Origin: Escherichia coli
Lineage (GTDB): Bacteria > Pseudomonadota > Gammaproteobacteria > Enterobacterales > Enterobacteriaceae
Assembly: GCF_041886205.1 (NCBI RefSeq)
Contig: NZ_CP169029.1
Reading direction: 5' to 3' (one strand)
DNA length: 64,000 bases
Shown: piece after piece, positions 1 to 64,000 of the stretch
Position numbering within the stretch: position 1 is the first letter of the stretch
How the letters are laid out: each line of letters starts with the position of its first letter
Program-made: the position numbers and the translations under genes
The notes under the pieces: generated by a model
Told to the model about the DNA's origin: nothing
Databases searched by the model: none
What the model saw: only the letters and a program-made list of their open reading frames with translations

Positions 1-855
1 CCATACAGCGCGGGCAACAGAGACCACCGAGTCACGGACGGCACGCAGAACCGTGCGTGCAACAGAGGCAATACAGACGCTCTCCGCCGTGTCAAATATC
101 CGGTCCACCGCACCGGTAAACTGTTCACGGGCCTGAGACCGGACAGATTCCGTGCGCAGCTCGTCCTGCAGGCGGGTCATCAGGGGACTGGCGGCATGGT
201 CGGGAAGCGCTGTCATGAGCGCACTGACCAGCGTATCCAGTTCCCAGCCGGTGCGGGCCGATACGGCCACAACCGGATGTACGGGCCGGAACAGACGGAA
301 TACCGCCTCCGTTTTTTCGCGAATATTCTGTGCCTGTGCAGGAGAAGGCTGAATACCGGCCATATCCCATTCATGGCAGGGCTCCGTTTTGTCGGCCTGC
401 GTCACCACAAACAGTACCCGCTGATGTCCCCGGTGCAGGATGTGTCGCCAGAAATACTCATCCACAGACAGGGCACGGTCATCGGCTTTAATCAGCCACA
501 GTACCAGGTCAAGTTCAGGCAGAATGTCACGGTACAGGGCCTCATACTCTGCATCCCTGTCCCGGCTCTCGCCCACCCCGGGCAGGTCAGTGATAACCAT
601 GCTGTGACCGTGGCCACTCAGACGGAAGCGCCGTACTTCCCGGGTGCCGGCGTGAACATCACTGACCGGGGTGACCTCCCCCTGAAACAGTGCATTACAG
701 AGTGAGGATTTACCGGCCCCGCTTTTACCCATAATGCCAATCACGGGTTCGTGACGGGTGAGTTTGCGCAGATGTTCCAGGATGTGACGGGAAAGTGAGT
801 AAGGCAGGGAGGAGAGCGGTTTTTCAATTGCCTCAATGGCATCAGACGGATTCAT
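1..855 (-). CDS. GTPase of the island-associated YeeP/YkfA/YfjP family; N-terminal 285 codons, C-terminus lies beyond the left window edge
   Basis: Minus-strand frame is open from the ATG at 853-855 to position 1 (no in-frame stop found on manual check of the first 180 nt). Translation begins MNPSDAIEAIEKPLSSLPYSLSRHILEHL and contains a P-loop GIMGKSGAGKSSL. Absent from the ORF track because it runs off the window. Confidence 0.75.
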   Translation of the reverse strand, partial: MNPSDAIEAIEKPLSSLPYSLSRHILEHLRKLTRHEPVIGIMGKSGAGKSSLCNALFQGEVTPVSDVHAGTREVRRFRLSGHGHSMVITDLPGVGESRDRDAEYEALYRDILPELDLVLWLIKADDRALSVDEYFWRHILHRGHQRVLFVVTQADKTEPCHEWDMAGIQPSPAQAQNIREKTEAVFRLFRPVHPVVAVSARTGWELDTLVSALMTALPDHAASPLMTRLQDELRTESVRSQAREQFTGAVDRIFDTAESVCIASVARTVLRAVRDSVVSVARAVW

Positions 856-2085
856 ACATGTATTCCCGGTGAAAAAAGACAAAACCCCGCGCACCGGAAA
901 GGTGGCGGGGGATTCACGGAGATAATATCTGTCTGAAATTGTTTTGAATCGATGGGATTGTTGCGTATTAACATGAAGGAGATCAGGACTTATCCGTTAC
1001 TGGGTGATCTCCTTCCATGAAAATACGCCGTTATTGTTAAACAGCAGGCTGATTTCTCCGTAAAGGGGAAAATATTTATCGGCTGTATGATTATCAGGTG
1101 TGTCTGTGTTTACTGCTGTGAGTATTTTTTAGTGTATTGTGGGGGAGATGTCAGTGGGAGATATTAAATTTACGTTTATAATTATCTTACTTCTTCTGTG
1201 TGTTTTTTATAAGAGTGCACACGTAATGATATCTGTTGATACCATGTGGTTAAGTGTTTCCCTTCCTGGTCATGCGTAATGATTAAATGCTTTTGTGACA
1301 CCATTCTTCCGGTCTGAATATTTATCCCGTTCTTTTTTATTTGTGCAGTGATACTGTCGGAAGAGAATTCAGTAATGTGAGGTGTCCTGGTCAGGATAAT
1401 ATCTGCTGAGATATTATTAGTTGAGTGTGTTTTACTGAGCAAAAGCTGGCTTTTAATTCCTGTACTGAAACACTGTCGCTCGTCCGGGGTTAACTGAAAC
1501 TGGATGATGATGTAAAATGAAGGCTGTTTTTGTGTTTGTCGAAGAAGTGTTATTTTAATCCATTCTCATCATTGGCTGGCGATTATACAGAAGTATTTGA
1601 AGAAAAAATGGTGCATTTTATCTGTGTCAGCAGGGAAGAAGTATTTTATTGATGTATCAGTATTAAATGGTTTTTGTTATTTATAAAAATGTCATCCTGT
1701 CCATAAAATATTGTACTCAGCATTCAGTGCAGGAACTGTAGTCTTCTTTATTTTATTCTTCTTCAGGAGGGGGGGTGATTCCTGAAGGCGTTATTCCCGG
1801 TGTTCTGTTTATGATTCTTCCCGGCAGGAAACCGGTATCTGCAATACCCGGGATGATGCTTTTTGTTCGTACGTGGTTGTGTAAAATTTGAATAGTGGAT
1901 GTGCTCCGAAGGGAAGGAGGGGACACACAGATTCATTTTGTCTTTCTTCAGCAGCAAAATACACCGTGGTTATTATTTAACCATTAAATCAACAAAAAAT
2001 TTTACCTCATATTGATTTGACTGCTATTTTTGCTATTAATAGCCAGAATTGCAGTGCTTTTATATCTGTGTATAGTGAGGTTACT

Positions 2086-3570
2086 ATGTCATTCGGTCAG
2101 CCTTGTGATGAGTTTCCCCTGAGTTCGCTGCCTCCACTCATTCGTGATGCCGTTATTGAAGCTCAGCAAATTACGCAGGCTCCCCTTGGGCTTGTGGCAG
2201 CGTCTGCCCTGGGCGCTGTTTCACTTGTCTGCCAGAATCTGATTGATGTCTGCAGACTGAATACACTGCGGGGGCCGGTCTCTCTTTTTTTCCTGACGCT
2301 TGCCGAGTCCGGAGAACGAAAAACCGCAGTGGACAAATTATTAATGAAGCCCCTGTACCAGCAGGAGATGCAGTTATATTCCAGATACAAAAGTGAACTG
2401 GCTGTCTGGAAAAACAAGGAAGAGCTTTTAAAGGCTCAGAAAAAAGCATTGTTGTCAAAACTGAATAAAGAACTCCGCAAAGGCGCGGATGAGTCAGAAA
2501 CCCTCAGACAACTGGAAGTACTTCAGAAAAACAGTGCGGAAGAACCTGTGAGGTATAAATTCATTTTTAATGATGCCACGACTGCGGCAATTAAGAATCA
2601 GCTTTGTGGTAAATGGCGTTCAGTGGGTATTATGTCAGATGAAGCCGGTATTATATTTGATGGATATACCCTGTCTGAGTTGCCTTTTATTAACAAAATG
2701 TGGGATGGCTCTGTATTGTCTGTGGACAGAAAGAATGAACCCGAACAGATGATTGAAAATGCCAGAATGACGTTATCCCTCATGGTGCAACCCGGTCTTT
2801 TTGACCGATATATGGAGCGAAAAGGTTCTGTTGCCAGGGACAGTGGTTTTCTTGCCCGTTGTCTTATCAGTAAACCTGCAACCACGCAGGGGAAACGCTT
2901 TATTAACGGAGCTGTGATTCCGGGAGGATCATTAACGGCATTTCATGAACGATTAATGGAACTGGCCAGAGGCAGTATTGAAAAATCCAGTGAGGATGAA
3001 CGGTATTGTCTGCATTTTTCGCCTGAAGCGCAAAAAATATTTATTGAGCACTATAATGTTCTGGAGCAGGATTTATCCCCTTCCGGACCCTTAAGCCCGT
3101 TTCGGGGACATGTTTCAAAAAAAACAGAAAACATTGCAAGAATTGCAGCGTTATTTCAGTATTTCAGCTATGGTGAAGGGAAAATCTCTGCCGATATCAT
3201 GACGTCTGCTGTCGTAATAAGTTCGTGGTACACAGATGAATATAAAAAATTATTTGCGTTACCTGATGAATCTGAACTGCAGCAGAAGGACGCCGAGGAG
3301 CTGTTCGACTGGCTCATTGAGGAGTGCCGCGGAGAATGCCCACCCCGTGTCAGGAAAAATTATATTCTCCAGTGTGGCCCGGGTCGGTTCAGAAACAGGA
3401 AAAAACTGAACGCATTGCTGAACATTCTTGAATCTCAGTTCAGGCTTTCTGTCGTGCCGGAAGGAAAAACCATGTATGTTCTGCTTCCCCAGATAGCCAG
3501 TTTAAAGTTGTCTGATGTCTCTGGTATTTTTACCTCGGGTTATCACTACAATAAGCTGAGAGCGAAGTAA
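2086..3570 (+). CDS. large island cargo protein, YfjI/DUF3987-like (about 494 aa)
   Basis: ORF 2017..3570; ATG at 2086 is preceded by a GAGG ribosome-binding site. Family call is from recollection of CP4-57-type islands, not from a search. Confidence 0.5.
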   Translation: MSFGQPCDEFPLSSLPPLIRDAVIEAQQITQAPLGLVAASALGAVSLVCQNLIDVCRLNTLRGPVSLFFLTLAESGERKTAVDKLLMKPLYQQEMQLYSRYKSELAVWKNKEELLKAQKKALLSKLNKELRKGADESETLRQLEVLQKNSAEEPVRYKFIFNDATTAAIKNQLCGKWRSVGIMSDEAGIIFDGYTLSELPFINKMWDGSVLSVDRKNEPEQMIENARMTLSLMVQPGLFDRYMERKGSVARDSGFLARCLISKPATTQGKRFINGAVIPGGSLTAFHERLMELARGSIEKSSEDERYCLHFSPEAQKIFIEHYNVLEQDLSPSGPLSPFRGHVSKKTENIARIAALFQYFSYGEGKISADIMTSAVVISSWYTDEYKKLFALPDESELQQKDAEELFDWLIEECRGECPPRVRKNYILQCGPGRFRNRKKLNALLNILESQFRLSVVPEGKTMYVLLPQIASLKLSDVSGIFTSGYHYNKLRAK

Positions 3571-3891
3571 CCGGTGAGCAGTTTTTCTCCATTATGCTTC
3601 AGACTTAGATGATTGATTATTATGGGGATTTCATCACCGATATTCAGATGTATGAATATCGGTGATGAACTAAAGCTCAGGAGCTGCGTGGTGGTGATGA
3701 ATCAACAGGCATATAACTGATACCCGCCGGTCAGAAGTTCCAGCCTGCGACTTTCCTGTCTGCGTGCCCGCAGTCCGGCGTTCAGGTGCAGCGTGTGACA
3801 GAACGCACGGAGAGCGAAACGGCAGGCAGACAGGCCGTTCAGTCAGCCCTGGCACCCTGCCCGGATACCAGCTTCCCTGAAACAACTGGCA

Positions 3892-4500
3892 TCAGGTGCG
3901 CTTATCGTCAACCGTTGTGCGGTATGCCAGGAGCACGTACTGATCCATCAGATCCGTCAGTGCTGCGCTCTGCTTCTGACGGTTGATGATCCATTCCTCC
4001 AGCTCTTTTTCTGATTTCCGTTTCAGATTCTCCGTCCAGTCGTCAAGGCAGTTTCCGGTCATTAAATCAAGCCAGCAAAGCCAGACCAGTTTGAGGCGCA
4101 ACTCCGTGCCACCAAACTGACGGAAGAGGCTGATCAGTTTATTTGCCAGCGAACGCTGCCTCAGACGTTCACATTCAGACAGGAGAATGCCTTCCAGCAT
4201 CGGATGATGAACCAGCAGATGTTCACTGGTGCATAAATTCACTATCAGATCATCATCCAGGGGCGGCGTGGTCCGTTTGTCCGGACCATAAATCAGCCGG
4301 TGCAGACTCTGGGGTACGATGGCAATCTCCGGTTTTTCACCATTGAATGACACCCACCCGGGCGTCAGATTATGGAAGTAGTAGATATTCGGATGACACA
4401 CGCCCCAGGATACGGCGTGCCGGGTGAAGCCGGTCAGCCATTTCTGGTAGCTTTCGTGGAGCAGCTCGTAACGGGTCTGATACTGTGGTTTCATTTTCAT
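3892..4500 (-). CDS. hypothetical island protein (about 203 aa)
   Basis: ORF 3892..4641; internal ATG at 4500 (MKMKPQYQTRYELL) with a GAGGA RBS avoids overlap with alpA. Confidence 0.45.
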   Translation of the reverse strand: MKMKPQYQTRYELLHESYQKWLTGFTRHAVSWGVCHPNIYYFHNLTPGWVSFNGEKPEIAIVPQSLHRLIYGPDKRTTPPLDDDLIVNLCTSEHLLVHHPMLEGILLSECERLRQRSLANKLISLFRQFGGTELRLKLVWLCWLDLMTGNCLDDWTENLKRKSEKELEEWIINRQKQSAALTDLMDQYVLLAYRTTVDDKRT

Positions 4501-4580
4501 ATTCCTCACGGGGGATAACAGGCAGCAGAACGCCGCCGGCAGGCCGGAGACTGCGTCTGTTGCAGATGAACGGTTAAGAA

Positions 4581-4787
4581 TTACGGACGGGACTGTGCAA
4601 TACGCGCCTGCAGCCAGGCTTCCACTTCGCTTTTCAGCCATCGGGAGCTGCGGCCCATTTTGATGGGCGCAGGAAAGTCACCATCCTTGATGAGTTTGTA
4701 AAACCACTTATCGGTCAGGCCGGTCAGTTGAGTGATAAATGCCATGTCGACCATCTGGTCATCCATCAGTGAAACTGGGGTGATCAT
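4581..4787 (-). CDS. alpA: AlpA-family island/prophage transcriptional regulator (small HTH protein)
   Basis: 68-aa product MITPVSLMDDQMVDMAFITQLTGLTDKWFYKLIKDGDFPAPIKMGRSSRWLKSEVEAWL from the internal ATG at 4787 of ORF 4581..4859. Confidence 0.8.
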   Translation of the reverse strand: MITPVSLMDDQMVDMAFITQLTGLTDKWFYKLIKDGDFPAPIKMGRSSRWLKSEVEAWLQARIAQSRP

Positions 4788-6412
4788 GAGAATGTTCCTC
4801 CGGATGTTGTTAAACCAGCCGGTGTGGTCATGAAAACAACGCACCACCTTCACCGGCATAACAACCGGGGAGAAACGTAAAAAATAATCGGGAATGTGAC
4901 CGCCAGGAGATAAACGGGGAGGTTACGGTGGCTGAGCCGTACCGGTATGCCGGGTGGTTGTTACGAAACGATGCTTCCGCACGCGCGCGCGATAAAGAAG
5001 GGATGATTTTCGTGAGGAAGAGGGGAAAACTGGCGTTCTGATAATTGCAGAGTTATTTACGGGGCGGTTACGATGGGGCAGACCATGTCCGGTGGGCAGG
5101 CGACAGGTATCACCGATGGGATAAGACTGTCTGATTGGTATTATAAATATAAGAAGTTATCAGAGAGTAACGTAAAGGATTTGCCAGAATAACCTAAGAG
5201 AGTAAATCTCTCCGGTAACAGAGCGCTGTGAAGCATTCTGTATCAGAGTGCAAATACATGAACGCTGATGCGTAAAATCAGCAGTGACACGCCAGCTCCC
5301 CCTATGCCCATTCCTGTATAAGACATGAACTGAGCGTATTAATGCTCCTGCCCTGAAACTGAGCCGGTGAGTGAGGGGCTGAGAAATCCCTCTTGACACA
5401 GCTCTAACCAGAAATACTTCCCCGGTTGTTGCGGTGCGTCCGGATCCCCGATAACGGAACACTAAGGCTGTATTGCGGGACACCAGGTAAGTGGCAGCCC
5501 GTAATACGTCAGGAGACGCGGGAAAAGTGATTTCCCATACGCGTTATAAACTTACCCCTGCGGAGATGGAAGCCTTCAACTCTGCGGTCGATCACCGACT
5601 GGCAGAACTGACAATGAACAAGCTTTACGATCGTGTTCCCGCTTCAGTCTGGAAATATGTCATCTGAGCGTTCGGTAATCACAACTGCATCGCGCCAGGT
5701 GTTATCCGCTTTGTGATTCTTATTGGCTCTTCTCAGGTTATTAAAAGCTGAATATGTTCCTGTTGTCGGGAACTAGGATAATACCGGGAACGTTAAGCGG
5801 TATAGCGACAACAAAGAATTCGAAATCAAAAGGGAATGGTGTACGGAGGTGTAGGCGGTAATGGGCCGATTTTCGGGCATTACCGACCTCTGCTGAGGTT
5901 TTCTCGTATTTATCGGGGAGCTGGTGCGTTACTGTCACTGTCTGGCACAGCAAACGCAGAGGTGGCGGGGCGCTCTGCTCCGCTGACTCCGGCTAATCTC
6001 TCCCCTTTTACCTACTGCAACAGTACAAATACACTGACGCCTGAAATGACAGCCAGAATCAGCACAGGCAGTAACGTCAGTAGACAAAGCAGACGATCGG
6101 TATTTCGGTAATAATCGAAGGGATCTGCTGACACGTAGCCCGGGCAACATTCCGTATTATGAGGGATGGCGTTATCACAATCCCTGCACACCGTTTTGCG
6201 TATCACCATCACGTCCTCCTCACAATCTTATCCGTAACCGGCTTTTTGCATTAAAAAAACAACGCTGAAAATTCAGCCGTCAGTCCGGAGACGACAGTCG
6301 GGTTATCTCAGAGTGCCTGAGATATTGCCTGGTTGGAGATCACTTCAGGGACTCTGCGCATTTTTTACGGCGTGGTTAATCCGTATGAACGAAACCATAC
6401 GGAGATTTAACC

Positions 6413-6982
6413 ATGACCTACAAATACAACCCCTTCTGGCAGCAACGTATTCGTGAGACGGTGCGGCACGCACTGGATGTTCATCCCCGTCTGACGGCAT
6501 TGCGGGTTGATCTGCGTCTCCCGGATGTACCGGCAGCAACGGACGCGGCTGTGATATCCCGCTTCATCAATGCCCTGAAAGCCCGCATCGACGCTTACCA
6601 GAAACGTAAGCATCGGGAAGGTAAACGCGTGCATTCCTCGACCCTGCATTACGCCTGGGCCCGGGAGTTCGGGGAGCTTAAAGGCAAAAAACACTATCAC
6701 CTGCTGCTGCTGGTCAACCGGGATACCTGGTGTCGTGCCGGCGATTACCGCGCTCCGGGGTCACTGGCCGGAATGATTAAACAGGCCTGGTGCAGTGCCC
6801 TGGGGGTGGATGCCGGATGTTATGCCACGCTGGTGCATTTTCCGGTCAGGCCGGCGGTGTGGCTGGAACGCGATGATGAAACCGGCTTTCAGCAGGTGCT
6901 GGAACGTGCTGGCTATCTGGCGAAGGAGCATACCAAAGCTCGCGGCACCGGTGAGCGCAACTTTGGCTGCAGTCGTGGCTGA
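6413..6982 (+). CDS. YagK/YfjJ-type (inovirus Gp2-like) island protein with a His-hydrophobe-His motif
   Basis: 189-aa ORF with an ACGGAG RBS; N-terminus MTYKYNPFWQQRI...HPRLTALRVDLRLP and an HYHLLLL motif. Confidence 0.5.
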   Translation: MTYKYNPFWQQRIRETVRHALDVHPRLTALRVDLRLPDVPAATDAAVISRFINALKARIDAYQKRKHREGKRVHSSTLHYAWAREFGELKGKKHYHLLLLVNRDTWCRAGDYRAPGSLAGMIKQAWCSALGVDAGCYATLVHFPVRPAVWLERDDETGFQQVLERAGYLAKEHTKARGTGERNFGCSRG

Positions 6983-7142
6983 GCCCGACAGACGACTTAT
7001 CTGACCTTAGTGTGATGACGCGTTCACAGCGACCACACTGATTTTCCCTTCTGAGACTGAACTGAAAACCGCTATTCACACCTGACCACGCTGCCCGTAC
7101 CGGGACGGCTGTTGCCTGCGTGTCGTCTGGCGGCTGAGGAAT

Positions 7143-7475
7143 ATGACGATGTACGCAAAATCCTTTCTCGCACTTGATGGCAACGGGCGTCTGACTGGTG
7201 CCCGTACCGCACAGACTGCACCTTACGATCGCTACACTTGCCACCTTTGCGGCAGTACACTCAGATACCATCCGCAATACGACACTGAACTTCCCTGGTT
7301 TGAACACACTGACGAAGGGCTGACTAAGCACGGTCATGAGTGCCCTTATGTCAGACCGGAGTGCAGAGAAATACAACTGATTAAGCGTCTGCAGAAATTC
7401 GTACCGGATGCCTTACCCGTGGTGCGTAAAGCCAGCTGGCACTGCACGAAACAAGGCATTGGATCTTGTAGGTAA
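7143..7475 (+). CDS. GC-rich N-terminal segment with a Cys/His cluster (zinc-ribbon-like); possibly the 5' part of a frameshifted or recombined gene continuing in 7408..7725
   Basis: 110-aa ORF containing YTCHLCGS...HGHECPY; it overlaps the next ORF in another frame for 68 nt. Confidence 0.35.
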   Translation: MTMYAKSFLALDGNGRLTGARTAQTAPYDRYTCHLCGSTLRYHPQYDTELPWFEHTDEGLTKHGHECPYVRPECREIQLIKRLQKFVPDALPVVRKASWHCTKQGIGSCR

Positions 7476-7725
7476 TTTAGGAGCGGACTCTAAGCCAGTT
7501 ATCGGACGTTTGGAAGTCAGCGCTGGTAATGGGAAAGTCATAGGGCGGCAATCCAGCGACGGAAAAGTTGGTTGGCGTGTTGATTATGATCCTGAAAAAG
7601 GCACACACATATATATATGGGATTACTCACAGGGTAAAGGTCCTGGAAAAGCGGTGAAGCAAGTCATACCTTTTGAAGGCAATGAAAAGTCTTTTGAAAC
7701 AAAATTGAAACAGCTAAACAGGTAG
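7408..7725 (+). CDS. small toxin-like C-terminal domain (GC-poor), putative
   Basis: 105-aa ORF ending ...GKVGWRVDYDPEKGTHIYIWDYSQGKG...; marked GC drop relative to 7143-7440; its stop lies 5 nt before the next start. Confidence 0.4.
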   Translation: MPYPWCVKPAGTARNKALDLVGNLGADSKPVIGRLEVSAGNGKVIGRQSSDGKVGWRVDYDPEKGTHIYIWDYSQGKGPGKAVKQVIPFEGNEKSFETKLKQLNR

Positions 7726-7730
7726 AGTAA

Positions 7731-8105
7731 ATGACTTTATTTGATGAGTGTCGGGAAGCACTGAGTGCTGATTTTAATATAGTAGAGGGGCTGGCTCAGC
7801 AGGAGGCTATGGGCATTTTAAATAAGTATCCTCTCGCGAAAGGACGTGTTACTTGGTCAGAGATCAGGCATTCTGATTATGAGAGTTTTGATGAGTTATT
7901 GAGTGCAAACTCTGTAAAAAACGATGACATGTTTGTCTTTGCAGATGATGCAAGTATTCCAGTTTTTAGGTCAAATCTAAGATTAATCGCTGAAAATATC
8001 TATGACGTAACAGCTTTATCGCCCAAATTATTCATTTTTAATGATGAAGTGATAATACAACCTTTATTCCCAACTGATATGTTCCGTTTAGGAATCAAGA
8101 AATAG
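7731..8105 (+). CDS. putative cognate immunity/antitoxin protein (124 aa, acidic, GC-poor)
   Basis: Tightly coupled downstream ORF with AGGTAGAG RBS-like sequence, followed by a terminator hairpin. Confidence 0.45.
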   Translation: MTLFDECREALSADFNIVEGLAQQEAMGILNKYPLAKGRVTWSEIRHSDYESFDELLSANSVKNDDMFVFADDASIPVFRSNLRLIAENIYDVTALSPKLFIFNDEVIIQPLFPTDMFRLGIKK

Positions 8106-8122
8106 TGGGAAAGCTCGCAAAT

Positions 8123-8149
8123 CCCGGCCATTATGCCGGGATTTTTTTG
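8123..8149 (+). terminator. rho-independent terminator (CCCGGC-attat-GCCGGG followed by a T tract)
   Basis: Perfect 6-bp stem with 5-nt loop followed by ATTTTTTT immediately after the 7731..8105 ORF; may equally be the left-end hairpin of the adjacent IS200-type element. Confidence 0.5.
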
Positions 8150-8291
8150 TGCACAGAAAACCCCCGGCTAGGCTGGGGGTTCCGGAAAGCTTTCAGCTTT
8201 GAGCCAGTTATTAAAACCCCTTTTGATTTGTTAAAACACCTTGCGGTCTGGCAACTGCAAGTGTCAAACATGAAATCAAAAGGGGGTCCCA

Positions 8292-8836
8292 ATGGGGAAC
8301 GAAAAGAGTTTAGCGCACACCCGATGGAACTGTAAATATCACATAGTTTTTGCGCCAAAATACCGAAGACTGGTGTTCTATAGAGAGAAGCGTAGAGCAA
8401 CAGGCAGTATTTTGAGAAAGCTGTGTGAGTGGAAAAGCGTACGGATTCTTGAAGCTGAATGCTGTGCAGATCATGTCCATATGATTGTGGAGACCCGCCC
8501 AAAATGAGCGTATCCGGCTTTATGGGATATCTGAAAGGGAAAAGCAGTCCGATGCTTTACGAGCAGTCTGGGGATTTGAAATTCAAATACAGGAACAGGG
8601 AGTTCTGGTGCAGAGGGTACTACGTCGATACGGTGGGTAAGAACATGGCGAAGATACAGGATTACATAAAGCACCAGCTTGAAGAGGATAAAATGGGAGA
8701 GCAGTTATCGATTCCCTATCCGGGCAGCCCGTTTAATTCTGGAGGATATTTATTATCAGAAACAGGTCATATTCATATAATAAATAATGTATATAATTTT
8801 ATTGTTAAGTATGTAAAGGATAATACAGCATGGTAG
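8292..8836 (+). pseudogene. tnpA: IS200/IS605-family Y1 transposase TnpA, frameshifted
   Basis: ORF 8292..8507 (MGNEKSLAHTRWNCKYHIVFAPKYRR...HVHMIVE) and ORF 8459..8836 (...MSVSGFMGYLKGKSSPMLYEQSGDLKFKYRNREFWCRGYYVDTVGKN) together reconstruct a typical IS200 TnpA split by a frameshift near 8500. Confidence 0.8.
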
Positions 8837-9156
8837 TTTTGCGACATAACACACAAAAACAACACTCATGAAACAAAATGCCTTTATATGTTTTTATTTT
8901 GATGCATAATTGTTAATGACTATGAATGAGGGATGCAACACTATCGCATCTTCGGTTATTCCCTTAAATACTTACCTGCCATATGTCCGTATGGCAGGCT
9001 TTTTTCATTAACAGGCTTGCTGTTACATATCACTGTATTTCTCTTTTCCTTCCCTGTACTGCTTTTAGACTGGCCCCCTGAATCTCCAGACAACCAGTAT
9101 CACTTATTTAAGTGATAGTCTTAATACTAGTTTTTAGACTAGTCATTGGAGAACAG

Positions 9157-9521
9157 ATGATTGATGTCTTAGGGCCGGAGAAACGCAGACGGCGTACCAC
9201 ACAGGAAAAGATCGCAATTGTTCAGCAGAGCTTTGAACCGGGGATGACGGTCTCCCTCGTTGCCCGGCAACATGGTGTAGCAGCCAGCCAGTTATTTCTC
9301 TGGCGTAAGCAATACCAGGAAGGAAGTCTTCTGCTGTGGCCGCCGGAGAACAGGTTGTTCCTGCCTCTGAGCTTGCTGCCGCCATGAAGCAGATTAAAGA
9401 ACTCCAGCGCCTGCTCGGCAAGAAAACGATGGAAAATGAACTCCTCAAAGAAGCCGTTGAATATGGACGGGCAAAAAAGTGGATAGCGCACGCGCCCTTA
9501 TTGCCCGGGGATGGGGAGTAA
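9157..9521 (+). pseudogene. insC: IS2 InsC (OrfA) with a 1-bp deletion frameshift
   Basis: [58 protein letters not shown] then frame changes; the downstream ORF 9336..9521 carries the InsC C-terminus. The sequence reads GGAAGTCTT-CTGCTGTGGC at 9321-9340 where, from memory, canonical IS2 has one extra A. Confidence 0.75.
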
Positions 9522-10384
9522 GCTTAGTCAGCCGTTGTCTCCGGGTGTCGCGTGCGCAGTTGCACGTCATTCTCAGACGAACCGATGACTGGATGGATGG
9601 CCGCCGCAGTCGTCACACTGATGATACGGATGTGCTTCTCCGTATACACCATGTTATCGGGGAGCTGCCCACGTATGGTTATCGTCGGGTATGGGCGCTG
9701 CTTCGCAGACAGGCAGAACTTGATGGTATGCCTGCGATCAATGCCAAACGTGTTTACCGGATCATGCGCCAGAATGCGCTGTTGCTTGAGCGAAAACCTG
9801 CTGTACCGCCATCGAAACGGGCACATACAGGCAGAGTGGCCGTGAAAGAAAGCAATCAGCGATGGTGCTCTGACGGGTTCGAGTTCTGCTGTGATAACGG
9901 AGAGAGACTGCGTGTCACGTTCGCGCTGGACTGCTGTGATCGTGAGGCACTGCACTGGGCGGTGACTACCGGCGGCTTCAACAGTGAAACAGTACAGGAC
10001 GTCATGCTGGGAGCGGTGGAACGCCGCTTCGGCAACGAGCTTCCGGCGTCTCCAGTAGAGTGGCTGACGGATAATGGTTCATGCTACCGGGCTAATGAAA
10101 CACGGCAGTTTGCCCGGATGTTGGGGCTTGAACCGAAGAGCACGGCGGTGCGGAGTCCGGAGAGTAACGGCATAGCAGAGAGCTTCGTGAAAACGATAAA
10201 GCGTGACTACATCAGTGTCATGCCCAAACCAGACGGGTTAACGGCAGCAAAGAACCTTGCAGAGGCGTTCGAGCATTATAACGAATGGCATCCGCATAGT
10301 GCACTGGGTTATCGCTCGCCACGGGAATATCTACGGCAGCAAGCCAGTAATGGGTTAAGTGATAACAGGTGTCTGGAAATATAG
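9479..10384 (+). CDS. insD: IS2 InsD (OrfB) DDE transposase, 301 aa, apparently intact
   Basis: Full-length ORF with the integrase-core region (...[47 protein letters not shown]...). Confidence 0.9.
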
Positions 10385-10670
10385 GGGCAAATCCAGCTTT
10401 ATCGTCCGTGTGCTGGTGTTATATATGAGGGAAGCAGAGTTGTCGCCGGACCCAGTTCTGGTGTGCAGTGCTGCATTGTCGTAATGTCCGTGATTGATAA
10501 TCATGCTTCTTGTATAACGACAATGAGATGTCCGGGCTCAAATCATAATGTGGTCAGGGCGTCATCGCGAAAATTCGGTTATCATAAATACCTTTCGTTT
10601 TTTCCAGGGCTTTACAGGCAGACCAGTTGAAAAGCACCGTAATATCGAAAAGTAATAACTCTGGAGACAT

Positions 10671-10696
10671 AAAAAAGCCGGCGAAAAACGCCGGCA
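10671..10696 (-). terminator. rho-independent terminator on the minus strand
   Basis: Minus-strand reading GCCGGCG-ttttt-CGCCGGC followed by TTTTTT; the plus-strand reading lacks a T tract. Confidence 0.4.
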
Positions 10697-11863
10697 ATGA
10701 TCATAAACAAAAATAGGCTAATCCCTATGTGCCTTATCATTTTCCCACCATTTCATACAGAATTTCAAGCTGATATACAGAAAAAATAACATTGACTGGC
10801 GAAGCTGTGATAGAACTTAGAATGTATCAGAAAGAAATATTTTGTATGACAAAATGATGTGGCAGATATTAAGGTCGTACCAGCAGTAATTTCCTGTGCG
10901 GTCCGTACAGGAAGGAGTGTCATATATTCTTATTATGTGAATTAGCTCAATTATTAGAGAGATGTCTGTTATATATAATTTATCACAACACGGTGTATCC
11001 TGTATTGTATCAGGGCTAAGTGGCAGTTTGTACATAACCTGCAAAGGATTTGCTAAAGGCACCTCAAGGCGGACCATGGTTTGCCACACCAGTGGTCTAT
11101 CGGTAAAAATCCGACACCGTGTTGTTTTTTCTCTGTACTTTTATCTATAAATCACGAGTTGATGGTGTTTTTTTGCTTCATGAAGGAGGGCTGTGAGGTG
11201 TTTTAACTTTTCTTCGTGAAGTCAAATAGAGATATATAATTTATTCATGTGATAGAATTATGTTTACTGTTAACGGGTTATATTTTGATCCACTTGATCA
11301 AGAAAGGGTTATTGGATGGGGAGTGTATCGTAAATCCCCATGGGACCTTGTTGGTGTTTATCCGACAGAATATATAGCCAGGGAAAAAGCGGTATCATAT
11401 GGCTGCGATTATTTAGTATCACTGGGCCCTTATCGTATTGGCTCACATGATTTCAGACCATTCATGTCATATATATAAATCTGCGTCCTGATATTATCAA
11501 ATATTCCAAGTATAAATACACTCTGATTCAGTGATGACATTGTATATATTATGCATTGCCATGATATATGGATTACTCCTGACGGGTTATCTCCGGACAG
11601 CTGGTGTATCTGAATCTGGAGTGTAAAATACAGTAAATATGTGATTTAAACTCTGTAAAAAAATCCTGCCATACAGATGTATGGCAGGTAAGTGTCAGTT
11701 ACGCTGTAAATAAACATAATATCAGGTACAGCACACCTGATTTACGTCTGCGAAAAAAATTATGTATAGAAATGGAGGAATATAAAGGATTTGTTGTTGA
11801 TTTTATGTATTATGTCACAAAACTATGTATATTGTTGATAAATAATCAGGCTATGTTGAAGGT

Positions 11864-11926
11864 GCGTATTTTCATGAAAGGAGATCACTCAATACTCACC
11901 GATCTCCTTCACGGTAATACGCACTG
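11864..11926. repeat. copy 1 of an unclassified palindromic repeat (GCGTATTTTCATGAAAGGAGATCACTCAATA...CTCACCGATCTCCTTCACGGTAATA), with an internal 23-bp deletion
   Basis: Near-identical to 18491..18577 and 41536..41591; abuts the truncated 3' end of an IS66-family tnpC. Confidence 0.6.
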
Positions 11927-11999
11927 ACTCCGGTAATCCCCGTATTTCATCCTCGATGGCGTACTGTTCACTGATTCGCTTCAGGGCTTCTTCTGCCGT

Positions 12000-13100
12000 C
12001 TATACATCGTGGATTTTTCGCCGGGCATGGGCCCAGCACGCAACTTCTGTCAGTGCACCACCTTCACGTTCTGCACTGAACAACCTGTCGTAACCTGTGA
12101 ACGCATCCGCCTGCAGGATACCCCGGAAGGGGCGGAGGTGTTGCTCCGGGTATTTCCCCTGACGGTTCGGCGAGTACGCGAACCAGACCGCTGGAGGAGA
12201 TGACGAACCCACATTGCGATCATCCCGGACATACGTCCAGATACGCCCTGTTTTCGCCTTTTTCTGACCCGGTGCCAGTACCTTTACCGGTGTGTCATCA
12301 GTGTGAACCTTGCGGGTGTTCATTACATAACGGTACAGGGCATCATTCACCGGTGTCATTAACTGGCAGCACGCGTCAACCCAGTTGGAGAGTAAGGCCC
12401 GGCTCAGTTCGACACCCTGGCGGGCAAAGATTTCACTCTGACGATACAGTGGCAGATGTTCGCAGTATTTTCCCGTTAACACGCGGGCAAGTAATCCGGA
12501 GCCCGCGATACCACGCTCTATCGGGCGGGACGGCGCCGGTGCTTCAACAATACAGTCACATTTTGTACAGGCTTTTTTTACCCGTTCTGTGCGGATCACT
12601 TTCAGGGCACTGCTCACCAGTTCCAGCTGTTCAGCGCTGACTTCCCCCAGATAATCCAGCTCACCGCCACACTCCGGGCAACAGCTTTCTTCTGGCTCCA
12701 GGCGGTGTATTTCACGGGGAAGGTGTGCCGGTAACGGACGACGATGGCGCGACTGTCGCAACTGGCGGGGAACCTGAGGATCGTCTTCCCGCCCACTGTA
12801 ACGATCGCTGTCCTGTTCACGTTGTTTCAGCAGGGCCTCAGCCAGTTCAACTTCACGACGCAGTTTTTCAGAACGGGTACCGAACAGCATCCGGCGCAGT
12901 TTTTCTATCTGAGCCCGCAGATGTTCTATTTCCCGTTCATCTTCTTCGATCTTTTCTTCGGCACGTGTCAGTGCAGAGCGCAGGAAGGCTTCCGTCTCTT
13001 CAACCAGACTCAGTTGCTGGTCTTTCTGACGGAGGGCTTCAGCCTGCTCAGAGAGCAACCTTTCCAGCTCTGCGATGCGAATGAGGTATTTCTGACTCAT
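12000..13100 (-). pseudogene. tnpC: IS66-family TnpC transposase, C-terminally truncated (366 of about 520 aa)
   Basis: MSQKYLIRIAELERLL...CPECGGELDYLGE...[13 protein letters not shown] then premature stop; compare the full-length copies at 14608..16179 and 50332..51903. Confidence 0.8.
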
Positions 13101-13130
13101 GACCGTTTTTATAATGCGGTCAGGAGTTTT

Positions 13131-13481
13131 TTACAACATTGTCAGTGAGTTACGGCGGGATGTTTTTGGCTGACGCCAGTCCAGCTTATCGAGGAGCATT
13201 GCCAGTTGCGAGCGGGTAATGGATACCTTGCCGTCACGTACCGCAGGCCAGATAAACTGGCCTTCCTCCAGGCGTTTGGTGAACAGGCACAGACCATCAG
13301 CATCAGCCCAAAGAATTTTAACGGTGTCACCCCGTCGGCCACGGAAGATAAACAGGTGACCGGAGAAGGGATTATCATTCAGCACATGTTGTACCTGTTC
13401 TCCCAGTCCGTTGAAGGATTTACGCATATCGGTAACGCCGGCAACGAGCCAGATACGGGTACCTGATGGGAGTGAGATCAT
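13131..13481 (-). CDS. tnpB: IS66-family TnpB (Orf2)
   Basis: 116 aa, MISLPSGTRIWLVAGVTDMRKSFNGLGEQV...; start overlaps the tnpA stop. Confidence 0.85.
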   Translation of the reverse strand: MISLPSGTRIWLVAGVTDMRKSFNGLGEQVQHVLNDNPFSGHLFIFRGRRGDTVKILWADADGLCLFTKRLEEGQFIWPAVRDGKVSITRSQLAMLLDKLDWRQPKTSRRNSLTML

Positions 13482-13903
13482 CTTCCCCTCCCGGTCAGTT
13501 CACGGATCAACACCGTGAGCAGCTCTGGCGATGGATTTTCCAGCGTCATGTTACCGTGACGGAATTCCACCTTGCAGGAACTGGCACTGACTCTGGTCTG
13601 AGTGGAAGTGGATAAAGACGGCGCAATGGCCGCCACAGGTTCTTTCTGCTCATCCGGCGTTATTTCTACAGGTAATAATTCAACGCCAGTGTCAGAAGAG
13701 GTCTTTACCGGAAGACGCCGCGAAACACGCCCTTCGTTCTGCCAGAGCCTGAGCCATTTGAAAATAACATTATCATTGACGCCATTTTCACGTGCAATCT
13801 GTGCAACACAAGCTCCAGGTTGTGATGCCAGTTCCACCATACGAAGTTTGAATTCATTCGAATAGTTTTTACGAGGTTCTTTTCGCCAGTCCTGTAATTC
13901 CAT
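13478..13903 (-). CDS. tnpA: IS66-family TnpA (Orf1)
   Basis: 141 aa with HTH region ...ASQPGACVAQIARENGVNDNVIFKWLRLW... Confidence 0.85.
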   Translation of the reverse strand: MELQDWRKEPRKNYSNEFKLRMVELASQPGACVAQIARENGVNDNVIFKWLRLWQNEGRVSRRLPVKTSSDTGVELLPVEITPDEQKEPVAAIAPSLSTSTQTRVSASSCKVEFRHGNMTLENPSPELLTVLIRELTGRGR

Positions 13904-13990
13904 ACTTAGATGTCCGTCTATATCAGATGGGCGTCTAAGTTACCAATTCTCGTCTGATGGCTACATACGGCGGTCAGTTTACGCTTACAC

Positions 13991-14211
13991 AACAATGGCG
14001 CGAGGGAAAGCTGCTATTACCTTCTTCAGAGAGCCCCCAGCTACTTCCTGTGACTCTTGATGCAGTTGCCGAACAGCCAGAATCGCTCGCAGAGGACCCG
14101 GAAACCCTCAGTATCAGTTGTGAGGTAACGTTCCGGCACGGGACGCTCCGCTTCAATGGCAATGTCAGCGAAAAGCTCCTGACTCTGCTGATACAGGAAC
14201 TGAAGCGATGA
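13991..14211 (+). pseudogene. tnpA: IS66-family TnpA, C-terminal fragment only
   Basis: Matches the C-terminal 73 aa of ORF 25092..25493 (...[54 protein letters not shown]). Confidence 0.8.
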
Positions 14212-14558
14212 TCCCGTTACCTTCCGGGACCAAAATTTGGCTGGTTGCCGGTATCACCGATATGAGAAATGGCTTCAACGGCCTGGCTGCGAAAGTACAA
14301 ACGGCGCTGAAAGACGATCCCATGTCCGGCCATGTTTTCATTTTCCGGGGCCGCAGCGGCAGTCAGGTTAAACTGCTGTGGTCCACCGGTGACGGACTGT
14401 GCCTCCTGACCAAACGGCTGGAGCGTGGGCGCTTCGCCTGGCCGTCAGCCCGTGATGGCAAAGTGTTCCTTACGCAGGCGCAGCAACTGGCGATGCTGCT
14501 GGAAGGTATCGACTGGCGACAGCCTAAGCGGCTGCTGACCTCCCTGACCATGCTGTAA
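14208..14558 (+). CDS. tnpB: IS66-family TnpB
   Basis: 116 aa [31 protein letters not shown]...; ATGA overlap with tnpA. Confidence 0.85.
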
Positions 14559-14607
14559 ATCTCTTTATCCTGGTTGTCACAGAATAAGCCCGGTAAAATA
14601 CGGGCTT

Positions 14608-16179
14608 ATGAACGACATTTCTTCTGACGACATCTTCCTGCTGAAACAGCGCCTGGCCGAACAGGAAGCGCTGATCCACGCCCTGCAGGAAAAGCTGAGC
14701 AACCGGGAGCGCGAAATAGACCATCTGCAGGCGCAGTTGGATAAACTCCGCCGGATGAACTTCGGCAGTCGTTCCGAAAAAGTCTCCCGCCGTATCGCAC
14801 AAATGGAAGCCGATCTGAACCGGCTTCAGAAAGAGAGCGATACGCTGACTGGTAGGGTGTATGACCCGGCAGTACAGCGTCCGTTGCGTCAGACCCGCAC
14901 CCGTAAGCCGTTCCCTGAATCACTACCCTGTGACGAAAAGCGACTGTTGCCTGCGGCGCCGTGCTGCCCGAACTGCGGCGGTTCACTGAGCTATCTGGGC
15001 GAGGATACCGCCAAACAGCTGGAGTTGATGCGTAGCGCCTTCCGGGTTATCCGGACGGTACGGGAAAAACATGCCTGTACTCAGTGCGATGCCATCGTGC
15101 AGGCACCTGCACCTTCGCGGCCCATCGAGCGGGGTATCGCCGGACCGGGGCTGCTGGCCCGCGTGCTGACCTCGAAGTATGCAGAGCACACCCCGCTGTA
15201 TCGCCAGTCAGAAATATACGGCCGGCAAGGTGTGGAGCTGAGCCGTTCACTGTTGTCGGGCTGGGTGGATGCATGCTGCCGGCTGCTGTCTCCGCTGGAA
15301 GAGGCGCTTCATGGCTATGTCATGACTGACGGCAAACTCCATGCCGATGATACCCCGGTCCAGGTACTGCTGCCGGGTAATAAGAAGACGAAGACCGGGC
15401 GGTTGTGGGCGTATAAGAAGACGAAGACCGGGCGGTTGTGGGCGTATGTTCGTGATGACCGCAATGCCGGGTCAGCGTTGGCACCTGCAGTGTGGTTCGC
15501 TTACAGCCCGGACAGAAAAGGCATCCATCCGCAGACTCATCTTGCTTGCTTCAGCGGTGTGCTGCAAGCGGATGCGTACGCCGGGTTCAACGAGCTGTAT
15601 CGCAATGGTGGGATAACGGAAGCTGCCTGCTGGGCTCATGCCCGCCGAAAGATCCACGATGTGCACGTCCGCATCCCGTCAGCACTGACGGAAGAAGCCC
15701 TGGAGCAGATCGGTCAGTTGTACGCCATAGAGGCGGATATAAGGGGAATGCCGGCAGAGCAGCGGCTTGCTGAACGTCAGCGAAAAACGAAACCGCTGTT
15801 GAAATCCCTGGAAAGCTGGTTGCGTGAAAAGATGAAGACCCTGTCGCGACACTCAGAGTTGGCGAAGGCGTTCGCGTACGCACTTAACCAGTGGCCGGCA
15901 CTGACGTACTATGCGAACGATGGCTGGGTGGAAATCGACAACAACATCGCTGAAAATGCCCTGCGGGCGGTCAGTCTGGGTCGTAAAAACTTCCTGTTCT
16001 TCGGCTCTGACCATGGTGGTGAGCGGGGAGCGCTACTGTACAGCCTGATCGGGACGTGCAAACTGAATGACGTGGATCCAGAAAGCTACCTTCGCCATGT
16101 GCTTGGCGTCATAGCAGACTGGCCGGTCAACCGGGTCAGCGAACTGCTTCCGTGGCGCATAGCACTGCCAGCTGAATAA
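14608..16179 (+). CDS. tnpC: IS66-family TnpC transposase (523 aa) carrying an in-frame 33-bp tandem duplication
   Basis: Full-length ORF with the CPNCGGSL zinc-ribbon-like motif; [11 protein letters not shown] is repeated twice (15382..15447). Confidence 0.85.
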
Positions 16180-16351
16180 CACATCCCCGTCAATACGGCC
16201 CTCGCTGTACGCTTACGAGTAAGATTTCTTAAAAAATATAACAATAACAAAAAATTGAAATATATCACAAAAAAATCAATATACCCCTTATAAGGCCTGG
16301 ATGACTGTACAGCATGTATATGCCAGAAAACCGGTTTATGTGAATCAGGGT

Positions 16352-17086
16352 TTACCCGTCACCAGTTGTGTCCTTAATACCATACTGTTTTAACCACTGA
16401 CAGGGAGTGACTGAGTAGTATTTTCTGAAACTTAAAATAAAATACGACAGACTGCTATATCCGCACTCTCTAGCGACAATAAAAATGTTAGCATTCCCGC
16501 ACTTCATCAGAGTTATTGCCTTTTTCATACGTACTTCTGTGATTATCCGGCTGAATCCTGCGCCTTCACTGTGCAGTTTTCTTTTAAGCTGACTGGCACT
16601 TATACATAACGCTGATGCAACATCTGACAGATACCATTTCTTTGCCGGCTCTGCGGCAACAATAGCTTCAACACGTAACGAGTAGTTATTCAGCCCACCG
16701 GACAATACAGGCAGCAACTGGTTTTTATCATTAAGATAATCCAGCAGCACAAATAATACTGACTCATAAAGGTTAGTATTTTTCTGTTGTTCCACAAGTG
16801 ACATCAGCGAGTTCAGAAAGGTACCATACGCTTTCTTTCTGAAAAAAGAATTTTTCCTGTCAGTGATGCATAACGCATCGGCATCCCTCAGTCTGATATA
16901 CAGATAGTCGCTGATGATATGACAGGGTATATCAATAAACCTCACACATCCTTCACAGGCATCCGTAATATACTGAATGTCATTTCTTTTAAGAAAGAGA
17001 ATTTCATTCCGGGCAAAATCAAGCTCTTCATTGTAAAATGAAGCACAGAATGGCCTCACTATAATGGCAAAACAATACGGAAACAT
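16352..17086 (-). CDS. AraC-family transcriptional regulator (Rns/CfaD-like, AT-rich gene)
   Basis: 244-aa ORF with a C-terminal AraC-type HTH (...YLSDVASALCISASQLKRKLHSEGAGFSRIITEVRMKKAITLM...GYSSLSYFILSFRKYYSVTPCQW...). Confidence 0.7.
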   Translation of the reverse strand: MFPYCFAIIVRPFCASFYNEELDFARNEILFLKRNDIQYITDACEGCVRFIDIPCHIISDYLYIRLRDADALCITDRKNSFFRKKAYGTFLNSLMSLVEQQKNTNLYESVLFVLLDYLNDKNQLLPVLSGGLNNYSLRVEAIVAAEPAKKWYLSDVASALCISASQLKRKLHSEGAGFSRIITEVRMKKAITLMKCGNANIFIVARECGYSSLSYFILSFRKYYSVTPCQWLKQYGIKDTTGDG

Positions 17087-17241
17087 ACAGTACAGGTGTT
17101 ATTTAGAAATATCCGGTATTTTTCTTATTATAGCTGACAGACTTACTTCCTGACATTATATTAAGAAGTTCGATTTTATTATTAAAGTAACCGGACAAAA
17201 TACAGTCCGGTCACCGTGGTTATACGCGCATATAAATGTTA

Positions 17242-17871
17242 TCAGTCACCTTCATTCAGGCTGACAGTATCCGTAATCACACCATCTTCTGCACCTTTCA
17301 GTGCAAGATTGGCTTCGTAGTATTTCCCTTCGCTCATTAATTTTTGCGCACTGTTAACCTTTTTCTGCGTCTGTTTTAATGGCATCAGCCACTGCGTTTC
17401 TGAAATATCAATTCCGGCGAGATGCAGTACGTCAATTGCTCCTTTTTTGTCACCTTTATCCAGTTTTTTATTGGCCTCATCAATAGCTTTCTGTTTTTCC
17501 GGGGTGACAGTAAAGTCTTCAGACAACATTAAGCTGCTGTTAATAATAATGTAGACATCGCCTTCCTGTGGTGTTTTTTTATCCTTGCGGACAACTGTTT
17601 CCCATGTTTTATCATCAGATTTAAGCAAATCTTCAGCCCGGTTTATCAGCTTATCTGCTGCTCCTGTGTCACCACTGAATAAGGCAAGACGTGCATACTG
17701 CATGTCATCCATAATTTCCATACCACGCTGTTCTGCCTTCAGACTCCTTTCTGATAAAACTGTCTGAGCCTCATTTTTTGTGGATGAAGTGTTTTCTGAA
17801 GTTGCTGAGGCCATTGCGACAGCAGAGGTCAGGGACAGAGCGATTGCTACAGCATTAAAGATATGTTTCAT
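17242..17871 (-). CDS. yfdX: YfdX-family periplasmic protein
   Basis: 209 aa with signal peptide MKHIFNAVAIALSLTSAVAMA and a conserved C-terminal ...SEGKYYEANLALKGAEDGVI... region. Confidence 0.7.
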   Translation of the reverse strand: MKHIFNAVAIALSLTSAVAMASATSENTSSTKNEAQTVLSERSLKAEQRGMEIMDDMQYARLALFSGDTGAADKLINRAEDLLKSDDKTWETVVRKDKKTPQEGDVYIIINSSLMLSEDFTVTPEKQKAIDEANKKLDKGDKKGAIDVLHLAGIDISETQWLMPLKQTQKKVNSAQKLMSEGKYYEANLALKGAEDGVITDTVSLNEGD

Positions 17872-18490
17872 ATTTTTTACTCCGACATCAGGCAGAAAGA
17901 ATCATACCTGATAATAAACATAATATGATTTTCCCCCTGACGATTAGTCATATACTCAGGAAGCCGGACAAGGATGTCCCCCTCCCGGACATTTATATTC
18001 CCCTATCCGGCATGCATATTTTATGTTCTGCAACTGATATAAGAAATCTGACCACTTACCCCCACACAAAAAATAAATACCGAACCGGTAATATCACAAT
18101 ACATCATTATAAAATTATATTTATGTTACCAGTAATTTTTATGCCATCACAAGCCCAAAAAATCATTAATAACCCACCCCGCTCCATGCAAATAAAAGAA
18201 AATACATTTCACATGAAATACCATGATATATATATTGCCCGGAGTGATGGTGTTTTTATGAAGCAATTTAAATAATACAGATAACTGTAATTTATCATTC
18301 AGACGAAGAGATTTGATTTACACGGTAAGAGCATATGGCACATTACAACAGGGGTCTCTGTGAATATATACAGAAAACATATCTCATAAAACCCGGGAAA
18401 TGCCCCATGAATACAGGACAGTGAAAACAGGCATGATAATCAGGAAAGCCATGCCTGATACAGAAAAAGTTACCTGCGGGGATAATGCAT

Positions 18491-18577
18491 GCGTATTTTC
18501 ATGGAAGGAGATCACTCAATAACTTCCATCGAGAGCGGGTAATAACTCACCGATCTCCTTCACGGTAATAAGCAATG
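18491..18577. repeat. copy 2 (most complete) of the unclassified palindromic repeat
   Basis: GCGTATTTTCATGGAAGGAGATCACTCAATAACTTCCATCGAGAGCGGGTAATAACTCACCGATCTCCTTCACGGTAATAAGCA; the arms AAGGAGATC and GATCTCCTT can pair. Confidence 0.6.
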
Positions 18578-18622
18578 CACAACCAGGCACTTACTGGCCG
18601 GTTATCCATGTCTATATTATAT

Positions 18623-18850
18623 TTACATCACGTCAGTTTTCATAAAGGCTGTGAACAGCCAGTAAATCAGGCCACTGAATACCAGCCACAGCACAACTAG
18701 GGCTGCAACCCTCACAGGGATATCACACTCTTCCGGCACTTTTTCCACAGCCATACTGCACAGATGGACTGTCATAACAGAAATCATCACAACAGCAAGG
18801 ATATGAATGAAAAGAAAAACGACTTTCATTTTCCGGAAATGCATATACAA
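18623..18850 (-). CDS. small hydrophobic (membrane) protein, hypothetical
   Basis: 75-aa ORF with two predicted transmembrane stretches; no family recognised. Confidence 0.25.
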   Translation of the reverse strand: MYMHFRKMKVVFLFIHILAVVMISVMTVHLCSMAVEKVPEECDIPVRVAALVVLWLVFSGLIYWLFTAFMKTDVM

Positions 18851-19162
18851 ACCCTGACTCAGCCTGTCCTGTCTTTCCTGATCCTCTGTAATCTTAACTT
18901 ATCCATGCGCTGACGAAGTCTGCCCGGAACACGCCCGCTCTTTCTTGAAATATGAGCACAGATAAAATCTTCAAGCAGAAAATGCATGTCCTGCATTACC
19001 ACATCTTCTTTTTTGTCTTTCACTGAAAAATGCCTGACAAAATCGCTCATGAAAATGTTTCTGAAACGCTGTTATCCAGCTTCAGAAACCGGTACTGCCT
19101 TCACCAACACAAATCATTTTGTTGTCACTGTCTGACCTGTTCTCCCCTCCCGGAACTCGCTG

Positions 19163-20197
19163 TTACTGATAGGAAAATGTAAATGTTGATATTCCGTTAA
19201 CCGTACCCGGATTAATTCCCTCACCAGTATTCACATACTTTACATACAACCGGACTGAGGGTGACGTTTCCGTTCCTGTTGATAACTGCCACTGGTTTTC
19301 ATTTCCCTTTACCGGCGAATCAGGTCCAAACTTCAGGGGCGTACTGTCAGTGTTTTTGTATATTCTCAGCCCGACTCCGGTTGCAGTCGATGCCCCCGTC
19401 AGTGTGAGTATATCGCTTCTGTTGGACGGTGTGGTCGCATCAGTCAGTGTTGCCCATACTGTTACTCCGGCATCACACTGTAATTTCAGTGATGTTGTCC
19501 CGGCGACAACTTCATCACCGGATGATGGCAGTTGTCCGGCAGAAATTGCAGCCAGGCTGACATTGACTGCGGAAGGTGTCAGTAATCTGCACGATGTTAC
19601 TGTGTCATTCAGCGTAAATGGATTCAGGCTGAAATTCACTGTGGTCTGAACACTGCCTGCAGATGAACCGTTATAGGGCCTCATTCTGATACTCCCGATG
19701 CTGGTCTTCTGTACACTGTATCGCGCAGAGGAATTTCTTTTTAAAATTACAGGTGTTACACGAACAGACAGTCCCTGGGTTGATGCAGTATTAGCTCCGA
19801 CACACCATCCGGAAAAGACATTTTCCCATGAGTTTCCGCTCATCGCGGTACCCCTGGAATAATTCGTGTCCCCCATCCATATAAGGAGCCCCACCTCCTC
19901 TGTCAGCCCATAAATACTCTGCCCGTCAAGACTGCCAACCACGGGTAAATCCACTTTCCCGTCCAGCCCGACACAAAATCCCTTAGAAATACGCCAGACA
20001 TTTGCATTCTGATATCCAATGTTGTTACCGGTATTATAGACAAATGGCAGGTTATCCATTGCATGAGTTCTGGAATAAGAGCCTGGAGATGGTCCCACAT
20101 CGTTTTCCGTACTGCCAATAAATGAAACTGCCGCCTGACTGATATTGCAGCAAACCAGAATGAATACAGCCAGAAAGACCTTATAAAAATTTGTCAT
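19163..20197 (-). CDS. fimbrial tip adhesin, F17-G-like two-domain adhesin (344 aa)
   Basis: Signal peptide, then an N-terminal lectin-like domain and a C-terminal pilin domain; last gene of a major pilin/chaperone/usher/adhesin operon. Confidence 0.7.
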
Positions 20198-20198
20198 A

Positions 20199-22736
20199 TT
20201 ATTGCCTCATGCATACTACATGATGGTTTTCCGGAACAGCATTTCCCCTGGCATTTTCTCCGGACGCACTATAGTGAATGACACAACTGTCATTCTGCCC
20301 GCTTCCCCAGACTATCCTGAGCATCCCTTTTTCAGCATCCAGGTCACGTACAAATAACCGGCCTCCCTGAGCAATGTAGCCTGCAGATTTCCCGTCTGCT
20401 GTTAATGCTTCCGCGGCCATCGGCGGCGGCGTTCCGTCCGGCATCTTCACATCAAACAACATGGCTTTCCCCGTTTTTGTTGTGAAGGTCACCATGGTGG
20501 TACTGTTGGCCCGGGGAATAATTTCCCGCTCTGTTGCAGACAGTTCCACATCCGCAGCCAGCGCTGTCGGGTCGATACTGATATAATTCTTTTCGTAAGG
20601 TGTGACATACGGAACAATGCCGTTACCCCAGGGGTCCAGCCGGTTACCCGGCGCATTATTAATCACCGCCCCACCGGCACCATCAGCATGAATAACGGTA
20701 AATGTGTCACCAAGGTCATTACTGGCCGTCACACCAAACGGATGCGCCACTATTGCCCCGGATATACCGGCAGATATCTGACGGTTATGGCGACTGTCAT
20801 TCCCTGCCGTGGCCTGCAGGGTGGCCACCGGTGAACGATAACTGCCATTCACCGCATACCCTGTCGGTCCGTTTTCCTGGGTGTTCAGGGACACACCATA
20901 TGACAACTGATTGTCATCCCCGCTGACACCACTGATACTGCTCTGAATGCTGTTACTGTTTTTATCGCTGACATTCACTGTCGTGGACAGCAACGTCCTT
21001 CCCGTATCTGAAAGTGGCAGGGAAAAACTGAAAAAGAACCGGTTATCATGATGATAATCACCACTCCGTCGGGTCTGGGAAAAGCCAATCTGGTAACTCA
21101 TTTTTTTCCAGACGTTGTTATAACCGGCCTGGTACTCATTGAATGTCCCTGTATGTCCCCAGTAATGATAAGTGGCTCCGGTCAGATACAGGTTTCCCCA
21201 TCCCTCACCAAGACTCTGGTTCACAGTCAGTTGCAACTGATTCCTTGGCCGGTAACCAGTTGCACTCCTGACCGATGAATCATTAATCACATCACGATTC
21301 CTGGTCAGGATGGCATCCCGAAGACTCCAGAAGTCACGGGATGAATAACGGTAAGCCGCCAGCGTCACATTTGTACTGGTTTCCGGTATTCGTGCACTGT
21401 AACCGGCATGCAGGCTGTAGCCGCGATGTGTCGTGTCAGAACCCGGGAAAGTCGTTCTGGCCAGCGTAATATCCGTGGCAACAGCCCCCAGTGGTGTATT
21501 GAATGCCACACCACCCAGCCCTGACAGATAATGAGGTGCGGTACTCATCCCCGTATTCAGGGTGATATCATTTGTCAGCCCGTACTGCAGGGTCCCCTGG
21601 AATACGGTATCGCTGAATGTCCTGTTACCGTAACGATAACGCCCGGCTGCCACCTGCCAGCGACTGAACCCCGGGCGAACCAGTTGTGCAACCGAAGCAA
21701 ACGGCACGATAAAACTCCTGGTCTGTCCGTCTGACTCTGTCACAGTGACTGTCAGGTCACCACCATATCCACTGGGATAAAGGTCACTGATGGAGAAAGG
21801 CCCTGCCGGCACGGTAGTTTCATAAATAATGTTACCGTTCTGCCGGACAGTAACCCTGGCGTTACTTCCGGCCATCCCCCGAACCACAGGGGCATAACCA
21901 CGCAACGAACCCGGCAGCATCCGGTCATCAGAAGCCAGTCTTATTCCCCTGAGGCTGTTACTGTCCATAAGCTCACCTGTGGTGGTGAAATCCCCCAGTG
22001 TCAGTTGCGCACGCAACATGGCTATGTCGTGCTGAAGGTTCGTTTCAATACTCCGGTAACCTTCTGCATGACCGTCACTCCAGCTTTCTGTCCCCCGGTG
22101 ACGAAATGCCCAGCCTCCTGCGTTAAAGCCGGCACGAAGACCAAGATAACTCTGATTATTTTCCATATCGGGCGTCCGGTAACGCCAGTGATTCACGTCA
22201 TAACTGACAAAGGCAGCCGGCACCCCCGTCTGCCACTGAGAAGGTGATATGTATCCCCGTGGACGGGAAACCAGCATGGCCTGCGGAATTTCAACATTCA
22301 GCCGCAGCAGTGACAGGTCAAAACGGATTTTGGCATCAGGTACAACTGCAGAAAATGGCATGCAACGACCATTTCCGGTATCCGGTTCACGGGCAACGGC
22401 CTCGGGTGACACATCCAGAATGGATAACAGTTCCGGCGTCACACACAGAACACTCTCCTCCTGTGAAGAGGACATATCACGGAATGACAATTCCGCATTT
22501 CCTTTCCATTCACCGTTCAGATAAATGTCTGAATAATAATTCCCTGAGGGAACAGGATTCCCGTGCGTGAAACGACGGACATCAATCACACTGCTCCCTG
22601 GCGTGCGGCTCAGAAAACTCGGGTCAAATTCTGCATCCTCTGCCGCCCACAAAGGCGCAGACAGCATATAAAGTCCCGGCAGACAACATAAATAAATGAC
22701 ACGATATTTCAGACCGGATAAAGAATAATGACTCAC
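20199..22736 (-). CDS. fimbrial outer-membrane usher (845 aa)
   Basis: Size and position between the chaperone and adhesin genes; typical usher length. Confidence 0.85.
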
Positions 22737-22749
22737 TTACGGGCCCTTA

Positions 22750-23472
22750 TTATTTCAGAACGGATTCACCTTTCTGGTAACCACCATTATCATTCACCAC
22801 CGTCCATTCCACTTTTCCTGACGGAGAAACCTTCTGCTTCAGTCTGAAAGTGACAGATGAAAACGGTGCGGCCATCCCCCCCTGAGTACTGCTGACTTTC
22901 TGAGCTCCCTGTCCGACACTGACAGTACTGAAGGTAATAAAATAAGGCGTGGGATTACTGGCCTGAAGGGTATCACCGCCTGTAAGCTGCCATGTCACTT
23001 TCTTATATGCATCATCAGGAGAAAAAGGCAGACCATCAGGACGGAAAAAAAACTTAATCCGGGTGCGTACGGCAAACTGAAGGTAATTATATCCCTGTGC
23101 TTTTTCAGATTTTCCGGCAAAAGAAGGTTTGGCCGGAATATCAAGAACATTCAGCCAGAACAGTGATTCCCTGTCTGCCGGAAGTTTTTCTCCCGTATAC
23201 ATAATTCGCATTGTCTGTCCGGAAAGCGGCTCCATCCGGAAAACAGGAGGCGTAATAATAAACGGCACCCTGACAGAGTCAGGAGGGGAAGACGGGTCCC
23301 CTGTATCAAGCCATGCCTGTATCAGGGATGGCGTACTGTCTCCGTTATTCAGCCGGACATTAATACTTTTTTGTTCTGCAGGATAAATAACCCTGGTCCC
23401 CATAATAACCACACTGCCATATGAGGGCAGAGACAAAAGAACGGTAAAAATGAACAGCAGAATATGTTTCAT
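22750..23472 (-). CDS. periplasmic fimbrial chaperone (PapD-like)
   Basis: Start MKHILLFIFTVLLSLPSYG at 23472 with a GGAG RBS; about 240 aa, immediately upstream of the usher. Confidence 0.85.
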   Translation of the reverse strand: MKHILLFIFTVLLSLPSYGSVVIMGTRVIYPAEQKSINVRLNNGDSTPSLIQAWLDTGDPSSPPDSVRVPFIITPPVFRMEPLSGQTMRIMYTGEKLPADRESLFWLNVLDIPAKPSFAGKSEKAQGYNYLQFAVRTRIKFFFRPDGLPFSPDDAYKKVTWQLTGGDTLQASNPTPYFITFSTVSVGQGAQKVSSTQGGMAAPFSSVTFRLKQKVSPSGKVEWTVVNDNGGYQKGESVLK

Positions 23473-23539
23473 ACAGGCTCCGTAAACACGGGGCAAAATG
23501 CCCCGTGAACACTTAAGAAGGCAGGTATTAAGATAAAAA

Positions 23540-24088
23540 TTACTGATAAGCGATGGTGTAATTCACAGTGGCAGAAACGTTGCCGGCGGTGGCCTGACCT
23601 GTTGCATAGTACTGTGCGTTATAACGTAATGTCATTGCGTCATTATTAATAACAACAGGTGTTACTCCCTGATTAGCAGAATCATTACCAAGTAGTATCT
23701 GTGTGGTACCATCAGCATTCAGAAGCTGAATCTGGACTTTTGTTGCGTTACCAGAGCCACTACTTGAAATATTAAGGTTATGGCTATCATAATCAGTGGT
23801 CGCATTAGGCTCAAAATAAGCCTTCACACTTTGAGCTCCTGTAGCGGCAGCAGTATTACACCCACTCAGTGAAATTGTGAAAGGAGTAAGGCCTGCTACC
23901 TTCCCGGTTGAATCTAATGATTTTGTGGAGACAGTTGGTAGTGTAACTGTCAAGGGATCGGTTCCTGTAGTAACAGAACAAGTTTGATCAACAACTTTTC
24001 CATTAAAAGTAATTGTACCGTCATAAGCAAGTGTAGCAGAAGATGACGCAGCCGCCAGTATTCCAAGGATAAATTGAATTTTCCGCAT
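23540..24088 (-). CDS. major fimbrial subunit, F17-A-like pilin (182 aa)
   Basis: MRKIQFILGILAAASSSATLAYDGTITFNGKVVDQTCSV...NYTIAYQ resembles F17 major pilins (resemblance judged from memory, no alignment run). Confidence 0.8.
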   Translation of the reverse strand: MRKIQFILGILAAASSSATLAYDGTITFNGKVVDQTCSVTTGTDPLTVTLPTVSTKSLDSTGKVAGLTPFTISLSGCNTAAATGAQSVKAYFEPNATTDYDSHNLNISSSGSGNATKVQIQLLNADGTTQILLGNDSANQGVTPVVINNDAMTLRYNAQYYATGQATAGNVSATVNYTIAYQ

Positions 24089-24227
24089 AGAATCCTCAGT
24101 GAAACTGATAAGAATATATCATGAAAACAGCAGCAATTAAGAATTTAACTTAATATATTAAGAATAAATTTAATTGCCTATATACAAGATTATCCATAGT
24201 TAAAAAAACTCTCAAAACGTTAAAAAC

Positions 24228-24294
24228 GATCGATATTTCAATTTTGATAGATAAAAGCTATCAATAAACAAATTAACGATCGGTTGTAACGATC
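24228..24294. promoter_or_regulatory. cluster of three GATC (Dam) sites in ACGATCG contexts in the AT-rich region upstream of the fimbrial operon; candidate methylation-dependent switch
   Basis: GATC at 24228, 24278 and 24291, each within ACGATCG[AG]T. Confidence 0.3.
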
Positions 24295-25091
24295 GATAAA
24301 ATATATGAATCAACGTTGCCAAATAAAATAACACATCTGCAAAATAAAACTTTTTCATATTCAATAAATTAATTTCTATTTGTAACTATTACTTTTGATC
24401 ATGTATACGTTTTTAATCATAAATAATGATAATTAGCTTAGTTGATTATATAAAGGCTGTTTAGCCTGTGTTTAAGTTTTCATTTTTGTGAATTAAATCA
24501 CAAACAAGGATTTTCTGCGAATATAAATATATATAAAGTAAGATATATTATGTGCGTGTTTTATGCAGTTTATTTTTATTATCCCTATTTTCTGCAAAAC
24601 AACATATTAATCACTCTATCCATTTCTGACTCAGTTCCTTTTCTGTTCCAGGAAACCATTCATCATATTGCAGGAGAACACTCTCTGCGGGGAAATGGGA
24701 TGCAGAAACTTACAGACTACTGGCAACTTTAAATCTGTTTTTTCCGTTCAAAACGTGGGGGGATATAAGACCATACAGTGTCCAGCCAGGAAAAGTAACA
24801 ATAAAGCGCTACAGCATGGCTTCTTCCCCGGAAGAGTAGAGCGTAAAGAAGCTGTACATCACACCAATAAAGGAAACTGCCTGCACTTTTTCGCATCAGC
24901 CGTATTCTGAACAATCACCAGTGCCGCCCTCAACAGAATATACAGTATGATGATTTGGCTACCATGGCCAGGTTAACCAGTACGTTACGATGACTGTGCT
25001 GAGACATACTTATGGTCATCGTAAGCGTACAGCCTGAACCGTCTGGTCAGAATCTGACGAATTAGACAAAGTGGTGTCCACCAAATAAGTA

Positions 25092-25493
25092 GTGGGAACC
25101 AAAGTATCAGATATGCAGAAAAATGTGACTCCCGCCAGGCGAAAAGGCTGCCCTAATTATCCTCCCGAATTTAAACAGCAGCTCGTTGCTGCCTCCTGTG
25201 ACCCCGGGATATCCATCTCAAAACTTGCTCTTGAAAATGGCATTAACGCCAATCTGTTGTTCAAATGGCGACAACAATGGCGCGAGGGAAAGCTGCTATT
25301 ACCTTCTTCAGAGAGCCCCCAGCTACTTCCTGTGACTCTTGATGCAGTTGCCGAACAGCCAGAATCGCTCGCAGAGGACCCGGAAACCCTCAGTATCAGT
25401 TGTGAGGTAACGTTCCGGCACGGGACGCTCCGCTTCAATGGCAATGTCAGCGAAAAGCTCCTGACTCTGCTGATACAGGAACTGAAGCGATGA
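25092..25493 (+). CDS. tnpA: IS66-family TnpA
   Basis: 133-aa ORF, HTH region ...ISISKLALENGINANLLFKWRQQW... Confidence 0.85.
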   Translation: MGTKVSDMQKNVTPARRKGCPNYPPEFKQQLVAASCDPGISISKLALENGINANLLFKWRQQWREGKLLLPSSESPQLLPVTLDAVAEQPESLAEDPETLSISCEVTFRHGTLRFNGNVSEKLLTLLIQELKR

Positions 25494-25837
25494 TCCCGTT
25501 ACCTTCCGGGACCAAAATTTGGCTGGTTGCCGGTATCACCGATATGAGAAATGGCTTCAACGGCCTGGCTGCGAAAGTACAGACGGAGCTGAAAGACGAT
25601 CCCATGTCCGGCCATGTTTTCATTTTCCGGGGCCGCAGCGGTAGTCAGGTTAAACTGCTGTGGTCCACCGGTGACGGACTGTGCCTCCTGACCAAACGGC
25701 TGGAGCGTGGGCGCTTCGCCTGGCCGTCAGCCCGTGATGGCAAAGTGTTCCTTACGCAGGCGCAACTGGCGATGCTGCTGGAGGGTATAGTCTGGATGCA
25801 ACCGGGAAGGTCGAAAAGTAATAGTCTGCGGATCTGA
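25490..25837 (+). CDS. tnpB: IS66-family TnpB
   Basis: 115 aa, nearly identical to 14208..14558 over most of its length. Confidence 0.85.
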   Translation: MIPLPSGTKIWLVAGITDMRNGFNGLAAKVQTELKDDPMSGHVFIFRGRSGSQVKLLWSTGDGLCLLTKRLERGRFAWPSARDGKVFLTQAQLAMLLEGIVWMQPGRSKSNSLRI

Positions 25838-25856
25838 ATCCCTTTACCTGGGCAGG

Positions 25857-26443
25857 ATGAAAAATATCCCGCTTCCTGATAATATCGACCAGCTGAAAGC
25901 CCTGTTGCGTCAGCAGCAGGTTGCTGTGGAACAGCTAAATGTTACCATGAAAAAGCAGCAGGCCCGGCTGCGCCAGTACGCCGGACAGGTTGCCGACTAC
26001 GAACAGGAAATCGAACGGCTGAAGGCACAGCTTGATAAGTTGATAAGCTGCGGCGGATGCTGTTCGGGCAGAGTTCAGAGAAAAGCCGCAATAAACTGGA
26101 AAATAAAATCCGCCAGGCAGAGAAGCGGCTGGCTGAGCTGGAAAACCGTCTTGCAGCGGCAAAACGCTGTCTGCAGGACGATGAGCCCACTGTCAGTACG
26201 GTTGAGCAGGCAGAGCCCCCGGTGGCGGTCGCCCCACAGGACCGGCCTGCACGCCGCTCCCGTCGTCAGAAACTGCCGGCAGACCTGCCACGTGAAACCC
26301 GGCGCATCACCCCGACAGTGACTGTCTGCCCGAAATGCGGCGGCGACCTGAAGGTGATGAGTGAAACCGTCTCAGAGCAACTGGAGATAATCCGCAGCGC
26401 CTTTAAGGTCATCGAAACGGTGCGCCCGAAGCTGGCCTGCAGC
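25857..26443 (+). pseudogene. tnpC: IS66-family TnpC, N-terminal part, frameshifted by an 8-bp duplication and truncated
   Basis: MKNIPLPDNIDQLKALL...QLDKL then frame shifts at the duplicated TTGATAAG (26033..26048); continues in the 26057 frame (MLFGQSSEKSRNKL...CPKCGGDL...) and ends at the junction with cdiA. Confidence 0.75.
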
Positions 26444-29400
26444 GGTGTGCTTGTTGGTTCCGCCCTGAATACACAGTCACAGACCCTGACCAACAGTGGT
26501 CTGTTGCAGGGGGAGGCCTCACTCACCGTTAACACACAGAGGCTTGATAATCAGCAGAACGGCACGCTGTACAGTGCTGCAGACCTGACGCTGGATATAC
26601 CGGACATCCGCAACAGCGGGCTTATCACCGGTGATAATGGTTTAACGTTAAACACTGCCTCCCTCAGCAATCCGGGAAAAATCATCGCTGACACGCTGAA
26701 CGTCAGGGCGACCACGCTGGATGGTGATGGTCTGTTGCAGGGCGCCGGTGCACTGGCGCTTGCAGGCGACACCCTCTCACAGGGCCGTAACGGACGCTGG
26801 CTGACGGCGGGCGACCTCTCCCTCCGGGGTAAAACACTGCATACCGCAGGGACCATGCAGGGACAGAATCTCACCGTGCAGGCGGACAACTGGGCGAACA
26901 GTGGCTCCGTGCTGGCAACCGGTAACCTTACTGCTTCGGCAACCGGTCAGTTGACCAGTACCGGCGATATCATGAGCCAGGGTGACACCACGCTGAACGC
27001 AGCCACCACGGACAACCGGGGCAGTCTGCTTTCGGCCGGCACGCTCTCTCTTGATGGAAATTCACTGGATAACAGCGGCACTGTCCAGGGTAACCATGTC
27101 ACGCTTCACCACAGAAGCACTGACAACAGCGGTACGGTCACGGGGCTGAGCGGTCTGACCCTGCACAGCGCGGACGGGCTTACCAACAGTGGCGCGCTGC
27201 TGAGCCAGAACTCGCTGGCGCTGAGCGCAGGAGATGTGACCAACAGCGGCCGGATTCAGGGGCAGAACATCACTCTGGATGCCAGCAGCCTGACCAGCAG
27301 CGGTGCTGTTCAGAGTGCGCTGGATTTGGCTCTGACCCTGAGTGGCGATGTTATTGCTGCCACCGGCAGCAAAATTACCGCCATGGGCGATGCCCGCCTG
27401 ACCGGGAAAGTGCTGGGTAACCAGGGATTAATCAGCGCGAAGACGCTGGAAGTGAATGGTGATTCGCTCAGCAACAGTGGCGAAATCAGTGGTGTTAACA
27501 GCCTGAACGTGACACTCAGTGGTAATCTGCAACAGCACGGTAAAATGCTGACAGGCGGTGCATTAAACGTCAACGCCAGAGACATCAGCAATAGTGGGCA
27601 GCTTCAGGGGGCGGATAACCGAATCACCGCCAGTTCGCTGACCAACTCAGGTCGTGTGCAGGGCGACAGCGGGCTGACTCTTACATTGCTGAATGCCCTG
27701 ACCAACCAGACCAGCGGTGTGCTTCTCAGCCAGAACGTATCAGCGCTTTCCGCACCCGTGCTGACCAATGACGGCACCATTCAGGGCAACGGTAAAACCA
27801 CGCTCAGCGCGGCAACGCAGGCCCACAACAGTGGCAAGATTCTTTCCGGCGGTGAGCTGACGTTCACCACGCCGGACTACAGTGGCAGTGGCTGGCTACA
27901 GGCCACTGACCTGCTGCTGAACGTGGCGAAGCTTGCCGGTAATGGCACTGTGATGGCGGCGAATCAGGCAACGCTCACAGGTAACAGTCTGACCAACCGT
28001 GGCCTGTTCCAGGCCGCACAACTGAACGTCAACACGCAGACCATCACCAACAGCGGCACGCTGCTGGGTAATCAGGGCCTGACAATAAAAGGGAACAGCC
28101 TGAACAACGCCGGCGGGAAGGTATTCAGCGGCGGTGATATGCTTGCTGATATGGTCTCGCTCAGCGGCGCGGGCCAGCTGGTTGCACTCGGTAACCTGAC
28201 GCTGAAGCTCACCCGTGGTTTGACAGCACAGGGCGTTATCGCCGCGAATAAACAACTCTCCGTCAGCAGCCAGGGTGATATTACCAATGGCGCCACATTG
28301 CAGGGCAACGGTATCACGCTGAATGCGGCGGGCAGGCTGACCAACAATGGCCAGTTGACCGCCGGCAACGGCACCACGGCACTGAGCGGCAGCGGGATTG
28401 CGATGAATGCCAGCGGCAGCCTGCAGGCAGGCGGGGACGTCAGTCTGACCAGCCGGGGGGATATCACTCTCGACGGTTTTACCGGCACGACGGGTAGTCT
28501 GATGTTAACGGCCGCCGGGTCAGTCATTAACGCCGCACTGTTGTATGCGGGCAATAACCTCTCGCTGTTTGCCAGCACCATCCGGAACCATCACGGCGAT
28601 ATGCTGGCGGGTGACAGCCTGGTGATGCAGAAAGATGTCAGTGGTGCCGCGAATGCTGAAGTGATTAATACCTCCGGGAATATCGAAACCACCCGCGGTG
28701 ATATCACCATCAGAACCGGACATTTACTGAATCAGCGGGAGGGTATAAATGAGACAAAATCATACATTCCGGTTGAGAATGTCGCAGTACCTGATGGTGC
28801 AAATTCTGTTTCAGTCAGAGTGGGCGATTTAGGTGAAGATGGATGGGGATATTATGTGAAGTCCTGGAGCGGTACTGCCGGTGGTGGTTTTGAGGCATGG
28901 GCCGTTCCGACTGAAAAGGGAGCCACCCGGAAATTTCTGACTGGCACAACACGCGTCGATGTTGGTGCAACAGGGGGGGATGCCAGAATTTCGGCCGGGA
29001 ATAATCTGCTGATTGACGCGGACAAACTGGATAATACGGGAAGTCATCTTCTTGCCAGCGAGTTTGTCAGCCTGTCGGGTTCACAACTGAATAATCAGTC
29101 CTTCTTTGGCTATACACAGGATGAATACAATGTGTATCGCTATTACGGCAAACTGGCCATGATCCCCAACGACGGGCATCTGCAGTATGGAGATGCTTCT
29201 GCCGATGATCGCGTTACCTTTACTCTCTCCGGAGCTCCGGAATATGTCACCAGAGACACCGGTCAGGCTCTGAGAGCCGTGATTCAGGCAGGCAAAAATG
29301 TCACTGCCGTTTTTTCCAGTGATATCAGTAATACATCCACAACCTCAAATGCAGGACGGATCACAAATACCCTTGCGGCACCTGAAATTAACACGCCGGC

Positions 29401-29553
29401 AGAGAAAAATATCAGCCCGGGAATGGCTCAACTGGCGCCGGATGGCACAGAGACGCTGACCGTCACGGCCCCGGACTGGACTGACACCATTACCCGTCTG
29501 ACGATCGGCAGTGGTACGGACCTGGCTTCCGGCATCGTGGTGGGGAACTATCC
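26444..29553 (+). pseudogene. cdiA: cdiA internal segment (filamentous haemagglutinin-type repeat region), 5'-truncated and fused in frame to the tnpC remnant
   Basis: Long Gly/Asn/Thr/Ser-rich repeat region (...LTNSGLLQGEASLTVNTQRLDNQ...); no cdiB or CdiA secretion domain upstream; interrupted at 29553 by IS186. Confidence 0.8.
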
Positions 29554-30892
29554 CATAAGCGCTAACTTAAGGGTTGTGGTATTACGCCTGATATGATTTA
29601 ACGTGCCGATGAATTACTCTCACGATAACTGGTCAGCAATTCTGGCCCATATTGGTAAGCCCGAAGAACTGGATACTTCGGCACGTAATGCCGGGGCTCT
29701 AACCCGCCGCCGCGAAATTCGTGATGCTGCAACTCTGCTACGTCTGGGGCTGGCTTACGGCCCCGGGGGGATGTCATTACGTGAAGTCACTGCATGGGCT
29801 CAGCTCCATGACGTTGCAACATTATCTGACGTGGCTCTCCTGAAGCGGCTGCGGAATGCCGCCGACTGGTTTGGCATACTTGCCGCACAAACACTTGCTG
29901 TACGCGCCGCAGTTACGGGTTGTACAAGCGGAAAGAGATTGCGTCTTGTCGATGGAACAGCAATCAGTGCGCCCGGGGGCGGCAGCGCTGAATGGCGACT
30001 ACATATGGGATATGATCCTCATACCTGTCAGTTCACTGATTTTGAGCTAACCGACAGCAGAGACGCTGAACGGCTGGACCGATTTGCGCAAACGGCAGAC
30101 GAGATACGCATTGCTGACCGGGGATTCGGTTCGCGTCCCGAATGTATCCGCTCACTTGCTTTTGGAGAAGCTGATTATATCGTCCGGGTTCACTGGCGAG
30201 GATTGCGCTGGTTAACTGCAGAAGGAATGCGCTTTGACATGATGGGTTTTCTGCGCGGGCTGGATTGCGGTAAGAACGGTGAAACCACTGTAATGATAGG
30301 CAATTCAGGTAATAAAAAAGCCGGAGCTCCCTTTCCGGCACGTCTCATTGCCGTATCACTTCCTCCCGAAAAAGCATTAATCAGTAAAACCCGACTGCTC
30401 AGCGAGAATCGTCGAAAAGGACGAGTAGTTCAGGCGGAAACGCTGGAAGCAGCGGGCCATGTGCTATTGCTAACATCATTACCGGAAGATGAATATTCAG
30501 CAGAGCAAGTGGCTGATTGTTACCGTCTGCGATGGCAAATTGAACTGGCTTTTAAGCGGCTCAAAAGTTTGCTGCACCTGGATGCTTTGCGTGCAAAGGA
30601 ACCTGAACTCGCGAAAGCGTGGATATTTGCTAATCTACTCGCCGCATTTTTAATTGACGACATAATCCAGCCATCGCTGGATTTCCCCCCCAGAAGTGCC
30701 GGATCCGAAAAGAAGAACTAACTCGTTGTGGAGAATAACAAAAATGGTCATCTGGAGCTTACAGGTGGCCATTCGTGGGACAGTATCCCTGACAGCCTAC
30801 AAAACGCAATTGAAGAACGCGAGGCATCGTCTTAACGAGGCACCGAGGCGTCGCATTCTTCAGATGGTTCAACCCTTAAGTTAGCGCTTATG
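29554..30892 (+). mobile_element. IS186 (IS4 family), 1339 bp, with a 10-bp target-site duplication GGAACTATCC
   Basis: Terminal inverted repeats CATAAGCGCTAACTTAAGGGTTG (29554) and CAACCCTTAAGTTAGCGCTTATG (ending 30892); GGAACTATCC at 29544-29553 and 30893-30902; the cdiA frame is restored across the insertion. Confidence 0.9.
29609..30721 (+). CDS. insL: IS186 transposase
   Basis: 370-aa product MNYSHDNWSAILAHIGKPEELDTSARNAG... from the ATG at 29609. Confidence 0.9.
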   Translation: MNYSHDNWSAILAHIGKPEELDTSARNAGALTRRREIRDAATLLRLGLAYGPGGMSLREVTAWAQLHDVATLSDVALLKRLRNAADWFGILAAQTLAVRAAVTGCTSGKRLRLVDGTAISAPGGGSAEWRLHMGYDPHTCQFTDFELTDSRDAERLDRFAQTADEIRIADRGFGSRPECIRSLAFGEADYIVRVHWRGLRWLTAEGMRFDMMGFLRGLDCGKNGETTVMIGNSGNKKAGAPFPARLIAVSLPPEKALISKTRLLSENRRKGRVVQAETLEAAGHVLLLTSLPEDEYSAEQVADCYRLRWQIELAFKRLKSLLHLDALRAKEPELAKAWIFANLLAAFLIDDIIQPSLDFPPRSAGSEKKN

Positions 30893-30902
30893 GGAACTAT
30901 CC

Positions 30903-33900
30903 CCTGCCTTCCGGTAACAATGGTTATTTTGTCCCGTCCACGGACCCGGACAGTCCGTATCTGATTACGGTGAATCCGAAACTGGATGGTCTCGGAAAGG
31001 TGGACAGCAGTCTGTTTGCCGGACTGTATGACCTGCTCAGGATGCACCCCGGGCAGGCACCACGTGAAACAGACCCGGCGTATACTGATGATAAACAATT
31101 CCCGGGCTCATCGTATTTTCTTGACCGGCTCGGGCTGAAACCGGAAAAAGATTATCGCTTCCTGGGGGATGCCGCTTTTGATACCCGCTATGTATCGAAC
31201 TATATGCTGAACCAGATCGGGGGGCGCTATATCAACGGGGTTGGTTCAGACACCGACCAGATGCGCTACCTGATGGATAACGCTGCCCGTGCACAGAAGG
31301 CGCTCGGTCTGAAGTTTGGTGTGGCACTGACAGCAGACCAGGTGGCGGCTCTCGACCAAAGTATTCTGTGGTATAAAGCCGTCACGATAAAGGGTCAGAC
31401 GGTGATGGTGCCGGAAGTGTATCTGTCACCGAAAGATGTGACGCTGCAGAACGGCAGTATTATCAGCGGTCAGAATGTGCACCTGGCAGGAGGGAATGTC
31501 ACTAACAGTGGCAGTACCCTGATGGCGCAGAATGATCTCACCATCGACAGCGCTGACAGTCTGGGTAACCTTGAGTCCGGGCTTATAAATGCCGGTGGCG
31601 CTCTCGGACTGAAAGCGATGGGCGATATCAACAATATCAGTGCCACGATTACCGGTAAGACTGTCCGGCTGGAGAGTCTCGCCGGCAATGTCAATAATCT
31701 CACCCGGTACTCACACTGGCAGCTTGATGCACCGGAAGACAGCCTCGCCCTGAAACACACTTATACGGGAAGCATTGCCTCTGTCAGTGCCATGGATAGT
31801 CTGGACATCCGGGCAGATAAAAACATTTCGGTCACAGGGGCAGAAATCAGCGCCGGAGGTCGCGCAGCACTTATTGCCGGCAATGATCTCAGTCTGAATG
31901 CCATTGACAGGGTAAGCAGCAGTCGCCATGCAAACAGTGAATCTCACCAGCGCAGTGCAGAACTTACGACCATTACTGCCGGCGACAGTGTGATGCTGAG
32001 TGCAGGCCGGGATGTGAGCAGTCAGGGTGCAGGTATCGCAGCGGAAGACAACATCACTGTCCGGGCCGGGCGCGACGTTAATCTGCTGGCGGAAGAGTCC
32101 GTGACCGGCAGCAGTTCATACTCGAAAAAGAAAACGGTCATTGATGAAACCGTTCGCCAGCAGGGAACGGAAATCGCCAGCGGTGGTGACACCACCATTA
32201 CTGCAGGACGGGATATCACCGCTGTTGCGTCATCCGTTACCGCAACCGGCAATATCAGTGTGAATGCCGGTCGTGATGTCGCCCTGACCACGGCGACAGA
32301 AAGTGACTATCACTATCTGGAAACGAAGAAAAAAAGCGGAGGTTTTCTCAGTAAGAAAACCACCCACACCATCAGTGAGAACAGTGCCACCCGTGAAGCA
32401 GGCGCCCTGCTGTCGGGGAACCGCGTGACCGTTAACGCCGGTGATAACCTGACAGTACAGGGTTCGGATGTGGTGGCTGACCGGGATGTGTCACTGGCGG
32501 CGGGTAACCATGTTGATGTTCTTGCTGCCACCAATACAGATACGTCCTGGCGCTTTAAGGAAACGAAGAAATCCGGTCTGATGGGTACCGGCGGTATTGG
32601 TTTCACCATTGGCAGCAGTAAGACAACGCACGACCGCCGCGAGGCCGGGACAACGCAGAGTCAGAGTGCCAGCACCATCGGCTCCACTGCCGGTAATGTC
32701 AGTATTACCGCGGGCAAACAGGCTCATATCAGCGGTTCGGATGTGATTGCGAACCGGGATATCCGCATTACCGGTGACAGTGTGGTGGTTGACCCGGGGC
32801 ATGACCGTCGTACTGTGGACGAAAAATTTGAGCAGAAGAAAAGCGGGCTGACGGTTGCCCTTTCCGGCACAGTGGGCAGTGCCATCAATAATGCGGTTAC
32901 CAGTGCACAGGAGACGAAGGAGAGCAGTGACAGCCGTCTGAAAGCCCTGCAGACCACAAAGACAGCGCTGTCTGGTGTGCAGGCCGGACAGGCTGCGGCA
33001 ATGGCCACCGCAACCGGTGACCCGAATGCGACGGGAGTCAGCCTGTCGCTCACCACCCAGAAATCGAAATCACAACAACATTCTGAAAGTGACACAGTAT
33101 CCGGCAGTACGCTGAATGCCGGGAATAATCTGTCTGTTGTCGCAACCGGCAAAAACAGGGGCGATAACCGCGGAGATATTGTGATTGCAGGAAGCCAGCT
33201 TAAGGCCGGTGGTAACACAAGCCTGGATGCCGCGAATGATATTCTGTTGAGTGGCGCTGCAAATACACAAAAAACAACGGGCAGGAACAGCAGCAGTGGC
33301 GGTGGCGTGGGTGTCAGTATCGGTGCCGGTGGTAACGGTGCCGGTATCAGTGTCTTTGCCAGCGTTAATGCGGCAAAAGGCAGCGAGAAAGGTAACGGTA
33401 CTGAGTGGACTGAAACCACAACAGACAGCGGTAAAACCGTCACCATCAACAGTGGTCGGGATACGGTACTGAACGGTGCTCAGGTCAACGGCAACAGGAT
33501 TATCGCCGATGTGGGCCACGACCTGCTGATAAGCAGCCAGCAGGACACCAGTAAGTACGACAGTAAACAGACCAGCGTGGCTGCCGGCGGCAGTTTTACC
33601 TTTGGCTCCATGACCGGCTCAGGTTACATCGCTGCCTCCCGGGATAAGATGAAGAGCCGCTTTGATTCCGTTGCTGAACAAACCGGAATGTTTGCCGGTG
33701 ACGGCGGCTTCGACATTACAGTGGGCAGACATACCCAACTGGATGGTGCGGTGATTGCCTCCACTGCCACACCGGATAAAAACCACCTGGATACCGGAAC
33801 GCTGGGGTTCAGTGACCTTCACAACGAAGCGGATTATAAAGTCAGTCACAGTGGAATCAGTCTGAGCGGTGGTGGCAGCTTCGGGGATAAATTTCAGGGT

Positions 33901-35406
33901 AACATGCCGGGTGGCATGATATCCGCCGGAGGTCACAGCGGACATGCGGAAGGAACGACTCAGGCCGCAGTGGCAGAAGGCACTATCACCATCCGGGACA
34001 GGGACAATCAGAAGCAGAATCTGGCGAACCTGAGCCGTGACCCTGCGCACGCTAATGACAGTATCAGCCCGATATTTGACAAGGAGAAAGAGCAGAGGCG
34101 TCTGCAGACAGTGGGGCTTATCAGTGACATAGGCAGTCAGGTGGCGGATATTGCGCGTACACAGGGAGAACTGAATGCGTTGAAGGCCGCGAAGGAAGCA
34201 ACCGGCGAAACACTTCCTGCTAATGCAACAGAGAAACAACGTCAGGAATATCTTGCGAAACTGCGTGACACGCAGGCTTACAGGAATGAAATGGCGAAGT
34301 ATGGCACTGGTAGTGAAATTCAGCGGGGTATCCAGGTCGCGATGGCAGCGCTTCAGGGCCTGGCGGGCGGCAATATGGCAGGCGCGCTGGCAGGTGCTTC
34401 AGCGCCGGAGCTGGCGAACATCATCGGTCATCACGCGGGTATTGATGACAATACAGCTGCAAAAGCCATTGCCCATGCCATTCTCGGTGGTGTGACAGCA
34501 GCCCTTCAGGGCAACAGTGCGGCAGCAGGCGCAATTGGCGCGGGTACTGGCGAAGTGATCGCGTCAGCCATTGCGAAAAGCCTCTACCCGGACGTAGATC
34601 CGTCGAAACTGACAGAAGAGCAGAAGCAAACTGTAAGCACGCTGGCAACGCTGTCAGCGGGTATGGCCGGCGGTATTGCCAGTGGCGATGTGGCTGGCGC
34701 GGCTGCTGGGGCTGGTGCCGGGAAGAACGTTGTTGAGAATAATTTACTTGGCGGTAGTGAAGATGCTCAGGCTGCGTGGATACGCCAGCATGGTATCGAC
34801 ATGGCGACATGTGCAGAAAACCCTTCCGGTGCCGCCTGCCAGAAAGCAATGAATGAGAGGGATGCTGTAGGGCTGGCTCTGGCAACAGGTACAGTGGCAC
34901 TACTCCCCGGTAGTGCTCAGGCTATGTGGGGACTGGGAGCAAGTGCGAATGCTGGTATCAGTTATCTGGCTGATGGTACTGTAGATCCGGCAAACGCAGC
35001 CATTGCAGGCTGGGTGAATGTGTTCAGCATGGGTAATGGCCTGGCGGGGACTGTGGGCTGGAATGCGGCAGGTGGTGCGCTGGGTAACTGGATCGACAAC
35101 AAAGATCCTCTGTCTGGTGCAATTTCAAATGGTATCGGTTCTGCTGCCGGGTATGGTATCGGTAAAGGTGTTACTTGGGGGACAGATAAGATTACGAATG
35201 CTGTAGGAAAATGGGTGACAAATGGCTGGGATCCTAAGTACGATCCAACATGGATAAAATATGCTGAAGTAAATCGTAACGATATCATTCGAGAAGGCAT
35301 GAAACCGAGCAATGTTCCTGGAACTGCTGGAGATATTGGCGGTTCTATAGGATCTGAGCTAGGTGGAAAAGTAACAGATAAAGTATCTGAGGAACTCAAG
35401 AAATGA
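30903..35406 (+). pseudogene. cdiA: cdiA 3' portion: repeat region, pretoxin region, VENN motif (34732..34743) and a Gly-rich C-terminal toxin domain (CdiA-CT)
   Basis: In-frame continuation of 26444..29553 once IS186 and one duplicate are removed; ...[15 protein letters not shown]... precedes a Gly/Ala-rich CT resembling membrane-acting CdiA-CTs. Confidence 0.8.
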
Positions 35407-35660
35407 AATATTCTTCTCGAGTGGTAATAGGTAAGTTTATTATATGCAGTTCAATTCTCTTATTGTGTTTTATTGGCATGATCTTAGCGGCCATAATAAC
35501 TAAACTAACGTTTGTAGCGTTAGCATGGTTTCAAAGCGGGATTTTTGAAGTTTTGTGGAGCGATATTGTTTATGCTGCTCAGTTGGGTGGTCTGGGGGGG
35601 GGCATATTAGGTTTTTGTTGGGTTTTGTTATATCTTTTTAGGGCAAAGGGCTTTAGTTGA
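35403..35660 (+). CDS. cdiI: CdiI immunity protein (85 aa, integral membrane)
   Basis: Overlaps the cdiA stop (ATGA); hydrophobic small protein [35 protein letters not shown]... Confidence 0.75.
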
Positions 35661-36564
35661 GAATAACTACCTCAGCTACGACGAGGCGCATGCTTTTGAC
35701 AGAGAAATGACGGCCTGTCGTAAAGCGGGTGGAGACTGTGGCGATATTCAGAATAAATATGCTGTATTAAGCGCAGAGAACCGACAGAAATTACACATTG
35801 ATGTGGCTGCAGATCCTCTTACGGCTCTGTCCGGGGAAGATAAATGGAATATTGAGGGCGGACTCAGCGCGGCGGGCCGACCTGGCTGGCTGTATGGTTC
35901 ACTGACTAATCAGGAGGTGAAGGATTACGTGACTGAAGGCAACAGCTACGACCTGAACTATCTGAACAGTAATACGTCGAAGGGTGACAGGGCTCTGGCT
36001 TTCTTCGGGGAACCGGAAAATTACTGGGGTACGGTTGCCGGAGCGGGTTCGTTGTTAACGTCATCAGCCACGCTGACTGAAAAATTTGTCAGTGCCGGGC
36101 TGAGCTATGGGGCTAATGGTGCGGTACAAATTGGTACGGGAAATATCGGTGATAAGTTCGATTATCTCAGTTTCATGATGTCAGGCTTGACTGGTGTAGG
36201 TACAGCCGGGAAAGGATATTACGCTAACCAGTTGTTGGGTGCTGGTAGTGCTTACATGAGCAGCCAGATTGAAGGCCAGGACAGTACCGCATCAGTAGTG
36301 GGTAGCATGGCTGGTACAGGCCTAGGATATAACGTTGGTGCTTCAATTACTAATAAGTTAGAAGCTCAATACATCAAAAATCAACTGGGAATGGACGCCA
36401 GTAAATATTCACTGCAATATTCGGAAAAGTCTATCGGATACGGTATGTATCAAGGCGGACAAATGAGTTCTATACCAGGAACATTTGGTGGATTTGTTGG
36501 TTCATTCGTATCAGAAGGTGCAAGCAGCGCAACGCAAAAAGAAGTTGATGGAGACAAAAAATGA
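35656..36564 (+). CDS. orphan cdiA-CT module 1 (VENN onward; no start codon of its own)
   Basis: Begins [55 protein letters not shown]...; ORF track 35707..36564. Confidence 0.7.
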   Translation, partial: VENNYLSYDEAHAFDREMTACRKAGGDCGDIQNKYAVLSAENRQKLHIDVAADPLTALSGEDKWNIEGGLSAAGRPGWLYGSLTNQEVKDYVTEGNSYDLNYLNSNTSKGDRALAFFGEPENYWGTVAGAGSLLTSSATLTEKFVSAGLSYGANGAVQIGTGNIGDKFDYLSFMMSGLTGVGTAGKGYYANQLLGAGSAYMSSQIEGQDSTASVVGSMAGTGLGYNVGASITNKLEAQYIKNQLGMDASKYSLQYSEKSIGYGMYQGGQMSSIPGTFGGFVGSFVSEGASSATQKEVDGDKK

Positions 36565-36779
36565 AAAAATATCTACTACTTCTTATTAAGTTGTTACTTA
36601 TATCTATAGCTACTTGCTCTATTGGAATAGTGGTTAGTATCTGGCTTATAGCTCGGGAACCAATACCTTCTGAGGTGTATGTAAAATACGGAATAATTGG
36701 CGCAGTAGTTGGCTTATGGGGAGGTGCTGGGATTTGGTTACAACTCTATCTACAAATGCGAAGATACTATCGTAAATAG
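36561..36779 (+). CDS. orphan cdiI immunity 1 (72 aa, membrane)
   Basis: ATGA overlap with the preceding CT; hydrophobic product MKKYLLLLIKLLLISIATCSIGIVVSIWL... Confidence 0.65.
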   Translation: MKKYLLLLIKLLLISIATCSIGIVVSIWLIAREPIPSEVYVKYGIIGAVVGLWGGAGIWLQLYLQMRRYYRK

Positions 36780-36784
36780 TTGTT

Positions 36785-37429
36785 GTTGAGAATAACTCAC
36801 TGGCGCATGTACTGGCAGCAGCGGAAGCGAACAAAGCAGGGACTGCAGAGAAATGGCAGGAAGAGCAGCAGGCTGCGATTAGAGAGGCGTGCAGTGGTGG
36901 TACGCCGGTTTCGTGTGAAACAGCAGTCGCAGCGATGGGAAGTGCAATGGTATGGCCGCTATTGCCAGGGGCGGCAGCCACTACAAGTCTGATAGGTGCA
37001 GGAGCGAATGCCGGCATCGGGTTACTGATTAACGGTGAAGTGAATCCAAATGATGTCATTCTTGGTTACTGGACGGGAGTCTTTACAGCAGGAACTAGGC
37101 TGTGGGGGACGATGGGTGTGAATGCGGCCAGCGGAGCCACATCCAGCTATCTAAAAGGTGATGATCCGCTGAAAGGTGGGGCAATGGGGGGAATGTCGTC
37201 AGGATTAGGATATGGTGCTGGCAAAGTTCTTCAGGGGCAACTCGATAAGTTCATTAATCCAAACTGGAAGAATTGGGAGTGGGTTGATGTTGGTATGGGC
37301 ATATCGAAGCCAATGCCATTAGATCCACTGCCTGGGGTTATCGGCAATATGGGAGGTTCTGCGTCTACAGAATACATCAACGATCGAATAGGAAAATCTT
37401 TGAGTGATAAATCAGGAGATAAGAAATGA
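36785..37429 (+). CDS. orphan cdiA-CT module 2 (VENN onward)
   Basis: Begins VENNSLAHVLAAAEANKAGTAEKWQEEQQAAIREACSGG...; ORF track 36935..37429; Gly-rich CT. Confidence 0.7.
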   Translation, partial: VENNSLAHVLAAAEANKAGTAEKWQEEQQAAIREACSGGTPVSCETAVAAMGSAMVWPLLPGAAATTSLIGAGANAGIGLLINGEVNPNDVILGYWTGVFTAGTRLWGTMGVNAASGATSSYLKGDDPLKGGAMGGMSSGLGYGAGKVLQGQLDKFINPNWKNWEWVDVGMGISKPMPLDPLPGVIGNMGGSASTEYINDRIGKSLSDKSGDKK

Positions 37430-37680
37430 GTTCTTCTGACCGCAAAAAGATCCTGATCCTTTTAATATGCATGGTGACTGGTAGTGCTGTTGGTGTTTTT
37501 ATAACCATACTATCTATGTCTTTATTAATAGATATATATCTATATATCGCAGAAGGTATAAGGTTAGACATGCATACATATAATCTTGAAAAACTTTTTA
37601 AAGTAAGTTCATTCTGTGGTTGTATAGGCGGCGGTGGCTGTTGGTTACTCTATTATCGAAATTATAGAAAAAATAAATAA
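37426..37680 (+). CDS. orphan cdiI immunity 2 (84 aa, membrane)
   Basis: ATGA overlap; MSSSDRKKILILLICMVTGSAVGVFITILSMSLLIDIYL... Confidence 0.65.
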   Translation: MSSSDRKKILILLICMVTGSAVGVFITILSMSLLIDIYLYIAEGIRLDMHTYNLEKLFKVSSFCGCIGGGGCWLLYYRNYRKNK

Positions 37681-37683
37681 TAG

Positions 37684-37809
37684 TTGAGAATAACTACCTC
37701 AGCTACGACGAGGCGCATGCTTTTGACAGAGAAATGACGGCCTGTCGTAAAGCGGGTGGAGACTGTGGCGATATTCAGAATAAATATGCTGTATTAAGCG
37801 CAGAGAACC
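37684..37809 (+). pseudogene. remnant duplicate of the 5' end of orphan cdiA-CT 1, closed by a TAG
   Basis: 37684-37806 matches 35656-35778 ([45 protein letters not shown]) then TAG. Confidence 0.7.
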
Positions 37810-39173
37810 GACAGAAATAGGATATTGCCGGGCTCAGCCGGGACCCGGAAAACGCCAACGGCAGCATTGCACCGATATTTGACAGGGAGAAAGAGCAGAA
37901 GCGTCTTCAGGAAGCGCAGGTTATCAGCCAGATTAGCGGTCAGATGAGTAACATCGTCATGACGTATGGCGAAACTGAAGCGATGAAAGCAGCCAGGAAA
38001 GAGCATCCTGGCATGAGCGATGCACAGTTGCGGGAGACTCCGGAATACAGAGAGGTCATGAAAGGCTACGGTACGGGCAGTACGCCGCAGATGGTGGTAC
38101 AGGCCATCACAGGCGTGCTGGGCGGACTGAATGCAGGGAATCCGGGGCAGGTACTGGCTGGCGGTCTGAATCCGGCAGTGGCACAGCTTATAAAACAGGC
38201 CACCGGCGATAACCGGGAAGCAAACCTGATGGCTCACGCAGTCTGGGGAGCGCTTGCCGCACAACTGGGCGGAAACAATGCGGCTTCCGGTGCTGCAGGG
38301 GCATTCAGCGGTGAACTTGCAGCCCGGTATATCATTGATAACTACTACGGTGGTCGTACCGATAACCTGAGTGAACAGGAACGTCAGCAAATCAGCATGC
38401 TGGCCACCATTGCCTCAGGTATTGCGGGCGGGCTTGTCGGCAACAGTACAAGTGCTGCCGGTACGGGGGCACAGGCAGGCAGGAACTCGGTTGAGAATAA
38501 TGCGCTGAGTCTGGTTGCCAGAGGCTGTGCGGTCGCAGCACCTTGCAGGACTAAAGTTGCAGAGCAGTTGCTGGAAATCGGGGCGAAAGCGGGCATGGCC
38601 GGGCTTGCCGGGGCGGCAGTCAAGGATATGGCCGACAGGATGACCTCCGATGAACTGGAGCATCTGATTACCCTGCAAATGATGGGTAATGATGAGATCA
38701 CTACTAAGTATCTCAGTTCGTTGCATGATAAGTACGGTTCCGGGGCTGCCTCGAATCCGAATATCGGTAAAGATCTGACCGATGCGGAAAAAGTAGAACT
38801 GGGCGGTTCCGGCTCAGGAACCGGTACACCACCACCATCGGAAAATGATCCTAAGCAGCAAAATGAAAAACCTGTAGATAAGCTTAATCAGAAGCAAGAA
38901 AGTGCGATTAAGAAGATCGATAACACTATAAAAAATGCTCTGAAAGATCATGATATTATTGGAACTCTCAAGGATATGGATGGTAAGCCAGTTCCTAAAG
39001 AGAATGGAGGATATTGGGATCATATGCAGGAAATGCAAAATACGCTCAGAGGATTAAGAAATCATGCGGATACGTTGAAAAACGTCAACAATCCTGAAGC
39101 TCAGGCTGCGTATGGCAGAGCAACAGATGCTATTAATAAAATAGAATCAGCCTTGAAAGGATATGGAATATGA
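37810..39173 (+). CDS. orphan module 3: pretoxin region, VENN and a distinct C-terminal toxin domain, derived from a different cdiA allele
   Basis: ...[26 protein letters not shown]... parallels the main cdiA pretoxin region (34010-34740); VENN within [14 protein letters not shown] track 37944..39173. Confidence 0.7.
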
Positions 39174-39556
39174 TTACCTTACGTAAATTGATTGGAAACA
39201 TCAATATGACAAAAGAGCCTGAGCAACAATCACAGCTTGAACTCTGGTTCGAACGTATCATAGATGTGCCTCTTGAAAAGTTAACAGTGGAAGATCTTTG
39301 CCGCGCTATCCGACAAAATTTATGTATTGATCAGTTGATGCCAAGAGTGTTGGAAGTTCTAACTAAAGAGCCGTTAGCGGGTGAATATTACGATGGTGAA
39401 CTAATTGCAGCTTTATCAACGATAAAAGGAGAAGATCTAAAAGATCAGAAAAGTACCTTTACCCAAATAAGGCAACTTATAAACCAGCTAGAACCGTCAG
39501 ATATTAACGATGATTTAAGAAAAGATATATTAAAAATCAATCAGATAATTGTATAA
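39170..39556 (+). CDS. orphan cdiI immunity 3 (128 aa, soluble)
   Basis: ATGA overlap with the module 3 stop; product [43 protein letters not shown]... Confidence 0.6.
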
Positions 39557-39588
39557 CTAATCCCGGTCACTGAGCCGAGATCTTCTTT

Positions 39589-41380
39589 GTGTGCCGGGCA
39601 TGTTCAGCAGCTCGGGGGTGAAAGTCCCCTGTCCAGCCTGATGGTGGCGAAGGACTAGCGAAGCGCAAGGGCGTCGTCGTAAGGCGGGGTCTGAAGGAAG
39701 CGTGAAGCAAATCCATGACCTGACGAACAGAAATCCGATACGAGGCCTACCCGGTTGGCGGAGCAAGCAAAGAATTGCGAAGGCCATAACCATCAAGAAC
39801 CGGGGGGTAAATCGGACAGGTGTGTGGTGAAGGCGTCTGAACTTACCCCGGGAGGCCTGTCCGTCGTTCTGTATCTAGAACTTAGCGTACCGTAAGGGGC
39901 GCTGACCGGCGGACAGGAGTCAGCAGAGGGCATAGTAGGGCATGACACCCGAAGGCCCGAACGGTAATGAGTGACGAGTATCAACGGAGGTTCTGAACGG
40001 TCATGCAGCAGAAAACGCATCGCGCCCCTGAGGCCGGAGAACGGGGTGAAGCCCCGAACGCCGCCCTTCCGGGGGCTGAAACCGTGCAGGCACCGACGAA
40101 CAGAGAAAGTCCGTCGTCAACAGTGTGGCTGATGGAAGCCATTTGTGAACCAGTCAATCTCAGGCAAGCCCTGAAAAGAGTTAAAGCCAACAAAGGTGCA
40201 GCGGGAGTCGATGGTATGCGCGTAAGCGAACTGCCGGACTACCTGAGGCACCACTGGCCAGAGCTGAAAGCGCAACTACTGTCTGGCAGATACCGCCCAT
40301 CTCCTGTGAGAAGAGTGTCCATACCGAAGCCCGGCGGCGGCGAACGTCTGCTGGACATCCCGACGGTGGTGGATCGCTTCATCCAGCAGGCGATGATGCA
40401 GGTATTGCAGGGGCACTGTGGGATAGCTCGTTCAGCGATAACAGCTACGGGTTCCGTCCCGGTCGTTCGGCCCACCAGGCAGTGATACAGGCCCGGGAAC
40501 ATATCGGGGCCGGGTATCACTGGGTGGTCGACCTCGATCTGGAGAAGTTCTTCGACCGGGTAAATCACGATGTGCTGATGAGCCGGATAGAGAAACGAGT
40601 ATCGGATAAACGGGTGTTGTCACTTATCCGCAGGTTCATGAATGCAGGGGTGATGGACGCAGGTCTGGTAAGGCCGGTGACAGAAGGAACGCCGCAGGGC
40701 GGCCCACTGTCGCCGCTGCTATCGAACCTGCTGCTTGACGACCTCGACAAGGAACTGGAGAAACGTGGTCTGAAGTTCGTGCGGTACGCAGACGACTGTA
40801 ATGTCTACGTGAAAAGCGAACGGGCAGACAACCGGATCATGGCGGGGTTGACGCACTGGCTGAGCCATAAACTGAAGCTGAAGGTCAACGCGAAGAAGAG
40901 TGCTGTAGCACGCCCTGAAACGCGCAAGTTCCCTGGATACAGCTTCATAAGGGGGCGGAAGGTATGGTGCGTGGTATCGCCGGAGTCGATAAAACGGTTC
41001 AAAATGCGGATAAGAGCACTGACCGGACGCAACACAGGGAGAAGCCTTGAACAGCTAACCCGGTTGCTAAAACGATATCTGACGGGCTGGAAAAGTTACT
41101 ACGGGCTGAACCAGAGGCCATCGCTGATGCGAGAGCTGAACGGATGGATAAGGCGCAGTCGAGGCGTAAGCAAGGACCTTGCGGCGCAAACAGCAGGAAG
41201 CTGCCATAAAGAGTGGCGGATAAGCTGTAGTCCGGCACTGAATATAGCACTCCCCAATAATCTGTTCTCCAGACTGGGCCTGCCAGAAGTATAGGCAGGC
41301 GACGATCAACATAACCGAACCGCCGTATACGGCCCCATACGTACGGTGGTGTGGGAGGAAGCTGATCGTGAGATCAGCTC
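39589..41380 (+). mobile_element. bacterial group II intron (about 1.8 kb) with a frameshifted intron-encoded protein
   Basis: 5' GTGTG at 39589; internal ORFs encode reverse-transcriptase motifs including the YADD box; a domain V-like hairpin (ACCGCCGTATACGG...ACGTACGGTGGT) lies near 41318-41350; the 3' boundary is approximate (about 20 bp either way). Confidence 0.7.
40003..41294 (+). pseudogene. group II intron reverse transcriptase/maturase split into two ORFs by a frameshift
   Basis: ORF 40003..40485 ends ...QGHCGIARSAITATGSVPVVRPTRQ while the next frame reads SSFSDNSYGFRPGRSAHQAVIQAREHIG... and continues into ORF 40482..41294, which carries ...FVRYADDCNVYV... Confidence 0.75.
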
Positions 41381-41446
41381 CTATCCCGATTTAACCGTCA
41401 GTCTCCCCCAAAATGCCCGTCCTGGCGCTTGTACACTGGCATATTG

Positions 41447-41535
41447 GCATGATCTTAGCGGCCATCATAGCTAAACTAACGTTTGTAGCGTTAACATGGT
41501 TTCAAAGCGGGATTTTTTAAGTTTTGTGGAATGAT
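41447..41535 (+). pseudogene. partial duplicate of cdiI (matches 35473-35561)
   Basis: GGCATGATCTTAGCGGCCAT[CA]ATA[GA]CTAAACTAACGTTTGTAGCGTTA[AG]CATGGTTTCAAAGCGGGATTTTT shared with the cdiI gene. Confidence 0.6.
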
Positions 41536-41591
41536 GCGTATTTTCATGAAAGGAGATCACTCAATAACTTCCATCGAGATCGGGTAATAAC
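41536..41591. repeat. copy 3 of the unclassified palindromic repeat (left half only), truncated by an IS66-family end
   Basis: GCGTATTTTCATGAAAGGAGATCACTCAATAACTTCCATCGAGATCGGGTAATAAC then GTAAGC of the IS begins at 41595. Confidence 0.6.
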
Positions 41592-41956
41592 ATTGTAAGC
41601 TTCCGGGGAACTCATATTGACGCGTTTTTCAGGCGCGCGTCATCGGCGGCGCATACGAACGATCGTGGTCTGATAACGGTTGATTTATTTTGTTGCACAG
41701 GGGCGATCGCCAGGCAGGTACCGGAGGCGGGCTCTGAAGTACTGAGTAGGGTGATCGCGTCAGGCCGCGAAGTACTGACTCGGGGATTAATGGCAGGTGA
41801 TGATGTACTGACCCGGGAATGACTCCGGGCTGATTCAGGTTCTTATTCGCTGTCAGCCCGTGTGGTTGCTGGTCTGGCTCATTTCCTGTCGTCAGGAGTT
41901 CAACTCCCGACTGCAGGTTATGGCCCGGTGCACGAACACCTGACGGCAGGTATCAC

Positions 41957-43444
41957 TCACCCGGAGAAGGTAAATCCCTCAAGAGGCAGCAACTCTGCCA
42001 GTCGCTCCTCCGGCCACTCCGGCAGACGCATCAGGACGTCTGTCAGCCAGGCATGCGGCTCCAGACCGTTGCGTTTCGCGGTTTCCAGCAAGCTCATTAT
42101 TTGCGCGGCGCGTTCTCCTGCCATCTGCGAACCGGCGAACAGCCACGATTTTCTGCCCAGGACCACGTTTTTGATGGCCCGTTCACACACATTATTATCC
42201 AGCGGCACCGCACCATCTTCCAGGAAGCGGCTTAGTTCCACGCGATGAGACAGCGCATAGACAATGGCTTTGTGTAATGCCCTTCCCGGAGAACATTGCG
42301 GTTCCTGCTCTTCAAGCCATGACCACAGATCTTCCAGTATCGGACGGGCATAACGCTGTCGCCACTGGCGGATTTTTTCCACGGGGCGGCTACTGATCTT
42401 CTTCTCAAGACGGTACAACCCCGCGATTTTCTTCACGGCGATGGCAGCCCGTGGATCTTTACTGATTTTATACAGGTCGGCGAAGCCCCTGCGGGCATGG
42501 GACCAGCATCCGGCCAGCGTGATCTCCGGCACTTTGTTTGCCAGAGTCCGGTAAGCTTTATGTCCGTCGACAACCAGCGTCCCGCCCCAGCCCTGAAGCC
42601 AGTTTTCAGGATACTCATGGCTACGTCCGGTCCGGCAGTTGAAGCACACAACTGACGGTCCCGTCCTTTCTCCACTGACGTATGCCCACAGATAACCGGA
42701 GCAGGATTTACCGCCTTTCTTCGTGTTCAGGAGCTTCAGGGTAGTCTCATCTGCATGCACCACCGGACGGTTTATCAACTCGCGATGGAGTAACGCCGCC
42801 AGGGGAGATAATGCGGCACCCGCCGCGCCAACCATGTCAGCCATCGAACTGACGGGAAGCCCGACATCTGAACGGGCAAAGACCTGTTGCTGGCGATACA
42901 GAGGCAGGTGGTCACCGTATTTATTGATGATCACCTGTGCGATGACTGATGGCTCAACGGCACTTTTCGGGAGGATATGTGCCGGCATTTCACCGCTGAA
43001 CACCTTCTGGCAACAGGGACAACTGTATTGCGGACGGACATAACAGTTCACCACGAAGTGAGCGGGAATATACTCCAGCTTTTCACTCACCGCATCACGG
43101 ATATAGTGCAGCGGCTCGTCACATTCAGGGCAATGGTCAGTGTCCGGCTGGATAATTTTTTCCACCCGTGGAAGATGAGCCGGTAAGGATTTGCGTATCG
43201 GGCGTGAACGGGACGCTTTTTCGTCTTCTTCAGGGGATTGCGGGAGCAGTTTATCCAGATGTGCGGTAAGCGCGGCGATATCGACATCAACATCCTCTTC
43301 GAACAGGGAGCGTTGCATACCAGCCAGCGTTTCACATTTTTTACCGAAGCGCTGTTGACGAACCAGTTTCAGCATTTCTTCCAGAAGCTGGATGCGCCGG
43401 CTTTTCTCCAGTAATTCCCGCTCTTTTTCGGCATTCTCCGACAT
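41957..43444 (-). CDS. tnpC: IS66-family TnpC transposase (495 aa)
   Basis: MSENAEKERELLEKSRRIQLLEE...CPECDEPL...DGAVPLDNNVCERAIKNVVLGRKSWLFAGS... Confidence 0.85.
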   Translation of the reverse strand: MSENAEKERELLEKSRRIQLLEEMLKLVRQQRFGKKCETLAGMQRSLFEEDVDVDIAALTAHLDKLLPQSPEEDEKASRSRPIRKSLPAHLPRVEKIIQPDTDHCPECDEPLHYIRDAVSEKLEYIPAHFVVNCYVRPQYSCPCCQKVFSGEMPAHILPKSAVEPSVIAQVIINKYGDHLPLYRQQQVFARSDVGLPVSSMADMVGAAGAALSPLAALLHRELINRPVVHADETTLKLLNTKKGGKSCSGYLWAYVSGERTGPSVVCFNCRTGRSHEYPENWLQGWGGTLVVDGHKAYRTLANKVPEITLAGCWSHARRGFADLYKISKDPRAAIAVKKIAGLYRLEKKISSRPVEKIRQWRQRYARPILEDLWSWLEEQEPQCSPGRALHKAIVYALSHRVELSRFLEDGAVPLDNNVCERAIKNVVLGRKSWLFAGSQMAGERAAQIMSLLETAKRNGLEPHAWLTDVLMRLPEWPEERLAELLPLEGFTFSG

Positions 43445-43564
43445 GACTTTTTATACCATGGCAAGTGCCATGGCACGCAGTTTTTCGATGTCATTCGTGG
43501 TGTTGAGAGCGGAGATGTCCATACAGGGGAGCATACCACTCCGGATACGGATATTAATTATTTT

Positions 43565-43957
43565 TCAATTAGTTAGCAGTGTATTTTGCGTGTTTTCAGG
43601 GCGCAGTTCAGGTTCATTCTGCCAGACCCATTTCGTCAGGTCATGTCCCTTAACCTGCTGCCAGTCAACACCGGCAATCAGCCAGTTAAACTCGTCGGGA
43701 GTGAGGTGCCAGGCAGCATCATTTGCACATGGCCAGCGGAAGCTGCCTTTGTGCAGACGGCGGGTACACAACCACACCCCGTGTTTATCCCACCGGAGAA
43801 CTTTGATACGCGAACGGGCTTTGTTAACAAAGACGAAGGCGGCTCCCCCATGCCATATCGACCGGAGTTCATCCTGTATATACTGCGTCAGTGCGTCGAT
43901 GCCCCGGCGCATGTCAACAGGTTTAATTGCGATGAAGACATTATCAGGACTGAGCAT
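43565..43957 (-). CDS. tnpB: IS66-family TnpB
   Basis: Start MLSPDNVFIAIKPVDMRRGIDAL within ORF 43565..44251. Confidence 0.75.
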   Translation of the reverse strand: MLSPDNVFIAIKPVDMRRGIDALTQYIQDELRSIWHGGAAFVFVNKARSRIKVLRWDKHGVWLCTRRLHKGSFRWPCANDAAWHLTPDEFNWLIAGVDWQQVKGHDLTKWVWQNEPELRPENTQNTLLTN

Positions 43958-44273
43958 ATTTGAGCGCCCTGAAGACATCGGTAAGTTGTGACGGCTGACA
44001 GCACATCCGTACTCCACCGGGAAGGAGGAGCGTGACTGGCTCATTCGTGACGGGCTGTGGTACATCAGCATGCAGTGGTGGCGCAATATGAACGGGAAGA
44101 ACGGTCGGTTCATTTGCCCGGCGTTCAGCTTTTGCGACATCCTGCGGCCATTCGCGAAGTGATGTGAAGGGAATATCGTTGAGTTCACAGTATTGCTGAC
44201 GTGTAAGACCACTGGCGCGCCAGGCAGCACGTTGCTGCCTTTTCTGTTCAATGGTCCATCGGGGTTTTGACAT
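43944..44273 (-). CDS. tnpA: IS66-family TnpA
   Basis: 109 aa, MSKPRWTIEQKRQQRAAWRASGLTRQQYCELNDIPFTSLREW... Confidence 0.8.
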   Translation of the reverse strand: MSKPRWTIEQKRQQRAAWRASGLTRQQYCELNDIPFTSLREWPQDVAKAERRANEPTVLPVHIAPPLHADVPQPVTNEPVTLLLPGGVRMCCQPSQLTDVFRALKYAQS

Positions 44274-44357
44274 TGATTATCTCCGGTAAGTTGGTGAATG
44301 AATGTCGGTAATGCTAACTGACTGAAAATCTCTGTGAAGATGACTTCCCCGTAACGA

Positions 44358-45413
44358 CACCTTCTTTATCGCCTGCCGAATGACGCTGTTCAGCGATTCG
44401 ATGGCATTCGTCGTGTAGATGGCCTTGCGGATATCCGGTGGGTAACCGAAGAAGGTGTTGAGATTTTCCCAGTGTGTGCGCCAGCTCTTGCTGATTTGCG
44501 GGTATTTTTTATCCCAGACGCCTGCAAACTTATCCAACGCCATCAACGCAGCTTCCTCTGTCGGGGCCTGATATACCGCTTTCAGCCCGCTGGTGACGGC
44601 TTTGTAATCCTTCCACGACACGAATTTCAGGCTGTTGCGCACCATATGGATGATGCAGAGCTGAATATGCGTCTGCGGGTATACGCTATTTATCGCTTCC
44701 GGGAAGCCTTTCAGGCCGTCCACGCAGGCAATCAGGATGTCCTGAAGGCCACGATTTTTCAGCTCAGTCAGTACACCCAGCCAGAACTTTGCACCTTCAT
44801 TTTCTGCCAGCCACATACCCAGCAGCTCTTTCTGACCGTCGGTATTGATGCCCAGCGCGAGGAACACCGCTTTGTTAATGACACTCCCGCCGTGACGAAC
44901 CTTAACCACAATACAGTCAAGATAAACAATGGGATACAGTGCATCCAACGGTCGGTTTTGCCATTCAGAGACCTGTTCTTTAACCGCATCGGTCACTTTG
45001 GATATCAGCGTGGGCGAGACATCGGCGTCGTACATTTCTTTGAACGTGGCAACGATTTCCCGCGTAGTCATGCCTTTGGCATACAGGGACAAAATCTGGC
45101 TGTCCATCTGGGTGATGCGTGTCTGATGCTTCTTAATTAGTTGCGGTTCGAAGGTATTTTCACGGTCACGCGGCGTGTTAAGTTCGATCTCGCCATCATC
45201 GCACAATACCGTTTTTGACGAGTAGCCATTACGGGTATTAGAGCCTGATTTAGGAGCATTTTTCTCATGACCGAGATGGTCAGTCAGTTCTGCATTGAGC
45301 GCCGTTTCGACGGTAAGCTTTGTCAACATGCGTGAAAACTGGTTGAGGTCGGCTTCGGTTTTAAGGCCTTTGGCCAGTTCAGCCGCAAGAGCTTTAAGTT
45401 TCTTTTCGTCCAT
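44358..45413 (-). pseudogene. IS256-family transposase, 3'-truncated by IS66-family element 4
   Basis: ORF 44277..45413: MDEKKLKALAAELAKGLKTEADLNQF...; the native sequence ends at ...AIKK and the last 25 codons are read from the IS66 terminal repeat. Confidence 0.75.
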
Positions 45414-45718
45414 CGTTTGCCTGTCTCCGTTGTTGGAGTGAACATATCAAAAACAGGCAATTACACAATTTTAATTACAGTCTCTTCGGTTATTAACGAA
45501 ACTCAACAATAGCGCCTGGTTGTGAAACCAGTTTAACCATTTGAAGCTTAAACTCATTTGAAAATGATCTGCGGGGTTTTGCAGATAATGTTTTCTGTTC
45601 CATAACAGGTGTCCACTAGTTTTGAAGGTGGGCACCTACGTTACCAATACTGGCTTAATGTGTATTAGCTCAGACCTGATCTGACAGTTACCGGTTATTT
45701 ATACAGGTATCTGTCAGA

Positions 45719-46759
45719 TTACATCTGGCTTAAATTTTTCTCGACCCAGATGCGTTTTCCATCAAGTAACGTTTCCATTGGCGTCCGCCCATTGCACATT
45801 TTTCCCTGATGGGTTCGCTCATTATTATAGTGAGCCAGCCATTCATCAAGATCCGACTGTAATGTATCAAGATCGCCGTACAGTTTTTTACGGAACGTTA
45901 CCTGATAAAATTCGTTCAGGATTGTTTTATGGAACCGCTCGCAGATGCCGTTGGTCTGCGGGGACATCGCCTTTGTTTTCGTGTGTTCTATATCGTTTAT
46001 TGCCAGATAAAGCTGATAATCATGCTGCTCTACTTTGCCACAGTACTCCGTGCCTCTGTCGGTCAGTATTCTCAGCATCGGCAGGCCCTGAGACGCATAA
46101 AACGGCAGTACACGATCATTCAGTAAGTCAGCTGCGGTAATCGGTGTTTTGGTGACGTAAAGCTTACAGTGAGCCACTTTCGAGTACGTATCAACGAACG
46201 TCTGCTGATAAATACGCCCGACACCTTTCAGGTTGCCTACATAGAACGTGTCCTGCGAACCCAGATATCCAGGATGAGCCGTTTCGATTTCGCCACAGGC
46301 CTCGTCATCACTGGCTTTACGCTCCAGTGCTGCGATCTGGCTGTCAGTTAGCTCAATGCCATCACGGGCTACTTTTTCTTCCAGTGCTTTCAGACGTTTT
46401 TTGAAATTCTCAAGGTTATGGCGTAACAAGACAGAACGGACACCACTGCCGGAGATAAAAACGCCCTGTTTACGCAGCTCGTTGCTGGTCCGGTGCTGAC
46501 CGTGTGCCGGGAAAGCGACGGCGTAATCAACAACAGCCTGTTCAGTTGCCTCATCGGTACGGTTCTTAAGGTTAGGAGCGCGGCGACTACGATTAATCAG
46601 CGCATCCACACCGCCTTCATCGACCAGTTCGCGGTAACGATAAAACGTATCACGCGAAACGCCCATGATTTTACAGACTTTTGATTCGTTGCTGAGTTCT
46701 TCCGCCAGATTGAGCAAACCGGCTTTGTGTTTGATAACGGGATTGGTAGTATGAAGCAT
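45719..46759 (-). CDS. single-ORF DDE (integrase-core) transposase, IS481-family-like
   Basis: ORF 45719..46804; N-terminal HTH (...KVCKIMGVSRDTFYRYRELV...) and integrase-core region (...LTDRGTEYCGK...SPQTNGICERFHKTI...). Confidence 0.6.
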   Translation of the reverse strand: MLHTTNPVIKHKAGLLNLAEELSNESKVCKIMGVSRDTFYRYRELVDEGGVDALINRSRRAPNLKNRTDEATEQAVVDYAVAFPAHGQHRTSNELRKQGVFISGSGVRSVLLRHNLENFKKRLKALEEKVARDGIELTDSQIAALERKASDDEACGEIETAHPGYLGSQDTFYVGNLKGVGRIYQQTFVDTYSKVAHCKLYVTKTPITAADLLNDRVLPFYASQGLPMLRILTDRGTEYCGKVEQHDYQLYLAINDIEHTKTKAMSPQTNGICERFHKTILNEFYQVTFRKKLYGDLDTLQSDLDEWLAHYNNERTHQGKMCNGRTPMETLLDGKRIWVEKNLSQM

Positions 46760-46936
46760 GAGAGTTACCTCGTGTTTTGTATAAGGATTCGACACCCATA
46801 TCAAAACCGGTAACTCTCAACCTTTCAAGGCTCAGTGTTAGCGCCAATGATATAAGACAGTAATTCACCATTTGAATTGTCCGCTCCACCCAACATGTTG
46901 TTTCCTTGAGGTTCTCACACCAGAAAGGACATCAAC

Positions 46937-48906
<1,970 letters not shown>

Positions 48907-48992
48907 TCAAACAGCGGACATTAAAAATGGCGAAACGGTCATAAATCCTGGCGTTGACATCAGTGTCAGATCAAGTCGCGACTAATACACTT

Positions 48993-49024
48993 AATGGCTA
49001 CATACGGCGGTCAGTTTACGCTTA
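48993..49024. repeat. solo copy of the 32-bp IS66-type terminal sequence ATGGCTACATACGGCGGTCAGTTTACGCTTAC
   Basis: Identical to 13959..13990 (the terminus of IS66-family element 1) but flanked by unrelated sequence on both sides. Confidence 0.6.
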
Positions 49025-49317
49025 CGAAAGGACGAACTTTTCTAAGGGCTTTTTTCCTTAAGTGGGGCTTGGATATTCGGAGTGGATTGTATTTAAAACG
49101 AATATCCAAGCAATCAAACTCTAGTCTACAAAACACATAAATTCATGCACGTATCCATCCATGCTGTAGATAATCAGCTGTGATAATAGCAGCCGCTACT
49201 GAAGCAATTGAATGGAAAGCGTCGTCTTTTGTGCGTAACCGGCTCATTTAAACCGTCTGGTCTGTTTCCTCCGGCTCTACAAAAATAATGTCCATCATTT
49301 TTAATGGACACTATCGT

Positions 49318-49536
49318 ATGAAACACCGGACCTGGATCACTGAAGCTTTACGTCTTCACTTTGAAGAACATTTACCCCGGGTTGTGGCCGGGCGTCGCCT
49401 GGGTGTACCAAAATCAACAGTTTGTAGTATGTTCGTGCGCTTTCGGAGAGCTGGCCTTTCGTGGCCTTTGCCCGCAGGCATGTCGGAGCAGGAACTTGAT
49501 GCCTGCCTTTACGGACAATTTTCCACGGTACCAGTC
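49318..49536 (+). pseudogene. possible N-terminal fragment of an IS21-family IstA-like HTH, read in frame with the next tnpA
   Basis: MKHRTWITEALRLHFEEHLPRVVAGRRLGVPKSTVCSMFVRFRRAGLSWPLPAGMSEQELDACL resembles IS21-family IstA N-termini; it lies inside ORF 49288..49965. Confidence 0.35.
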
Positions 49537-49572
49537 GTACGTCCTGAAAGCACCGTTATATCCGAAGCCCCC

Positions 49573-49965
49573 GTGGTAAAAAAACGTCCCCGGCGGCCCA
49601 ACTTCCCTTATGAGTTTAAAATCGCCTTAGTGGAGCAGTCACTGCAGCCCGGAGCCTGTGTGGCGCAGATCGCCCGGGAAAACGGAATCAACGATAACCT
49701 GCTCTTCAACTGGCGCCATCAATACCGGAAAGGTGGCCTGCTGCCTTCCGGAAAAAATATGCCGGCACTGCTTCCCGTGACGTTAACGCCGGAGCCGGAT
49801 AATAAAATCCCGGCCCCCGCACAGGAACCAGAGCAGATAAATACACCGTCCGACAGTCTGTGTTGTGAGCTGGTTCTGCCGGCCGGAACTCTCAGGCTTA
49901 AAGGTAAACTGACGCCGGCGTTATTACAGACACTTATCCGCGAAATAAAAGGGAGCAGCCACTGA
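49573..49965 (+). CDS. tnpA: IS66-family TnpA (GTG start assumed)
   Basis: ...KKRPRRPNFPYEFKIALVEQSLQPGACVAQIARENGINDNLLFNWRHQY...; in-frame GTG at 49573. Confidence 0.65.
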   Translation: MVKKRPRRPNFPYEFKIALVEQSLQPGACVAQIARENGINDNLLFNWRHQYRKGGLLPSGKNMPALLPVTLTPEPDNKIPAPAQEPEQINTPSDSLCCELVLPAGTLRLKGKLTPALLQTLIREIKGSSH

Positions 49966-50312
49966 TGATATCTCTCCCTGCAGGTTCGCGTATCTGGCTG
50001 GTTGCAGGTATCACCGATATGCGAAATGGCTTTAACGGCCTGGCATCAAAAGTTCAGAACGTCCTGAAGGATGACCCGTTCTCCGGACACCTGTTCATCT
50101 TCCGCGGACGCCGGGGTGACCAGATAAAAGTGTTGTGGGCTGACAGTGACGGACTGTGCCTCTTCACCAAACGCCTGGAGCGGGGCCGCTTCGTCTGGCC
50201 AGTCACCCGTGACGGCAAGGTGCACCTTACTCCGGCTCAGTTATCCATGCTTCTTGAAGGTATCAACTGGAAGCACCCGAAACGAACGGAACGCGCTGGA
50301 ATCCGCATATAA
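49965..50312 (+). CDS. tnpB: IS66-family TnpB
   Basis: 115 aa, [31 protein letters not shown]... Confidence 0.85.
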   Translation: MISLPAGSRIWLVAGITDMRNGFNGLASKVQNVLKDDPFSGHLFIFRGRRGDQIKVLWADSDGLCLFTKRLERGRFVWPVTRDGKVHLTPAQLSMLLEGINWKHPKRTERAGIRI

Positions 50313-50331
50313 CCCGTTGTAAAGTGAGGAT

Positions 50332-51903
50332 ATGGACACCTCACTTGCTCATGAGAACGCCCGCCTGCGGGCACTGTTGCAGACGCAACAGGACACCATC
50401 CGCCAGATGGCTGAATACAACCGCCTGCTCTCACAGCGGGTGGCGGCTTATGCTTCCGAAATCAACCGGCTGAAGGCGCTGGTTGCGAAACTGCAACGTA
50501 TGCAGTTCGGTAAAAGCTCAGAAAAACTTCGTGCAAAAACCGAACGGCAGATACAGGAAGCACAGGAGCGAATCAGCGCACTTCAGGAAGAAATGGCGGA
50601 AACGCTGGGTGAGCAATATGACCCGGTACTGCCATCCGCCCTGCGCCAGTCTTCAGCCCGTAAACCGTTACCGGCCTCACTTCCCCGTGAAACCCGGGTT
50701 ATCCGGCCGGAAGAGGAATGCTGTCCTGCCTGTGGTGGTGAACTCAGTTCTCTGGGATGTGATGTGTCAGAGCAACTGGAGCTTATCAGCAGCGCCTTTA
50801 AGGTTATCGAAACACAACGTCCGAAACAGGCCTGTTGCCGGTGCGACCATATCGTGCAGGCACCAGTACCTTCAAAACCCATTGCACGCAGTTATGCCGG
50901 AGCGGGGCTTCTGGCCCATGTTGTCACCGGGAAATATGCAGACCATCTGCCGTTATACCGCCAGTCAGAAATATACCGTCGTCAGGGAGTGGAGCTGAGC
51001 CGTGCCACACTGGGGCGCTGGACAGGTGCTGTTGCTGAACTGCTGGAGCCGCTGTATGACGTCCTGCGCCAGTATGTGCTGATGCCCGGTAAAGTCCATG
51101 CTGATGATATCCCCGTCCCGGTCCAGGAGCCGGGCAGCGGTAAAACCCGGACAGCCCGGCTGTGGGTCTACGTCCGTGATGACCGTAACGCCGGTTCACA
51201 GATGCCCCCGGCGGTCTGGTTCGCGTACAGTCCGGACCGGAAAGGTATCCATCCACAAAATCACCTGGCCGGTTACAGCGGTGTGCTTCAGGCCGATGCT
51301 TACGGTGGTTACCGGGCGTTATACGAATCCGGCAGAATAACGGAAGCCGCGTGTATGGCTCATGCCCGGAGAAAAATCCACGATGTGCATGCAAGAGCGT
51401 CCACCTACATCACCACGGAAGCCCTGCAGCGTATCGGTGAACTGTATGCCATCGAGGCAGAGGTCCGGGGCTGTTCAGCAGAACAGCGTCTGGCGGCAAG
51501 AAAAGCCAGAGCCGCGCCACTGATGCAGTCACTGTATGACTGGATACAGCAACAGATGAAAACACTGTCGCGTCACTCAGATACGGCAAAAGCGTTCGCA
51601 TACCTGCTGAAACAGTGGGATGCACTGAACGTGTACTGCAGTAATGGCTGGGTGGAAATCGACAACAACATCGCAGAGAACGCCTTACGGGGAGTGGCCG
51701 TAGGCCGGAAAAACTGGATGTTCGCGGGTTCCGACAGCGGTGGTGAACATGCGGCGGTGTTGTACTCGCTGATCGGCACATGCCGTCTGAACAATGTGGA
51801 GCCAGAAAAGTGGCTGCGTTACGTCATTGAACATATCCAGGACTGGCCGGCAAACCGGGTACGCGATCTGTTGCCCTGGAAAGTTGATCTGAGCTCTCAG
51901 TAA
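50332..51903 (+). CDS. tnpC: IS66-family TnpC transposase (523 aa)
   Basis: Full length with CPACGGEL motif and conserved C-terminal ...[28 protein letters not shown]... Confidence 0.85.
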
Positions 51904-51906
51904 ATA

Positions 51907-53367
51907 TCAATACGGTTCTGACGAGTCGCTTACTTTTGTGCTGTCGCCAAAATCACTAATCCCTCTCACAATAAGCGCTGGAACTCCCTGCTTTTCGCAG
52001 GCATCAAATACCCCATAGGCTTCCATTTCGGCAACACAGGCTTTGTCATGAAGCGACCTGAAACGTTCTAGTAAAGCAGGATCGCGGATAAGAAGCTCTC
52101 CTGATGCGATAGTGGCTGAAGAAACAATTATCCCAGCAGCTACGTCTCCAGCCTGCGAATTTTCAGGCATTTCGAGTCCTATAGCCTGTGCCCGTTCGCC
52201 AAGACGTGCGGATAGTGACGTTGTTGCAAGGTAAGTATTGAGGTTTTGTTTAGTTGGCATATGGAGACATAATATTTCAGGTCGAGGAGCAAACTTCCCA
52301 CCTTCTAATGCGGCTGCACTTTCATAATAAATGACACGCTCAGAAATAATGACTTCACCTAGCACCATTTTTTCTCTCAACCCCGCCGCAATCCCCATCA
52401 TCAAGACTTTTTGGGGTTTGAATTCCGACAACAACATGGTAGTAATAGCTGAAGCATTCACATTTCCAGCACTAGCGAAAGACGCCACTATGCCAGTTAC
52501 TGGGCCATCTGAGCGTTGTATGGATGTGGACCAGAAATGTATTCCATTTGATGTGAGCCGCGGAGATTCATCATCAGCTATGCCAAATACTTTCTTGGCT
52601 GCAGCAAGTTCAACTGGTAGAGCTGTCAAAATCAACACATTTGGAGTATGCAGCAACTGTTGTGCAGCCCATTCAGCTTTAAGCAATTCAACTGCGATTT
52701 CTGAAAGTCGTTCCAGTCCATAGTAAGGTTCCTGTAACGATAAAGTGTCGAGCTGATTTTTTACGGCTTCACCGGTGCAAGGGAACATAGACAGCGGCTC
52801 TGCATAAAAACGTGCATGTAGGCCTAAAGCACCTTTTCCGTCATCGCAAATTCCCCCAAGCTCCAAGTCAAACGGTAATATGGGGTGGTTGGCTTTACGC
52901 ATTTTACTCGCACGATCGGAAACGCCTTTTCCTCCACCTAATGCAATCATGGCTGTGGCAGCATCAACCTGCTCGCTTCCAATATTTCCTCCAGTAATGA
53001 GATCATCATCTAGATAGCTGACATCAGCAAATCTAGCTGCCTGAAGTTTACGAATAAGCATCCGATTCTCTTCAGACATTTTCTCCCGCATTGCAGAACG
53101 CGACGTGACGATCTTGAGTTGGTGGGCTGGCGTATAATTCTCCATTAAATCTACAGCTTCTTTTACTATCGTCCAGTCGAAGGTCAGGAGATCCCCATTT
53201 TCATTAACAGGTTCTCCTGCCAAATAGACAACTAGTCCCACATTTGCATCAAGGATGCTCTTCGTCAATGCTCGAACGAAACTATGTGCTCGATCAATAT
53301 AAAGTTTTTCTGTATTTTTGGATATACTTCCAGCGATCAGAACATACTCATTATTAGTATTTGTCAT
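51907..53367 (-). CDS. two-domain defence-effector candidate: N-terminal Rossmann-like putative ligand-sensing domain (SLOG-like?) fused to a C-terminal nucleoside-phosphorylase (PNP/MTA-nucleosidase) domain; the 3' end is replaced by IS66 terminal sequence
   Basis: ORF 51907..53382, ATG at 53367. C-terminal half ...KVLMMGIAAGL...GEVIISERVIYYES...CVAEMEAYGVFDACEKQGVPALIVRGISDFGDSTK is phosphorylase-like; N-terminal half has ...YVLIAGSIS...VGLVVYLAG...IALGGGKGV... The last 8 codons (VSDSSEPY) are read from the reverse complement of the IS66-5 terminal repeat. Confidence 0.6.
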   Translation of the reverse strand: MTNTNNEYVLIAGSISKNTEKLYIDRAHSFVRALTKSILDANVGLVVYLAGEPVNENGDLLTFDWTIVKEAVDLMENYTPAHQLKIVTSRSAMREKMSEENRMLIRKLQAARFADVSYLDDDLITGGNIGSEQVDAATAMIALGGGKGVSDRASKMRKANHPILPFDLELGGICDDGKGALGLHARFYAEPLSMFPCTGEAVKNQLDTLSLQEPYYGLERLSEIAVELLKAEWAAQQLLHTPNVLILTALPVELAAAKKVFGIADDESPRLTSNGIHFWSTSIQRSDGPVTGIVASFASAGNVNASAITTMLLSEFKPQKVLMMGIAAGLREKMVLGEVIISERVIYYESAAALEGGKFAPRPEILCLHMPTKQNLNTYLATTSLSARLGERAQAIGLEMPENSQAGDVAAGIIVSSATIASGELLIRDPALLERFRSLHDKACVAEMEAYGVFDACEKQGVPALIVRGISDFGDSTKVSDSSEPY

Positions 53368-53396
53368 CACAATTCTTCCCAAAGGAGTATTACTTG

Positions 53397-54296
53397 TTAC
53401 TGTTTAAGTAAGGCATAGATTTCATCCTTGTTTTTTAATGCTAACTGTAATGCTTCCGGCGCCTGATGTGACTGAGTCTCTGTAAGATTTAACTGGAAAA
53501 GAAGGTAGTGCAGCAAAGCTTGTCGGCATTCCAGATGGATTTCTCCGTCGATCATTGCATAATCTCTCTCAATAAGGTTTCGTTGAGCAAGGCATAGTCC
53601 AGGATGCGCTATAAGAATAATTTTGATGAATGTATTCCACGCTAAATCACCATTAGCCCTCTCTTCATCGGGTCCGGCGTTTTGTGCCTGCACTATTCGC
53701 GACAATAAAAAGTCCCTATATTCACCACGTTTATGACACCATGCTCTTGTGTGCCAGCGATAACCATCATGGACTAATGAATGAGGAGTCAAGGTTCGTT
53801 TACTGCCTTGAGGGTCACTCATGGATTGATAAATAACATGAACAGCCTCATTTTCACGTATAGCTCGTAATATTTGACTTACGACATCAGTGTCCAGTCT
53901 ACGTAACAGTCGTGGAACCGCTGCAACGGGTGAGCGCCAGCCCAGAAAGCTTCCAAAATGAATTTCAGGTTGTATTGCCACTCGCAGCAAATCATTCAGA
54001 TAACATTCCAGAGAGCTGGTCATATAAACTGGCTGAAACAATTTCGTTGAACGGTAAACTCGGGAACTCATATCGTACTCAAGATTATCGGGGGCTAACT
54101 TAGTATATTCACTAAGATCCAGCGAAGCTTGAGGTACTGATATGCCGAAAAAATCAGTGAGGCTGCTACGATTGATTTGCCCATCCCATCGAAGTCGATA
54201 ATCAATAAATTCAAGCCGACGCTCTTGGCCCCATCTCGCACCTTGCCGTCCTTTTTGGCTGTCTTGCTTATCCCCTTCTCTAAAGTTATCTGGCAT
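53397..54296 (-). CDS. WYL-domain transcriptional regulator (CapW/BrxR-like)
   Basis: 299 aa; WYL-type core ...DGYRWHTRAWCHKRGEYRDFLLSRIV...; stop is 29 nt upstream of the phosphorylase-gene start; divergent from the CBASS operon. Confidence 0.65.
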   Translation of the reverse strand: MPDNFREGDKQDSQKGRQGARWGQERRLEFIDYRLRWDGQINRSSLTDFFGISVPQASLDLSEYTKLAPDNLEYDMSSRVYRSTKLFQPVYMTSSLECYLNDLLRVAIQPEIHFGSFLGWRSPVAAVPRLLRRLDTDVVSQILRAIRENEAVHVIYQSMSDPQGSKRTLTPHSLVHDGYRWHTRAWCHKRGEYRDFLLSRIVQAQNAGPDEERANGDLAWNTFIKIILIAHPGLCLAQRNLIERDYAMIDGEIHLECRQALLHYLLFQLNLTETQSHQAPEALQLALKNKDEIYALLKQ

Positions 54297-54395
54297 CTTA
54301 GTTCCCGGTAGCGTATAAAAAATATCTCAATATAAAAAGTAGACGCAGAATAAAAACTGAACGTATAATAATGCTACGCTATAGGGCGGTAAGGT

Positions 54396-54433
54396 GCAAC
54401 CATCACCTCAGTCACTTCTGAGGTGATGGTTGC
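54396..54433. promoter_or_regulatory. perfect 16-bp inverted repeat with 6-bp spacer (GCAACCATCACCTCAG-TCACTT-CTGAGGTGATGGTTGC); candidate operator in the divergent promoter region
   Basis: Lies between the WYL gene start (54296) and the nucleotidyltransferase start (54466), 32 bp upstream of the latter. Confidence 0.5.
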
Positions 54434-54465
54434 AGTTTTCATGAATGATCTTCGGAAGGATGTGA

Positions 54466-55410
54466 ATGCCACTCACTAATACTCAGATCCGATACTACGA
54501 CAGCAATGTACTGCGTTTGCCTAAGGATAAGCGTGAAACCTACAATGCCCAAGTAGATCGGCTTATTACAGCGTTACGTAAAAAACTGAAAGATCAGGAT
54601 AAAATAACAATAAAACGTGTCGTTAAAGCTGGTTCGTTTGCTAAACACACTATTCTACGCAAAACCTCAGACAGTCAGGTCGATGTGGATGTTGTGTTTT
54701 ACGTTAGTGGAGAGAAAGTTGCTGAGGAAACCTTCGCAAGCCTGAGCGAAAAAATTTACGAAGCCTTACTTAAAATGTATCCCAACAAAGCTGTAGAAGA
54801 TTTCGAGATTCAACGTAAGGCTGCTACTGTTTCTTTTGTCGGGACTGGATTAGATGTTGATATTGTTCCCGTCATCGAAAATCCGGACAAAGAAGGCTAT
54901 GGATGGCAGTTTGACCGTATCGATGGTTCGAAGACAGAGACTTGTGCTCCTTGCCAGATCAAATTTGTGAAAGATCGCAAAGACCAAGACCCGGACTTTC
55001 GTACTTTAGTACGCTTAGCTAAACGTTGGCGTACCAACATGGAATGCCCACTTAAGTCATTTCATATAGAACTAATCATGGCTCATGTACTAGAAGTCAA
55101 TGGAAAAGATGGTTCGTTGGAGAAGCGATTTCGGGATTTTCTACTGTACATTGCTGAATCAGGATTAAAAGAAGTTATCACCTTCCCTGAAAATAGCACT
55201 ATACCAGCATTTTCCCATCCAGTTGTCATACTGGATCCTGTTTGCGATACGAACAACGTTACCAGCCGTATTACCGAGGATGAGCGAAAAGAGATCGTCC
55301 GGATTGCTGAGGAAAGTTGGGCGACGGCAAATTTTGCGTCGGTAGAAGGAGACTATGATATCTGGAAGGAGCTGTTTGGTCGTTCATTTAAAGTGGAGGA
55401 TACAGCATGA
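54466..55410 (+). CDS. cGAS/DncV-like nucleotidyltransferase (CBASS CD-NTase), 314 aa
   Basis: GGAAGGA RBS; nucleotidyltransferase signature ...VKAGSFAKHTILRKTSDSQVDVDVVFYV... (GS motif and acidic DVD); first gene of a four-to-five-gene operon. Confidence 0.7.
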   Translation: MPLTNTQIRYYDSNVLRLPKDKRETYNAQVDRLITALRKKLKDQDKITIKRVVKAGSFAKHTILRKTSDSQVDVDVVFYVSGEKVAEETFASLSEKIYEALLKMYPNKAVEDFEIQRKAATVSFVGTGLDVDIVPVIENPDKEGYGWQFDRIDGSKTETCAPCQIKFVKDRKDQDPDFRTLVRLAKRWRTNMECPLKSFHIELIMAHVLEVNGKDGSLEKRFRDFLLYIAESGLKEVITFPENSTIPAFSHPVVILDPVCDTNNVTSRITEDERKEIVRIAEESWATANFASVEGDYDIWKELFGRSFKVEDTA

Positions 55411-55895
55411 GTTACTCCTCAACTGAAACATCGACTTATACCACAACAGACGTTGAAGCAGTCATGCGACGCATCACAGCTGACTTAGTGATGATTGCCG
55501 CCAGTACCGGTGCGATAACTGAATCAAAAGCACGTGAGTATGCTCACGATATAGAACTCTTAGCAAAAAATGGATATCTGGATTACGTCGATGTGACCCT
55601 TATAAGCAATGGCGTTGAACAGAAAGCAACCCGGTTTCATGTGAATGAGTCCGGAGAATTGGCAAATGACAGACCTGGAGACGCTCGTTGGCCGAGAATT
55701 CAGGGGGCTTATCTGCGGATTGTTGTGAACAACCGGAGTACCTACGATCAGGCTGCGAGGCAAAAGCTTTCAGGTAAGATGAAAATATCGTGGTCGCCAT
55801 GTAGTGATGACATCAGTCATTCAGGTTTGACCCAAAGTGGTGGTCGTGAATATTCCAGCAATGGTTATGGTATGCAACGTAAGGATTACAATTAA
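55407..55895 (+). CDS. small CBASS accessory protein, HORMA-like by position (162 aa)
   Basis: ATGA overlap with the nucleotidyltransferase gene; size and position between CD-NTase and AAA+ ATPase match Cap7-type HORMA proteins; no motif can be verified by eye. Confidence 0.45.
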   Translation: MSYSSTETSTYTTTDVEAVMRRITADLVMIAASTGAITESKAREYAHDIELLAKNGYLDYVDVTLISNGVEQKATRFHVNESGELANDRPGDARWPRIQGAYLRIVVNNRSTYDQAARQKLSGKMKISWSPCSDDISHSGLTQSGGREYSSNGYGMQRKDYN

Positions 55896-56791
55896 TGAGC
55901 AAGAGTAGTGTTTTCGACTCAGTGATTGATTTACCGCAGCGCGAACTGACAGAGCGAGAGAACATTTTACTTGGCTTTGAAAGTCGTTATGAGAGTGTCC
56001 ACAACCAACTCAACCTGCTGCTTAACCAAGGGCAACTCCTTGACTGGAGCAAGAAGTACCATAAGAGCGTTTTACCGCTCTGCAAGCTCGTTGCTGAGCA
56101 GTATCCGCTTGTTATTTTTCATGGTGATGTAGGAACAGGTAAAACAGCAACTGCTGAGTGCATCGCGAATCGTCTTGTCCGCGAGTCTCGCACTGAAGAT
56201 TCGGCCCTCTTTAAGCTCAGCAATCGGGTCCGTGGTTCCGGAAAAGTGGGGGAGATGGGGACGCTACTAACTCAGGCATGGGCAGAAGTGTGCGAGGCTG
56301 CGGGTAAAAATCGCAGAGCAATACTGATTATTGATGAAGGGGATTCAATTGCAGCTTCCCGTTCTCAAAACCACAGCCATCATGAAGATAAAGTAGCAGT
56401 AAATACTTTAATTCAAGGAGTGGATGAGCTACGAAAATTTGGCGGCCGGGTTGTGGTAATTTTATGTACTAATAGACTATCCGTCCTTGACCCTGCACTT
56501 CGTAGGCGAGCAGCGATTGTCGAAGAATTTACTCGCCCCGGGCTCACAGAACGAGAATCGCTTTTTCGCATGGATCTTGGAGGGATGGGATTGTCAGATA
56601 GTCAATATCGTCAACTAGCGGTGGCAACTGGTGAGAAAGAAAATCTGCCAGCATGGACATACTCTGATATCCGTACGCGCCTCTATCCCGCAGCAATGTC
56701 AAGAGCGTTTCCTGAACGGGCTTTAAGTTTTAATGATTTGATGGAATTATTGAAAATAATGAGGCCTTCCCCCGTCATGGGAGATATATAA
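55895..56791 (+). CDS. AAA+ ATPase, TRIP13/Pch2-like (Cap6-like), 298 aa
   Basis: Walker A GDVGTGKTATAECIANRL, Walker B ILIIDEGD; start overlaps the preceding stop. Confidence 0.6.
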   Translation: MSKSSVFDSVIDLPQRELTERENILLGFESRYESVHNQLNLLLNQGQLLDWSKKYHKSVLPLCKLVAEQYPLVIFHGDVGTGKTATAECIANRLVRESRTEDSALFKLSNRVRGSGKVGEMGTLLTQAWAEVCEAAGKNRRAILIIDEGDSIAASRSQNHSHHEDKVAVNTLIQGVDELRKFGGRVVVILCTNRLSVLDPALRRRAAIVEEFTRPGLTERESLFRMDLGGMGLSDSQYRQLAVATGEKENLPAWTYSDIRTRLYPAAMSRAFPERALSFNDLMELLKIMRPSPVMGDI

Positions 56792-56887
56792 GGCCCCATT
56801 TCTTAATCAACTGATATACTATAAAAATCAACTCCAATTCCGGTACATTTGTTGATTTACGGTGCACTTCTTGCAAGCAGGAACTAT

Positions 56888-57451
56888 ATGAGAACTGATA
56901 AAGAAATTTTCGTTTCAGTTGATGTGGAAACATCAGGCCCTATTCCGGGGAAATACAGTATGTTATCGATAGGTGCTTGTGTGGCATTTGAACCATCAAA
57001 GCAATTTTCATGTTACCTTAAACCGATATCTGAAGATTTTATCCCTGCGGCTATGGAAGTGACTGGGTTATCGCTGGAGAAGTTGCACGTCGATGGTTTG
57101 GATCCTGTTGATGCAATGGTTCAATTTAAAGAATGGATTAATTCGGTCGTAAAGGAAGATGAGACTGTAGTTTTTGTTGGTTTCAATGCTTCATTTGACT
57201 GGAGCTTTATTAATTATTATTTCCATGTATATTTAGGTGATAATCCTTTTGGCATCGCAGCACTCGATATAAAATCAATGTATTTTGGCGTTTCTCACGC
57301 CTCATGGAGATTAACACGTTCTAGTGAAATAGCGAAAGTTGTCAAACCTGAGACATATGGTGATCATGATGCATTACATGATGCCCGATATCAGGCTGAA
57401 CTATTCCGGTTGATCGATAAATTGAGCGAGAAGAAAAAATTAGATCGATGA
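56888..57451 (+). CDS. DEDD-family 3'-5' exonuclease (DnaQ-like; CBASS Cap18-like accessory)
   Basis: Exo motifs [10 protein letters not shown] (DxE) and ...[10 protein letters not shown]...; ATG at 56888 with GCAGGA RBS (ORF track start 56849 is a TTG). Confidence 0.6.
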
Positions 57452-57538
57452 GTTGCGCAAATAATCATATGGAATTTTCAAAGATTAATTTACTGGAAGT
57501 ACAGTGAATTACCTTATGACAAGAGTTCTGGTGGATAT

Positions 57539-57994
57539 ATGAATGACGAATTTAGCTGTGCAAGTGAGCATATCTGGAAATATTTCGAATTGCATGCACA
57601 ACAAAGAATGACTGTTTTCAATTTTTACATTGCGATAACAGGACTTCTTGCTGCTGGCATTGGGGTTACTCTCCAACAAGGAGGGAAGTATGTATTATTT
57701 ACTTCACTTATGGGGGTGTTTGTAGCATTTATTTCATTTATTTTCTGGAAATTGGATCAGCGAGTGTCGATTTTAATAAAAAATGCTGAAATTGCTCTAC
57801 AAGATCTTGAATGTCAATTTTCCAATGAAAAGCTGAGGATAATCACTAAAGATAATAGCAGTCATTTGCTAAACTTAGGCATTAGTTCTTCTTGGACTTA
57901 TGGAAAATGCTTCCGCATTTCATTTGTTATAGTAGGTCTTACTGGGATATTACTTGCGATTACACCTTTTCTGATGAAAGTCTCGACTTCTTAA
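57539..57994 (+). CDS. small multi-pass membrane protein (151 aa); candidate membrane-disrupting effector
   Basis: Three hydrophobic helices (VFNFYIAITGLLAAGIGVTL, YVLFTSLMGVFVAFISFIFW, ISFVIVGLTGILLAITPFL); last gene of the operon; its stop directly abuts an IS2-like end. Confidence 0.5.
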   Translation: MNDEFSCASEHIWKYFELHAQQRMTVFNFYIAITGLLAAGIGVTLQQGGKYVLFTSLMGVFVAFISFIFWKLDQRVSILIKNAEIALQDLECQFSNEKLRIITKDNSSHLLNLGISSSWTYGKCFRISFVIVGLTGILLAITPFLMKVSTS

Positions 57995-59330
57995 TACATT
58001 TGAGCCGGCCCCTTGAAACGCCAGACAGTGGATGTATCTTAAAATAAGAGATAGGCTTGGATATATGTCTAACACTAGTTCTAATTTTGAGATGACAGGA
58101 ACTTTGCTGGGGCAGGGGCTTCGTAAACGTAAAACTCCTCAGGAAAAAATTGACATTATTCAGCAGACAATGGAGCCTGGCATGACGGTGTCCCATGTGG
58201 CGCGTTTGCACAGTATTCAGCCCGGCCTGTTATTTAAGTGGAAAAAACAATATCTGGAAGGAAGTCTCACTGCTGTTGCTGCCGGAGAGGATGTTGTTCC
58301 TGCCTCAGAACTGGCTGCCGCTATAAAACAAATAAAAGAGTTACAGCGCTTTCTGGGTAAAAAACCATGGAAGTTGAGATCCTCAAAGAAGCAGTGGAGT
58401 ATGGTCAGTCGTAAAAATGGATAGCGCATGCGCCCTTGTTGCCAACGGACAAGGAATAACCATGGTAATCCGTATTCTGGACGTGTCGCGTGCGTAACTG
58501 GCACAACGGATGAAAATATCTGGTAATAAGCCGGATAAACGTCGTCGCAGATGTGATGAGGCTGCGGATGCGGAAGTGTTAGCACGCATCCTTGATATCA
58601 TCAGCGATATGCCGACATATGGCTATCGTCGTGTCCGGGCTATTCTCAGACGGCAGTCTTAACGAAGGACTGCAGTTCGTGAATGCAAATCGCGTTTATC
58701 GAATAATGAGCGAGAATAACCTGTTGTTATTACATGACAAACCTTCACGACCGCAGAGGGAACATAAAGGCCCGAATATCGGTGAAGGAAAGCGACCCGC
58801 GCTGGTGTGCCGATGGCTTTGAGTTCGGTTGTGATGATGACGAAAAACTGCGTGTCACGTTCGCACTGGACTGTTGCGATCTTGAATCCATAGACTGGGC
58901 CGCAAGCACGGGAGGTTATGGCAAAGCAACGGTGCAGGATGTCATGTCAGGAGCGATAGAAAAACGCTTTGGCGATAGACCGGGATGGCCCATCCAGTGG
59001 CTGACCGATAACGGTTCAGCTTATACAACTCATGAAACACGGCAGTTCGCCAGAGAGTTGAATCTGGAGCTCTGCACGACGGCAGTCAGTAGCCCTCAGA
59101 GTAATGGAATGAGAGAACGGTTCGTGAAAACGATGAAGAGCGATTACATCAGTATCATACCTAAACCGGACGTGTTAACGGCAGTAAAAAACCTTGCGGA
59201 GGCGTTCGAACACTATAACGAATAGCATCCTCATGGTGCCTTGGTTATCTCTCACCGAGGGAATATCAACGTCACTCGGTAACGTTAACTTAAGCTCAAC
59301 GGCTGTCTGGATATAGTGGTTCAAGGGCAC
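57995..59330 (+). mobile_element. degenerate IS2-like (IS3-family) element with fragmented orfA/orfB
   Basis: Left end resembles the IS2 left inverted repeat; orfA-like ORF 58032..58424 (...[78 protein letters not shown]...) and an orfB fragment 58734..59225 lacking the N-terminus. Confidence 0.7.
58734..59225 (+). pseudogene. IS2-like OrfB (InsD-like) transposase fragment
   Basis: ...[27 protein letters not shown]...[47 protein letters not shown]... matches the C-terminal two-thirds of InsD. Confidence 0.75.
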
Positions 59331-59692
59331 CTAAGGGCCTTATTTACGGTGTTTTCGCTGATTGGTTTACGCGGGTCATGTGCTCCCGTAAAGACCAGAC
59401 CATTTTCAACTGCCCATGTCTGAAGTTTTATCAGTATGGCTACAGCCTGTTTGCTGAGTGGCACAAGATGTGGTGTTCGCATCTTATGGATTCACCATTA
59501 TAGTGACATGTTCAAGATGATGATATATCTTTGAAAAGTGTTCTCTTTGCGAACGGTATAGAATTTCTAGCGTTACTTTTCATAATTACACTTTTTAGGG
59601 TTAGGCAGGCACAATCTATGCGCTGTCTTAGATAACTACATCCATTTTTACTGGACTACCACCAACAAAAATTTAGTGGTGCAGGAGAAAAC

Positions 59693-62600
59693 GTGAAGTA
59701 TCAGATAGTAGGTGGTGCTGGCCTGCACCGCAGCGAAACCAAAACAGTTGATATGATGGTTAAGCAGTTACCAGATAGTTGGTTTGGCTATGCTGGCTTA
59801 GTTGTTACTGATAGCCAAGGGTCGATGGAAATCGATATGCTAATTATTACTGCTGACCGTCTGCTATTAGTCGAGCTTAAAGAGTGGAATGGTAACATCA
59901 CATTTGAAGGGGGGAAGTGGCTGCAAAATGGTAAGTCACGAGGCAAAAGTCCCTATCAGATCAAGCGTGAGCATGCACTGCGACTAAAAGATTTGTTGCA
60001 GGAAGAGTTATCTCGTAAGCTGGGTTACTTTTTGCATGTTGAGGCTCATGTAGTGCTGTGTGGCACAGCTGGTCCTGAAAACTTGCCATTAAGTGAGAGG
60101 CGCTATGTTCATACCCGTGATGAATTCTTGACTATAGGTAACCCAAAAAATTACGAAAAGCTGGTGCAACACACTAACTTTTTTCATCTTTTTGAAGGGG
60201 GAAAGCCTCGACCAAATTCTGATGAGGCATTACCTATAATTAAGTCCTTCTTTGAAGGACCAAAAGTCAGGCCTTTGCCACTAAAAGAAAGCGGTTATCT
60301 TGCGAACGATAAGCCATTCTTTAGTCACCCTCACATGGTCTACAACGAATTCAGGGCTACCCACAAAGACAATAGTCAACACAGAGGTCTGCTACGGCAG
60401 TGGAACTTTGATGCCTTGGGTGTAGCAAACGCAATGCAAACATTGTGGGCTGAGATAGCTCTGCGTGAGACTCGAGTCGGTCGCCTAGTTCGTCATGGCA
60501 GCGCAACTATGCAGGATTATATGTTGCGTGCTGTAAGGGAACTATCCGAGGAGGATATAACTGATGATGCCCGTGAGCTGTATGAGTTACGCCGTAGTTT
60601 TAGCCGATTAGATGAGATTCTAGATAGCGAAGCTGACGGATGGAGTAAATCTGAGCGTATTGATCGCGTTCGTGCATTATTAGCTCCATTCTCGGAATTA
60701 CATAGCTTGGGTATCAGTCATTGTGATATTGACCCGCACAATCTATGGTACGCAGGGGATCAGAAGAGCATTGTCGTTACTGGCTTTGGCGCAGCCTCAC
60801 TGGAGGGACATAATAGCCTAGAGTCATTGCGTCCGATATTGCAAAGTGCTCCATATATTTTGCCCGAAGATGCTTTTGAAGAAGCAGTTGAGCCCTATCG
60901 CCTAGATGTATTCATGTTGGCTGTAATTGCTTATCGTATTTGTTTTGCAGGTGAATCATTACTGACTCCTGGACAGATGCCTGAATGGAGAGCTCCATTA
61001 ACTGATCCTTTTAGCGGTATTCTAAATAGCTGGTTTGAGCAAGCTCTTAACCTTGAGCCAAGTAAACGCTTTCCACGTGCGGACATAATGCTCAATGAGT
61101 TTAATGCAGCTACTAAGGAACATAGCCAAGAATTTGATGAAGCTAACCAGATTTATCAAGAATTAAAGCAAAACAAATTCTTTCGCGAAGGGATGAACAG
61201 CGTTGGTGTGTTAATTGAGTTTCCTCCACTTCCTGAACAGTTGTCTATGGTTTACTCTGCTCTTGCTGCTATTGCTACGACTGGCAGCATCAGTTATCAC
61301 TGTGAACAAGGTGGGAAAGCTCTGCAGGTAAAATTGTGGGATGGTGTTATTTTGACCCCTCAACAACCTGGTGTTAACCGCCGTATCCACGCTTTTAAGC
61401 AACGGATCGATAAGCTTACGCATATAAATCTGCCAACTCCTAAGGTGCAGTCCTATGGACTATTAGGACAAGGCGGCTTGTATGTAGTGAGCGAGTATGT
61501 GGATGGCCTACCGTGGTCACAGTTTATTGCTGAGAACGTGTTAGTACAATCCCAACGTTTTACAATTGCGGAAAAGTTGATCAACACCATTCATGCTTTT
61601 CATGAAAAGCAGTTACCTCATGGAGATCTTTGCCCAGAGAAACTGCTGGTACAAGTCGGGGAGCAGACAGTAATTACTCTGATTGGATTGCTTGAATTCA
61701 GTGATGAATTAACTGCAGATAATCGCTACCAGCCAGAGAATCCCGAAAGTACTGATGCTTTTGGGCGAGATTGCTTTGCAGTATATCGTATGGTGGAGGA
61801 GCTATTTAGTGAAGATATGCCAGTACTGGTGCAGGCTGAGCTAGAACGCGCAAAACAAACCGTTGACGGTATACCTATCGCGCTCGATCCTTTGCTGCAG
61901 TCAATTCGAGCACCGGAACAAGCTGAGATTAATCAAGTTGTGGCGTCTGAGTCACAGGATAAGGTAATTCCTGTTTGCTGGGGCACAGATGATTGGCCGC
62001 AAGAAGTGAAGCTTCTAGAACAAAATGATGGGATCTATTATTTTCAATGTAACTGGTCATCGAACCCACGCTTTGCGCATGAATTGCGTTGTTACATCAC
62101 TGGCCTAGGAGAGCGGCTATTGATAGACTTAGATCCTGATAATCGCACTATTAATAGAATAGTGTATGAAAAAGGATTATCGATCGAAGAAAGTATAAAG
62201 GCTGGTAAATATTCCCAGGCTAAAATTAATACTCAACTTTCATTACAACGTGGCTCACTTAATCAGCGTAATACTTTTATTGAACTACTGTTTAACCTCG
62301 AGCCAGTAATTGATGCCATCATTGAGCGAGCTAATCCTAATCAAGAGATGGATGAAGATGACTTCGATAGTAGTGAGTCAAGCCCAATTGAGTTATGGCA
62401 GGCATTATCTGATACAGAAGTAGACCTACGAGATATAGTCAACATCGACTCTACTGACTTTCAGGAATCACCGAGTGGTTGCTTACTCTACCCATATACT
62501 ACGGAATCCGGTGCTGACCTCAGCTTTGAACTTGATGATAAGATCATTGTTTATATTAAAGATAAGCGTGAATCAGTGCAATTAGGGGAATTGCAGCTAA

Positions 62601-64000
62601 GTGAGACTACGCCGAGTCTATTGGCTATTCGCTTTGATTTTGATGCTGCTCGTAAGCGAATTAGTAGCGGCAGCCAGCTACAATTGGAATCGATCCGTGA
62701 CAAATCATCAAGAGAGTTGCGTCAAAGAGCCCTTCAACGGGTAATTGAAAACAAAGCAGAGATCCAGCATCTGCCACAGTATTTTGATTACCACCAGAAA
62801 CCCTGCATGCAGCAAATGCAACCGCGGCCATCCGCGGAGACATTACGCGCACTTTATGATCAGCCTGGACAACGTTTTAATGAACAGCAGCTAATGGCAT
62901 TTCAACAGTTGGTCGAGTTTGGACCAGTTGGAGTTCTGCAGGGACCACCTGGAACAGGTAAAACAACATTTATTTCAAAATTTATTCACTATCTGTATCA
63001 ACATTGCGGTGTGAATAACATTCTTTTGGTCGGGCAATCCCATGCCTCTGTTGATAATGTAGCCATCAAGGCTCGAGAGCTCTGCCATACGAAAGGAATG
63101 GAACTGGATACAGTACGTATTGGTAATGAACTTATGATTGATGAGGGTATGCTAAGTGTTGCAACTAAAGCTCTTCAGCGACAGATTCAGCATAAATTTC
63201 ACCGTGAATATGATCTGCGAGTTAGCTCCCTAGGAAAGCGCCTAGGGATGGCCCCATTATTAGTCCAACAGTTATGTCAGTTACATCGTACGCTGAATCC
63301 CTTGATGGTGACATATGGCCAATATAGCCGTGAGCTGGATAAAGTAGAACAAATAAAGAGTAGTAGTATTAGTCATCAAGAGCGACTGGCTGAATTATTA
63401 GAACAAAGCAATCAGCTTAAACTGCGAACACAAGAAATTATTAACTCAATATTCGATGACAGCTTGCTGAAAACTCTTGTCTATGATGAAACCTTGATAA
63501 GACAGTTGGCTGAGCAAGTTGCCATACAATACAATTATAACAATCCAGAGAACCTTGAACGTTTTATGCAGCTATTGGAAATGAGCCAAGAGTGGATGGA
63601 TGTATTACGCGGCGGCGAGGCTGGATTTGATCGATTTATGTTCAAAAGTAAGCGATTGGTTTGTGGAACTCTTGTTGGTGTTGGGAATCGTCGACTAGAA
63701 CTAGCTGAGTCCAGCTTTGATTGGGTAATAGTTGATGAGGCTGGCCGAGCACAAGCTGCTGAATTGATGGTAGCGCTGCAATCAGGCAAGCGGGTGCTGT
63801 TGGTAGGGGATCATAAACAATTGCCACCATTCTATCATCAACAGCATCTTAAGTTAGCCTCTAAGAAATTAGAACTCGGGAAAGGGATCTTTTATGAGTC
63901 TGATTTTGAACGTGCTTTTAAAGCAACAGGCGGCGTAACACTCGATACTCAATATCGAATGGTAGAACCAATTGGCGAGTTAGTATCGGAGTGCTTTTAC
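59693..64000 (+). CDS. giant multidomain protein (>1,435 aa, continues past the window): N-terminal NERD nuclease-like domain, two protein-kinase-like domains, and a C-terminal superfamily-1 (Upf1/DNA2-like) helicase; defence-system candidate
   Basis: GTG at 59693 after AGGAGA RBS; frame verified stop-free at sampled stretches (59882-59940, 60062-60360, 60662-60780, 61502-61620, 61862-61980, 62162-62250, 62921-62970). NERD-like VKYQIVGGAGLHRS...EIDMLIITADRLLLVELKEWNG; kinase catalytic-loop-like LHSLGISHCDIDPHNLW and VTGFGAAS; helicase motifs GPPGTGKT, VIVDEAGRA, LVGDHKQLPP. Not in the ORF track because there is no stop in the window. Confidence 0.7.
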   Translation, partial: MKYQIVGGAGLHRSETKTVDMMVKQLPDSWFGYAGLVVTDSQGSMEIDMLIITADRLLLVELKEWNGNITFEGGKWLQNGKSRGKSPYQIKREHALRLKDLLQEELSRKLGYFLHVEAHVVLCGTAGPENLPLSERRYVHTRDEFLTIGNPKNYEKLVQHTNFFHLFEGGKPRPNSDEALPIIKSFFEGPKVRPLPLKESGYLANDKPFFSHPHMVYNEFRATHKDNSQHRGLLRQWNFDALGVANAMQTLWAEIALRETRVGRLVRHGSATMQDYMLRAVRELSEEDITDDARELYELRRSFSRLDEILDSEADGWSKSERIDRVRALLAPFSELHSLGISHCDIDPHNLWYAGDQKSIVVTGFGAASLEGHNSLESLRPILQSAPYILPEDAFEEAVEPYRLDVFMLAVIAYRICFAGESLLTPGQMPEWRAPLTDPFSGILNSWFEQALNLEPSKRFPRADIMLNEFNAATKEHSQEFDEANQIYQELKQNKFFREGMNSVGVLIEFPPLPEQLSMVYSALAAIATTGSISYHCEQGGKALQVKLWDGVILTPQQPGVNRRIHAFKQRIDKLTHINLPTPKVQSYGLLGQGGLYVVSEYVDGLPWSQFIAENVLVQSQRFTIAEKLINTIHAFHEKQLPHGDLCPEKLLVQVGEQTVITLIGLLEFSDELTADNRYQPENPESTDAFGRDCFAVYRMVEELFSEDMPVLVQAELERAKQTVDGIPIALDPLLQSIRAPEQAEINQVVASESQDKVIPVCWGTDDWPQEVKLLEQNDGIYYFQCNWSSNPRFAHELRCYITGLGERLLIDLDPDNRTINRIVYEKGLSIEESIKAGKYSQAKINTQLSLQRGSLNQRNTFIELLFNLEPVIDAIIERANPNQEMDEDDFDSSESSPIELWQALSDTEVDLRDIVNIDSTDFQESPSGCLLYPYTTESGADLSFELDDKIIVYIKDKRESVQLGELQLSETTPSLLAIRFDFDAARKRISSGSQLQLESIRDKSSRELRQRALQRVIENKAEIQHLPQYFDYHQKPCMQQMQPRPSAETLRALYDQPGQRFNEQQLMAFQQLVEFGPVGVLQGPPGTGKTTFISKFIHYLYQHCGVNNILLVGQSHASVDNVAIKARELCHTKGMELDTVRIGNELMIDEGMLSVATKALQRQIQHKFHREYDLRVSSLGKRLGMAPLLVQQLCQLHRTLNPLMVTYGQYSRELDKVEQIKSSSISHQERLAELLEQSNQLKLRTQEIINSIFDDSLLKTLVYDETLIRQLAEQVAIQYNYNNPENLERFMQLLEMSQEWMDVLRGGEAGFDRFMFKSKRLVCGTLVGVGNRRLELAESSFDWVIVDEAGRAQAAELMVALQSGKRVLLVGDHKQLPPFYHQQHLKLASKKLELGKGIFYESDFERAFKATGGVTLDTQYRMVEPIGELVSECFY

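Follow-up and report, generated by a model that had tools for sequence, protein, structure and literature searches.

A type III CBASS locus of the upec-117/KTE188 type in Escherichia coli with an IS66-family insertion in its effector gene cap17

Do two adjoining minus-strand genes in a 64,000-nucleotide stretch of E. coli DNA (the window) form the effector arm of the neighbouring CBASS, or are they an independent, undescribed abortive-infection module? An earlier sequence-only reading had left both options standing; it recognised a WYL-domain regulator followed by a protein joining a sensor to a nucleoside-phosphorylase domain, and found no obvious match of either the sensor or the WYL pairing to Cap17. 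We are highly confident that the two genes are the capW-cap17 arm of the known upec-117/KTE188-type E. coli type III CBASS, with the effector disrupted by an insertion sequence (IS) and this copy probably disabled. The pair consists of:

53397..54296, minus strand: capW, transcriptional repressor of the CBASS bidirectional promoter with a presumed wHTH-WYL-WCX architecture (WYL domain and identity to upec-117 CapW)
51907..53367, minus strand: cap17, disrupted allele, with 478 native codons (TPALS sensor and PNP/ATP-nucleosidase domain, Asp472 present) followed by 8 IS-derived codons, VSDSSEPY, and a stop

The cap17 ORF was listed as opening at TTG 53382 and ends at 51907. Translation evidently begins at the ATG at 53367, 29 nt downstream of capW, which confirms the two ORFs and their spacing as first described; the length of 487 aa given at the time becomes 486 aa from this codon, as compared to 505 aa for native Cap17. 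In Pfam searches, residues 7-230 matched PF18178 ("ATP nucleosidase Cap17-like, N-terminal"; Cap17-like_N, i.e. TPALS) over model positions 3-232 of 232 with E 3.7e-65, and residues 245-476 matched PNP_UDP_1 (PF01048, E 3.9e-19). The latter bears out the PNP-type C-terminal half. For the N-terminal half, the GGGKG motif and the SLOG-like character hold (G144-G148 are invariant or nearly so across 35 homologues), whereas the family is not unclear: this is the TPALS sensor that defines Cap17. Residues 10-181 gave a weaker match to the PADLOC model of a CBASS TIR effector (E 3.2e-12), which fits the literature name of the N-terminal domain. Against the PADLOC CBASS "PN-superfamily" effector model PDLC00759, the protein scored E 2.6e-245 over profile positions 1-478 of 506, a coverage that already points to the absence of the C-terminus. 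The C-terminal domain, whose phosphorylase catalytic residues had been named as a point to check, carries the catalytic Asp472 within RGISDFGD, aligned with the catalytic SD motif of MTAN.

RefSeq names this gene "MTA/SAH nucleosidase". NCBIfam yielded MTAN and futalosine-hydrolase matches only, and since these lie far under the curated cut-offs (74.6 bits as against 169 for MTAN), the RefSeq name is a label at the level of the fold and not of the function. A sequence search of the PDB with Cap17 likewise returned housekeeping MTANs only and no solved Cap17, in agreement with Foldseek against the PDB.

An NCBIfam profile search gave no match for CapW or Cap19. The 299-aa product of the upstream ORF is a WYL regulator, as had been recognised (PF13280, E 5e-17). 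It is identical at 298/299 positions to upec-117 CapW (WP_001534693.1, from CP054230.1), the protein that defined the CapW family (PMC9122588), and shows no amino acid difference to the copy in E. coli ZYB39. From its near-identity to this crystallographically and biochemically defined family member we infer that the window protein has the wHTH and WCX domains as well. According to Blankenchip et al., CapW accompanies 160 CBASS systems (PMC9122588).

Divergently from capW-cap17, five genes are encoded on the plus strand between 54466 and 57994:

54466..55410, plus strand: cdnC (CD-NTase); PADLOC cyclase PDLC00808, E 6.9e-124; 311/314 identical to upec-117
55407..55895, plus strand: cap7 (HORMA); PADLOC HORMA, E 7.5e-81; 161/162 identical to the CP054230.1 copy
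55895..56791, plus strand: cap6 (TRIP13-like AAA+ ATPase); PADLOC TRIP13, E 5.7e-125; 295/298 identical to the CP054230.1 copy
56888..57451, plus strand: cap18 (3'-5' exonuclease); PADLOC exonuclease, E 2.4e-90; 187/187 identical to upec-117
57539..57994, plus strand: cap19 (small transmembrane protein); 148/151 identical to upec-117 Cap19; no PADLOC match

CD-NTase, HORMA and TRIP13, the components that characterise type III CBASS, are all present at the locus. Among 5,426 complete E. coli genomes searched by megablast, five chromosomes carry a counterpart of window positions 51933-58100 at 99.3-100% identity. One of them is CP054230.1 (69873-76528; locus 99.3% identical), the source record of the cloned and published upec-117 CBASS, with the genes named Cap17, CapW, CdnC, Cap7, Cap6, Cap18 and Cap19 (PMC9122588). 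Cap19 is needed for protection in that system (PMC9122588). The layout of the upec-117 type III CBASS, with capW-cap17 divergent from cdnC-cap7-cap6-cap18-cap19, is identical in the window. This published layout and the PADLOC effector match speak for one of the two earlier suggestions, namely that the protein serves the CBASS next to it as effector. What has to be given up is the view that sensor domain and WYL pairing do not match Cap17: PF18178 is named after Cap17, and at 99% identity the protein corresponds to the Cap17 that has been studied (473 of the 478 retained residues are identical to the upec-117 protein). Sensor, regulator pairing and module are none of them new; what the window carries is a published effector, in an allele disrupted by an IS, next to its published regulator.

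The regulatory site of the system is conserved as well:

54351..54380, plus strand: CapW operator, 29/30 match to the 30-bp probe, overlapping the -10 element TATAAT (54364-54369) of the cdnC promoter (-35 at 54340)

The 30-bp duplex was shown to bind Ec CapW (PMC11662680), and within the window it has this single match, with one mismatch. In a promoter scan of the capW/cdnC intergenic region, the overlapped -10 belongs to the sole strong promoter-like site.

The cdnC leader further contains a 17-bp terminator-like hairpin for which no Rfam match was obtained there. The capW-cdnC intergenic region of a Pseudomonas relative (see below) has weak inverted repeats only, with 75-83% complementarity. 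Conceivably, CBASS expression is subject to a further, unreported level of control through this hairpin; the hairpin and the specific IS insertion are the only points about the locus that go beyond the papers cited here.

The function of the arm can be deduced from its near-identical relatives. CapW is a homodimeric repressor of the bidirectional promoter, acting on the core operon and most likely on capW-cap17 too (PMC9122588), and binding of single-stranded DNA to its WYL domain frees it from the operator (PMC11662680). Cap17 of KTE188 is an ATP nucleosidase converting ATP, and weakly dATP, to adenine and ribose-5'-triphosphate (Rousset et al. 2023, bioRxiv 10.1101/2023.01.24.525353). During P1 infection ATP and dATP fall in CBASS-expressing cells, and the D472A mutation abolishes this depletion (bioRxiv 10.1101/2023.01.24.525353); in upec-117, Cap17 D472N abolished protection against lambda (PMC9122588). 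That the N-terminal domain of Cap17 binds the CD-NTase product is a prediction (bioRxiv 10.1101/2023.01.24.525353). If these steps, established in the near-identical published system except for the CdnC product and TPALS binding, which are predicted there, are carried over to the window by virtue of 99% identity, CapW dimers on the palindromic operator over the -10 would repress cdnC-cap7-cap6-cap18-cap19, and most likely capW-cap17 too. Single-stranded DNA arising from DNA damage or phage induction would bind the WYL domain and release CapW, upon which CdnC, controlled by HORMA and TRIP13, would synthesise the predicted cyclic oligonucleotide. Its predicted binding to the SLOG-like TPALS domain would switch on the PNP domain of Cap17, which would cut the N-glycosidic bond of ATP (weakly that of dATP) to give adenine and ribose-5'-triphosphate, so that the phage is starved and the cell arrested. 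Into this arm an ISCro1-like IS66 element has inserted after codon 478 of cap17, with the standard 8-bp duplication, and has removed the conserved C-terminal helix of the PNP fold.

The insertion can be delimited to the nucleotide:

49143..49226, minus strand: displaced 3' fragment of cap17, codons 479-505 (translation DDAFHSIASVAAAIITADYLQHGWIRA) and the native stop, colinear with positions 5918-6000 of the ZYB39 locus (L001)
49227..49234: left copy of the 8-bp target-site duplication, TTTTGTGC, flanking the IS
49235..51933, plus strand: ISCro1-like IS66-family element of 2,699 bp, with tnpA (49288-49965), tnpB (49965-50312) and tnpC (50332-51903); termini GTAACCGG.../GTAAGCGA...
51934..51941: right copy of the duplication, TTTTGTGC, corresponding to cap17 codons 476-478

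The products of tnpA, tnpB and tnpC comprise 225, 115 and 523 aa, and the ends of the element (GTAACCGGCTC on the left, GTAAGCGACTC on the right) are typical of IS66, with GTAA termini. An uninterrupted locus is found in E. coli ZYB39 (NZ_CP098234.1), which is 100% identical to window positions 43226-49234 and 99.99% identical to 51933-59000; in ZYB39 the two adjoin directly and share 9 bp, i.e. the site is empty there, without this IS. The sequence TTTTGTGC occurs once in the ZYB39 locus and on both sides of the IS in the window. Native cap17 sequence ends after K478 (window position 51934), and the right IS terminus supplies VSDSSEPY and the stop in place of the last 27 residues. The sequence-only reading was exact in assigning the last eight codons to an IS66 terminus; its statement that the native C-terminus is lost applies to the protein, whereas in the DNA this part has been displaced by 2.7 kb. 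Of the 5,426 complete E. coli genomes in the megablast set, the five with this CBASS all lack the IS/cap17 junction.

As to the origin of the element, ZYB39 has at another site a copy with ISCro1-family annotation that shares 98.6% identity with it. The 39 differing positions rule out that this is the same copy moved. No second copy that could have served as donor is present in the window, where the sole other match is 72% identical (15433-15967).

The window gene is a disrupted cap17 allele and not a member of a different family; what does the protein lose? Across 35 homologues of 34-83% identity, A486, A490, A491 and D496 within the lost residues 479-505 are invariant, and H483 is nearly so. 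In an AlphaFold2 model of Cap17 built on this alignment (mean pLDDT 90.9), residues 481-501 form a single helix with a block pLDDT of 96-97. Structural superposition of the PNP domain takes in MTAN chains in their entirety, at target-normalised TM scores of 0.74-0.82, and sequence alignments of Cap17 with MTAN extend through the terminal-helix segment. Homologues of full length measure 503-533 aa, and those few entries that are shorter either miss a whole domain or stem from short contigs. A complete PNP fold including the C-terminal helix is absent in window Cap17. To judge from conservation and the model, the removal of this entire helix of the core fold has probably left an unstable or inactive enzyme. 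Because a catalytically dead Cap17 abolishes defence in upec-117, the window CBASS is, by analogy, probably disabled.

The truncated protein retains the whole sensor domain and all catalytic residues up to K478, D472 included, and may have some residual or altered activity. It is unlikely, though, that the terminal helix is dispensable and that Cap17 is still a working effector of a functionally intact CBASS. Such a reading can point to the residues kept through D472 and the invariant K478, to an open frame with a short 8-aa tail, and to the native start and upstream region; the deleted part, however, belongs to the core fold and is predicted with confidence to be a helix of 21 residues (four of them invariant), through which the MTAN chains align and which falls within the length of 503-533 aa common to all full-length family members retrieved.

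A bolder proposal would give truncated Cap17 a new role, in which a stable but dead TPALS domain soaks up the signal or poisons oligomers and, separately, the cdnC leader hairpin provides a second layer of CBASS control; we regard this combination as a long shot. The new role taken by itself, a signal sponge binding the cyclic oligonucleotide or a dominant-negative subunit, would make of the effector a damper, encoded by the host, on the very system to which it belongs. We consider it very improbable: its support consists of the untouched sensor domain (residues 7-230) and the CapW-controlled promoter under which the gene still stands, a misfolded PNP domain would more likely lead to degradation, and the absence of the insertion from all five CBASS-bearing complete E. 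coli genomes gives no hint of retention by selection.

The disrupted-effector reading also agrees with the company that Cap17 keeps elsewhere. The genomic context was sampled for three homologues of 38-63% identity, and all three adjoin CD-NTase genes (in the metagenomic case a nucleotidyltransferase-like gene with a weak match). The Pseudomonas homologue (63% identity) has capW-cap17 divergent from cdnC-HORMA-AAA-exonuclease, as in the window, and its CapW orthologue has WHD_BrxR, WYL and BrxR_CTD domains. In Burkholderia gladioli (44% identity), cap17 comes first in a co-directional cap17-cdnC-HORMA-AAA-exonuclease array without a WYL gene. The metagenomic homologue (38% identity) has as neighbours a ThiF/E1 gene and, in divergent orientation, a nucleotidyltransferase-like gene with a weak match to PF07528 DZF_N; from this weak match and the E1 neighbour we tentatively read the locus as a type II-like CBASS. 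These contexts therefore place Cap17 among the components of CBASS; its pairing with a WYL regulator is an already known extra that some systems have and others lack. The N-terminal domain is thus a known sensor and its homologues sit in CBASS loci, the outcome that the sequence-only reading had itself set out as deciding for an ordinary Cap17-type effector. Its other suggestion, an independent WYL-regulated abortive-infection module whose sensor-PNP protein is not a CBASS effector, is hardly credible for a locus of the published upec-117 operon type: the pair does lie on the strand opposite to the CBASS core genes, and PNP effector domains also occur in Detocs, Avs and pAgo (bioRxiv 10.1101/2023.01.24.525353), but the N-terminal domain is Cap17-like_N, CapW and Cap17 are about 99% identical to a system in which CdnC-dependent protection requires Cap17, the CapW operator sits in the shared promoter, and the homologues adjoin CD-NTase genes, in B. 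gladioli even without a WYL gene.

In annotation, "WYL domain protein" and "MTA/SAH nucleosidase" say less than capW and cap17 (ISCro1-like IS66-disrupted) of a type III CBASS, which are the labels the locus should bear; the CBASS of the strain should be entered as probably non-functional. Outside annotation the importance is slight; the case adds to those in which a toxic abortive-infection effector has been knocked out by an IS, here inside an IS-rich defence/virulence island.

Among known systems, the housekeeping nucleosidases MtnN/MTAN share the fold of Cap17 (Foldseek E 1e-17) and the same ISD motif with the catalytic Asp. They differ from it in sequence (about 20% identity), in that Cap17 has an extra sensor domain of 240 aa, and in the substrate, which is ATP for Cap17 according to Rousset et al. 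An identity as a SAVED-type CBASS effector, SAVED having been named as an example of a known sensor, was rejected, the sensor domain being PF18178; Pfam detects no SAVED domain, only PF18178 and PF01048. DtcC of Detocs has a PNP effector domain of the same clade and the same chemistry as Cap17, but in DtcC a histidine kinase feeds a phospho-receiver domain that acts as the sensor, whereas the window protein combines a TPALS sensor with a CD-NTase partner. The identity as DtcC was rejected as well: Pfam finds no receiver domain in window Cap17, and the locus has no histidine kinase gene. On the side of the regulator, the BrxR proteins are relatives of CapW. CapW of upec-117 is placed divergently as in the window, where the operator, lying across the -10, agrees at 29/30 positions with the probe that was bound in vitro; the window protein differs from the type CapW by one substitution (Q105R), and the operator from the published probe by a T to A exchange at 54361. 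The closest relative of the effector is Cap17 of upec-117/KTE188 (Rousset et al. 2023; Blankenchip et al. 2022, PMC9122588), which shares with the window protein the domain pair PF18178 and PF01048, the numbering, D472 and the place downstream of capW. The window protein is unlike it in lacking residues 479-505, instead of which it carries VSDSSEPY, and in comprising 486 rather than 505 aa.

The CBASS is located in a defence island, since a gene for MkoA of the Mokosh anti-phage system starts about 1.7 kb downstream of its core gene cap19:

59693-64000 (continuing past the window end), + strand, mkoA, Mokosh anti-phage system (PADLOC PDLC03921)

The match to the PADLOC profile (E = 0) covers profile positions 2-1395 of 1607. 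MkoA combines an N-terminal PglW/MAD6-like kinase region with a C-terminal SF1 helicase; the RefSeq label of the gene reads only 'AAA domain-containing protein'.

In the leader of the CBASS core gene cdnC, downstream of the -10 element controlled by the repressor CapW (54364-54369) and upstream of the cdnC ATG (54466), we found a hairpin at 54395-54434 (+ strand) with a perfect 17-bp stem and a 6-nt loop, followed by GTTTTCATGA. The RNA fold of the surrounding region (54376-54470) has a predicted energy of -41.4 kcal/mol (z -5.0). The hairpin looks like a terminator or attenuator. There was no Rfam match at this site, and the Pseudomonas capW-cdnC intergenic region has no strong hairpin equivalent to this stem. 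The words 'hairpin' and 'terminator' are both absent from the text of Blankenchip 2022 (PMC9122588), the paper on CapW and the CBASS of upec-117 (CP054230.1). In upec-117 itself, one loop base differs from the window, the rest of the hairpin being identical.

Further RNA features, one of them followed by two ORFs, were identified elsewhere in the window:

8159-8282, + strand, STnc490, an Hfq-binding sRNA (Rfam RF01405, 141.7 bits, full-length match)
39673-39957, + strand, group II intron RNA domains D1-D4 (Rfam RF02001, 130 bits; RF01998, 50 bits)
40003-41294, + strand, two overlapping ORFs after the group II intron RNA domains

The STnc490 match sits within the mobile-element-rich island. The second of the two ORFs is the counterpart of a gene annotated as 'reverse transcriptase domain-containing protein' in ZYB39 (NZ_CP098234.1), an E. 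coli strain with the same locus. The region 39673-41294 resembles a group II intron whose maturase is split or degenerate, not a defence RT.

IS traffic is the main mode of evolution of this island. Outside insertion differences, ZYB39 and the window are 99.9-100% identical. ZYB39 carries an IS100 (IS21 family, ~1.95 kb) at about 10650 (10650-10656) and an ISCro1 copy at the site equivalent to 37791-37798, both absent from the window, whereas the window has an extra 1.3-kb insert (29555-30891), which carries a 372-aa ORF (29603-30721) and interrupts a long hemagglutinin-repeat/CdiA-type gene. Immediately upstream of the disrupted effector gene cap17 lies a cluster of transposase genes (43226-48906), comprising IS66 tnpB/tnpA, a truncated IS256-like ISEc39, IS481 and IS21 istA/istB. 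This arrangement is likewise present in ZYB39, but in upec-117-type strains IS3 and IS110 elements occupy the flank instead; the CBASS cassette has thus been moved into different IS contexts.

Follow-up and report, generated by a model that had tools for sequence, protein, structure and literature searches.

The 64,000-nucleotide stretch of Escherichia coli DNA analyzed here (the window) very probably carries a CapW-regulated Type III CBASS like that of upec-117 and of the same kind as the KTE188 system, with the effector gene cap17 truncated by an insertion sequence, and most likely non-functional. The genes encoding CdnC, Cap7, Cap6, Cap18 and Cap19 form a five-gene operon that is divergent from capW and cap17 (Table 1). 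The locus shares 99.3% DNA identity over 6.4 kb with the upec-117 sequence CP054230.1 and 100% (rounded) with E. coli ZYB39. Each protein differs from its upec-117 counterpart by 0–5 amino acids, and the coordinates and accessions given in the upec-117 paper agree with the locus (PMC9122588). The gene names used here were coined for the upec-117 Type III CBASS (Blankenchip et al., NAR 2022, PMC9122588; NAR 2024, PMC11662680). The preliminary description of this DNA regarded the set of genes as an unusual combination. The set is already known, since the upec-117 system has been published and named, its genetics dissected and part of its structures solved, and for this reason the gene content carries little weight as a discovery. 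A tRNA scan of the 64-kb window detected no tRNA.

Table 1. Features of the CBASS locus and of the inserted element (window coordinates)
Feature	Coordinates	Strand	Remarks
Detached cap17 3′ end	49143-49234	-	codons 479-505, stop codon and left copy of the target duplication
IS66-family (ISCro1-like) element	49235-51933	+	2,699 bp
IS66 tnpA	49288-49965		NCBIfam IS66_access_TnpA, 1.1e-88
IS66 tnpB	49965-50312		NCBIfam IS66_TnpB, 5.2e-38
IS66 tnpC	50332-51903		NCBIfam transpos_IS66, 1.8e-143
Truncated cap17 (TPALS-PNP effector ORF)	51907-53367	-	
capW (wHTH-WYL-WCX repressor)	53397-54296	-	299 aa
Bidirectional promoter region	54340-54380	+	promoter scan and published CapW operator
Perfect 17-bp hairpin with 6-nt loop, followed by GTTTTC	54395-54434	+	cdnC 5′ UTR; z = -5.5
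cdnC (CD-NTase)	54466-55410	+	314 aa
cap7 (bacterial HORMA)	55407-55895	+	162 aa; 4-nt ATGA overlap with cdnC
cap6 (TRIP13-like AAA+ ATPase)	55895-56791	+	298 aa; 1-nt overlap with cap7
cap18 (DEDDh 3′-5′ exonuclease)	56888-57451	+	187 aa
cap19 (three-TM membrane protein)	57539-57994	+	151 aa
Degenerate IS3-family transposase remnant	58092-59293	+	RefSeq "frameshifted; internal stop"

Truncation of the effector Cap17

Judged by its sequence, Cap17 has the architecture of an immune PNP ATP nucleosidase, with a predicted N-terminal TPALS domain and a C-terminal PNP_UDP_1 domain containing D472; the clusters of its homologues carry PF18178 (TPALS) and PF01048. Its match to the PADLOC PN-superfamily effector profile (2.7e-245) covers profile positions 1-478 of 506. 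Comparison of the translation with intact 505-aa proteins shows native residues 1-478 (51934-53367) followed by eight IS-encoded residues, VSDSSEPY, and a stop codon at 51907-51909. The 27 residues 479-505 are encoded 2.7 kb from the rest of the gene, in a detached 3′ end that is 100% identical to positions 5918-6009 of the ZYB39 locus (L001). The catalytic D472, within ...GISDFGDSTK, is retained, as is K478; the complete C-terminus is not.

In an alignment of 12 Cap17/DtcC PNP domains, K478 never varies, and a conserved DDxxHxYAxxSA motif follows it. In the AF2 model (pLDDT 88.5), domain residues 242-263, which correspond to residues 480-501 of the full Cap17, form a helix, and the lost segment aligns with MTA/SAH nucleosidases in their C-terminal part, directly behind the catalytic Asp. 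Among 120 listed homologues with both Cap17 domains, nearly all are about 500-530 aa long. From the alignment and the model we infer that the IS66 insertion deprives the PNP fold of its terminal helix as well as of the conserved motif. Cap17 acts as an ATP/dATP nucleosidase, and the ATP depletion that it causes leads to abortive infection (Rousset et al. 2023, bioRxiv 10.1101/2023.01.24.525353). The window locus lacks the intact signal-activated effector of a Type III CBASS. Because Cap17 is truncated by the IS66 element, the effector, and hence the whole system, is probably non-functional in the window strain, the six remaining genes being intact. By ancestry the locus therefore belongs to the Type III CBASS, but it has probably been disabled.

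By analogy with the MS115-1 family, Cap7 would activate CdnC to synthesize a cyclic oligonucleotide, Cap6 would reset Cap7, and Cap17 would bind the signal through its TPALS domain. Defence of upec-117 against lambda needs the catalytic activities of CdnC and Cap17 as well as the Cap19 protein, but not the catalytic activity of Cap18 (PMC9122588). It is unlikely that the window system still works, with the truncated Cap17 being active enough or with Cap19, a SLATT/8xMP-like protein, serving as a second independent effector. The retention of D472 and of the invariant K478 speaks for such residual function, as do the published requirement for Cap19 and the "2TM effector domain" label that some of its relatives bear in UniRef. 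However, the lost segment comprises a conserved motif and a confidently modelled terminal helix, and the single substitution D472N or D472A abolishes defence although Cap19 is intact (PMC9122588; bioRxiv 10.1101/2023.01.24.525353), so that Cap19 alone is insufficient. These published mutants also answer which effector is native to the system, a question that the preliminary description had posed: Cap17 is the effector, Cap19 is required in addition, and Cap18 D165N is neutral. The phosphorylase fusion, taken there for a possible effector in trans, is indeed the effector, but it belongs to the same divergent unit as the operon.

The IS66-family insertion in cap17

The insertion inside cap17 had been missed in the preliminary description. 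An ISCro1-like IS66 element has inserted after cap17 codon 478, making an 8-bp target duplication, TTTTGTGC, with the left copy at 49227-49234 and the right copy at 51934-51941. The element and the ISCro1 copy of ZYB39 share 98.6% identity. Its three gene products give NCBIfam equivalog matches above cut-off for TnpA, TnpB and TnpC, and its terminal inverted repeats read GTAACCGGCTC... and ...GAGTCGCTTAC (GTAA(C/G)CG(G/A)CTC). The gene order tnpA-tnpB-tnpC, the inverted repeats and the 8-bp duplication assign it to the IS66 family on sequence grounds. It is very improbable that the junction with cap17 arose during assembly, through a chimeric join at a repeat. The surrounding region is IS-rich, and the junction occurs in no complete E. 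coli genome of the collection examined, as a misassembly could explain. However, the window holds both junctions; a precise 8-bp repeat brackets the 2,699-bp element, which is complete and has inverted ends, and the flanks, collinear with intact cap17 at 100% identity, rejoin exactly into the intact gene. The repeat, the complete element and the exact rejoining thus point to transposition and not to misassembly.

The window strain can be regarded as one in which an IS has naturally knocked out an abortive-infection effector while the sensor and regulator genes are intact, and as a clean example of the silencing of costly defence systems. A call made on gene content, "cbass_type_III", is blind to the truncated effector, and caution is therefore needed in genome-based inventories of defence systems.

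Signalling core, accessory exonuclease and regulation

The Type III CBASS core that had been proposed for the operon is borne out by PADLOC, NCBIfam and Pfam profiles, whose matches greatly exceed chance expectation. CdnC matches the PADLOC Cyclase profile (6.9e-124), NCBIfam CBASS_cyclase_a (344.8 bits, cut-off 200), Pfam SMODS (7.3e-12) and PDB entry 6P80, the MS115-1 CdnC (1.5e-37). Lack of the catalytic acidic triad in the nucleotidyltransferase had been named as grounds for rejecting this proposal; the translation retains the GS...DxD core (G56-S57, D73 and D75), the residues changed in the published catalytic-dead CdnC mutant (PMC9122588). No report of the cyclic nucleotide made by CdnC of the upec-117 type was found in the literature searched. 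Cap7 matches Pfam bacHORMA_1 over its full length (7.5e-55, model positions 1-169 of 169) and PADLOC HORMA (7.5e-81). Since phmmer found no match for Cap7 among PDB sequences, profile methods were needed for this protein. Cap6 matches PADLOC TRIP13 (5.7e-125), PDB entry 6P8V (5e-54) and Rhizobiales Pch2 (1.8e-48), and contains the Walker A motif GDVGTGKT and the Walker B motif LIIDEGD. By these matches the CD-NTase, HORMA and TRIP13 proteins of a Type III CBASS are all present. Strong full-length matches, both to the profiles for the CBASS cyclase, bacHORMA_1 and TRIP13 and to the MS115-1 CdnC and TRIP13 structures, refute, practically completely, the reading of the nucleotidyltransferase and the 162-aa protein as a minimal toxin–antitoxin pair beside an unrelated ATPase.

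The DEDD exonuclease, the three-helix membrane protein, the divergent WYL regulator and the overlapping start and stop codons (4 nt between cdnC and cap7, 1 nt between cap7 and cap6) were likewise found as first described. Cap18 is identical to WP_001258365.1 and matches PDB entry 7T2S, the crystal structure of Cap18 itself, over residues 1-187 (5.2e-126), as well as the PADLOC CBASS Exonuclease profile (2.4e-90); its assignment as a DEDDh exonuclease follows from the identity with the solved protein. The annotated ATG at 56888 (187 aa) is taken as the start of cap18, and the 200-aa TTG ORF from 56849 as an over-extension. In upec-117, the D165N substitution in Cap18 leaves defence against lambda unaffected, and its catalysis is dispensable (PMC9122588).

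CapW differs by one substitution from the characterized WP_001534693.1 and matches PDB entry 7TB5 (5.7e-130) and PADLOC WYL (1.7e-19); crystal structures exist for CapW homologues. Its predicted wHTH, WYL and WCX domains, its orientation divergent from the CBASS core and an operator lying over the -10 element assign it to the CapW regulators. A promoter scan predicted a promoter at 54340-54369 (TAGACG, an 18-nt spacer and TATAAT; 10/12 matches). The published 30-bp CapW operator, taken from the probe sequence in PMC11662680, aligns at 54351-54380 and overlaps the TATAAT, with one mismatch (A for T at 54361). According to the upec-117 literature, CapW represses the bidirectional promoter, and binding of ssDNA releases the repression (PMC9122588; PMC11662680). 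Position 54396, which had been given as the start of the operon, lies in the hairpin of the 5′ UTR and is not a gene start. The 5′ arm of this hairpin is invariant in Hafnia and Budvicia and the 3′ arm has diverged; the hairpin was rejected as a conserved RNA element, because the Hafnia and Budvicia sequences fold no better than shuffles.

The insertion sequence remnant noted at the distal end of the operon is real and belongs to the IS3 family. It bounds the system, and each of the five complete genomes with the system has it (5/5). The suggestion that further genes may have been lost beyond cap19 was rejected, since the functional published upec-117 construct ends at the same place as the window operon (PMC9122588) and the Hafnia, Budvicia and Pseudomonas homologues share no further ORF beyond cap17 or cap19.

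Association of Cap19 with PNP effectors

Cap19 itself matches Pfam 8xMP (PF24838) weakly (i-E 5e-4, 20.3 bits), and a precomputed PF24838 hit is listed for most of its close homologues. UniRef gives some relatives the label "SMODS and SLOG-associating 2TM effector domain". Hydrophobic segments are located at residues 24-42, 49-67 and 122-140, and the AF2 model consists of three long helices. A Cap19 profile run against PDB sequences returned only coiled-coil noise, and in a Foldseek search with the model no PDB match had an E better than about 1; because these searches were empty, the label "octameric" of the family is not tied to a solved structure. No NCBIfam model matched Cap19 or three homologues named "RipA family octameric membrane protein", and a literature search on RipA, 8xMP, Cap19 and Detocs returned nothing relevant.

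All 12 loci with Cap19 homologues of at least 48% identity, which come from different taxa and include the window, have a PNP effector of the Cap17 clade in the cluster. Type III CBASS accounts for four of these loci and Detocs-like operons for the other eight, and in some cases stop and start codons overlap. None of the four loci with distant homologues (35-48% identity) has a PNP effector nearby, two of them lying at contig edges. No PNP-domain ORF was found for three distant relatives (L013, L014 and L016). Two of these three were examined for their neighbours: those of the Luteimonas relative gave no PADLOC hits and no PNP effector, and those of the Gemmobacter relative include a TGT-like gene and a methyltransferase and no PNP effector. 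Cap19 proteins group by host clade and not by system type: the Cap19 of the P. mandelii CBASS shares 73% identity with a Detocs-linked copy of Pseudomonas but only 51% with that of E. coli. Cap19 was rejected as a universal partner of Cap17, since Burkholderia, an Achromobacter-like contig and P. syringae have Cap17, CdnC, HORMA, TRIP13 and Cap18 without Cap19.

We consider the chances evenly balanced that Cap19-type 8xMP proteins are a portable accessory of immune PNP ATP-nucleosidase effectors and not of CBASS signalling. The PNP-linked loci, together with the published requirement of Cap19 for defence (PMC9122588), suggest a role for Cap19 either downstream of ATP depletion or in concert with it. 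One example would be a membrane pore or executor through which the loss of ATP leads to growth arrest or lysis. The near-exclusive pairing of close Cap19 homologues with ATP-nucleosidase effectors, in CBASS or Detocs, may be new; no statement of it was found in the literature searched, and it may be published elsewhere. The link is a testable lead on why defence requires Cap19.

Comparison with known systems

The closest relative is the upec-117 CBASS (CP054230.1, 69873-76528), whose seven genes have the same order and orientation as those of the window. The promoter/operator and the downstream IS3 remnant are shared as well. The window differs in the IS66-family element after cap17 codon 478 and in one base of the CapW operator probe region (54361). 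The KTE188 Type III CBASS (bioRxiv 10.1101/2023.01.24.525353) has a 505-aa Cap17 with TPALS (PF18178) and PNP domains, as in the window family; the catalytic D472 lies in a PNP domain spanning residues 239-505, and ATP/dATP nucleosidase activity has been demonstrated for it. The window Cap17 lacks residues 479-505 of this protein, and the likeness is one of architecture.

The MS115-1 Type III CBASS (CdnC-HORMA-TRIP13-NucC; 6P80, 6P8V) has the same signalling core as the window, but its effector is the nuclease NucC instead of the ATP nucleosidase Cap17. The HORMA proteins of the two systems have diverged too far for phmmer, and none of the MS115-1 PDB entries matched (6P80, 6P8V and 6U7B) concerns a CapW, Cap18 or Cap19 protein. 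Detocs (DtcA kinase, DtcB and the receiver-PNP protein DtcC; Rousset et al. 2023) resembles the window system in its PNP ATP-nucleosidase effector of the Cap17 clade, and the eight Detocs-like loci contain a Cap19 homologue of 48-57% identity within or beside the operon. In contrast to CBASS, Detocs signals by two-component phosphotransfer and not by a cyclic oligonucleotide, and it has no CD-NTase, HORMA, TRIP13 or Cap18.

Identity of the CBASS locus

The five open reading frames proposed for the operon in the preliminary description all exist, and each was assigned by profile searches; that interpretation is correct in kind. The cdnC product scores 344.8 bits against the NCBIfam model CBASS_cyclase_a (curated cut-off 200), matches Pfam SMODS (7.3e-12) and contains the catalytic residues G56-S57, D73 and D75, the acidic ones thus included. 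The 162-aa protein and the ATPase are not members of unrelated families, as Cap7 matches Pfam bacHORMA_1 over its full length (7.5e-55) and Cap6 matches TRIP13. The nearest solved chains of CdnC and Cap6 are the CdnC (6P80, 1.5e-37) and TRIP13 (6P8V, 5e-54) of E. coli MS115-1.

Features of the CBASS locus and its flanking mobile elements
Feature	Position	Strand	Evidence
IS66-family element, complete, 2,699 bp	49235-51933		tnpA, tnpB, tnpC above NCBIfam cut-offs
cap17 (phosphorylase fusion)	ends 53367	-	PADLOC 'PN-superfamily' effector 2.7e-245
capW (WYL regulator), 299 aa	53397-54296	-	PADLOC WYL 1.7e-19
cdnC (CD-NTase), 314 aa	54466-55410	+	ORF reading; PADLOC Cyclase 6.9e-124
cap7 (HORMA), 162 aa	55407-55895	+	ATGA overlap with cdnC; PADLOC HORMA 7.5e-81
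cap6 (TRIP13), 298 aa	55895-56791	+	1-nt overlap with cap7; PADLOC TRIP13 5.7e-125
cap18 (3'-5' exonuclease)	56849/56888-57451	+	PADLOC CBASS 'Exonuclease' 2.4e-90
cap19 (three-TM protein), 151 aa	57539-57994	+	ORF reading
Degenerate IS3-family transposase	58092-59293		between CBASS and MkoA
Tyrosine integrase fragment	59330-59485		between CBASS and MkoA

Megablast detected the locus in five of 5,426 complete E. coli genomes. Strain ZYB39 matches with 100% (rounded) DNA identity and four records with 99.3%, among them CP054230.1, which carries the upec-117 CBASS. The window proteins differ from upec-117-type sequences by 0-5 substitutions each: none in Cap18, one each in CapW and Cap7, and three each in CdnC, Cap6 and Cap19. 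Cap18 matches PDB 7T2S across all 187 residues (5.2e-126), and CapW matches PDB 7TB5, 7TB6 and 9C5G. The gene names Cap17, CapW, CdnC, Cap7, Cap6, Cap18 and Cap19 are those of Blankenchip et al., who describe Cap17 as an MTA/SAH-like nucleoside phosphorylase, Cap18 as a 3'-5' exonuclease and Cap19 as a three-TM protein (PMC9122588). The CBASS of the window is a published, functionally tested system already known in detail. The gene combination, first regarded as unusual, is not new, since the same genes have been published, named and tested as the upec-117 CBASS.

The effector and the published mechanism

In the near-identical published system, CapW represses the bidirectional promoter as a dimer and is released when ssDNA binds its WYL domain (PMC9122588, PMC11662680). 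By analogy with the MS115-1 family member, the HORMA protein Cap7 would activate CdnC and the TRIP13 protein Cap6 would reset the HORMA step; we infer the signal identity by analogy as well. The N-terminal PF18178 domain of Cap17 is the predicted binding site of the nucleotide signal (bioRxiv 10.1101/2023.01.24.525353).

Two candidate effectors had been considered, the membrane protein in cis and the phosphorylase in trans. This question is settled by the published mutants, in which CdnC, Cap17, Cap18 and Cap19 were tested. Protection against lambda cI- requires the catalytic activity of CdnC (D73N/D75N) and of Cap17 (D472N); it is strongly reduced by a stop codon in cap19 and not affected by Cap18 D165N (PMC9122588). 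Rousset et al. showed that Cap17 is an ATP/dATP nucleosidase, that it depletes ATP in infected cells and that D472A abolishes this effect (bioRxiv 10.1101/2023.01.24.525353). Cap17 is the effector, but it is not encoded in trans: cap17 and the CBASS core form one divergent transcription unit. Cap19 is necessary and not sufficient for defence.

Interruption of cap17 by an IS66-family element

The preliminary description overlooked that cap17 is interrupted in the window. Intact Cap17 of the ZYB39 and upec-117 type consists of 505 aa. The PADLOC profile match of the window protein ends at position 478 of 506, and its reading frame terminates in eight foreign residues, VSDSSEPY. The ZYB39 sequence past cap17 codon 478 recurs at 48826-49234 with 100% identity. 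The IS66-family element has the inverted ends GTAACCGGCTC.../...GAGTCGCTTAC and is flanked by an 8-bp direct repeat, TTTTGTGC, at 49227-49234 and 51934-51941. ZYB39 has, at another location, an ISCro1 copy with 98.6% identity to this element. In the window the site of that copy is empty, with the 8-bp target present once (37791-37798). Apart from this, the two strains show 99.98-100% identity across about 57 kb, and the different positions of the ISCro1-like copies indicate recent IS66-family activity. The junction of IS66 and cap17 is absent from all 5,426 complete E. coli genomes searched by megablast. The insertion is a genuine, strain-specific transposition.

Four observations show that the lost segment matters. 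An alignment of 12 PNP domains from Cap17 and DtcC, the receiver-PNP protein of the Detocs defence system, contains an invariant K478 followed by a conserved DDxxHxYAxxSA motif, with the two groups only 20-24% identical. The AF2 model of the intact domain (pLDDT 88.5, pTM 0.89) ends in a 22-residue helix of high local confidence (domain residues 242-263, corresponding to 480-501). The lost residues align with the C-terminal region of MTA/SAH nucleosidases directly after the catalytic Asp, and nearly all listed homologues with both Cap17 domains have about 500-530 aa. The catalytic D472 itself is kept in the truncated protein. Even so, the effector is quite likely to be inactive in the window strain, and with it the CBASS, which the insertion has probably disabled.

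Promoter region

The published 30-bp CapW operator lies at 54351-54380 with one base changed, and overlaps the TATAAT of the region's best promoter-like site. Position 54361 is A in the window and ZYB39, and T in the published probe, the upec-117-type sequences, Hafnia and Budvicia. Since by our reading this position appears non-symmetric within an imperfect palindrome, the change probably has a small effect on the operator.

The cdnC 5' UTR contains, downstream of the CapW-controlled promoter and ahead of the start codon, a hairpin with a perfectly paired 17-bp stem and a loop of 6 nt (54395-54434), after which comes GTTTTC. Its folding z-score against shuffles is -5.5. Hafnia and Budvicia retain the 5' arm, GGTGCAACCATCACCTCA, without any change, and in both the 3' arm has diverged; the folding prediction for Budvicia pairs the retained arm with the RBS region instead. 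The hairpin, of which a keyword check found no mention in the CapW literature (PMC9122588, PMC11662680), may act in attenuation or in the control of translation.

Distal boundary and surroundings

It had been suggested that distal genes were lost at the IS remnant. This is not supported, as the published construct ends at the same point and is functional (PMC9122588). All five complete genomes carrying the system have the same IS3 remnant and the integrase fragment after cap19. The loci of Hafnia, Budvicia and Pseudomonas mandelii have the same gene content, except that P. mandelii lacks CapW, and share no flanking ORF.

A large ORF (59693-64000) continues past the window end; in ZYB39 it encodes 1,652 aa, annotated 'AAA domain-containing protein'. 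It matches PADLOC MkoA (1056 bits), contains kinase-like (PglW/MAD6) and SF1 helicase regions, and looks like a Mokosh-type defence gene. Its position directly downstream of the CBASS marks the region as a defence island. Many IS66, IS21, IS481 and IS256 copies lie upstream of the CBASS, and the 64-kb window contains no tRNA genes. According to the ZYB39 annotation, ~19100-24100 and 26057-39556 include an F17 fimbrial operon, a frameshifted CdiA-like hemagglutinin-repeat gene, a VENN pre-toxin fragment and cdiI. A group II intron reverse transcriptase/maturase is split into two adjoining ORFs at 40003-41294 (160 and 270 aa), of which the second matches NCBIfam TIGR04416 (1.9e-70); it is a fragment, and a retron or DRT defence gene was rejected.

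Distribution of Cap19 and Cap18

Cap19 matches Pfam PF24838 '8xMP' weakly (5e-4), and most homologues have a precomputed match. Some homologues (among P0025, P0059 and P0102) are labelled 'RipA family octameric membrane protein' in NCBI/UniRef, a label for which no NCBIfam match, PDB relative or paper was found in the literature searched; another UniRef label is 'SMODS and SLOG-associating 2TM effector domain-containing protein'.

Cap19 neighbourhoods were compared in 16 taxa, including the window. No PNP effector was found near four of the homologues, two of them at contig edges; the Salmonella protein (contig edge) is about 60% identical to Cap19 and the other three 35-48%. In Gemmobacter tilapiae (locus L016, 10001-11604), a homologue (43% identity) lies between a Type II methyltransferase-like gene, which comes before it, and a gene matching PADLOC 'TGT' (3.9e-74), which comes after it. 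Because of these neighbours, distant 8xMP members may serve other defence systems. In Pseudomonas wadenswilerensis (locus L011), the gene at 10678-12651 encodes 657 aa, including a PNP domain of the Cap17 clade (profile 1.1e-71), and is convergent to a Detocs operon ending in a Cap19 homologue, which places two PNP effectors in a single island.

The Rousset preprint text mentions no Cap19-like partner (bioRxiv 10.1101/2023.01.24.525353), and the literature searched, whose coverage is incomplete, yielded no link between Cap19 and PNP. Of the 16 neighbourhoods, the four from E. coli, Hafnia, Budvicia and P. mandelii are Cap17-type Type III CBASS. Another eight are Detocs-like operons: they encode a Y4jQ-type kinase together with a receiver protein and a receiver-PNP protein, and contain neither a CD-NTase nor Cap18. 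Overlap of the cap19 homologue with dtcC was seen in P. wadenswilerensis and P. kribbensis; in Pantoea ananatis and Superficieibacter the homologue immediately precedes dtcA. The neighbour-joining tree of Cap19 groups by host clade and not by system: the P. mandelii CBASS protein shares 73% identity with a Detocs-linked copy from Pseudomonas and 51% with Cap19 of E. coli. Two distant Cap17 homologues adjoin a different NTase, without Cap18 or Cap19. Burkholderia, an Achromobacter-like contig and P. syringae encode Cap17-CdnC-HORMA-TRIP13 with Cap18 and without Cap19, which rules out Cap19 as a constant partner of Cap17. A partnership of Cap19 with PNP effectors has about an even chance of being real, and the description of Cap19 as an optional module nearly restricted to ATP-nucleosidase systems serves only as a lead. 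Cap18 tracks the Type III Cap17 CBASS in all seven loci.

Follow-up and report, generated by a model that had tools for sequence, protein, structure and literature searches.

The capW-cdnC locus and its intergenic palindrome

The window, i.e., the whole stretch of 64,000 nucleotides of Escherichia coli DNA analyzed here, harbored a type III CBASS locus 99.4% identical to that of E. coli upec-117/EcPF14. PADLOC profiles matched a WYL protein (capW), a CD-NTase (6.9e-124), HORMA and TRIP13 proteins, an exonuclease effector and a PNP-type effector (cap17, placed beyond capW), in agreement with the WYL/CBASS context given by the initial annotation. The 2-kb capW-cdnC segment was present in 5 of 5426 complete E. 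coli genomes, being 100% identical in ZYB39 and 99.4% identical in EcPF14. The features of the region were as follows.

53397..54296, minus strand: capW, WYL-domain repressor of 299 aa, transcribed divergently from cdnC
54340..54369, plus strand: predicted sigma-70 promoter of the cdnC operon (-35 TAGACG at 54340-54345, 18-nt spacer, -10 TATAAT at 54364-54369)
54351..54380, no strand assigned: equivalent of the published CapW operator probe (one mismatch, position 54361), containing the imperfect palindrome CGTATA-N7-TACG that spans the -10 box
54395..54411, plus strand: left palindrome arm, TGCAACCATCACCTCAG, forming the 5' side of the leader hairpin
54412..54417, plus strand: loop TCACTT, exact reverse complement of the AAGTGA found in L113/L114 and L094 (TCATTT in EcPF14)
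54418..54434, plus strand: right arm, CTGAGGTGATGGTTGCA, exact complement of the left arm
54435..54442, plus strand: U-rich tail GTTTTCAT, 3' of the stem and forming with it a borderline terminator-like site (d-score about -4)
54454..54468, plus strand: Shine-Dalgarno (SD) region GGAAGGA (54454-54460) and cdnC start codon (54466-54468)
54466..57994, plus strand: operon 3' of the hairpin, cdnC-cap7-cap6-cap18-cap19
54466-55410, plus strand: cdnC, CD-NTase by PADLOC profile
55407-55895, plus strand: cap7, HORMA
55895-56791, plus strand: cap6, TRIP13
56849-57451, plus strand: ORF of cap18, DEDDh exonuclease
57539-57994, plus strand: cap19, membrane protein

The cap17 gene of the window (51907-53382) was truncated by an IS66 element (tnpC 50332-51903, terminal repeat at about 51904-51940) inserted in its 3' end, and matched residues 1-478 of the 505-aa EcPF14 protein, the last 27 amino acids being replaced by 8. 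It was intact in ZYB39 and EcPF14. Published work on this CBASS found cap17 to be required for defence, and the copy of the system in the window may be disabled through this truncation.

The palindrome encompassed 40 bp in all, with two arms of 17 nt, 100% complementary in the inverted-repeat search, separated by the 6-nt spacer TCACTT. The perfect 16-bp inverted repeat first reported at 54396-54433 was real, and one further T-A pair extended its arms to 17 bp. It was located inside the capW-cdnC gap (54297-54465), which had the announced length of 169 bp, and ended 31 nt before the cdnC ATG at 54466 (32 by the earlier coordinates). About 4e-5 perfect stems of at least 17 bp with a 3-12 nt loop would be expected in 64 kb (analytic estimate), and the longest stems in 20 first-order Markov resamples of the window reached 8-11 bp, so that chance does not explain the palindrome. 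As RNA, the 111-nt region folded at -42.9 kcal/mol (z = -4.2 against shuffles) and the hairpin on its own at -31.6 kcal/mol. A dispersed repeat (REP or IS end) was rejected, as the palindrome sequence was found at one locus only, in 5 of the 5426 complete E. coli genomes. An RNase III site, CsrA/RsmA GGA sites and cruciform extrusion near the operator were also considered as possibilities.

A second perfect palindrome of the same geometry (17-bp arms and 6-nt loop, TTCATCACCGATATTCA GATGTA TGAATATCGGTGATGAA) was present at 3630-3669, between a yfjI-family ORF (2017-3570, plus strand) and a convergent ORF (3892-4641, minus strand), with no U-run. Of 5426 E. coli genomes, 1178 contained the 170-bp segment at some level of identity, and 1163 had it at 99% or more, which places this palindrome in a common island. 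A bidirectional terminator or a further product of template switching would be possible explanations.

Position of the CapW operator and the predicted cdnC promoter

The sole good promoter match was TAGACG-18-TATAAT, an assignment that agrees with published work (PMC9122588). From this predicted promoter, transcription would start at about 54376-54377, and the hairpin would occupy about +19 to +58 of the cdnC transcript. Looking in the upec-117 promoter for palindromes placed like the S. maltophilia CapW site, Blankenchip et al. (2022, NAR, PMC9122588) identified a 21-bp imperfect palindrome over the -10 box, which purified Ec CapW bound in fluorescence polarisation with a Kd of 1.5 uM; the probes assayed with Ec CapW were the one for the -10 site (#3) and a heterologous control. 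Binding at the -10 site was of modest affinity (Kd 1.5-3 uM; PMC9122588; PMC11662680). The 30-mer operator probe of the 2024 follow-up (PMC11662680), TAAAAACTGATCGTATAATAATGCTACGCT, corresponds to positions ending 14 bp before the 40-bp palindrome starts. At position 54361, just outside the CGTATA half-site, the window displayed A where the published probe has T (CTGAACG vs CTGATCG), and A was also found in the metagenome allele L113.

The initial annotation regarded the large palindrome as a strong candidate for the CapW operator. This reading was not borne out, since published binding places CapW on the -10 palindrome, whose CGTATA-N7-TACG motif was kept in every orthologous capW-cdnC locus collected (from reference genomes, contigs encoding close CapW homologues and a metagenome scan) and was lacking in the 40-mer. 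A weight matrix derived from 29 operator variants other than the window's own gave one strong match in the whole window (29.4 bits at 54359-54381), while the best score within 54385-54445 was -26.1 bits; the palindrome is thus unlike a CapW site. The known class of operators covers about 19-24 bp over the -10 box, and the palindrome started 25 nt past the last base of TATAAT.

Conservation in homologous loci, proposed at the outset as a check of the operator reading, told against it as well: the perfect dyad was confined to one E. coli lineage, and its arms were asymmetric in all non-E. coli orthologues and in L094-L097, whose CapW is 98% identical. A primary or auxiliary operator, where one or two CapW dimers would block elongation or help to repress the divergent promoters, could be defended from the location of the palindrome between capW and cdnC, from CapW being a palindrome-binding dimer, and from the modest affinity at the -10 site, which makes an additional site conceivable. 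However, 40 bp is twice the ~20 bp spanned by the wHTH pair of a CapW dimer, the spacing of the apical repeat shrank from 6 to 3 nt in Pectobacterium, a change intolerable for a duplex operator, and the perfect symmetry is accounted for by a mutational mechanism (see below). We consider a role as operator very unlikely.

Other regularities were observed around the promoter. Region 54312-54369 consisted of tandem units of ~18-20 bp of the form CGTATA/ATATAAAAA..TAGAC, three of them in E. coli, Budvicia, Hafnia and one Klebsiella/Citrobacter group, and two in enterobacterial loci with intergenic regions of 150-155 nt. Most loci retained a third CGTATA half-site close to the start of capW (54312-54317), which reads CATATA in several enterobacterial loci; it could function in the divergent capW promoter or in the binding of CapW. 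The distance from the operator TACG to the GCAA of the leader hairpin (54378-54399) was fixed at 17 nt (18 in two loci) over variable intervening sequence, across cdnC-clade loci of Enterobacterales, Pseudomonas, Acinetobacter, Stenotrophomonas and Burkholderia. As a general feature of CapW promoters, TACG-N17-GCAA was rejected, being confined to the cdnC clade and missing from most CapW-like loci that control other systems.

Leader hairpins in enterobacterial and Pseudomonas-type loci

The fallback reading of the initial annotation, a stable 5'-UTR hairpin, was supported. The element lies downstream of the known operator and of the predicted promoter, and is homologous to a conserved leader hairpin with positional counterparts in all enterobacterial orthologues. 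Imperfect hairpins of the same size and place were found in 12 other enterobacterial loci (Budvicia, Hafnia, two Klebsiella types, Citrobacter, Serratia, Pectobacterium and several metagenome loci), with at least 10 distinct leader sequences. They shared a basal stem (U)GCAAC/GUUGC(A), an asymmetric internal loop with CAUCA opposite AAGACU, an apical stem CCUCAG/CUGAGG and a hexaloop that was mostly AAGAUA, for a hairpin energy of -11 to -16 kcal/mol, and most displayed GUUUUU 3' of the stem. The left arm TGCAACCATCACCTCAG was the same in E. coli, Budvicia, Hafnia and the metagenome locus L092; its last base differed in L003, and Klebsiella L082 and Citrobacter L084 had C for the first T. RNAfold gave alternative leader folds for L094, L092, L002, L082 and L093.

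Identity between enteric lineages was ~50% at four-fold sites of cdnC, compared with 82% in the hairpin, 77% in the linker to the start codon and 71% in the stretch preceding the hairpin, and the unpaired bases of the internal loop and of the loop were also conserved. Conservation beyond neutral expectation was clear in these alignments and points to strong purifying selection on the enteric leader. The 12 shared pairs were formed in 94% of cells against 27-45% when partners were slid. Covariation was not above that of shuffles, and a double change was seen at a single pair, U-A replacing C-G in Klebsiella L090/L120, so that selection on RNA structure could not be separated from sequence conservation in this set. 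No Rfam 15 family matched window positions 53000-56000 or six orthologous loci, even at E up to 1-5, a search of the literature yielded no relevant account of a CBASS leader, UTR or riboswitch, and no cdnC relatives were found in viral contigs.

A candidate 6-codon upstream ORF (54445-54468, ATG ATC TTC GGA AGG ATG TGA), with a stop immediately before the cdnC start (TGA-ATG), was shared by the window, L094 and Budvicia; Klebsiella, Hafnia and others lacked the stop, and the frame entered cdnC. It had no obvious SD and is probably incidental. Small upstream ORFs of the leader were not conserved over the aligned leader sequences, as read from the alignments.

Pseudomonas-type loci displayed longer cdnC leaders of ~200 nt (L004-L010, L024, L101-L110, L116, L118, L121 and L123; e.g., L005 2740-2938, minus strand). 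Alignment of 19 leaders gave a five-helix consensus in which 92% of cells were paired, against 35-55% when slid, with 43 double-change cells against 7-16, and none of 500 shuffles reached its covariation score. Helix 3 paired GCC..CUC with the SD region. No Rfam family matched these leaders, which are candidates for a new cis-regulatory RNA preceding CapW-associated type III CBASS. A long-range GCAA/UUGC closing stem was rejected: as read from the alignment, its outer pair covaried in 2 leaders and was disrupted in about 5, and the stem was not part of the RNAalifold structure.

The ancestral enteric leader aligned to the 3' domain of the Pseudomonas structure (pairwise z = 4-5.8). A covariance model of this domain matched the enteric leaders at the right coordinates but weakly (8.6-12 bits, E 0.6-6), and on EcPF14 it matched the left and right arms with the anti-SD and SD strands, respectively. 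The left arm also resembled the anti-SD strand GCCAUCUCAUCC of Pseudomonas-type leaders. These alignments suggest that the left arm may be homologous to the anti-SD strand and that the ancestral AAGACUG may belong to a further conserved element. Duplex energies between the enteric left arm and the cdnC SD were no better than those of shuffled arms, and the predicted accessibility of the SD varied between lineages without pattern.

A broader model is possible, though doubtful. CapW-controlled type III CBASS of the cdnC clade would carry a second, post-transcriptional layer of control in the form of a conserved and hitherto undescribed structured leader RNA, with a ~200-nt five-helix leader in Pseudomonas-type loci and a reduced form of ~90 nt in Enterobacterales, where the anti-SD strand would gate translation of the cyclase; the upec-117 palindrome would then be a template-switch mutant with this switch locked or destroyed. 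As the complementarity test between anti-SD and SD was negative in the enteric leaders, a translational effect there is retained as a hypothesis founded on homology with Pseudomonas leaders.

Template switching and possible consequences of the perfect stem

The perfect form was limited to a few closely related alleles of the single E. coli lineage to which the laboratory model upec-117/EcPF14 belongs. Its nearest imperfect relative, L094-L097 (CapW 98%, DNA 96.8% identical), carried a hairpin that in L094 reads TGCAACCATCACCTCAG-AAGTGA-CTGAGGAAGACTGTTGCA. The window differed from L094 at 10 positions within 17 bp (54412-54428), where ~0.5 would be expected at the background divergence of 3.2%; by our own Poisson arithmetic, the probability of such clustering is roughly 1e-9. 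Through these changes the right arm became the exact complement of the left arm, with TGATGG (54424-54429) standing in place of the ancestral, conserved AAGACTG, and the loop became the exact reverse complement of AAGTGA. A simulated intra-strand switch on L094 yielded exactly the L113/L114 metagenome allele (perfect arms, loop AAGTGA), and a simulated inter-strand switch yielded exactly the window sequence.

The loop appeared to have flipped at least twice, because L113 was identical to the window across the intergenic region save for loop orientation, while EcPF14 combined ancestral flanking SNPs with the inverted loop TCATTT. Polymerase template switching is documented to homogenise the arms of inverted repeats and to invert their spacers reversibly (PMC8604942; also PMC7202029, PMC5941160, PMC8794818). 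A prior imperfect repeat, clustered complementary change and reversible inversion of the spacer were all found here; at the level of sequence, these comparisons showed a palindrome perfected by template switching, i.e., by quasipalindrome mutation. As template switching accounts for both arms and loop, the perfection of the palindrome is a mutational signature and not evidence for a selected protein-binding dyad. Two more leader changes accompanied the perfect alleles, C>G at 54443 and G>A at 54457 in the SD, which reads GGAGGG with G at this position in the imperfect-hairpin relative.

The palindrome was the sole terminator-like site of the region in a consensus scan (17 pairs, 9 of them G-C, tail GTTTTCATGA), and the perfect stem raised the d'Aubenton-Carafa-type score from about -45 in ancestral forms (range -42 to -71) to -3.9, with a tail score of 2.0. 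The same crude parse gave +17 to +30 for reference terminators, but -25 for rrnB T1. An element acting mainly as an intrinsic terminator or leader attenuator, ending most transcripts from the cdnC promoter at the U-run and keeping CBASS low even after release of CapW, would agree with this gain in score and with the GUUUUU that follows the stem in most enteric relatives. Yet the score remained below zero, and the stem was followed by GUUUUCAU, with four consecutive U at most. The ancestral scores imply that termination was not the conserved function, and Pseudomonas orthologues had no U-run at the position of the hairpin end. GFP reporters with the same intergenic region were strongly expressed once CapW was disabled (PMC9122588; PMC11662680), so any attenuation must be partial. 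Termination as the main role is accordingly quite unlikely.

The perfected stem could also be selectively neutral, a mutational scar without effect of its own that replaced part of an older functional leader. Template switching fully accounts for the sequence, the perfect form was restricted to few alleles, and the system that carries it still defends against phage in published work. On the other hand, the seven overwritten bases were conserved across genera with saturated synonymous sites, the stability of the stem was doubled beside the ribosome-binding site, and the co-occurring changes at 54443 and at SD position 54457 hint at altered or compensated expression. A neutral scar is unlikely, though it deserves some weight.

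The reading that we favor, with a probability of about 0.62, is a leader stem-loop of the cdnC-cap7-cap6-cap18-cap19 mRNA, perfected by template switching, with the CapW operator elsewhere. The ancestor would have been the imperfect hairpin of enterobacterial orthologues, in a constrained leader. A template switch during replication in one E. coli lineage would have copied the left arm onto the right arm, overwriting the conserved internal-loop bases AAGACUG and producing the perfect 17-bp stem (-31.6 kcal/mol), and later switches would have inverted the loop to and fro. CapW would act about 15 bp upstream of the palindrome, at the -10 box, and the hairpin would be transcribed within the cdnC mRNA. 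With the left arm held in the 17-bp helix and seven conserved bases erased, alternative ancestral folds would be lost; the leader may be locked in one fold, where the left arm, as putative homologue of the anti-SD strand, would no longer be free to pair elsewhere. In addition, the strengthened stem and the UUUU after it may terminate some transcripts early, a weak attenuation.

The kind of object is ordinary, a leader stem-loop arising from quasipalindrome mutation. A tempting mis-annotation is corrected, the most conspicuous palindrome of a repressor-controlled promoter region not being the operator, and the leader of a widely used model CBASS provides a clean natural case of quasipalindrome template switching in which the arms were homogenised and the loop flipped repeatedly. 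The upec-117 allele, on which all published experiments were done, has the perfect form; the leader of the published constructs is thus a derived one, departing from the ancestral state at seven constrained bases, which could change the amount of CdnC made after CapW release. The conserved cdnC leaders, clearly structured in Pseudomonas with the ribosome-binding site paired, make possible regulation of CBASS at the RNA level directly testable.

Compared with known systems, the palindrome shares with the CapW operator of the upec-117 CBASS the locus (99.4% identity), the intergenic region and the inverted-repeat form, but that operator is a 21-bp imperfect palindrome at about 54359-54381, whereas the 40-bp palindrome has no motif in common with it and is perfect in this lineage only. 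Like intrinsic terminators and leader attenuators, it combines a stem-loop containing G+C with a U-run behind it, within a 5' leader; it differs by an unusually long stem of 17 bp, a short and interrupted U-run, a borderline score, ancestral versions that did not score as terminators and substantial read-through in reporters. It recalls leader RNAs that sequester the SD, such as riboswitch expression platforms and RNA thermometers, in that a helix of Pseudomonas-type leaders covers the SD and the left arm is the putative sequence homologue of one of its strands. Unlike in those RNAs, the homologous strand of the window is held in a local 17-bp helix instead of being paired with the SD, and there is no known ligand, signal or Rfam family. 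Quasipalindrome template-switch mutations, reportedly described by Ripley in 1982, offer the closest likeness in origin: an imperfect repeat was made perfect by clustered change complementary to the other arm, and the spacer occurs in both orientations. The difference is that the event took place naturally here, in the leader of a model anti-phage operon, and overwrote conserved rather than neutral bases.

Follow-up and report, generated by a model that had tools for sequence, protein, structure and literature searches.

A predicted Mokosh type I gene pair of the "long" subtype in an Escherichia coli defense island

Mokosh type I homologs from two E. coli strains (i.e., SEC470 and ETEC H10407) protect E. 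coli against phages. The verified system of SEC470 consists of a "Kinase-Helicase" protein (MkoA; 1652 aa) and an "HTH" protein (MkoB; 478 aa) (Millman et al., 10.1101/2022.05.11.491447, Tables S2 and S8). Mokosh defense is abolished by helicase ATP-site mutants and by PLD mutants, and NERD has already been listed among the type I domains. In H10407, the type I system responds to a 128-aa phage protein and works through abortive infection. Evasion of a type I Mokosh requires T4 Alt and a phage DNA glucosyltransferase. The Mokosh type I of uropathogenic E. coli CFE331 has been assayed with T4 and Bas37, in a publication that does not assign it to a subtype. One group was unsuccessful in purifying Mokosh type I. 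The helicase MOV10L1 and the PLD nuclease Zucchini have been proposed as a eukaryotic counterpart of Mokosh.

The E. coli locus described here comprises two genes carrying the RefSeq names "AAA domain-containing protein" and "hypothetical protein," which can be assigned the Mokosh type I names MkoA and MkoB. The window (i.e., the whole 64,000-nucleotide stretch of DNA that was analyzed) ends within a single open frame on the + strand (59693-64000; 1,436 codons) that is free of stops up to the last base; such a run would arise by chance with a probability of about (61/64)^1436 (i.e., roughly 1e-30). No start codon lies between an in-frame TAA (59633-59635) and the GTG at 59693, which is preceded at 5 nt by an AGGAG Shine-Dalgarno sequence and is identical to the RefSeq start. 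The region from 59500 to 64000 is found in 71 of 5,426 complete E. coli genomes, each time on the chromosome, and shows 100% identity with E. coli ZYB39, which was used to extend the contig. In ZYB39, the gene continues for 216 codons beyond the window to a normal TAA stop (window-equivalent position 64651), with no early stop or frameshift, and encodes a protein of 1,652 aa. Judged by its sequence, the frame in the window thus represents the first 87% of MkoA. The original prediction of an uninterrupted frame of at least 1,435 codons was correct, and the partner gene that it placed beyond 64,000, if one existed, is mkoB, which overlaps the mkoA stop codon. Scans for promoters and terminators around the mkoAB operon performed no better than on shuffled sequence. 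The features of the locus are as follows.

59676..59695, + strand: translation start (AGGAG, 5-nt spacer, GTG), read from the sequence; RefSeq agrees
59693..64000, + strand: predicted mkoA, codons 1-1436 of 1652 (open frame; PADLOC MkoA; full gene in ZYB39, gene end outside the window)
59732..60058, + strand: NERD (PD-(D/E)xK-type) nuclease-related domain, aa 14-122 (Pfam NERD, E = 7.8e-14)
60350..61150, + strand: kinase-like domain 1, aa about 220-486 (Pkinase, PD-T4-6, PglW, MAD6, and PDB kinases)
61310..61792, + strand: kinase-like domain 2 (Bud32/Kdo-like), aa about 540-700 (PD-T4-6 and Bud32 models, residue counts)
61967..62746, + strand: two beta-rich domains linked by helices, aa about 759-1018
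62876..64000, + strand: Upf1-like SF1B helicase core, aa 1062-1436 in the window (AAA_11, AAA_12, PDB relatives)
Window-equivalent 64651-66198, 3' of mkoA and outside the window: predicted mkoB, 515 aa, 1-base overlap TAATG (ZYB39 and PADLOC MkoB)

We predict, with a probability of roughly 85%, that the frame is the mkoA gene of the two-gene Mokosh type I anti-phage system, encoding its large subunit, and that it belongs to the "long" subtype (i.e., NERD, kinase-like domain 1, kinase-like domain 2, beta-domains, and Upf1-like SF1 helicase, in this order, in 1,652 aa). The PADLOC MkoA profile (PDLC03921) scored 1061 bits with the part in the window and 1303.6 bits with the full protein, of which aa 2-1642 were aligned with profile positions 2-1598 of 1607. 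The full-length match was accompanied by a full-length alignment with the verified MkoA of SEC470 (E = 4e-165). Other characteristics of Mokosh type I were also found, namely, a COG1112/Upf1-like helicase with an intact ATP site, two kinase-like domains on the helicase protein where a Ser/Thr-kinase domain is expected (their catalytic competence is doubtful), and an adjacent, overlapping 515-aa gene that matched PADLOC MkoB (PDLC03923; E = 1.1e-61). The stop of mkoA and the start of mkoB overlap in TAATG, and the two genes are predicted to be translationally coupled. The locus is a correctly recognized but ordinary defense-island gene whose system has already been described and whose architecture was tested in 2022. 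Given that the architecture, the defense role, and the presence of NERD have all been published, the finding itself establishes nothing biologically new.

The domain order proposed in the original prediction (a NERD-like N-terminus, two kinase-like domains with HxD and TGFG motifs in the first, and a Upf1/DNA2-like SF1 helicase with intact Walker A/B and motif III) was borne out in every part. The putative catalytic residues of NERD (D48, E61, and K63) were invariant in 102 of 102 homologs. The helicase core matched AAA_11 (8.2e-47 in the full protein, beginning at aa 1062) and AAA_12 (5.7e-45) and contains RecA1 with an insertion and RecA2 (AAA_12, aa 1402-1609), the latter being interrupted by the window end. 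Its Walker A (GPPGTGKT, 1084-1091), Walker B (DEAG, 1348-1351), and motif III (GDHKQLPP, 1372-1379) are readily recognized, and little or no variation was seen in motifs I, II, III, V, and VI among the 102 homologs. The nearest solved relatives are Upf1/NAM7 (1.2e-29), DNA2 (1.1e-25), Sen1, and IGHMBP2. In DNA2, as in MkoA, a PD-(D/E)xK nuclease is joined to a Upf1-like motor. The second of the beta-rich domains probably corresponds to the barrel-and-stalk element found as an accessory in Upf1-family helicases.

In this protein, the DFG Asp is missing from both kinase-like domains, and the catalytic-loop Asn is missing from domain 2 as well. Kinase-like domain 1 matched Pkinase (E = 1.5e-4), PADLOC PD-T4-6 (2.8e-14), NCBIfam MAD6 (3.7e-38), PADLOC PglW (1.4e-22), and PDB kinases such as CaMK1D (9e-7). 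It carries HCD (343-345), N350, TGFG (363-366; TGF replacing DFG), and PED (391-393); H343, D345, R235, and E259 were invariant among the 102 homologs and N350 was present in 96 of them. The absence of the DFG Asp in this domain is family-wide, with (S/T)-G-F at the DFG position. Kinase-like domain 2 was detected by PD-T4-6 models (1.6e-13; aa 563-666) and Bud32 TIGR03724 (6.3e-7) and weakly by Pfam (E = 0.07). It carries K547 and HGD (643-645), and the Asn and Asp metal ligands have been lost in the clade of this locus, with K650, G665, and E668 where the family consensus is N, D, and D. These residues make the kinase activity of MkoA doubtful.

MkoB of this locus (515 aa) has a winged-helix domain and a PLD-like fold that resembled NucT, Nuc, F13, and TrmB in a Foldseek comparison (E = 3e-4 to 2e-3). 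It had no match in Pfam and no significant profile similarity to PDB sequences, and a search for the HxK(x4)D motif found none. An hhalign comparison with the double-HKD, H10407-type MkoB reached the N-terminus only and was not significant (E = 0.35). The textbook "PLD nuclease" is thus supported for this MkoB by fold and not by sequence. Because the PLD-like domain is without an HKD signature, it more likely binds nucleic acid or acts in regulation than cuts. A PLD active site is not universal among accepted Mokosh type I members, since the verified MkoB of SEC470 is annotated only as "HTH." H420 of MkoB is invariant.

The SEC470 system has the same layout as this locus, with a 1,652-aa MkoA (NERD, two kinase-like domains, and a Upf1-like helicase) and an overlapping mkoB gene encoding an N-terminal HTH and no recognizable PLD motif; full-length alignments showed 27% identity for MkoA and 23% for MkoB (E = 3e-21). 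However, the consensus N, D, and D of kinase-like domain 2 are retained in SEC470 at the positions of K650, G665, and E668 of this locus, and its kinase-like domain 1 carries N instead of G in the DFG motif. The insertion sites also differ (i.e., an integrase-bearing island next to clpA in SEC470 and tRNA-Phe in this locus). The H10407 system likewise comprises a kinase-helicase gene followed by an HTH-bearing mkoB, with homologous helicase cores (E = 1e-20) and weak, in-register alignment of the N-terminal roughly 120 aa of MkoB. Its MkoA (1,215 aa), in contrast, aligned with this MkoA over the helicase core only and has been published as kinase plus helicase without NERD, and its MkoB (602 aa) carries two invariant HxK motifs of a true PLD, of which this MkoB has none. 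MkoC of Mokosh type II belongs to the same Upf1-like helicase family (PADLOC MkoC, 3.8e-30 on the RecA2 region), but it is a single protein whose nuclease is a canonical C-terminal PLD. The MkoC model covered only part of the helicase core of this MkoA (aa 1477-1628) and has no counterpart of the NERD and kinase-like regions. The eukaryotic helicases Upf1/NAM7, DNA2, Sen1/Senataxin, IGHMBP2, and MOV10L1 share the helicase core and its motifs (1e-29 to 5e-20); this likeness is confined to the motor, as they are without kinase-like domains and have other accessory domains and partners.

The family comprises 119 homologous clusters, nearly all of about 1,650 aa, spread across the Gammaproteobacteria. 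The architecture recurs in more than 100 homologous clusters. The mkoA-mkoB pairing is kept in the three distant homologs checked (i.e., Xanthomonas, Tolumonas, and Vibrio). Because the flanking genes in these genomes are unrelated housekeeping genes, we consider the pair to be a self-contained two-gene cassette. The K/G/E substitutions of kinase-like domain 2 are common to 16 full-length clusters, and the named clusters in that range of identity are from Shewanella, Pantoea, Vibrio, and Photobacterium.

The family hint given in the original prediction (i.e., PglW of BREX type 2) applies to the N-terminal part of the protein only. PglW and MAD6 of MADS do have a homologous N-terminal module of NERD and a Ser/Thr-kinase-like domain (aa 10-486; PADLOC PglW, 1.4e-22; NCBIfam PglW, 1.8e-22; MAD6, 3.7e-38), from which one might read the protein as a PglW-like kinase of BREX type 2 (Pgl) or a MAD6-like kinase of MADS that would work with the products of downstream methyltransferase and phosphatase genes. 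The models, however, reached only to about aa 420-490 and scored far below the family cut-offs, with 79 bits against 990 for NCBIfam PglW NF033442 (aa 14-417 only) and 131.4 bits against 460 for MAD6 NF047741 (aa 10-486 only); PADLOC PglW matched aa 12-419 only. The match thus spans the first quarter of a protein whose full length matches MkoA and whose downstream gene matches MkoB, and the distant homologs carry just the two-gene pair. BREX type 2 would place a pglX methyltransferase, a pglZ phosphatase, and a pglY ATPase next to pglW. Of the 41 RefSeq features in a 44.5-kb region of ZYB39 that includes the gene, none is a methyltransferase or phosphatase; therefore, no partner of the pglX/pglZ type suggested earlier is evident in that region. 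We consider this reading extremely improbable, and membership in BREX type 2 or MADS was rejected on the basis of the sub-cut-off scores, the N-terminal match, and the lack of partner genes. When the NERD and helicase parts were screened separately for Nhi-like and other defense families, only MkoA, MkoC, PglW, and weak P-loop matches were obtained.

Two further readings were weighed. Loss of function through decay, leaving only a remnant of the pair amid the IS elements of the island, would fit the many IS copies and pseudogenes, the IS66-truncated CBASS-type effector nearby in the window strain, the loss of the N650, D665, and D668 equivalents from kinase-like domain 2, and the lack of an HKD motif in MkoB. 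Yet 69 complete E. coli genomes carry the two frames without interruption and with an identity of 99% or more, the catalytic residues of NERD and helicase are complete, and the MkoB of SEC470, likewise without an annotated PLD, is part of a verified defense system. The K/G/E residues are shared by 16 full-length clusters, and the named clusters in that range of identity come from several genera, which points to a stable variant under selection rather than decay and leaves the remnant reading unlikely. It is very unlikely that the protein is a helicase-nuclease serving replication, transfer, or maintenance of a mobile element instead of immunity. Although the island at tRNA-Phe bears an integrase and weak matches to RecD/TraA-type helicases were detected, these matches were marginal (E = 5e-4 to 4e-10, far below cut-offs) and covered P-loop motifs only. 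Moreover, in Xanthomonas, Tolumonas, and Vibrio, the pair stands alone among housekeeping genes and has no genes of mobile elements in its vicinity, and homologs of the same architecture are experimentally anti-phage.

For the preferred reading (i.e., Mokosh type I), a mechanism can be proposed. MkoA and MkoB would form a complex, and the Upf1/DNA2-like motor would load on phage single-stranded nucleic acid (a transcript or replication intermediate) and translocate by ATP hydrolysis. Cleavage would occur mainly at the invariant D-E-K site of the MkoA NERD domain, the PLD-like domain of MkoB being more probably a binder or regulator. Because their metal-binding residues are missing, the two kinase-like domains of this clade may act as a regulatory or sensing switch and not as classical kinases. 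As a result, the phage nucleic acid would be destroyed or the infection would be abortive. It is possible, though we hold it only tentatively, that the "long" subtype departs from the textbook "helicase plus PLD nuclease," with cutting moved to the NERD domain of MkoA, MkoB being a catalytically dead PLD-fold/winged-helix protein of TrmB-like build that senses or tethers nucleic acid, and both kinase-like domains of the clade serving as a switch, either as pseudokinases deficient in metal ligands or as Mg-independent kinases resembling CASK. At the level of sequence, the subtype indicates that a PLD active site can be dispensed with, NERD being the sole invariant nuclease signature, and that kinase metal ligands can be lost while the protein persists. 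These features offer direct mutational tests for studies of the Mokosh mechanism.

The island that carries the pair lies at tRNA-Phe and was acquired horizontally (G+C content, 42.5 to 43.7%, versus 50 to 54% in the core flank); it also contains an integrase, many IS copies, and pseudogenes. The defense-island setting originally described was also found, with a type III CBASS (cyclase, HORMA, TRIP13, and exonuclease) and a WYL gene upstream of mkoA, though an IS3 pseudogene and an integrase fragment intervene. An additional IS66 truncates the neighboring CBASS-type effector in the window strain. The same island carries a copy of Mokosh type II MkoC, about 8 kb past mkoB.

The giant reading frame (mkoA; positions 59693 to 64000, plus strand) translates, as the original prediction held, into a single run of 1,436 codons with no stops. 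Its GTG start at 59693 is the earliest one possible past an in-frame TAA (59633 to 59635), and AGGAG stands five bases 5' of it. From 59500 to 64000 the sequence matches the chromosome of E. coli strain ZYB39 (NZ_CP098234.1) at 100% identity; there, RefSeq places the start at the same GTG and the gene extends 216 codons beyond the window end to encode 1,652 aa (WP_000877065.1; RefSeq product name, "AAA domain-containing protein"). The shared start and this continuation indicate that the frame is real; a stop or frameshift just outside the window, which would have spoken against it, is absent. The same stretch is carried by 71 of 5,426 complete E. coli genomes, every copy being chromosomal, and has no copy on any PLSDB plasmid.

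A partner gene had been suspected past 64,000, and one lies directly downstream. This gene, mkoB (L001:25152-26699 in the ZYB39 locus sequence, equivalent to window positions 64651 to 66198), encodes a 515-aa "hypothetical protein" (RefSeq; WP_001294844.1), and its start overlaps the mkoA stop codon (TAATG). In NZ_CP098234.1 the two genes and their native upstream region span 4459427 to 4466125. The PADLOC MkoA model PDLC03921 scored 1,061 bits against the part of the frame inside the window and 1,303.6 bits against full-length MkoA (aa 2 to 1642, matching profile positions 2 to 1598 of 1607), and the mkoB product matched the PADLOC MkoB model PDLC03923 (E = 1.1e-61). Mokosh was first described by Millman et al. 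(10.1101/2022.05.11.491447), in whose work type I consists of a helicase-kinase protein and one further gene. Protection of E. coli was shown there for three Mokosh systems, and defence was abolished by mutation of the helicase ATP site and likewise of the PLD site. According to the tables of that study (10.1101/2022.05.11.491447), the verified type I systems are two, those of H10407 (MkoA, 1,215 aa, "Kinase-Helicase"; MkoB, 602 aa, "HTH-PLD") and SEC470 (MkoA, 1,652 aa, "Kinase-Helicase"; MkoB, 478 aa, "HTH"). With the SEC470-type locus taken from strain TUM1886, the MkoA proteins aligned over their whole length (27% identity; E = 4e-165) and the MkoB proteins at 23% identity (E = 3e-21). NERD (PF08378) already figures among the Mokosh type I domains in a later review. 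On the basis of these profile matches, the SEC470-type alignments and the NERD domain, the sequence assigns mkoAB to a "long" subtype of the known and experimentally validated Mokosh type I, and we put the probability of its identity as Mokosh type I at about 0.9. Mokosh type I is already known and standard tools give the name at once; thus, the locus is not novel.

The domain architecture was largely as anticipated. The NERD N terminus was recovered by Pfam (aa 14 to 122; E = 7.8e-14), as was the Upf1-type SF1 helicase (AAA_11, aa 1062 to 1382, E = 8e-47; AAA_12, aa 1402 to 1609, E = 6e-45), whose nearest solved structures are Upf1/NAM7 (1.2e-29), DNA2 (1.1e-25), Sen1 and IGHMBP2. The HCD loop, TGFG, Walker A/B and motif III were all found at the predicted positions. 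Both kinase-like domains were detected, the second being faint in Pfam and better recognized by other profiles:

aa 317 to 418, C-lobe of kinase-like domain 1 (Pfam protein kinase, E = 1.5e-4)
aa 595 to 657, kinase-like domain 2 (Pfam, faint, E = 0.07)
aa 563 to 666, kinase-like domain 2 (defence-kinase profile PD-T4-6, 1.6e-13)
kinase-like domain 2, matched also by the Bud32 profile (6.3e-7)

The nearest solved structures of kinase-like domain 1 are eukaryotic-type Ser/Thr kinases. Searches of the helicase and of MkoB against solved structures gave no match other than eukaryotic helicases.

The resemblance to BREX type 2 PglW, which had been put forward for this architecture, holds for the N-terminal NERD-kinase module, which is truly common to both proteins, but does not extend to family membership: the PglW match covered only aa 12 to 419 (E = 1.4e-22) and scored 79 bits, where the cut-off is 990. 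The MADS kinase MAD6 was likewise rejected (aa 10 to 486 only; 131 bits, cut-off 460), and this module is all that PglW and MAD6 have in common with MkoA. No methyltransferase or phosphatase was found among the features annotated in 44.5 kb around mkoA, so that no pglX/pglZ-type partner is evident nearby.

Residue conservation was assessed in an alignment of 102 sequences. NERD residues D48, E61 and K63 are invariant, and the helicase Walker A, Walker B, motif III, QG and RxNVAxSRA motifs are invariant or nearly so. In kinase-like domain 1, R235, E259, H343 and D345 are invariant and N350 is present in 96 of the 102 sequences, while the DFG position reads (S/T)-G-F across the whole family (i.e., the metal-binding Asp is missing family-wide). 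In kinase-like domain 2, K547 (98/102) and H643-G-D645 (invariant) are retained. The catalytic-loop Asn and both Asp residues of the "D-x-x-D" segment occur in 84 of 102 clusters, and are jointly replaced by K650, G665 and E668 in 16 clusters, comprising this MkoA (window 61640 to 61698, aa 650 to 668) and close relatives with 67% identity or more to it. All 16 are full-length clusters, with several genera among those that carry a name, so that the replacement has the look of a stable variant and not of decay. The loss of both metal ligands in kinase-like domain 2 recalls CASK-type Mg-independent kinases or pseudokinases, and classical Mg-dependent kinase chemistry is unlikely in either domain of this MkoA. 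These residue-level peculiarities of the long subtype merit a brief mention in work on the Mokosh mechanism.

Two HxK motifs are invariant in the H10407-type MkoB family, whereas the present MkoB has a PLD-like fold and no HKD motif; the long-subtype protein thus retains the PLD fold without the PLD signature. A profile comparison of the two MkoB types revealed no significant similarity beyond a weak in-register N-terminal alignment. The overall layout of a winged helix and a PLD-like domain is similar to that of TrmB.

Anti-phage protection, a need for the helicase ATP site and, for H10407, abortive infection set off by a phage protein of 128 aa are established in homologues only. T-even phages escape a type I Mokosh only with the ADP-ribosyltransferase Alt and DNA glucosylation, which hints that type I systems may sense or attack DNA. 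Purification of Mokosh type I failed in one group's hands. A tentative division of labour, which we consider somewhat less probable than its alternatives taken together, would have MkoA and MkoB act together as a complex, in which the Upf1/DNA2-like motor engages a single strand of phage origin, the invariant NERD site serves as the main nuclease, the wHTH/PLD-like MkoB contributes nucleic-acid binding or regulation, and the kinase-like domains act as a switch.

Among 5.8 billion proteins, a search for MkoA homologues yielded 119 clusters, nearly all of 1,640 to 1,680 aa and, where named, mostly from Gammaproteobacteria. Among the nearest relatives outside E. coli (75 to 85% identity) are clusters named from Shewanella, Pantoea and Vibrio, which fits the lower G+C content of the mkoAB operon (42.5 to 43.7%, versus 50 to 54% in core genes adjoining the island). 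Xanthomonas, Tolumonas and Vibrio all carry a gene of ~1,655 aa followed by an overlapping gene of 500 to 550 aa without a Pfam match, flanked by unrelated housekeeping genes, and in 69 complete E. coli genomes neither gene is disrupted and identity is ≥99%. The pair is a self-contained two-gene cassette.

CBASS and the WYL module lie upstream of mkoA:

51907 to 53382 (minus strand), PN-superfamily/TIR CBASS-type effector
53397 to 54296, divergent WYL-domain gene, upstream of CBASS
54466 to 55410, type III CBASS cyclase
55407 to 55895, type III CBASS HORMA
55895 to 56791, type III CBASS TRIP13
56849 to 57451, type III CBASS DEDDh exonuclease effector

The type III CBASS looks complete; a 151-aa ORF after it (57539 to 57994) had no PADLOC match. 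Between it and mkoA (58092 to 59485) stand an IS3-family transposase pseudogene, with a frameshift and a stop inside it, and an integrase fragment of 156 nt; CBASS and mkoA were thus brought together by island rearrangement and are not one unit. Past the window, the island also carries an integrase and tRNA-Phe. A full-length type II Mokosh protein, MkoC (1,171 aa; L001:33557-37072, minus strand; PADLOC, 1,684 bits), adjoins the integrase ~8.4 kb past mkoB; thus, both Mokosh types reside on one tRNA-Phe island.

An extra IS66 copy (tnpA, tnpB and tnpC; 49235 to 51932), flanked by a 9-bp duplication and absent from ZYB39, has entered the PN-superfamily/TIR effector gene ~85 nt before its 3' end and replaces the last ~28 codons of that gene. 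According to the annotation of the identical ZYB39 sequence, an orphan CdiA C-terminal toxin fragment, with a VENN pre-toxin domain and without the N terminus, occurs with a cdiI immunity gene at 37821 to 39556 (L001:1029-2764). A reverse transcriptase is divided between two ORFs of 160 and 270 aa that overlap (40003 to 41294; L001:3211-4502) and match the N- and C-terminal portions of a single RT profile; it is probably a group II intron or defence-type enzyme that has undergone a frameshift.
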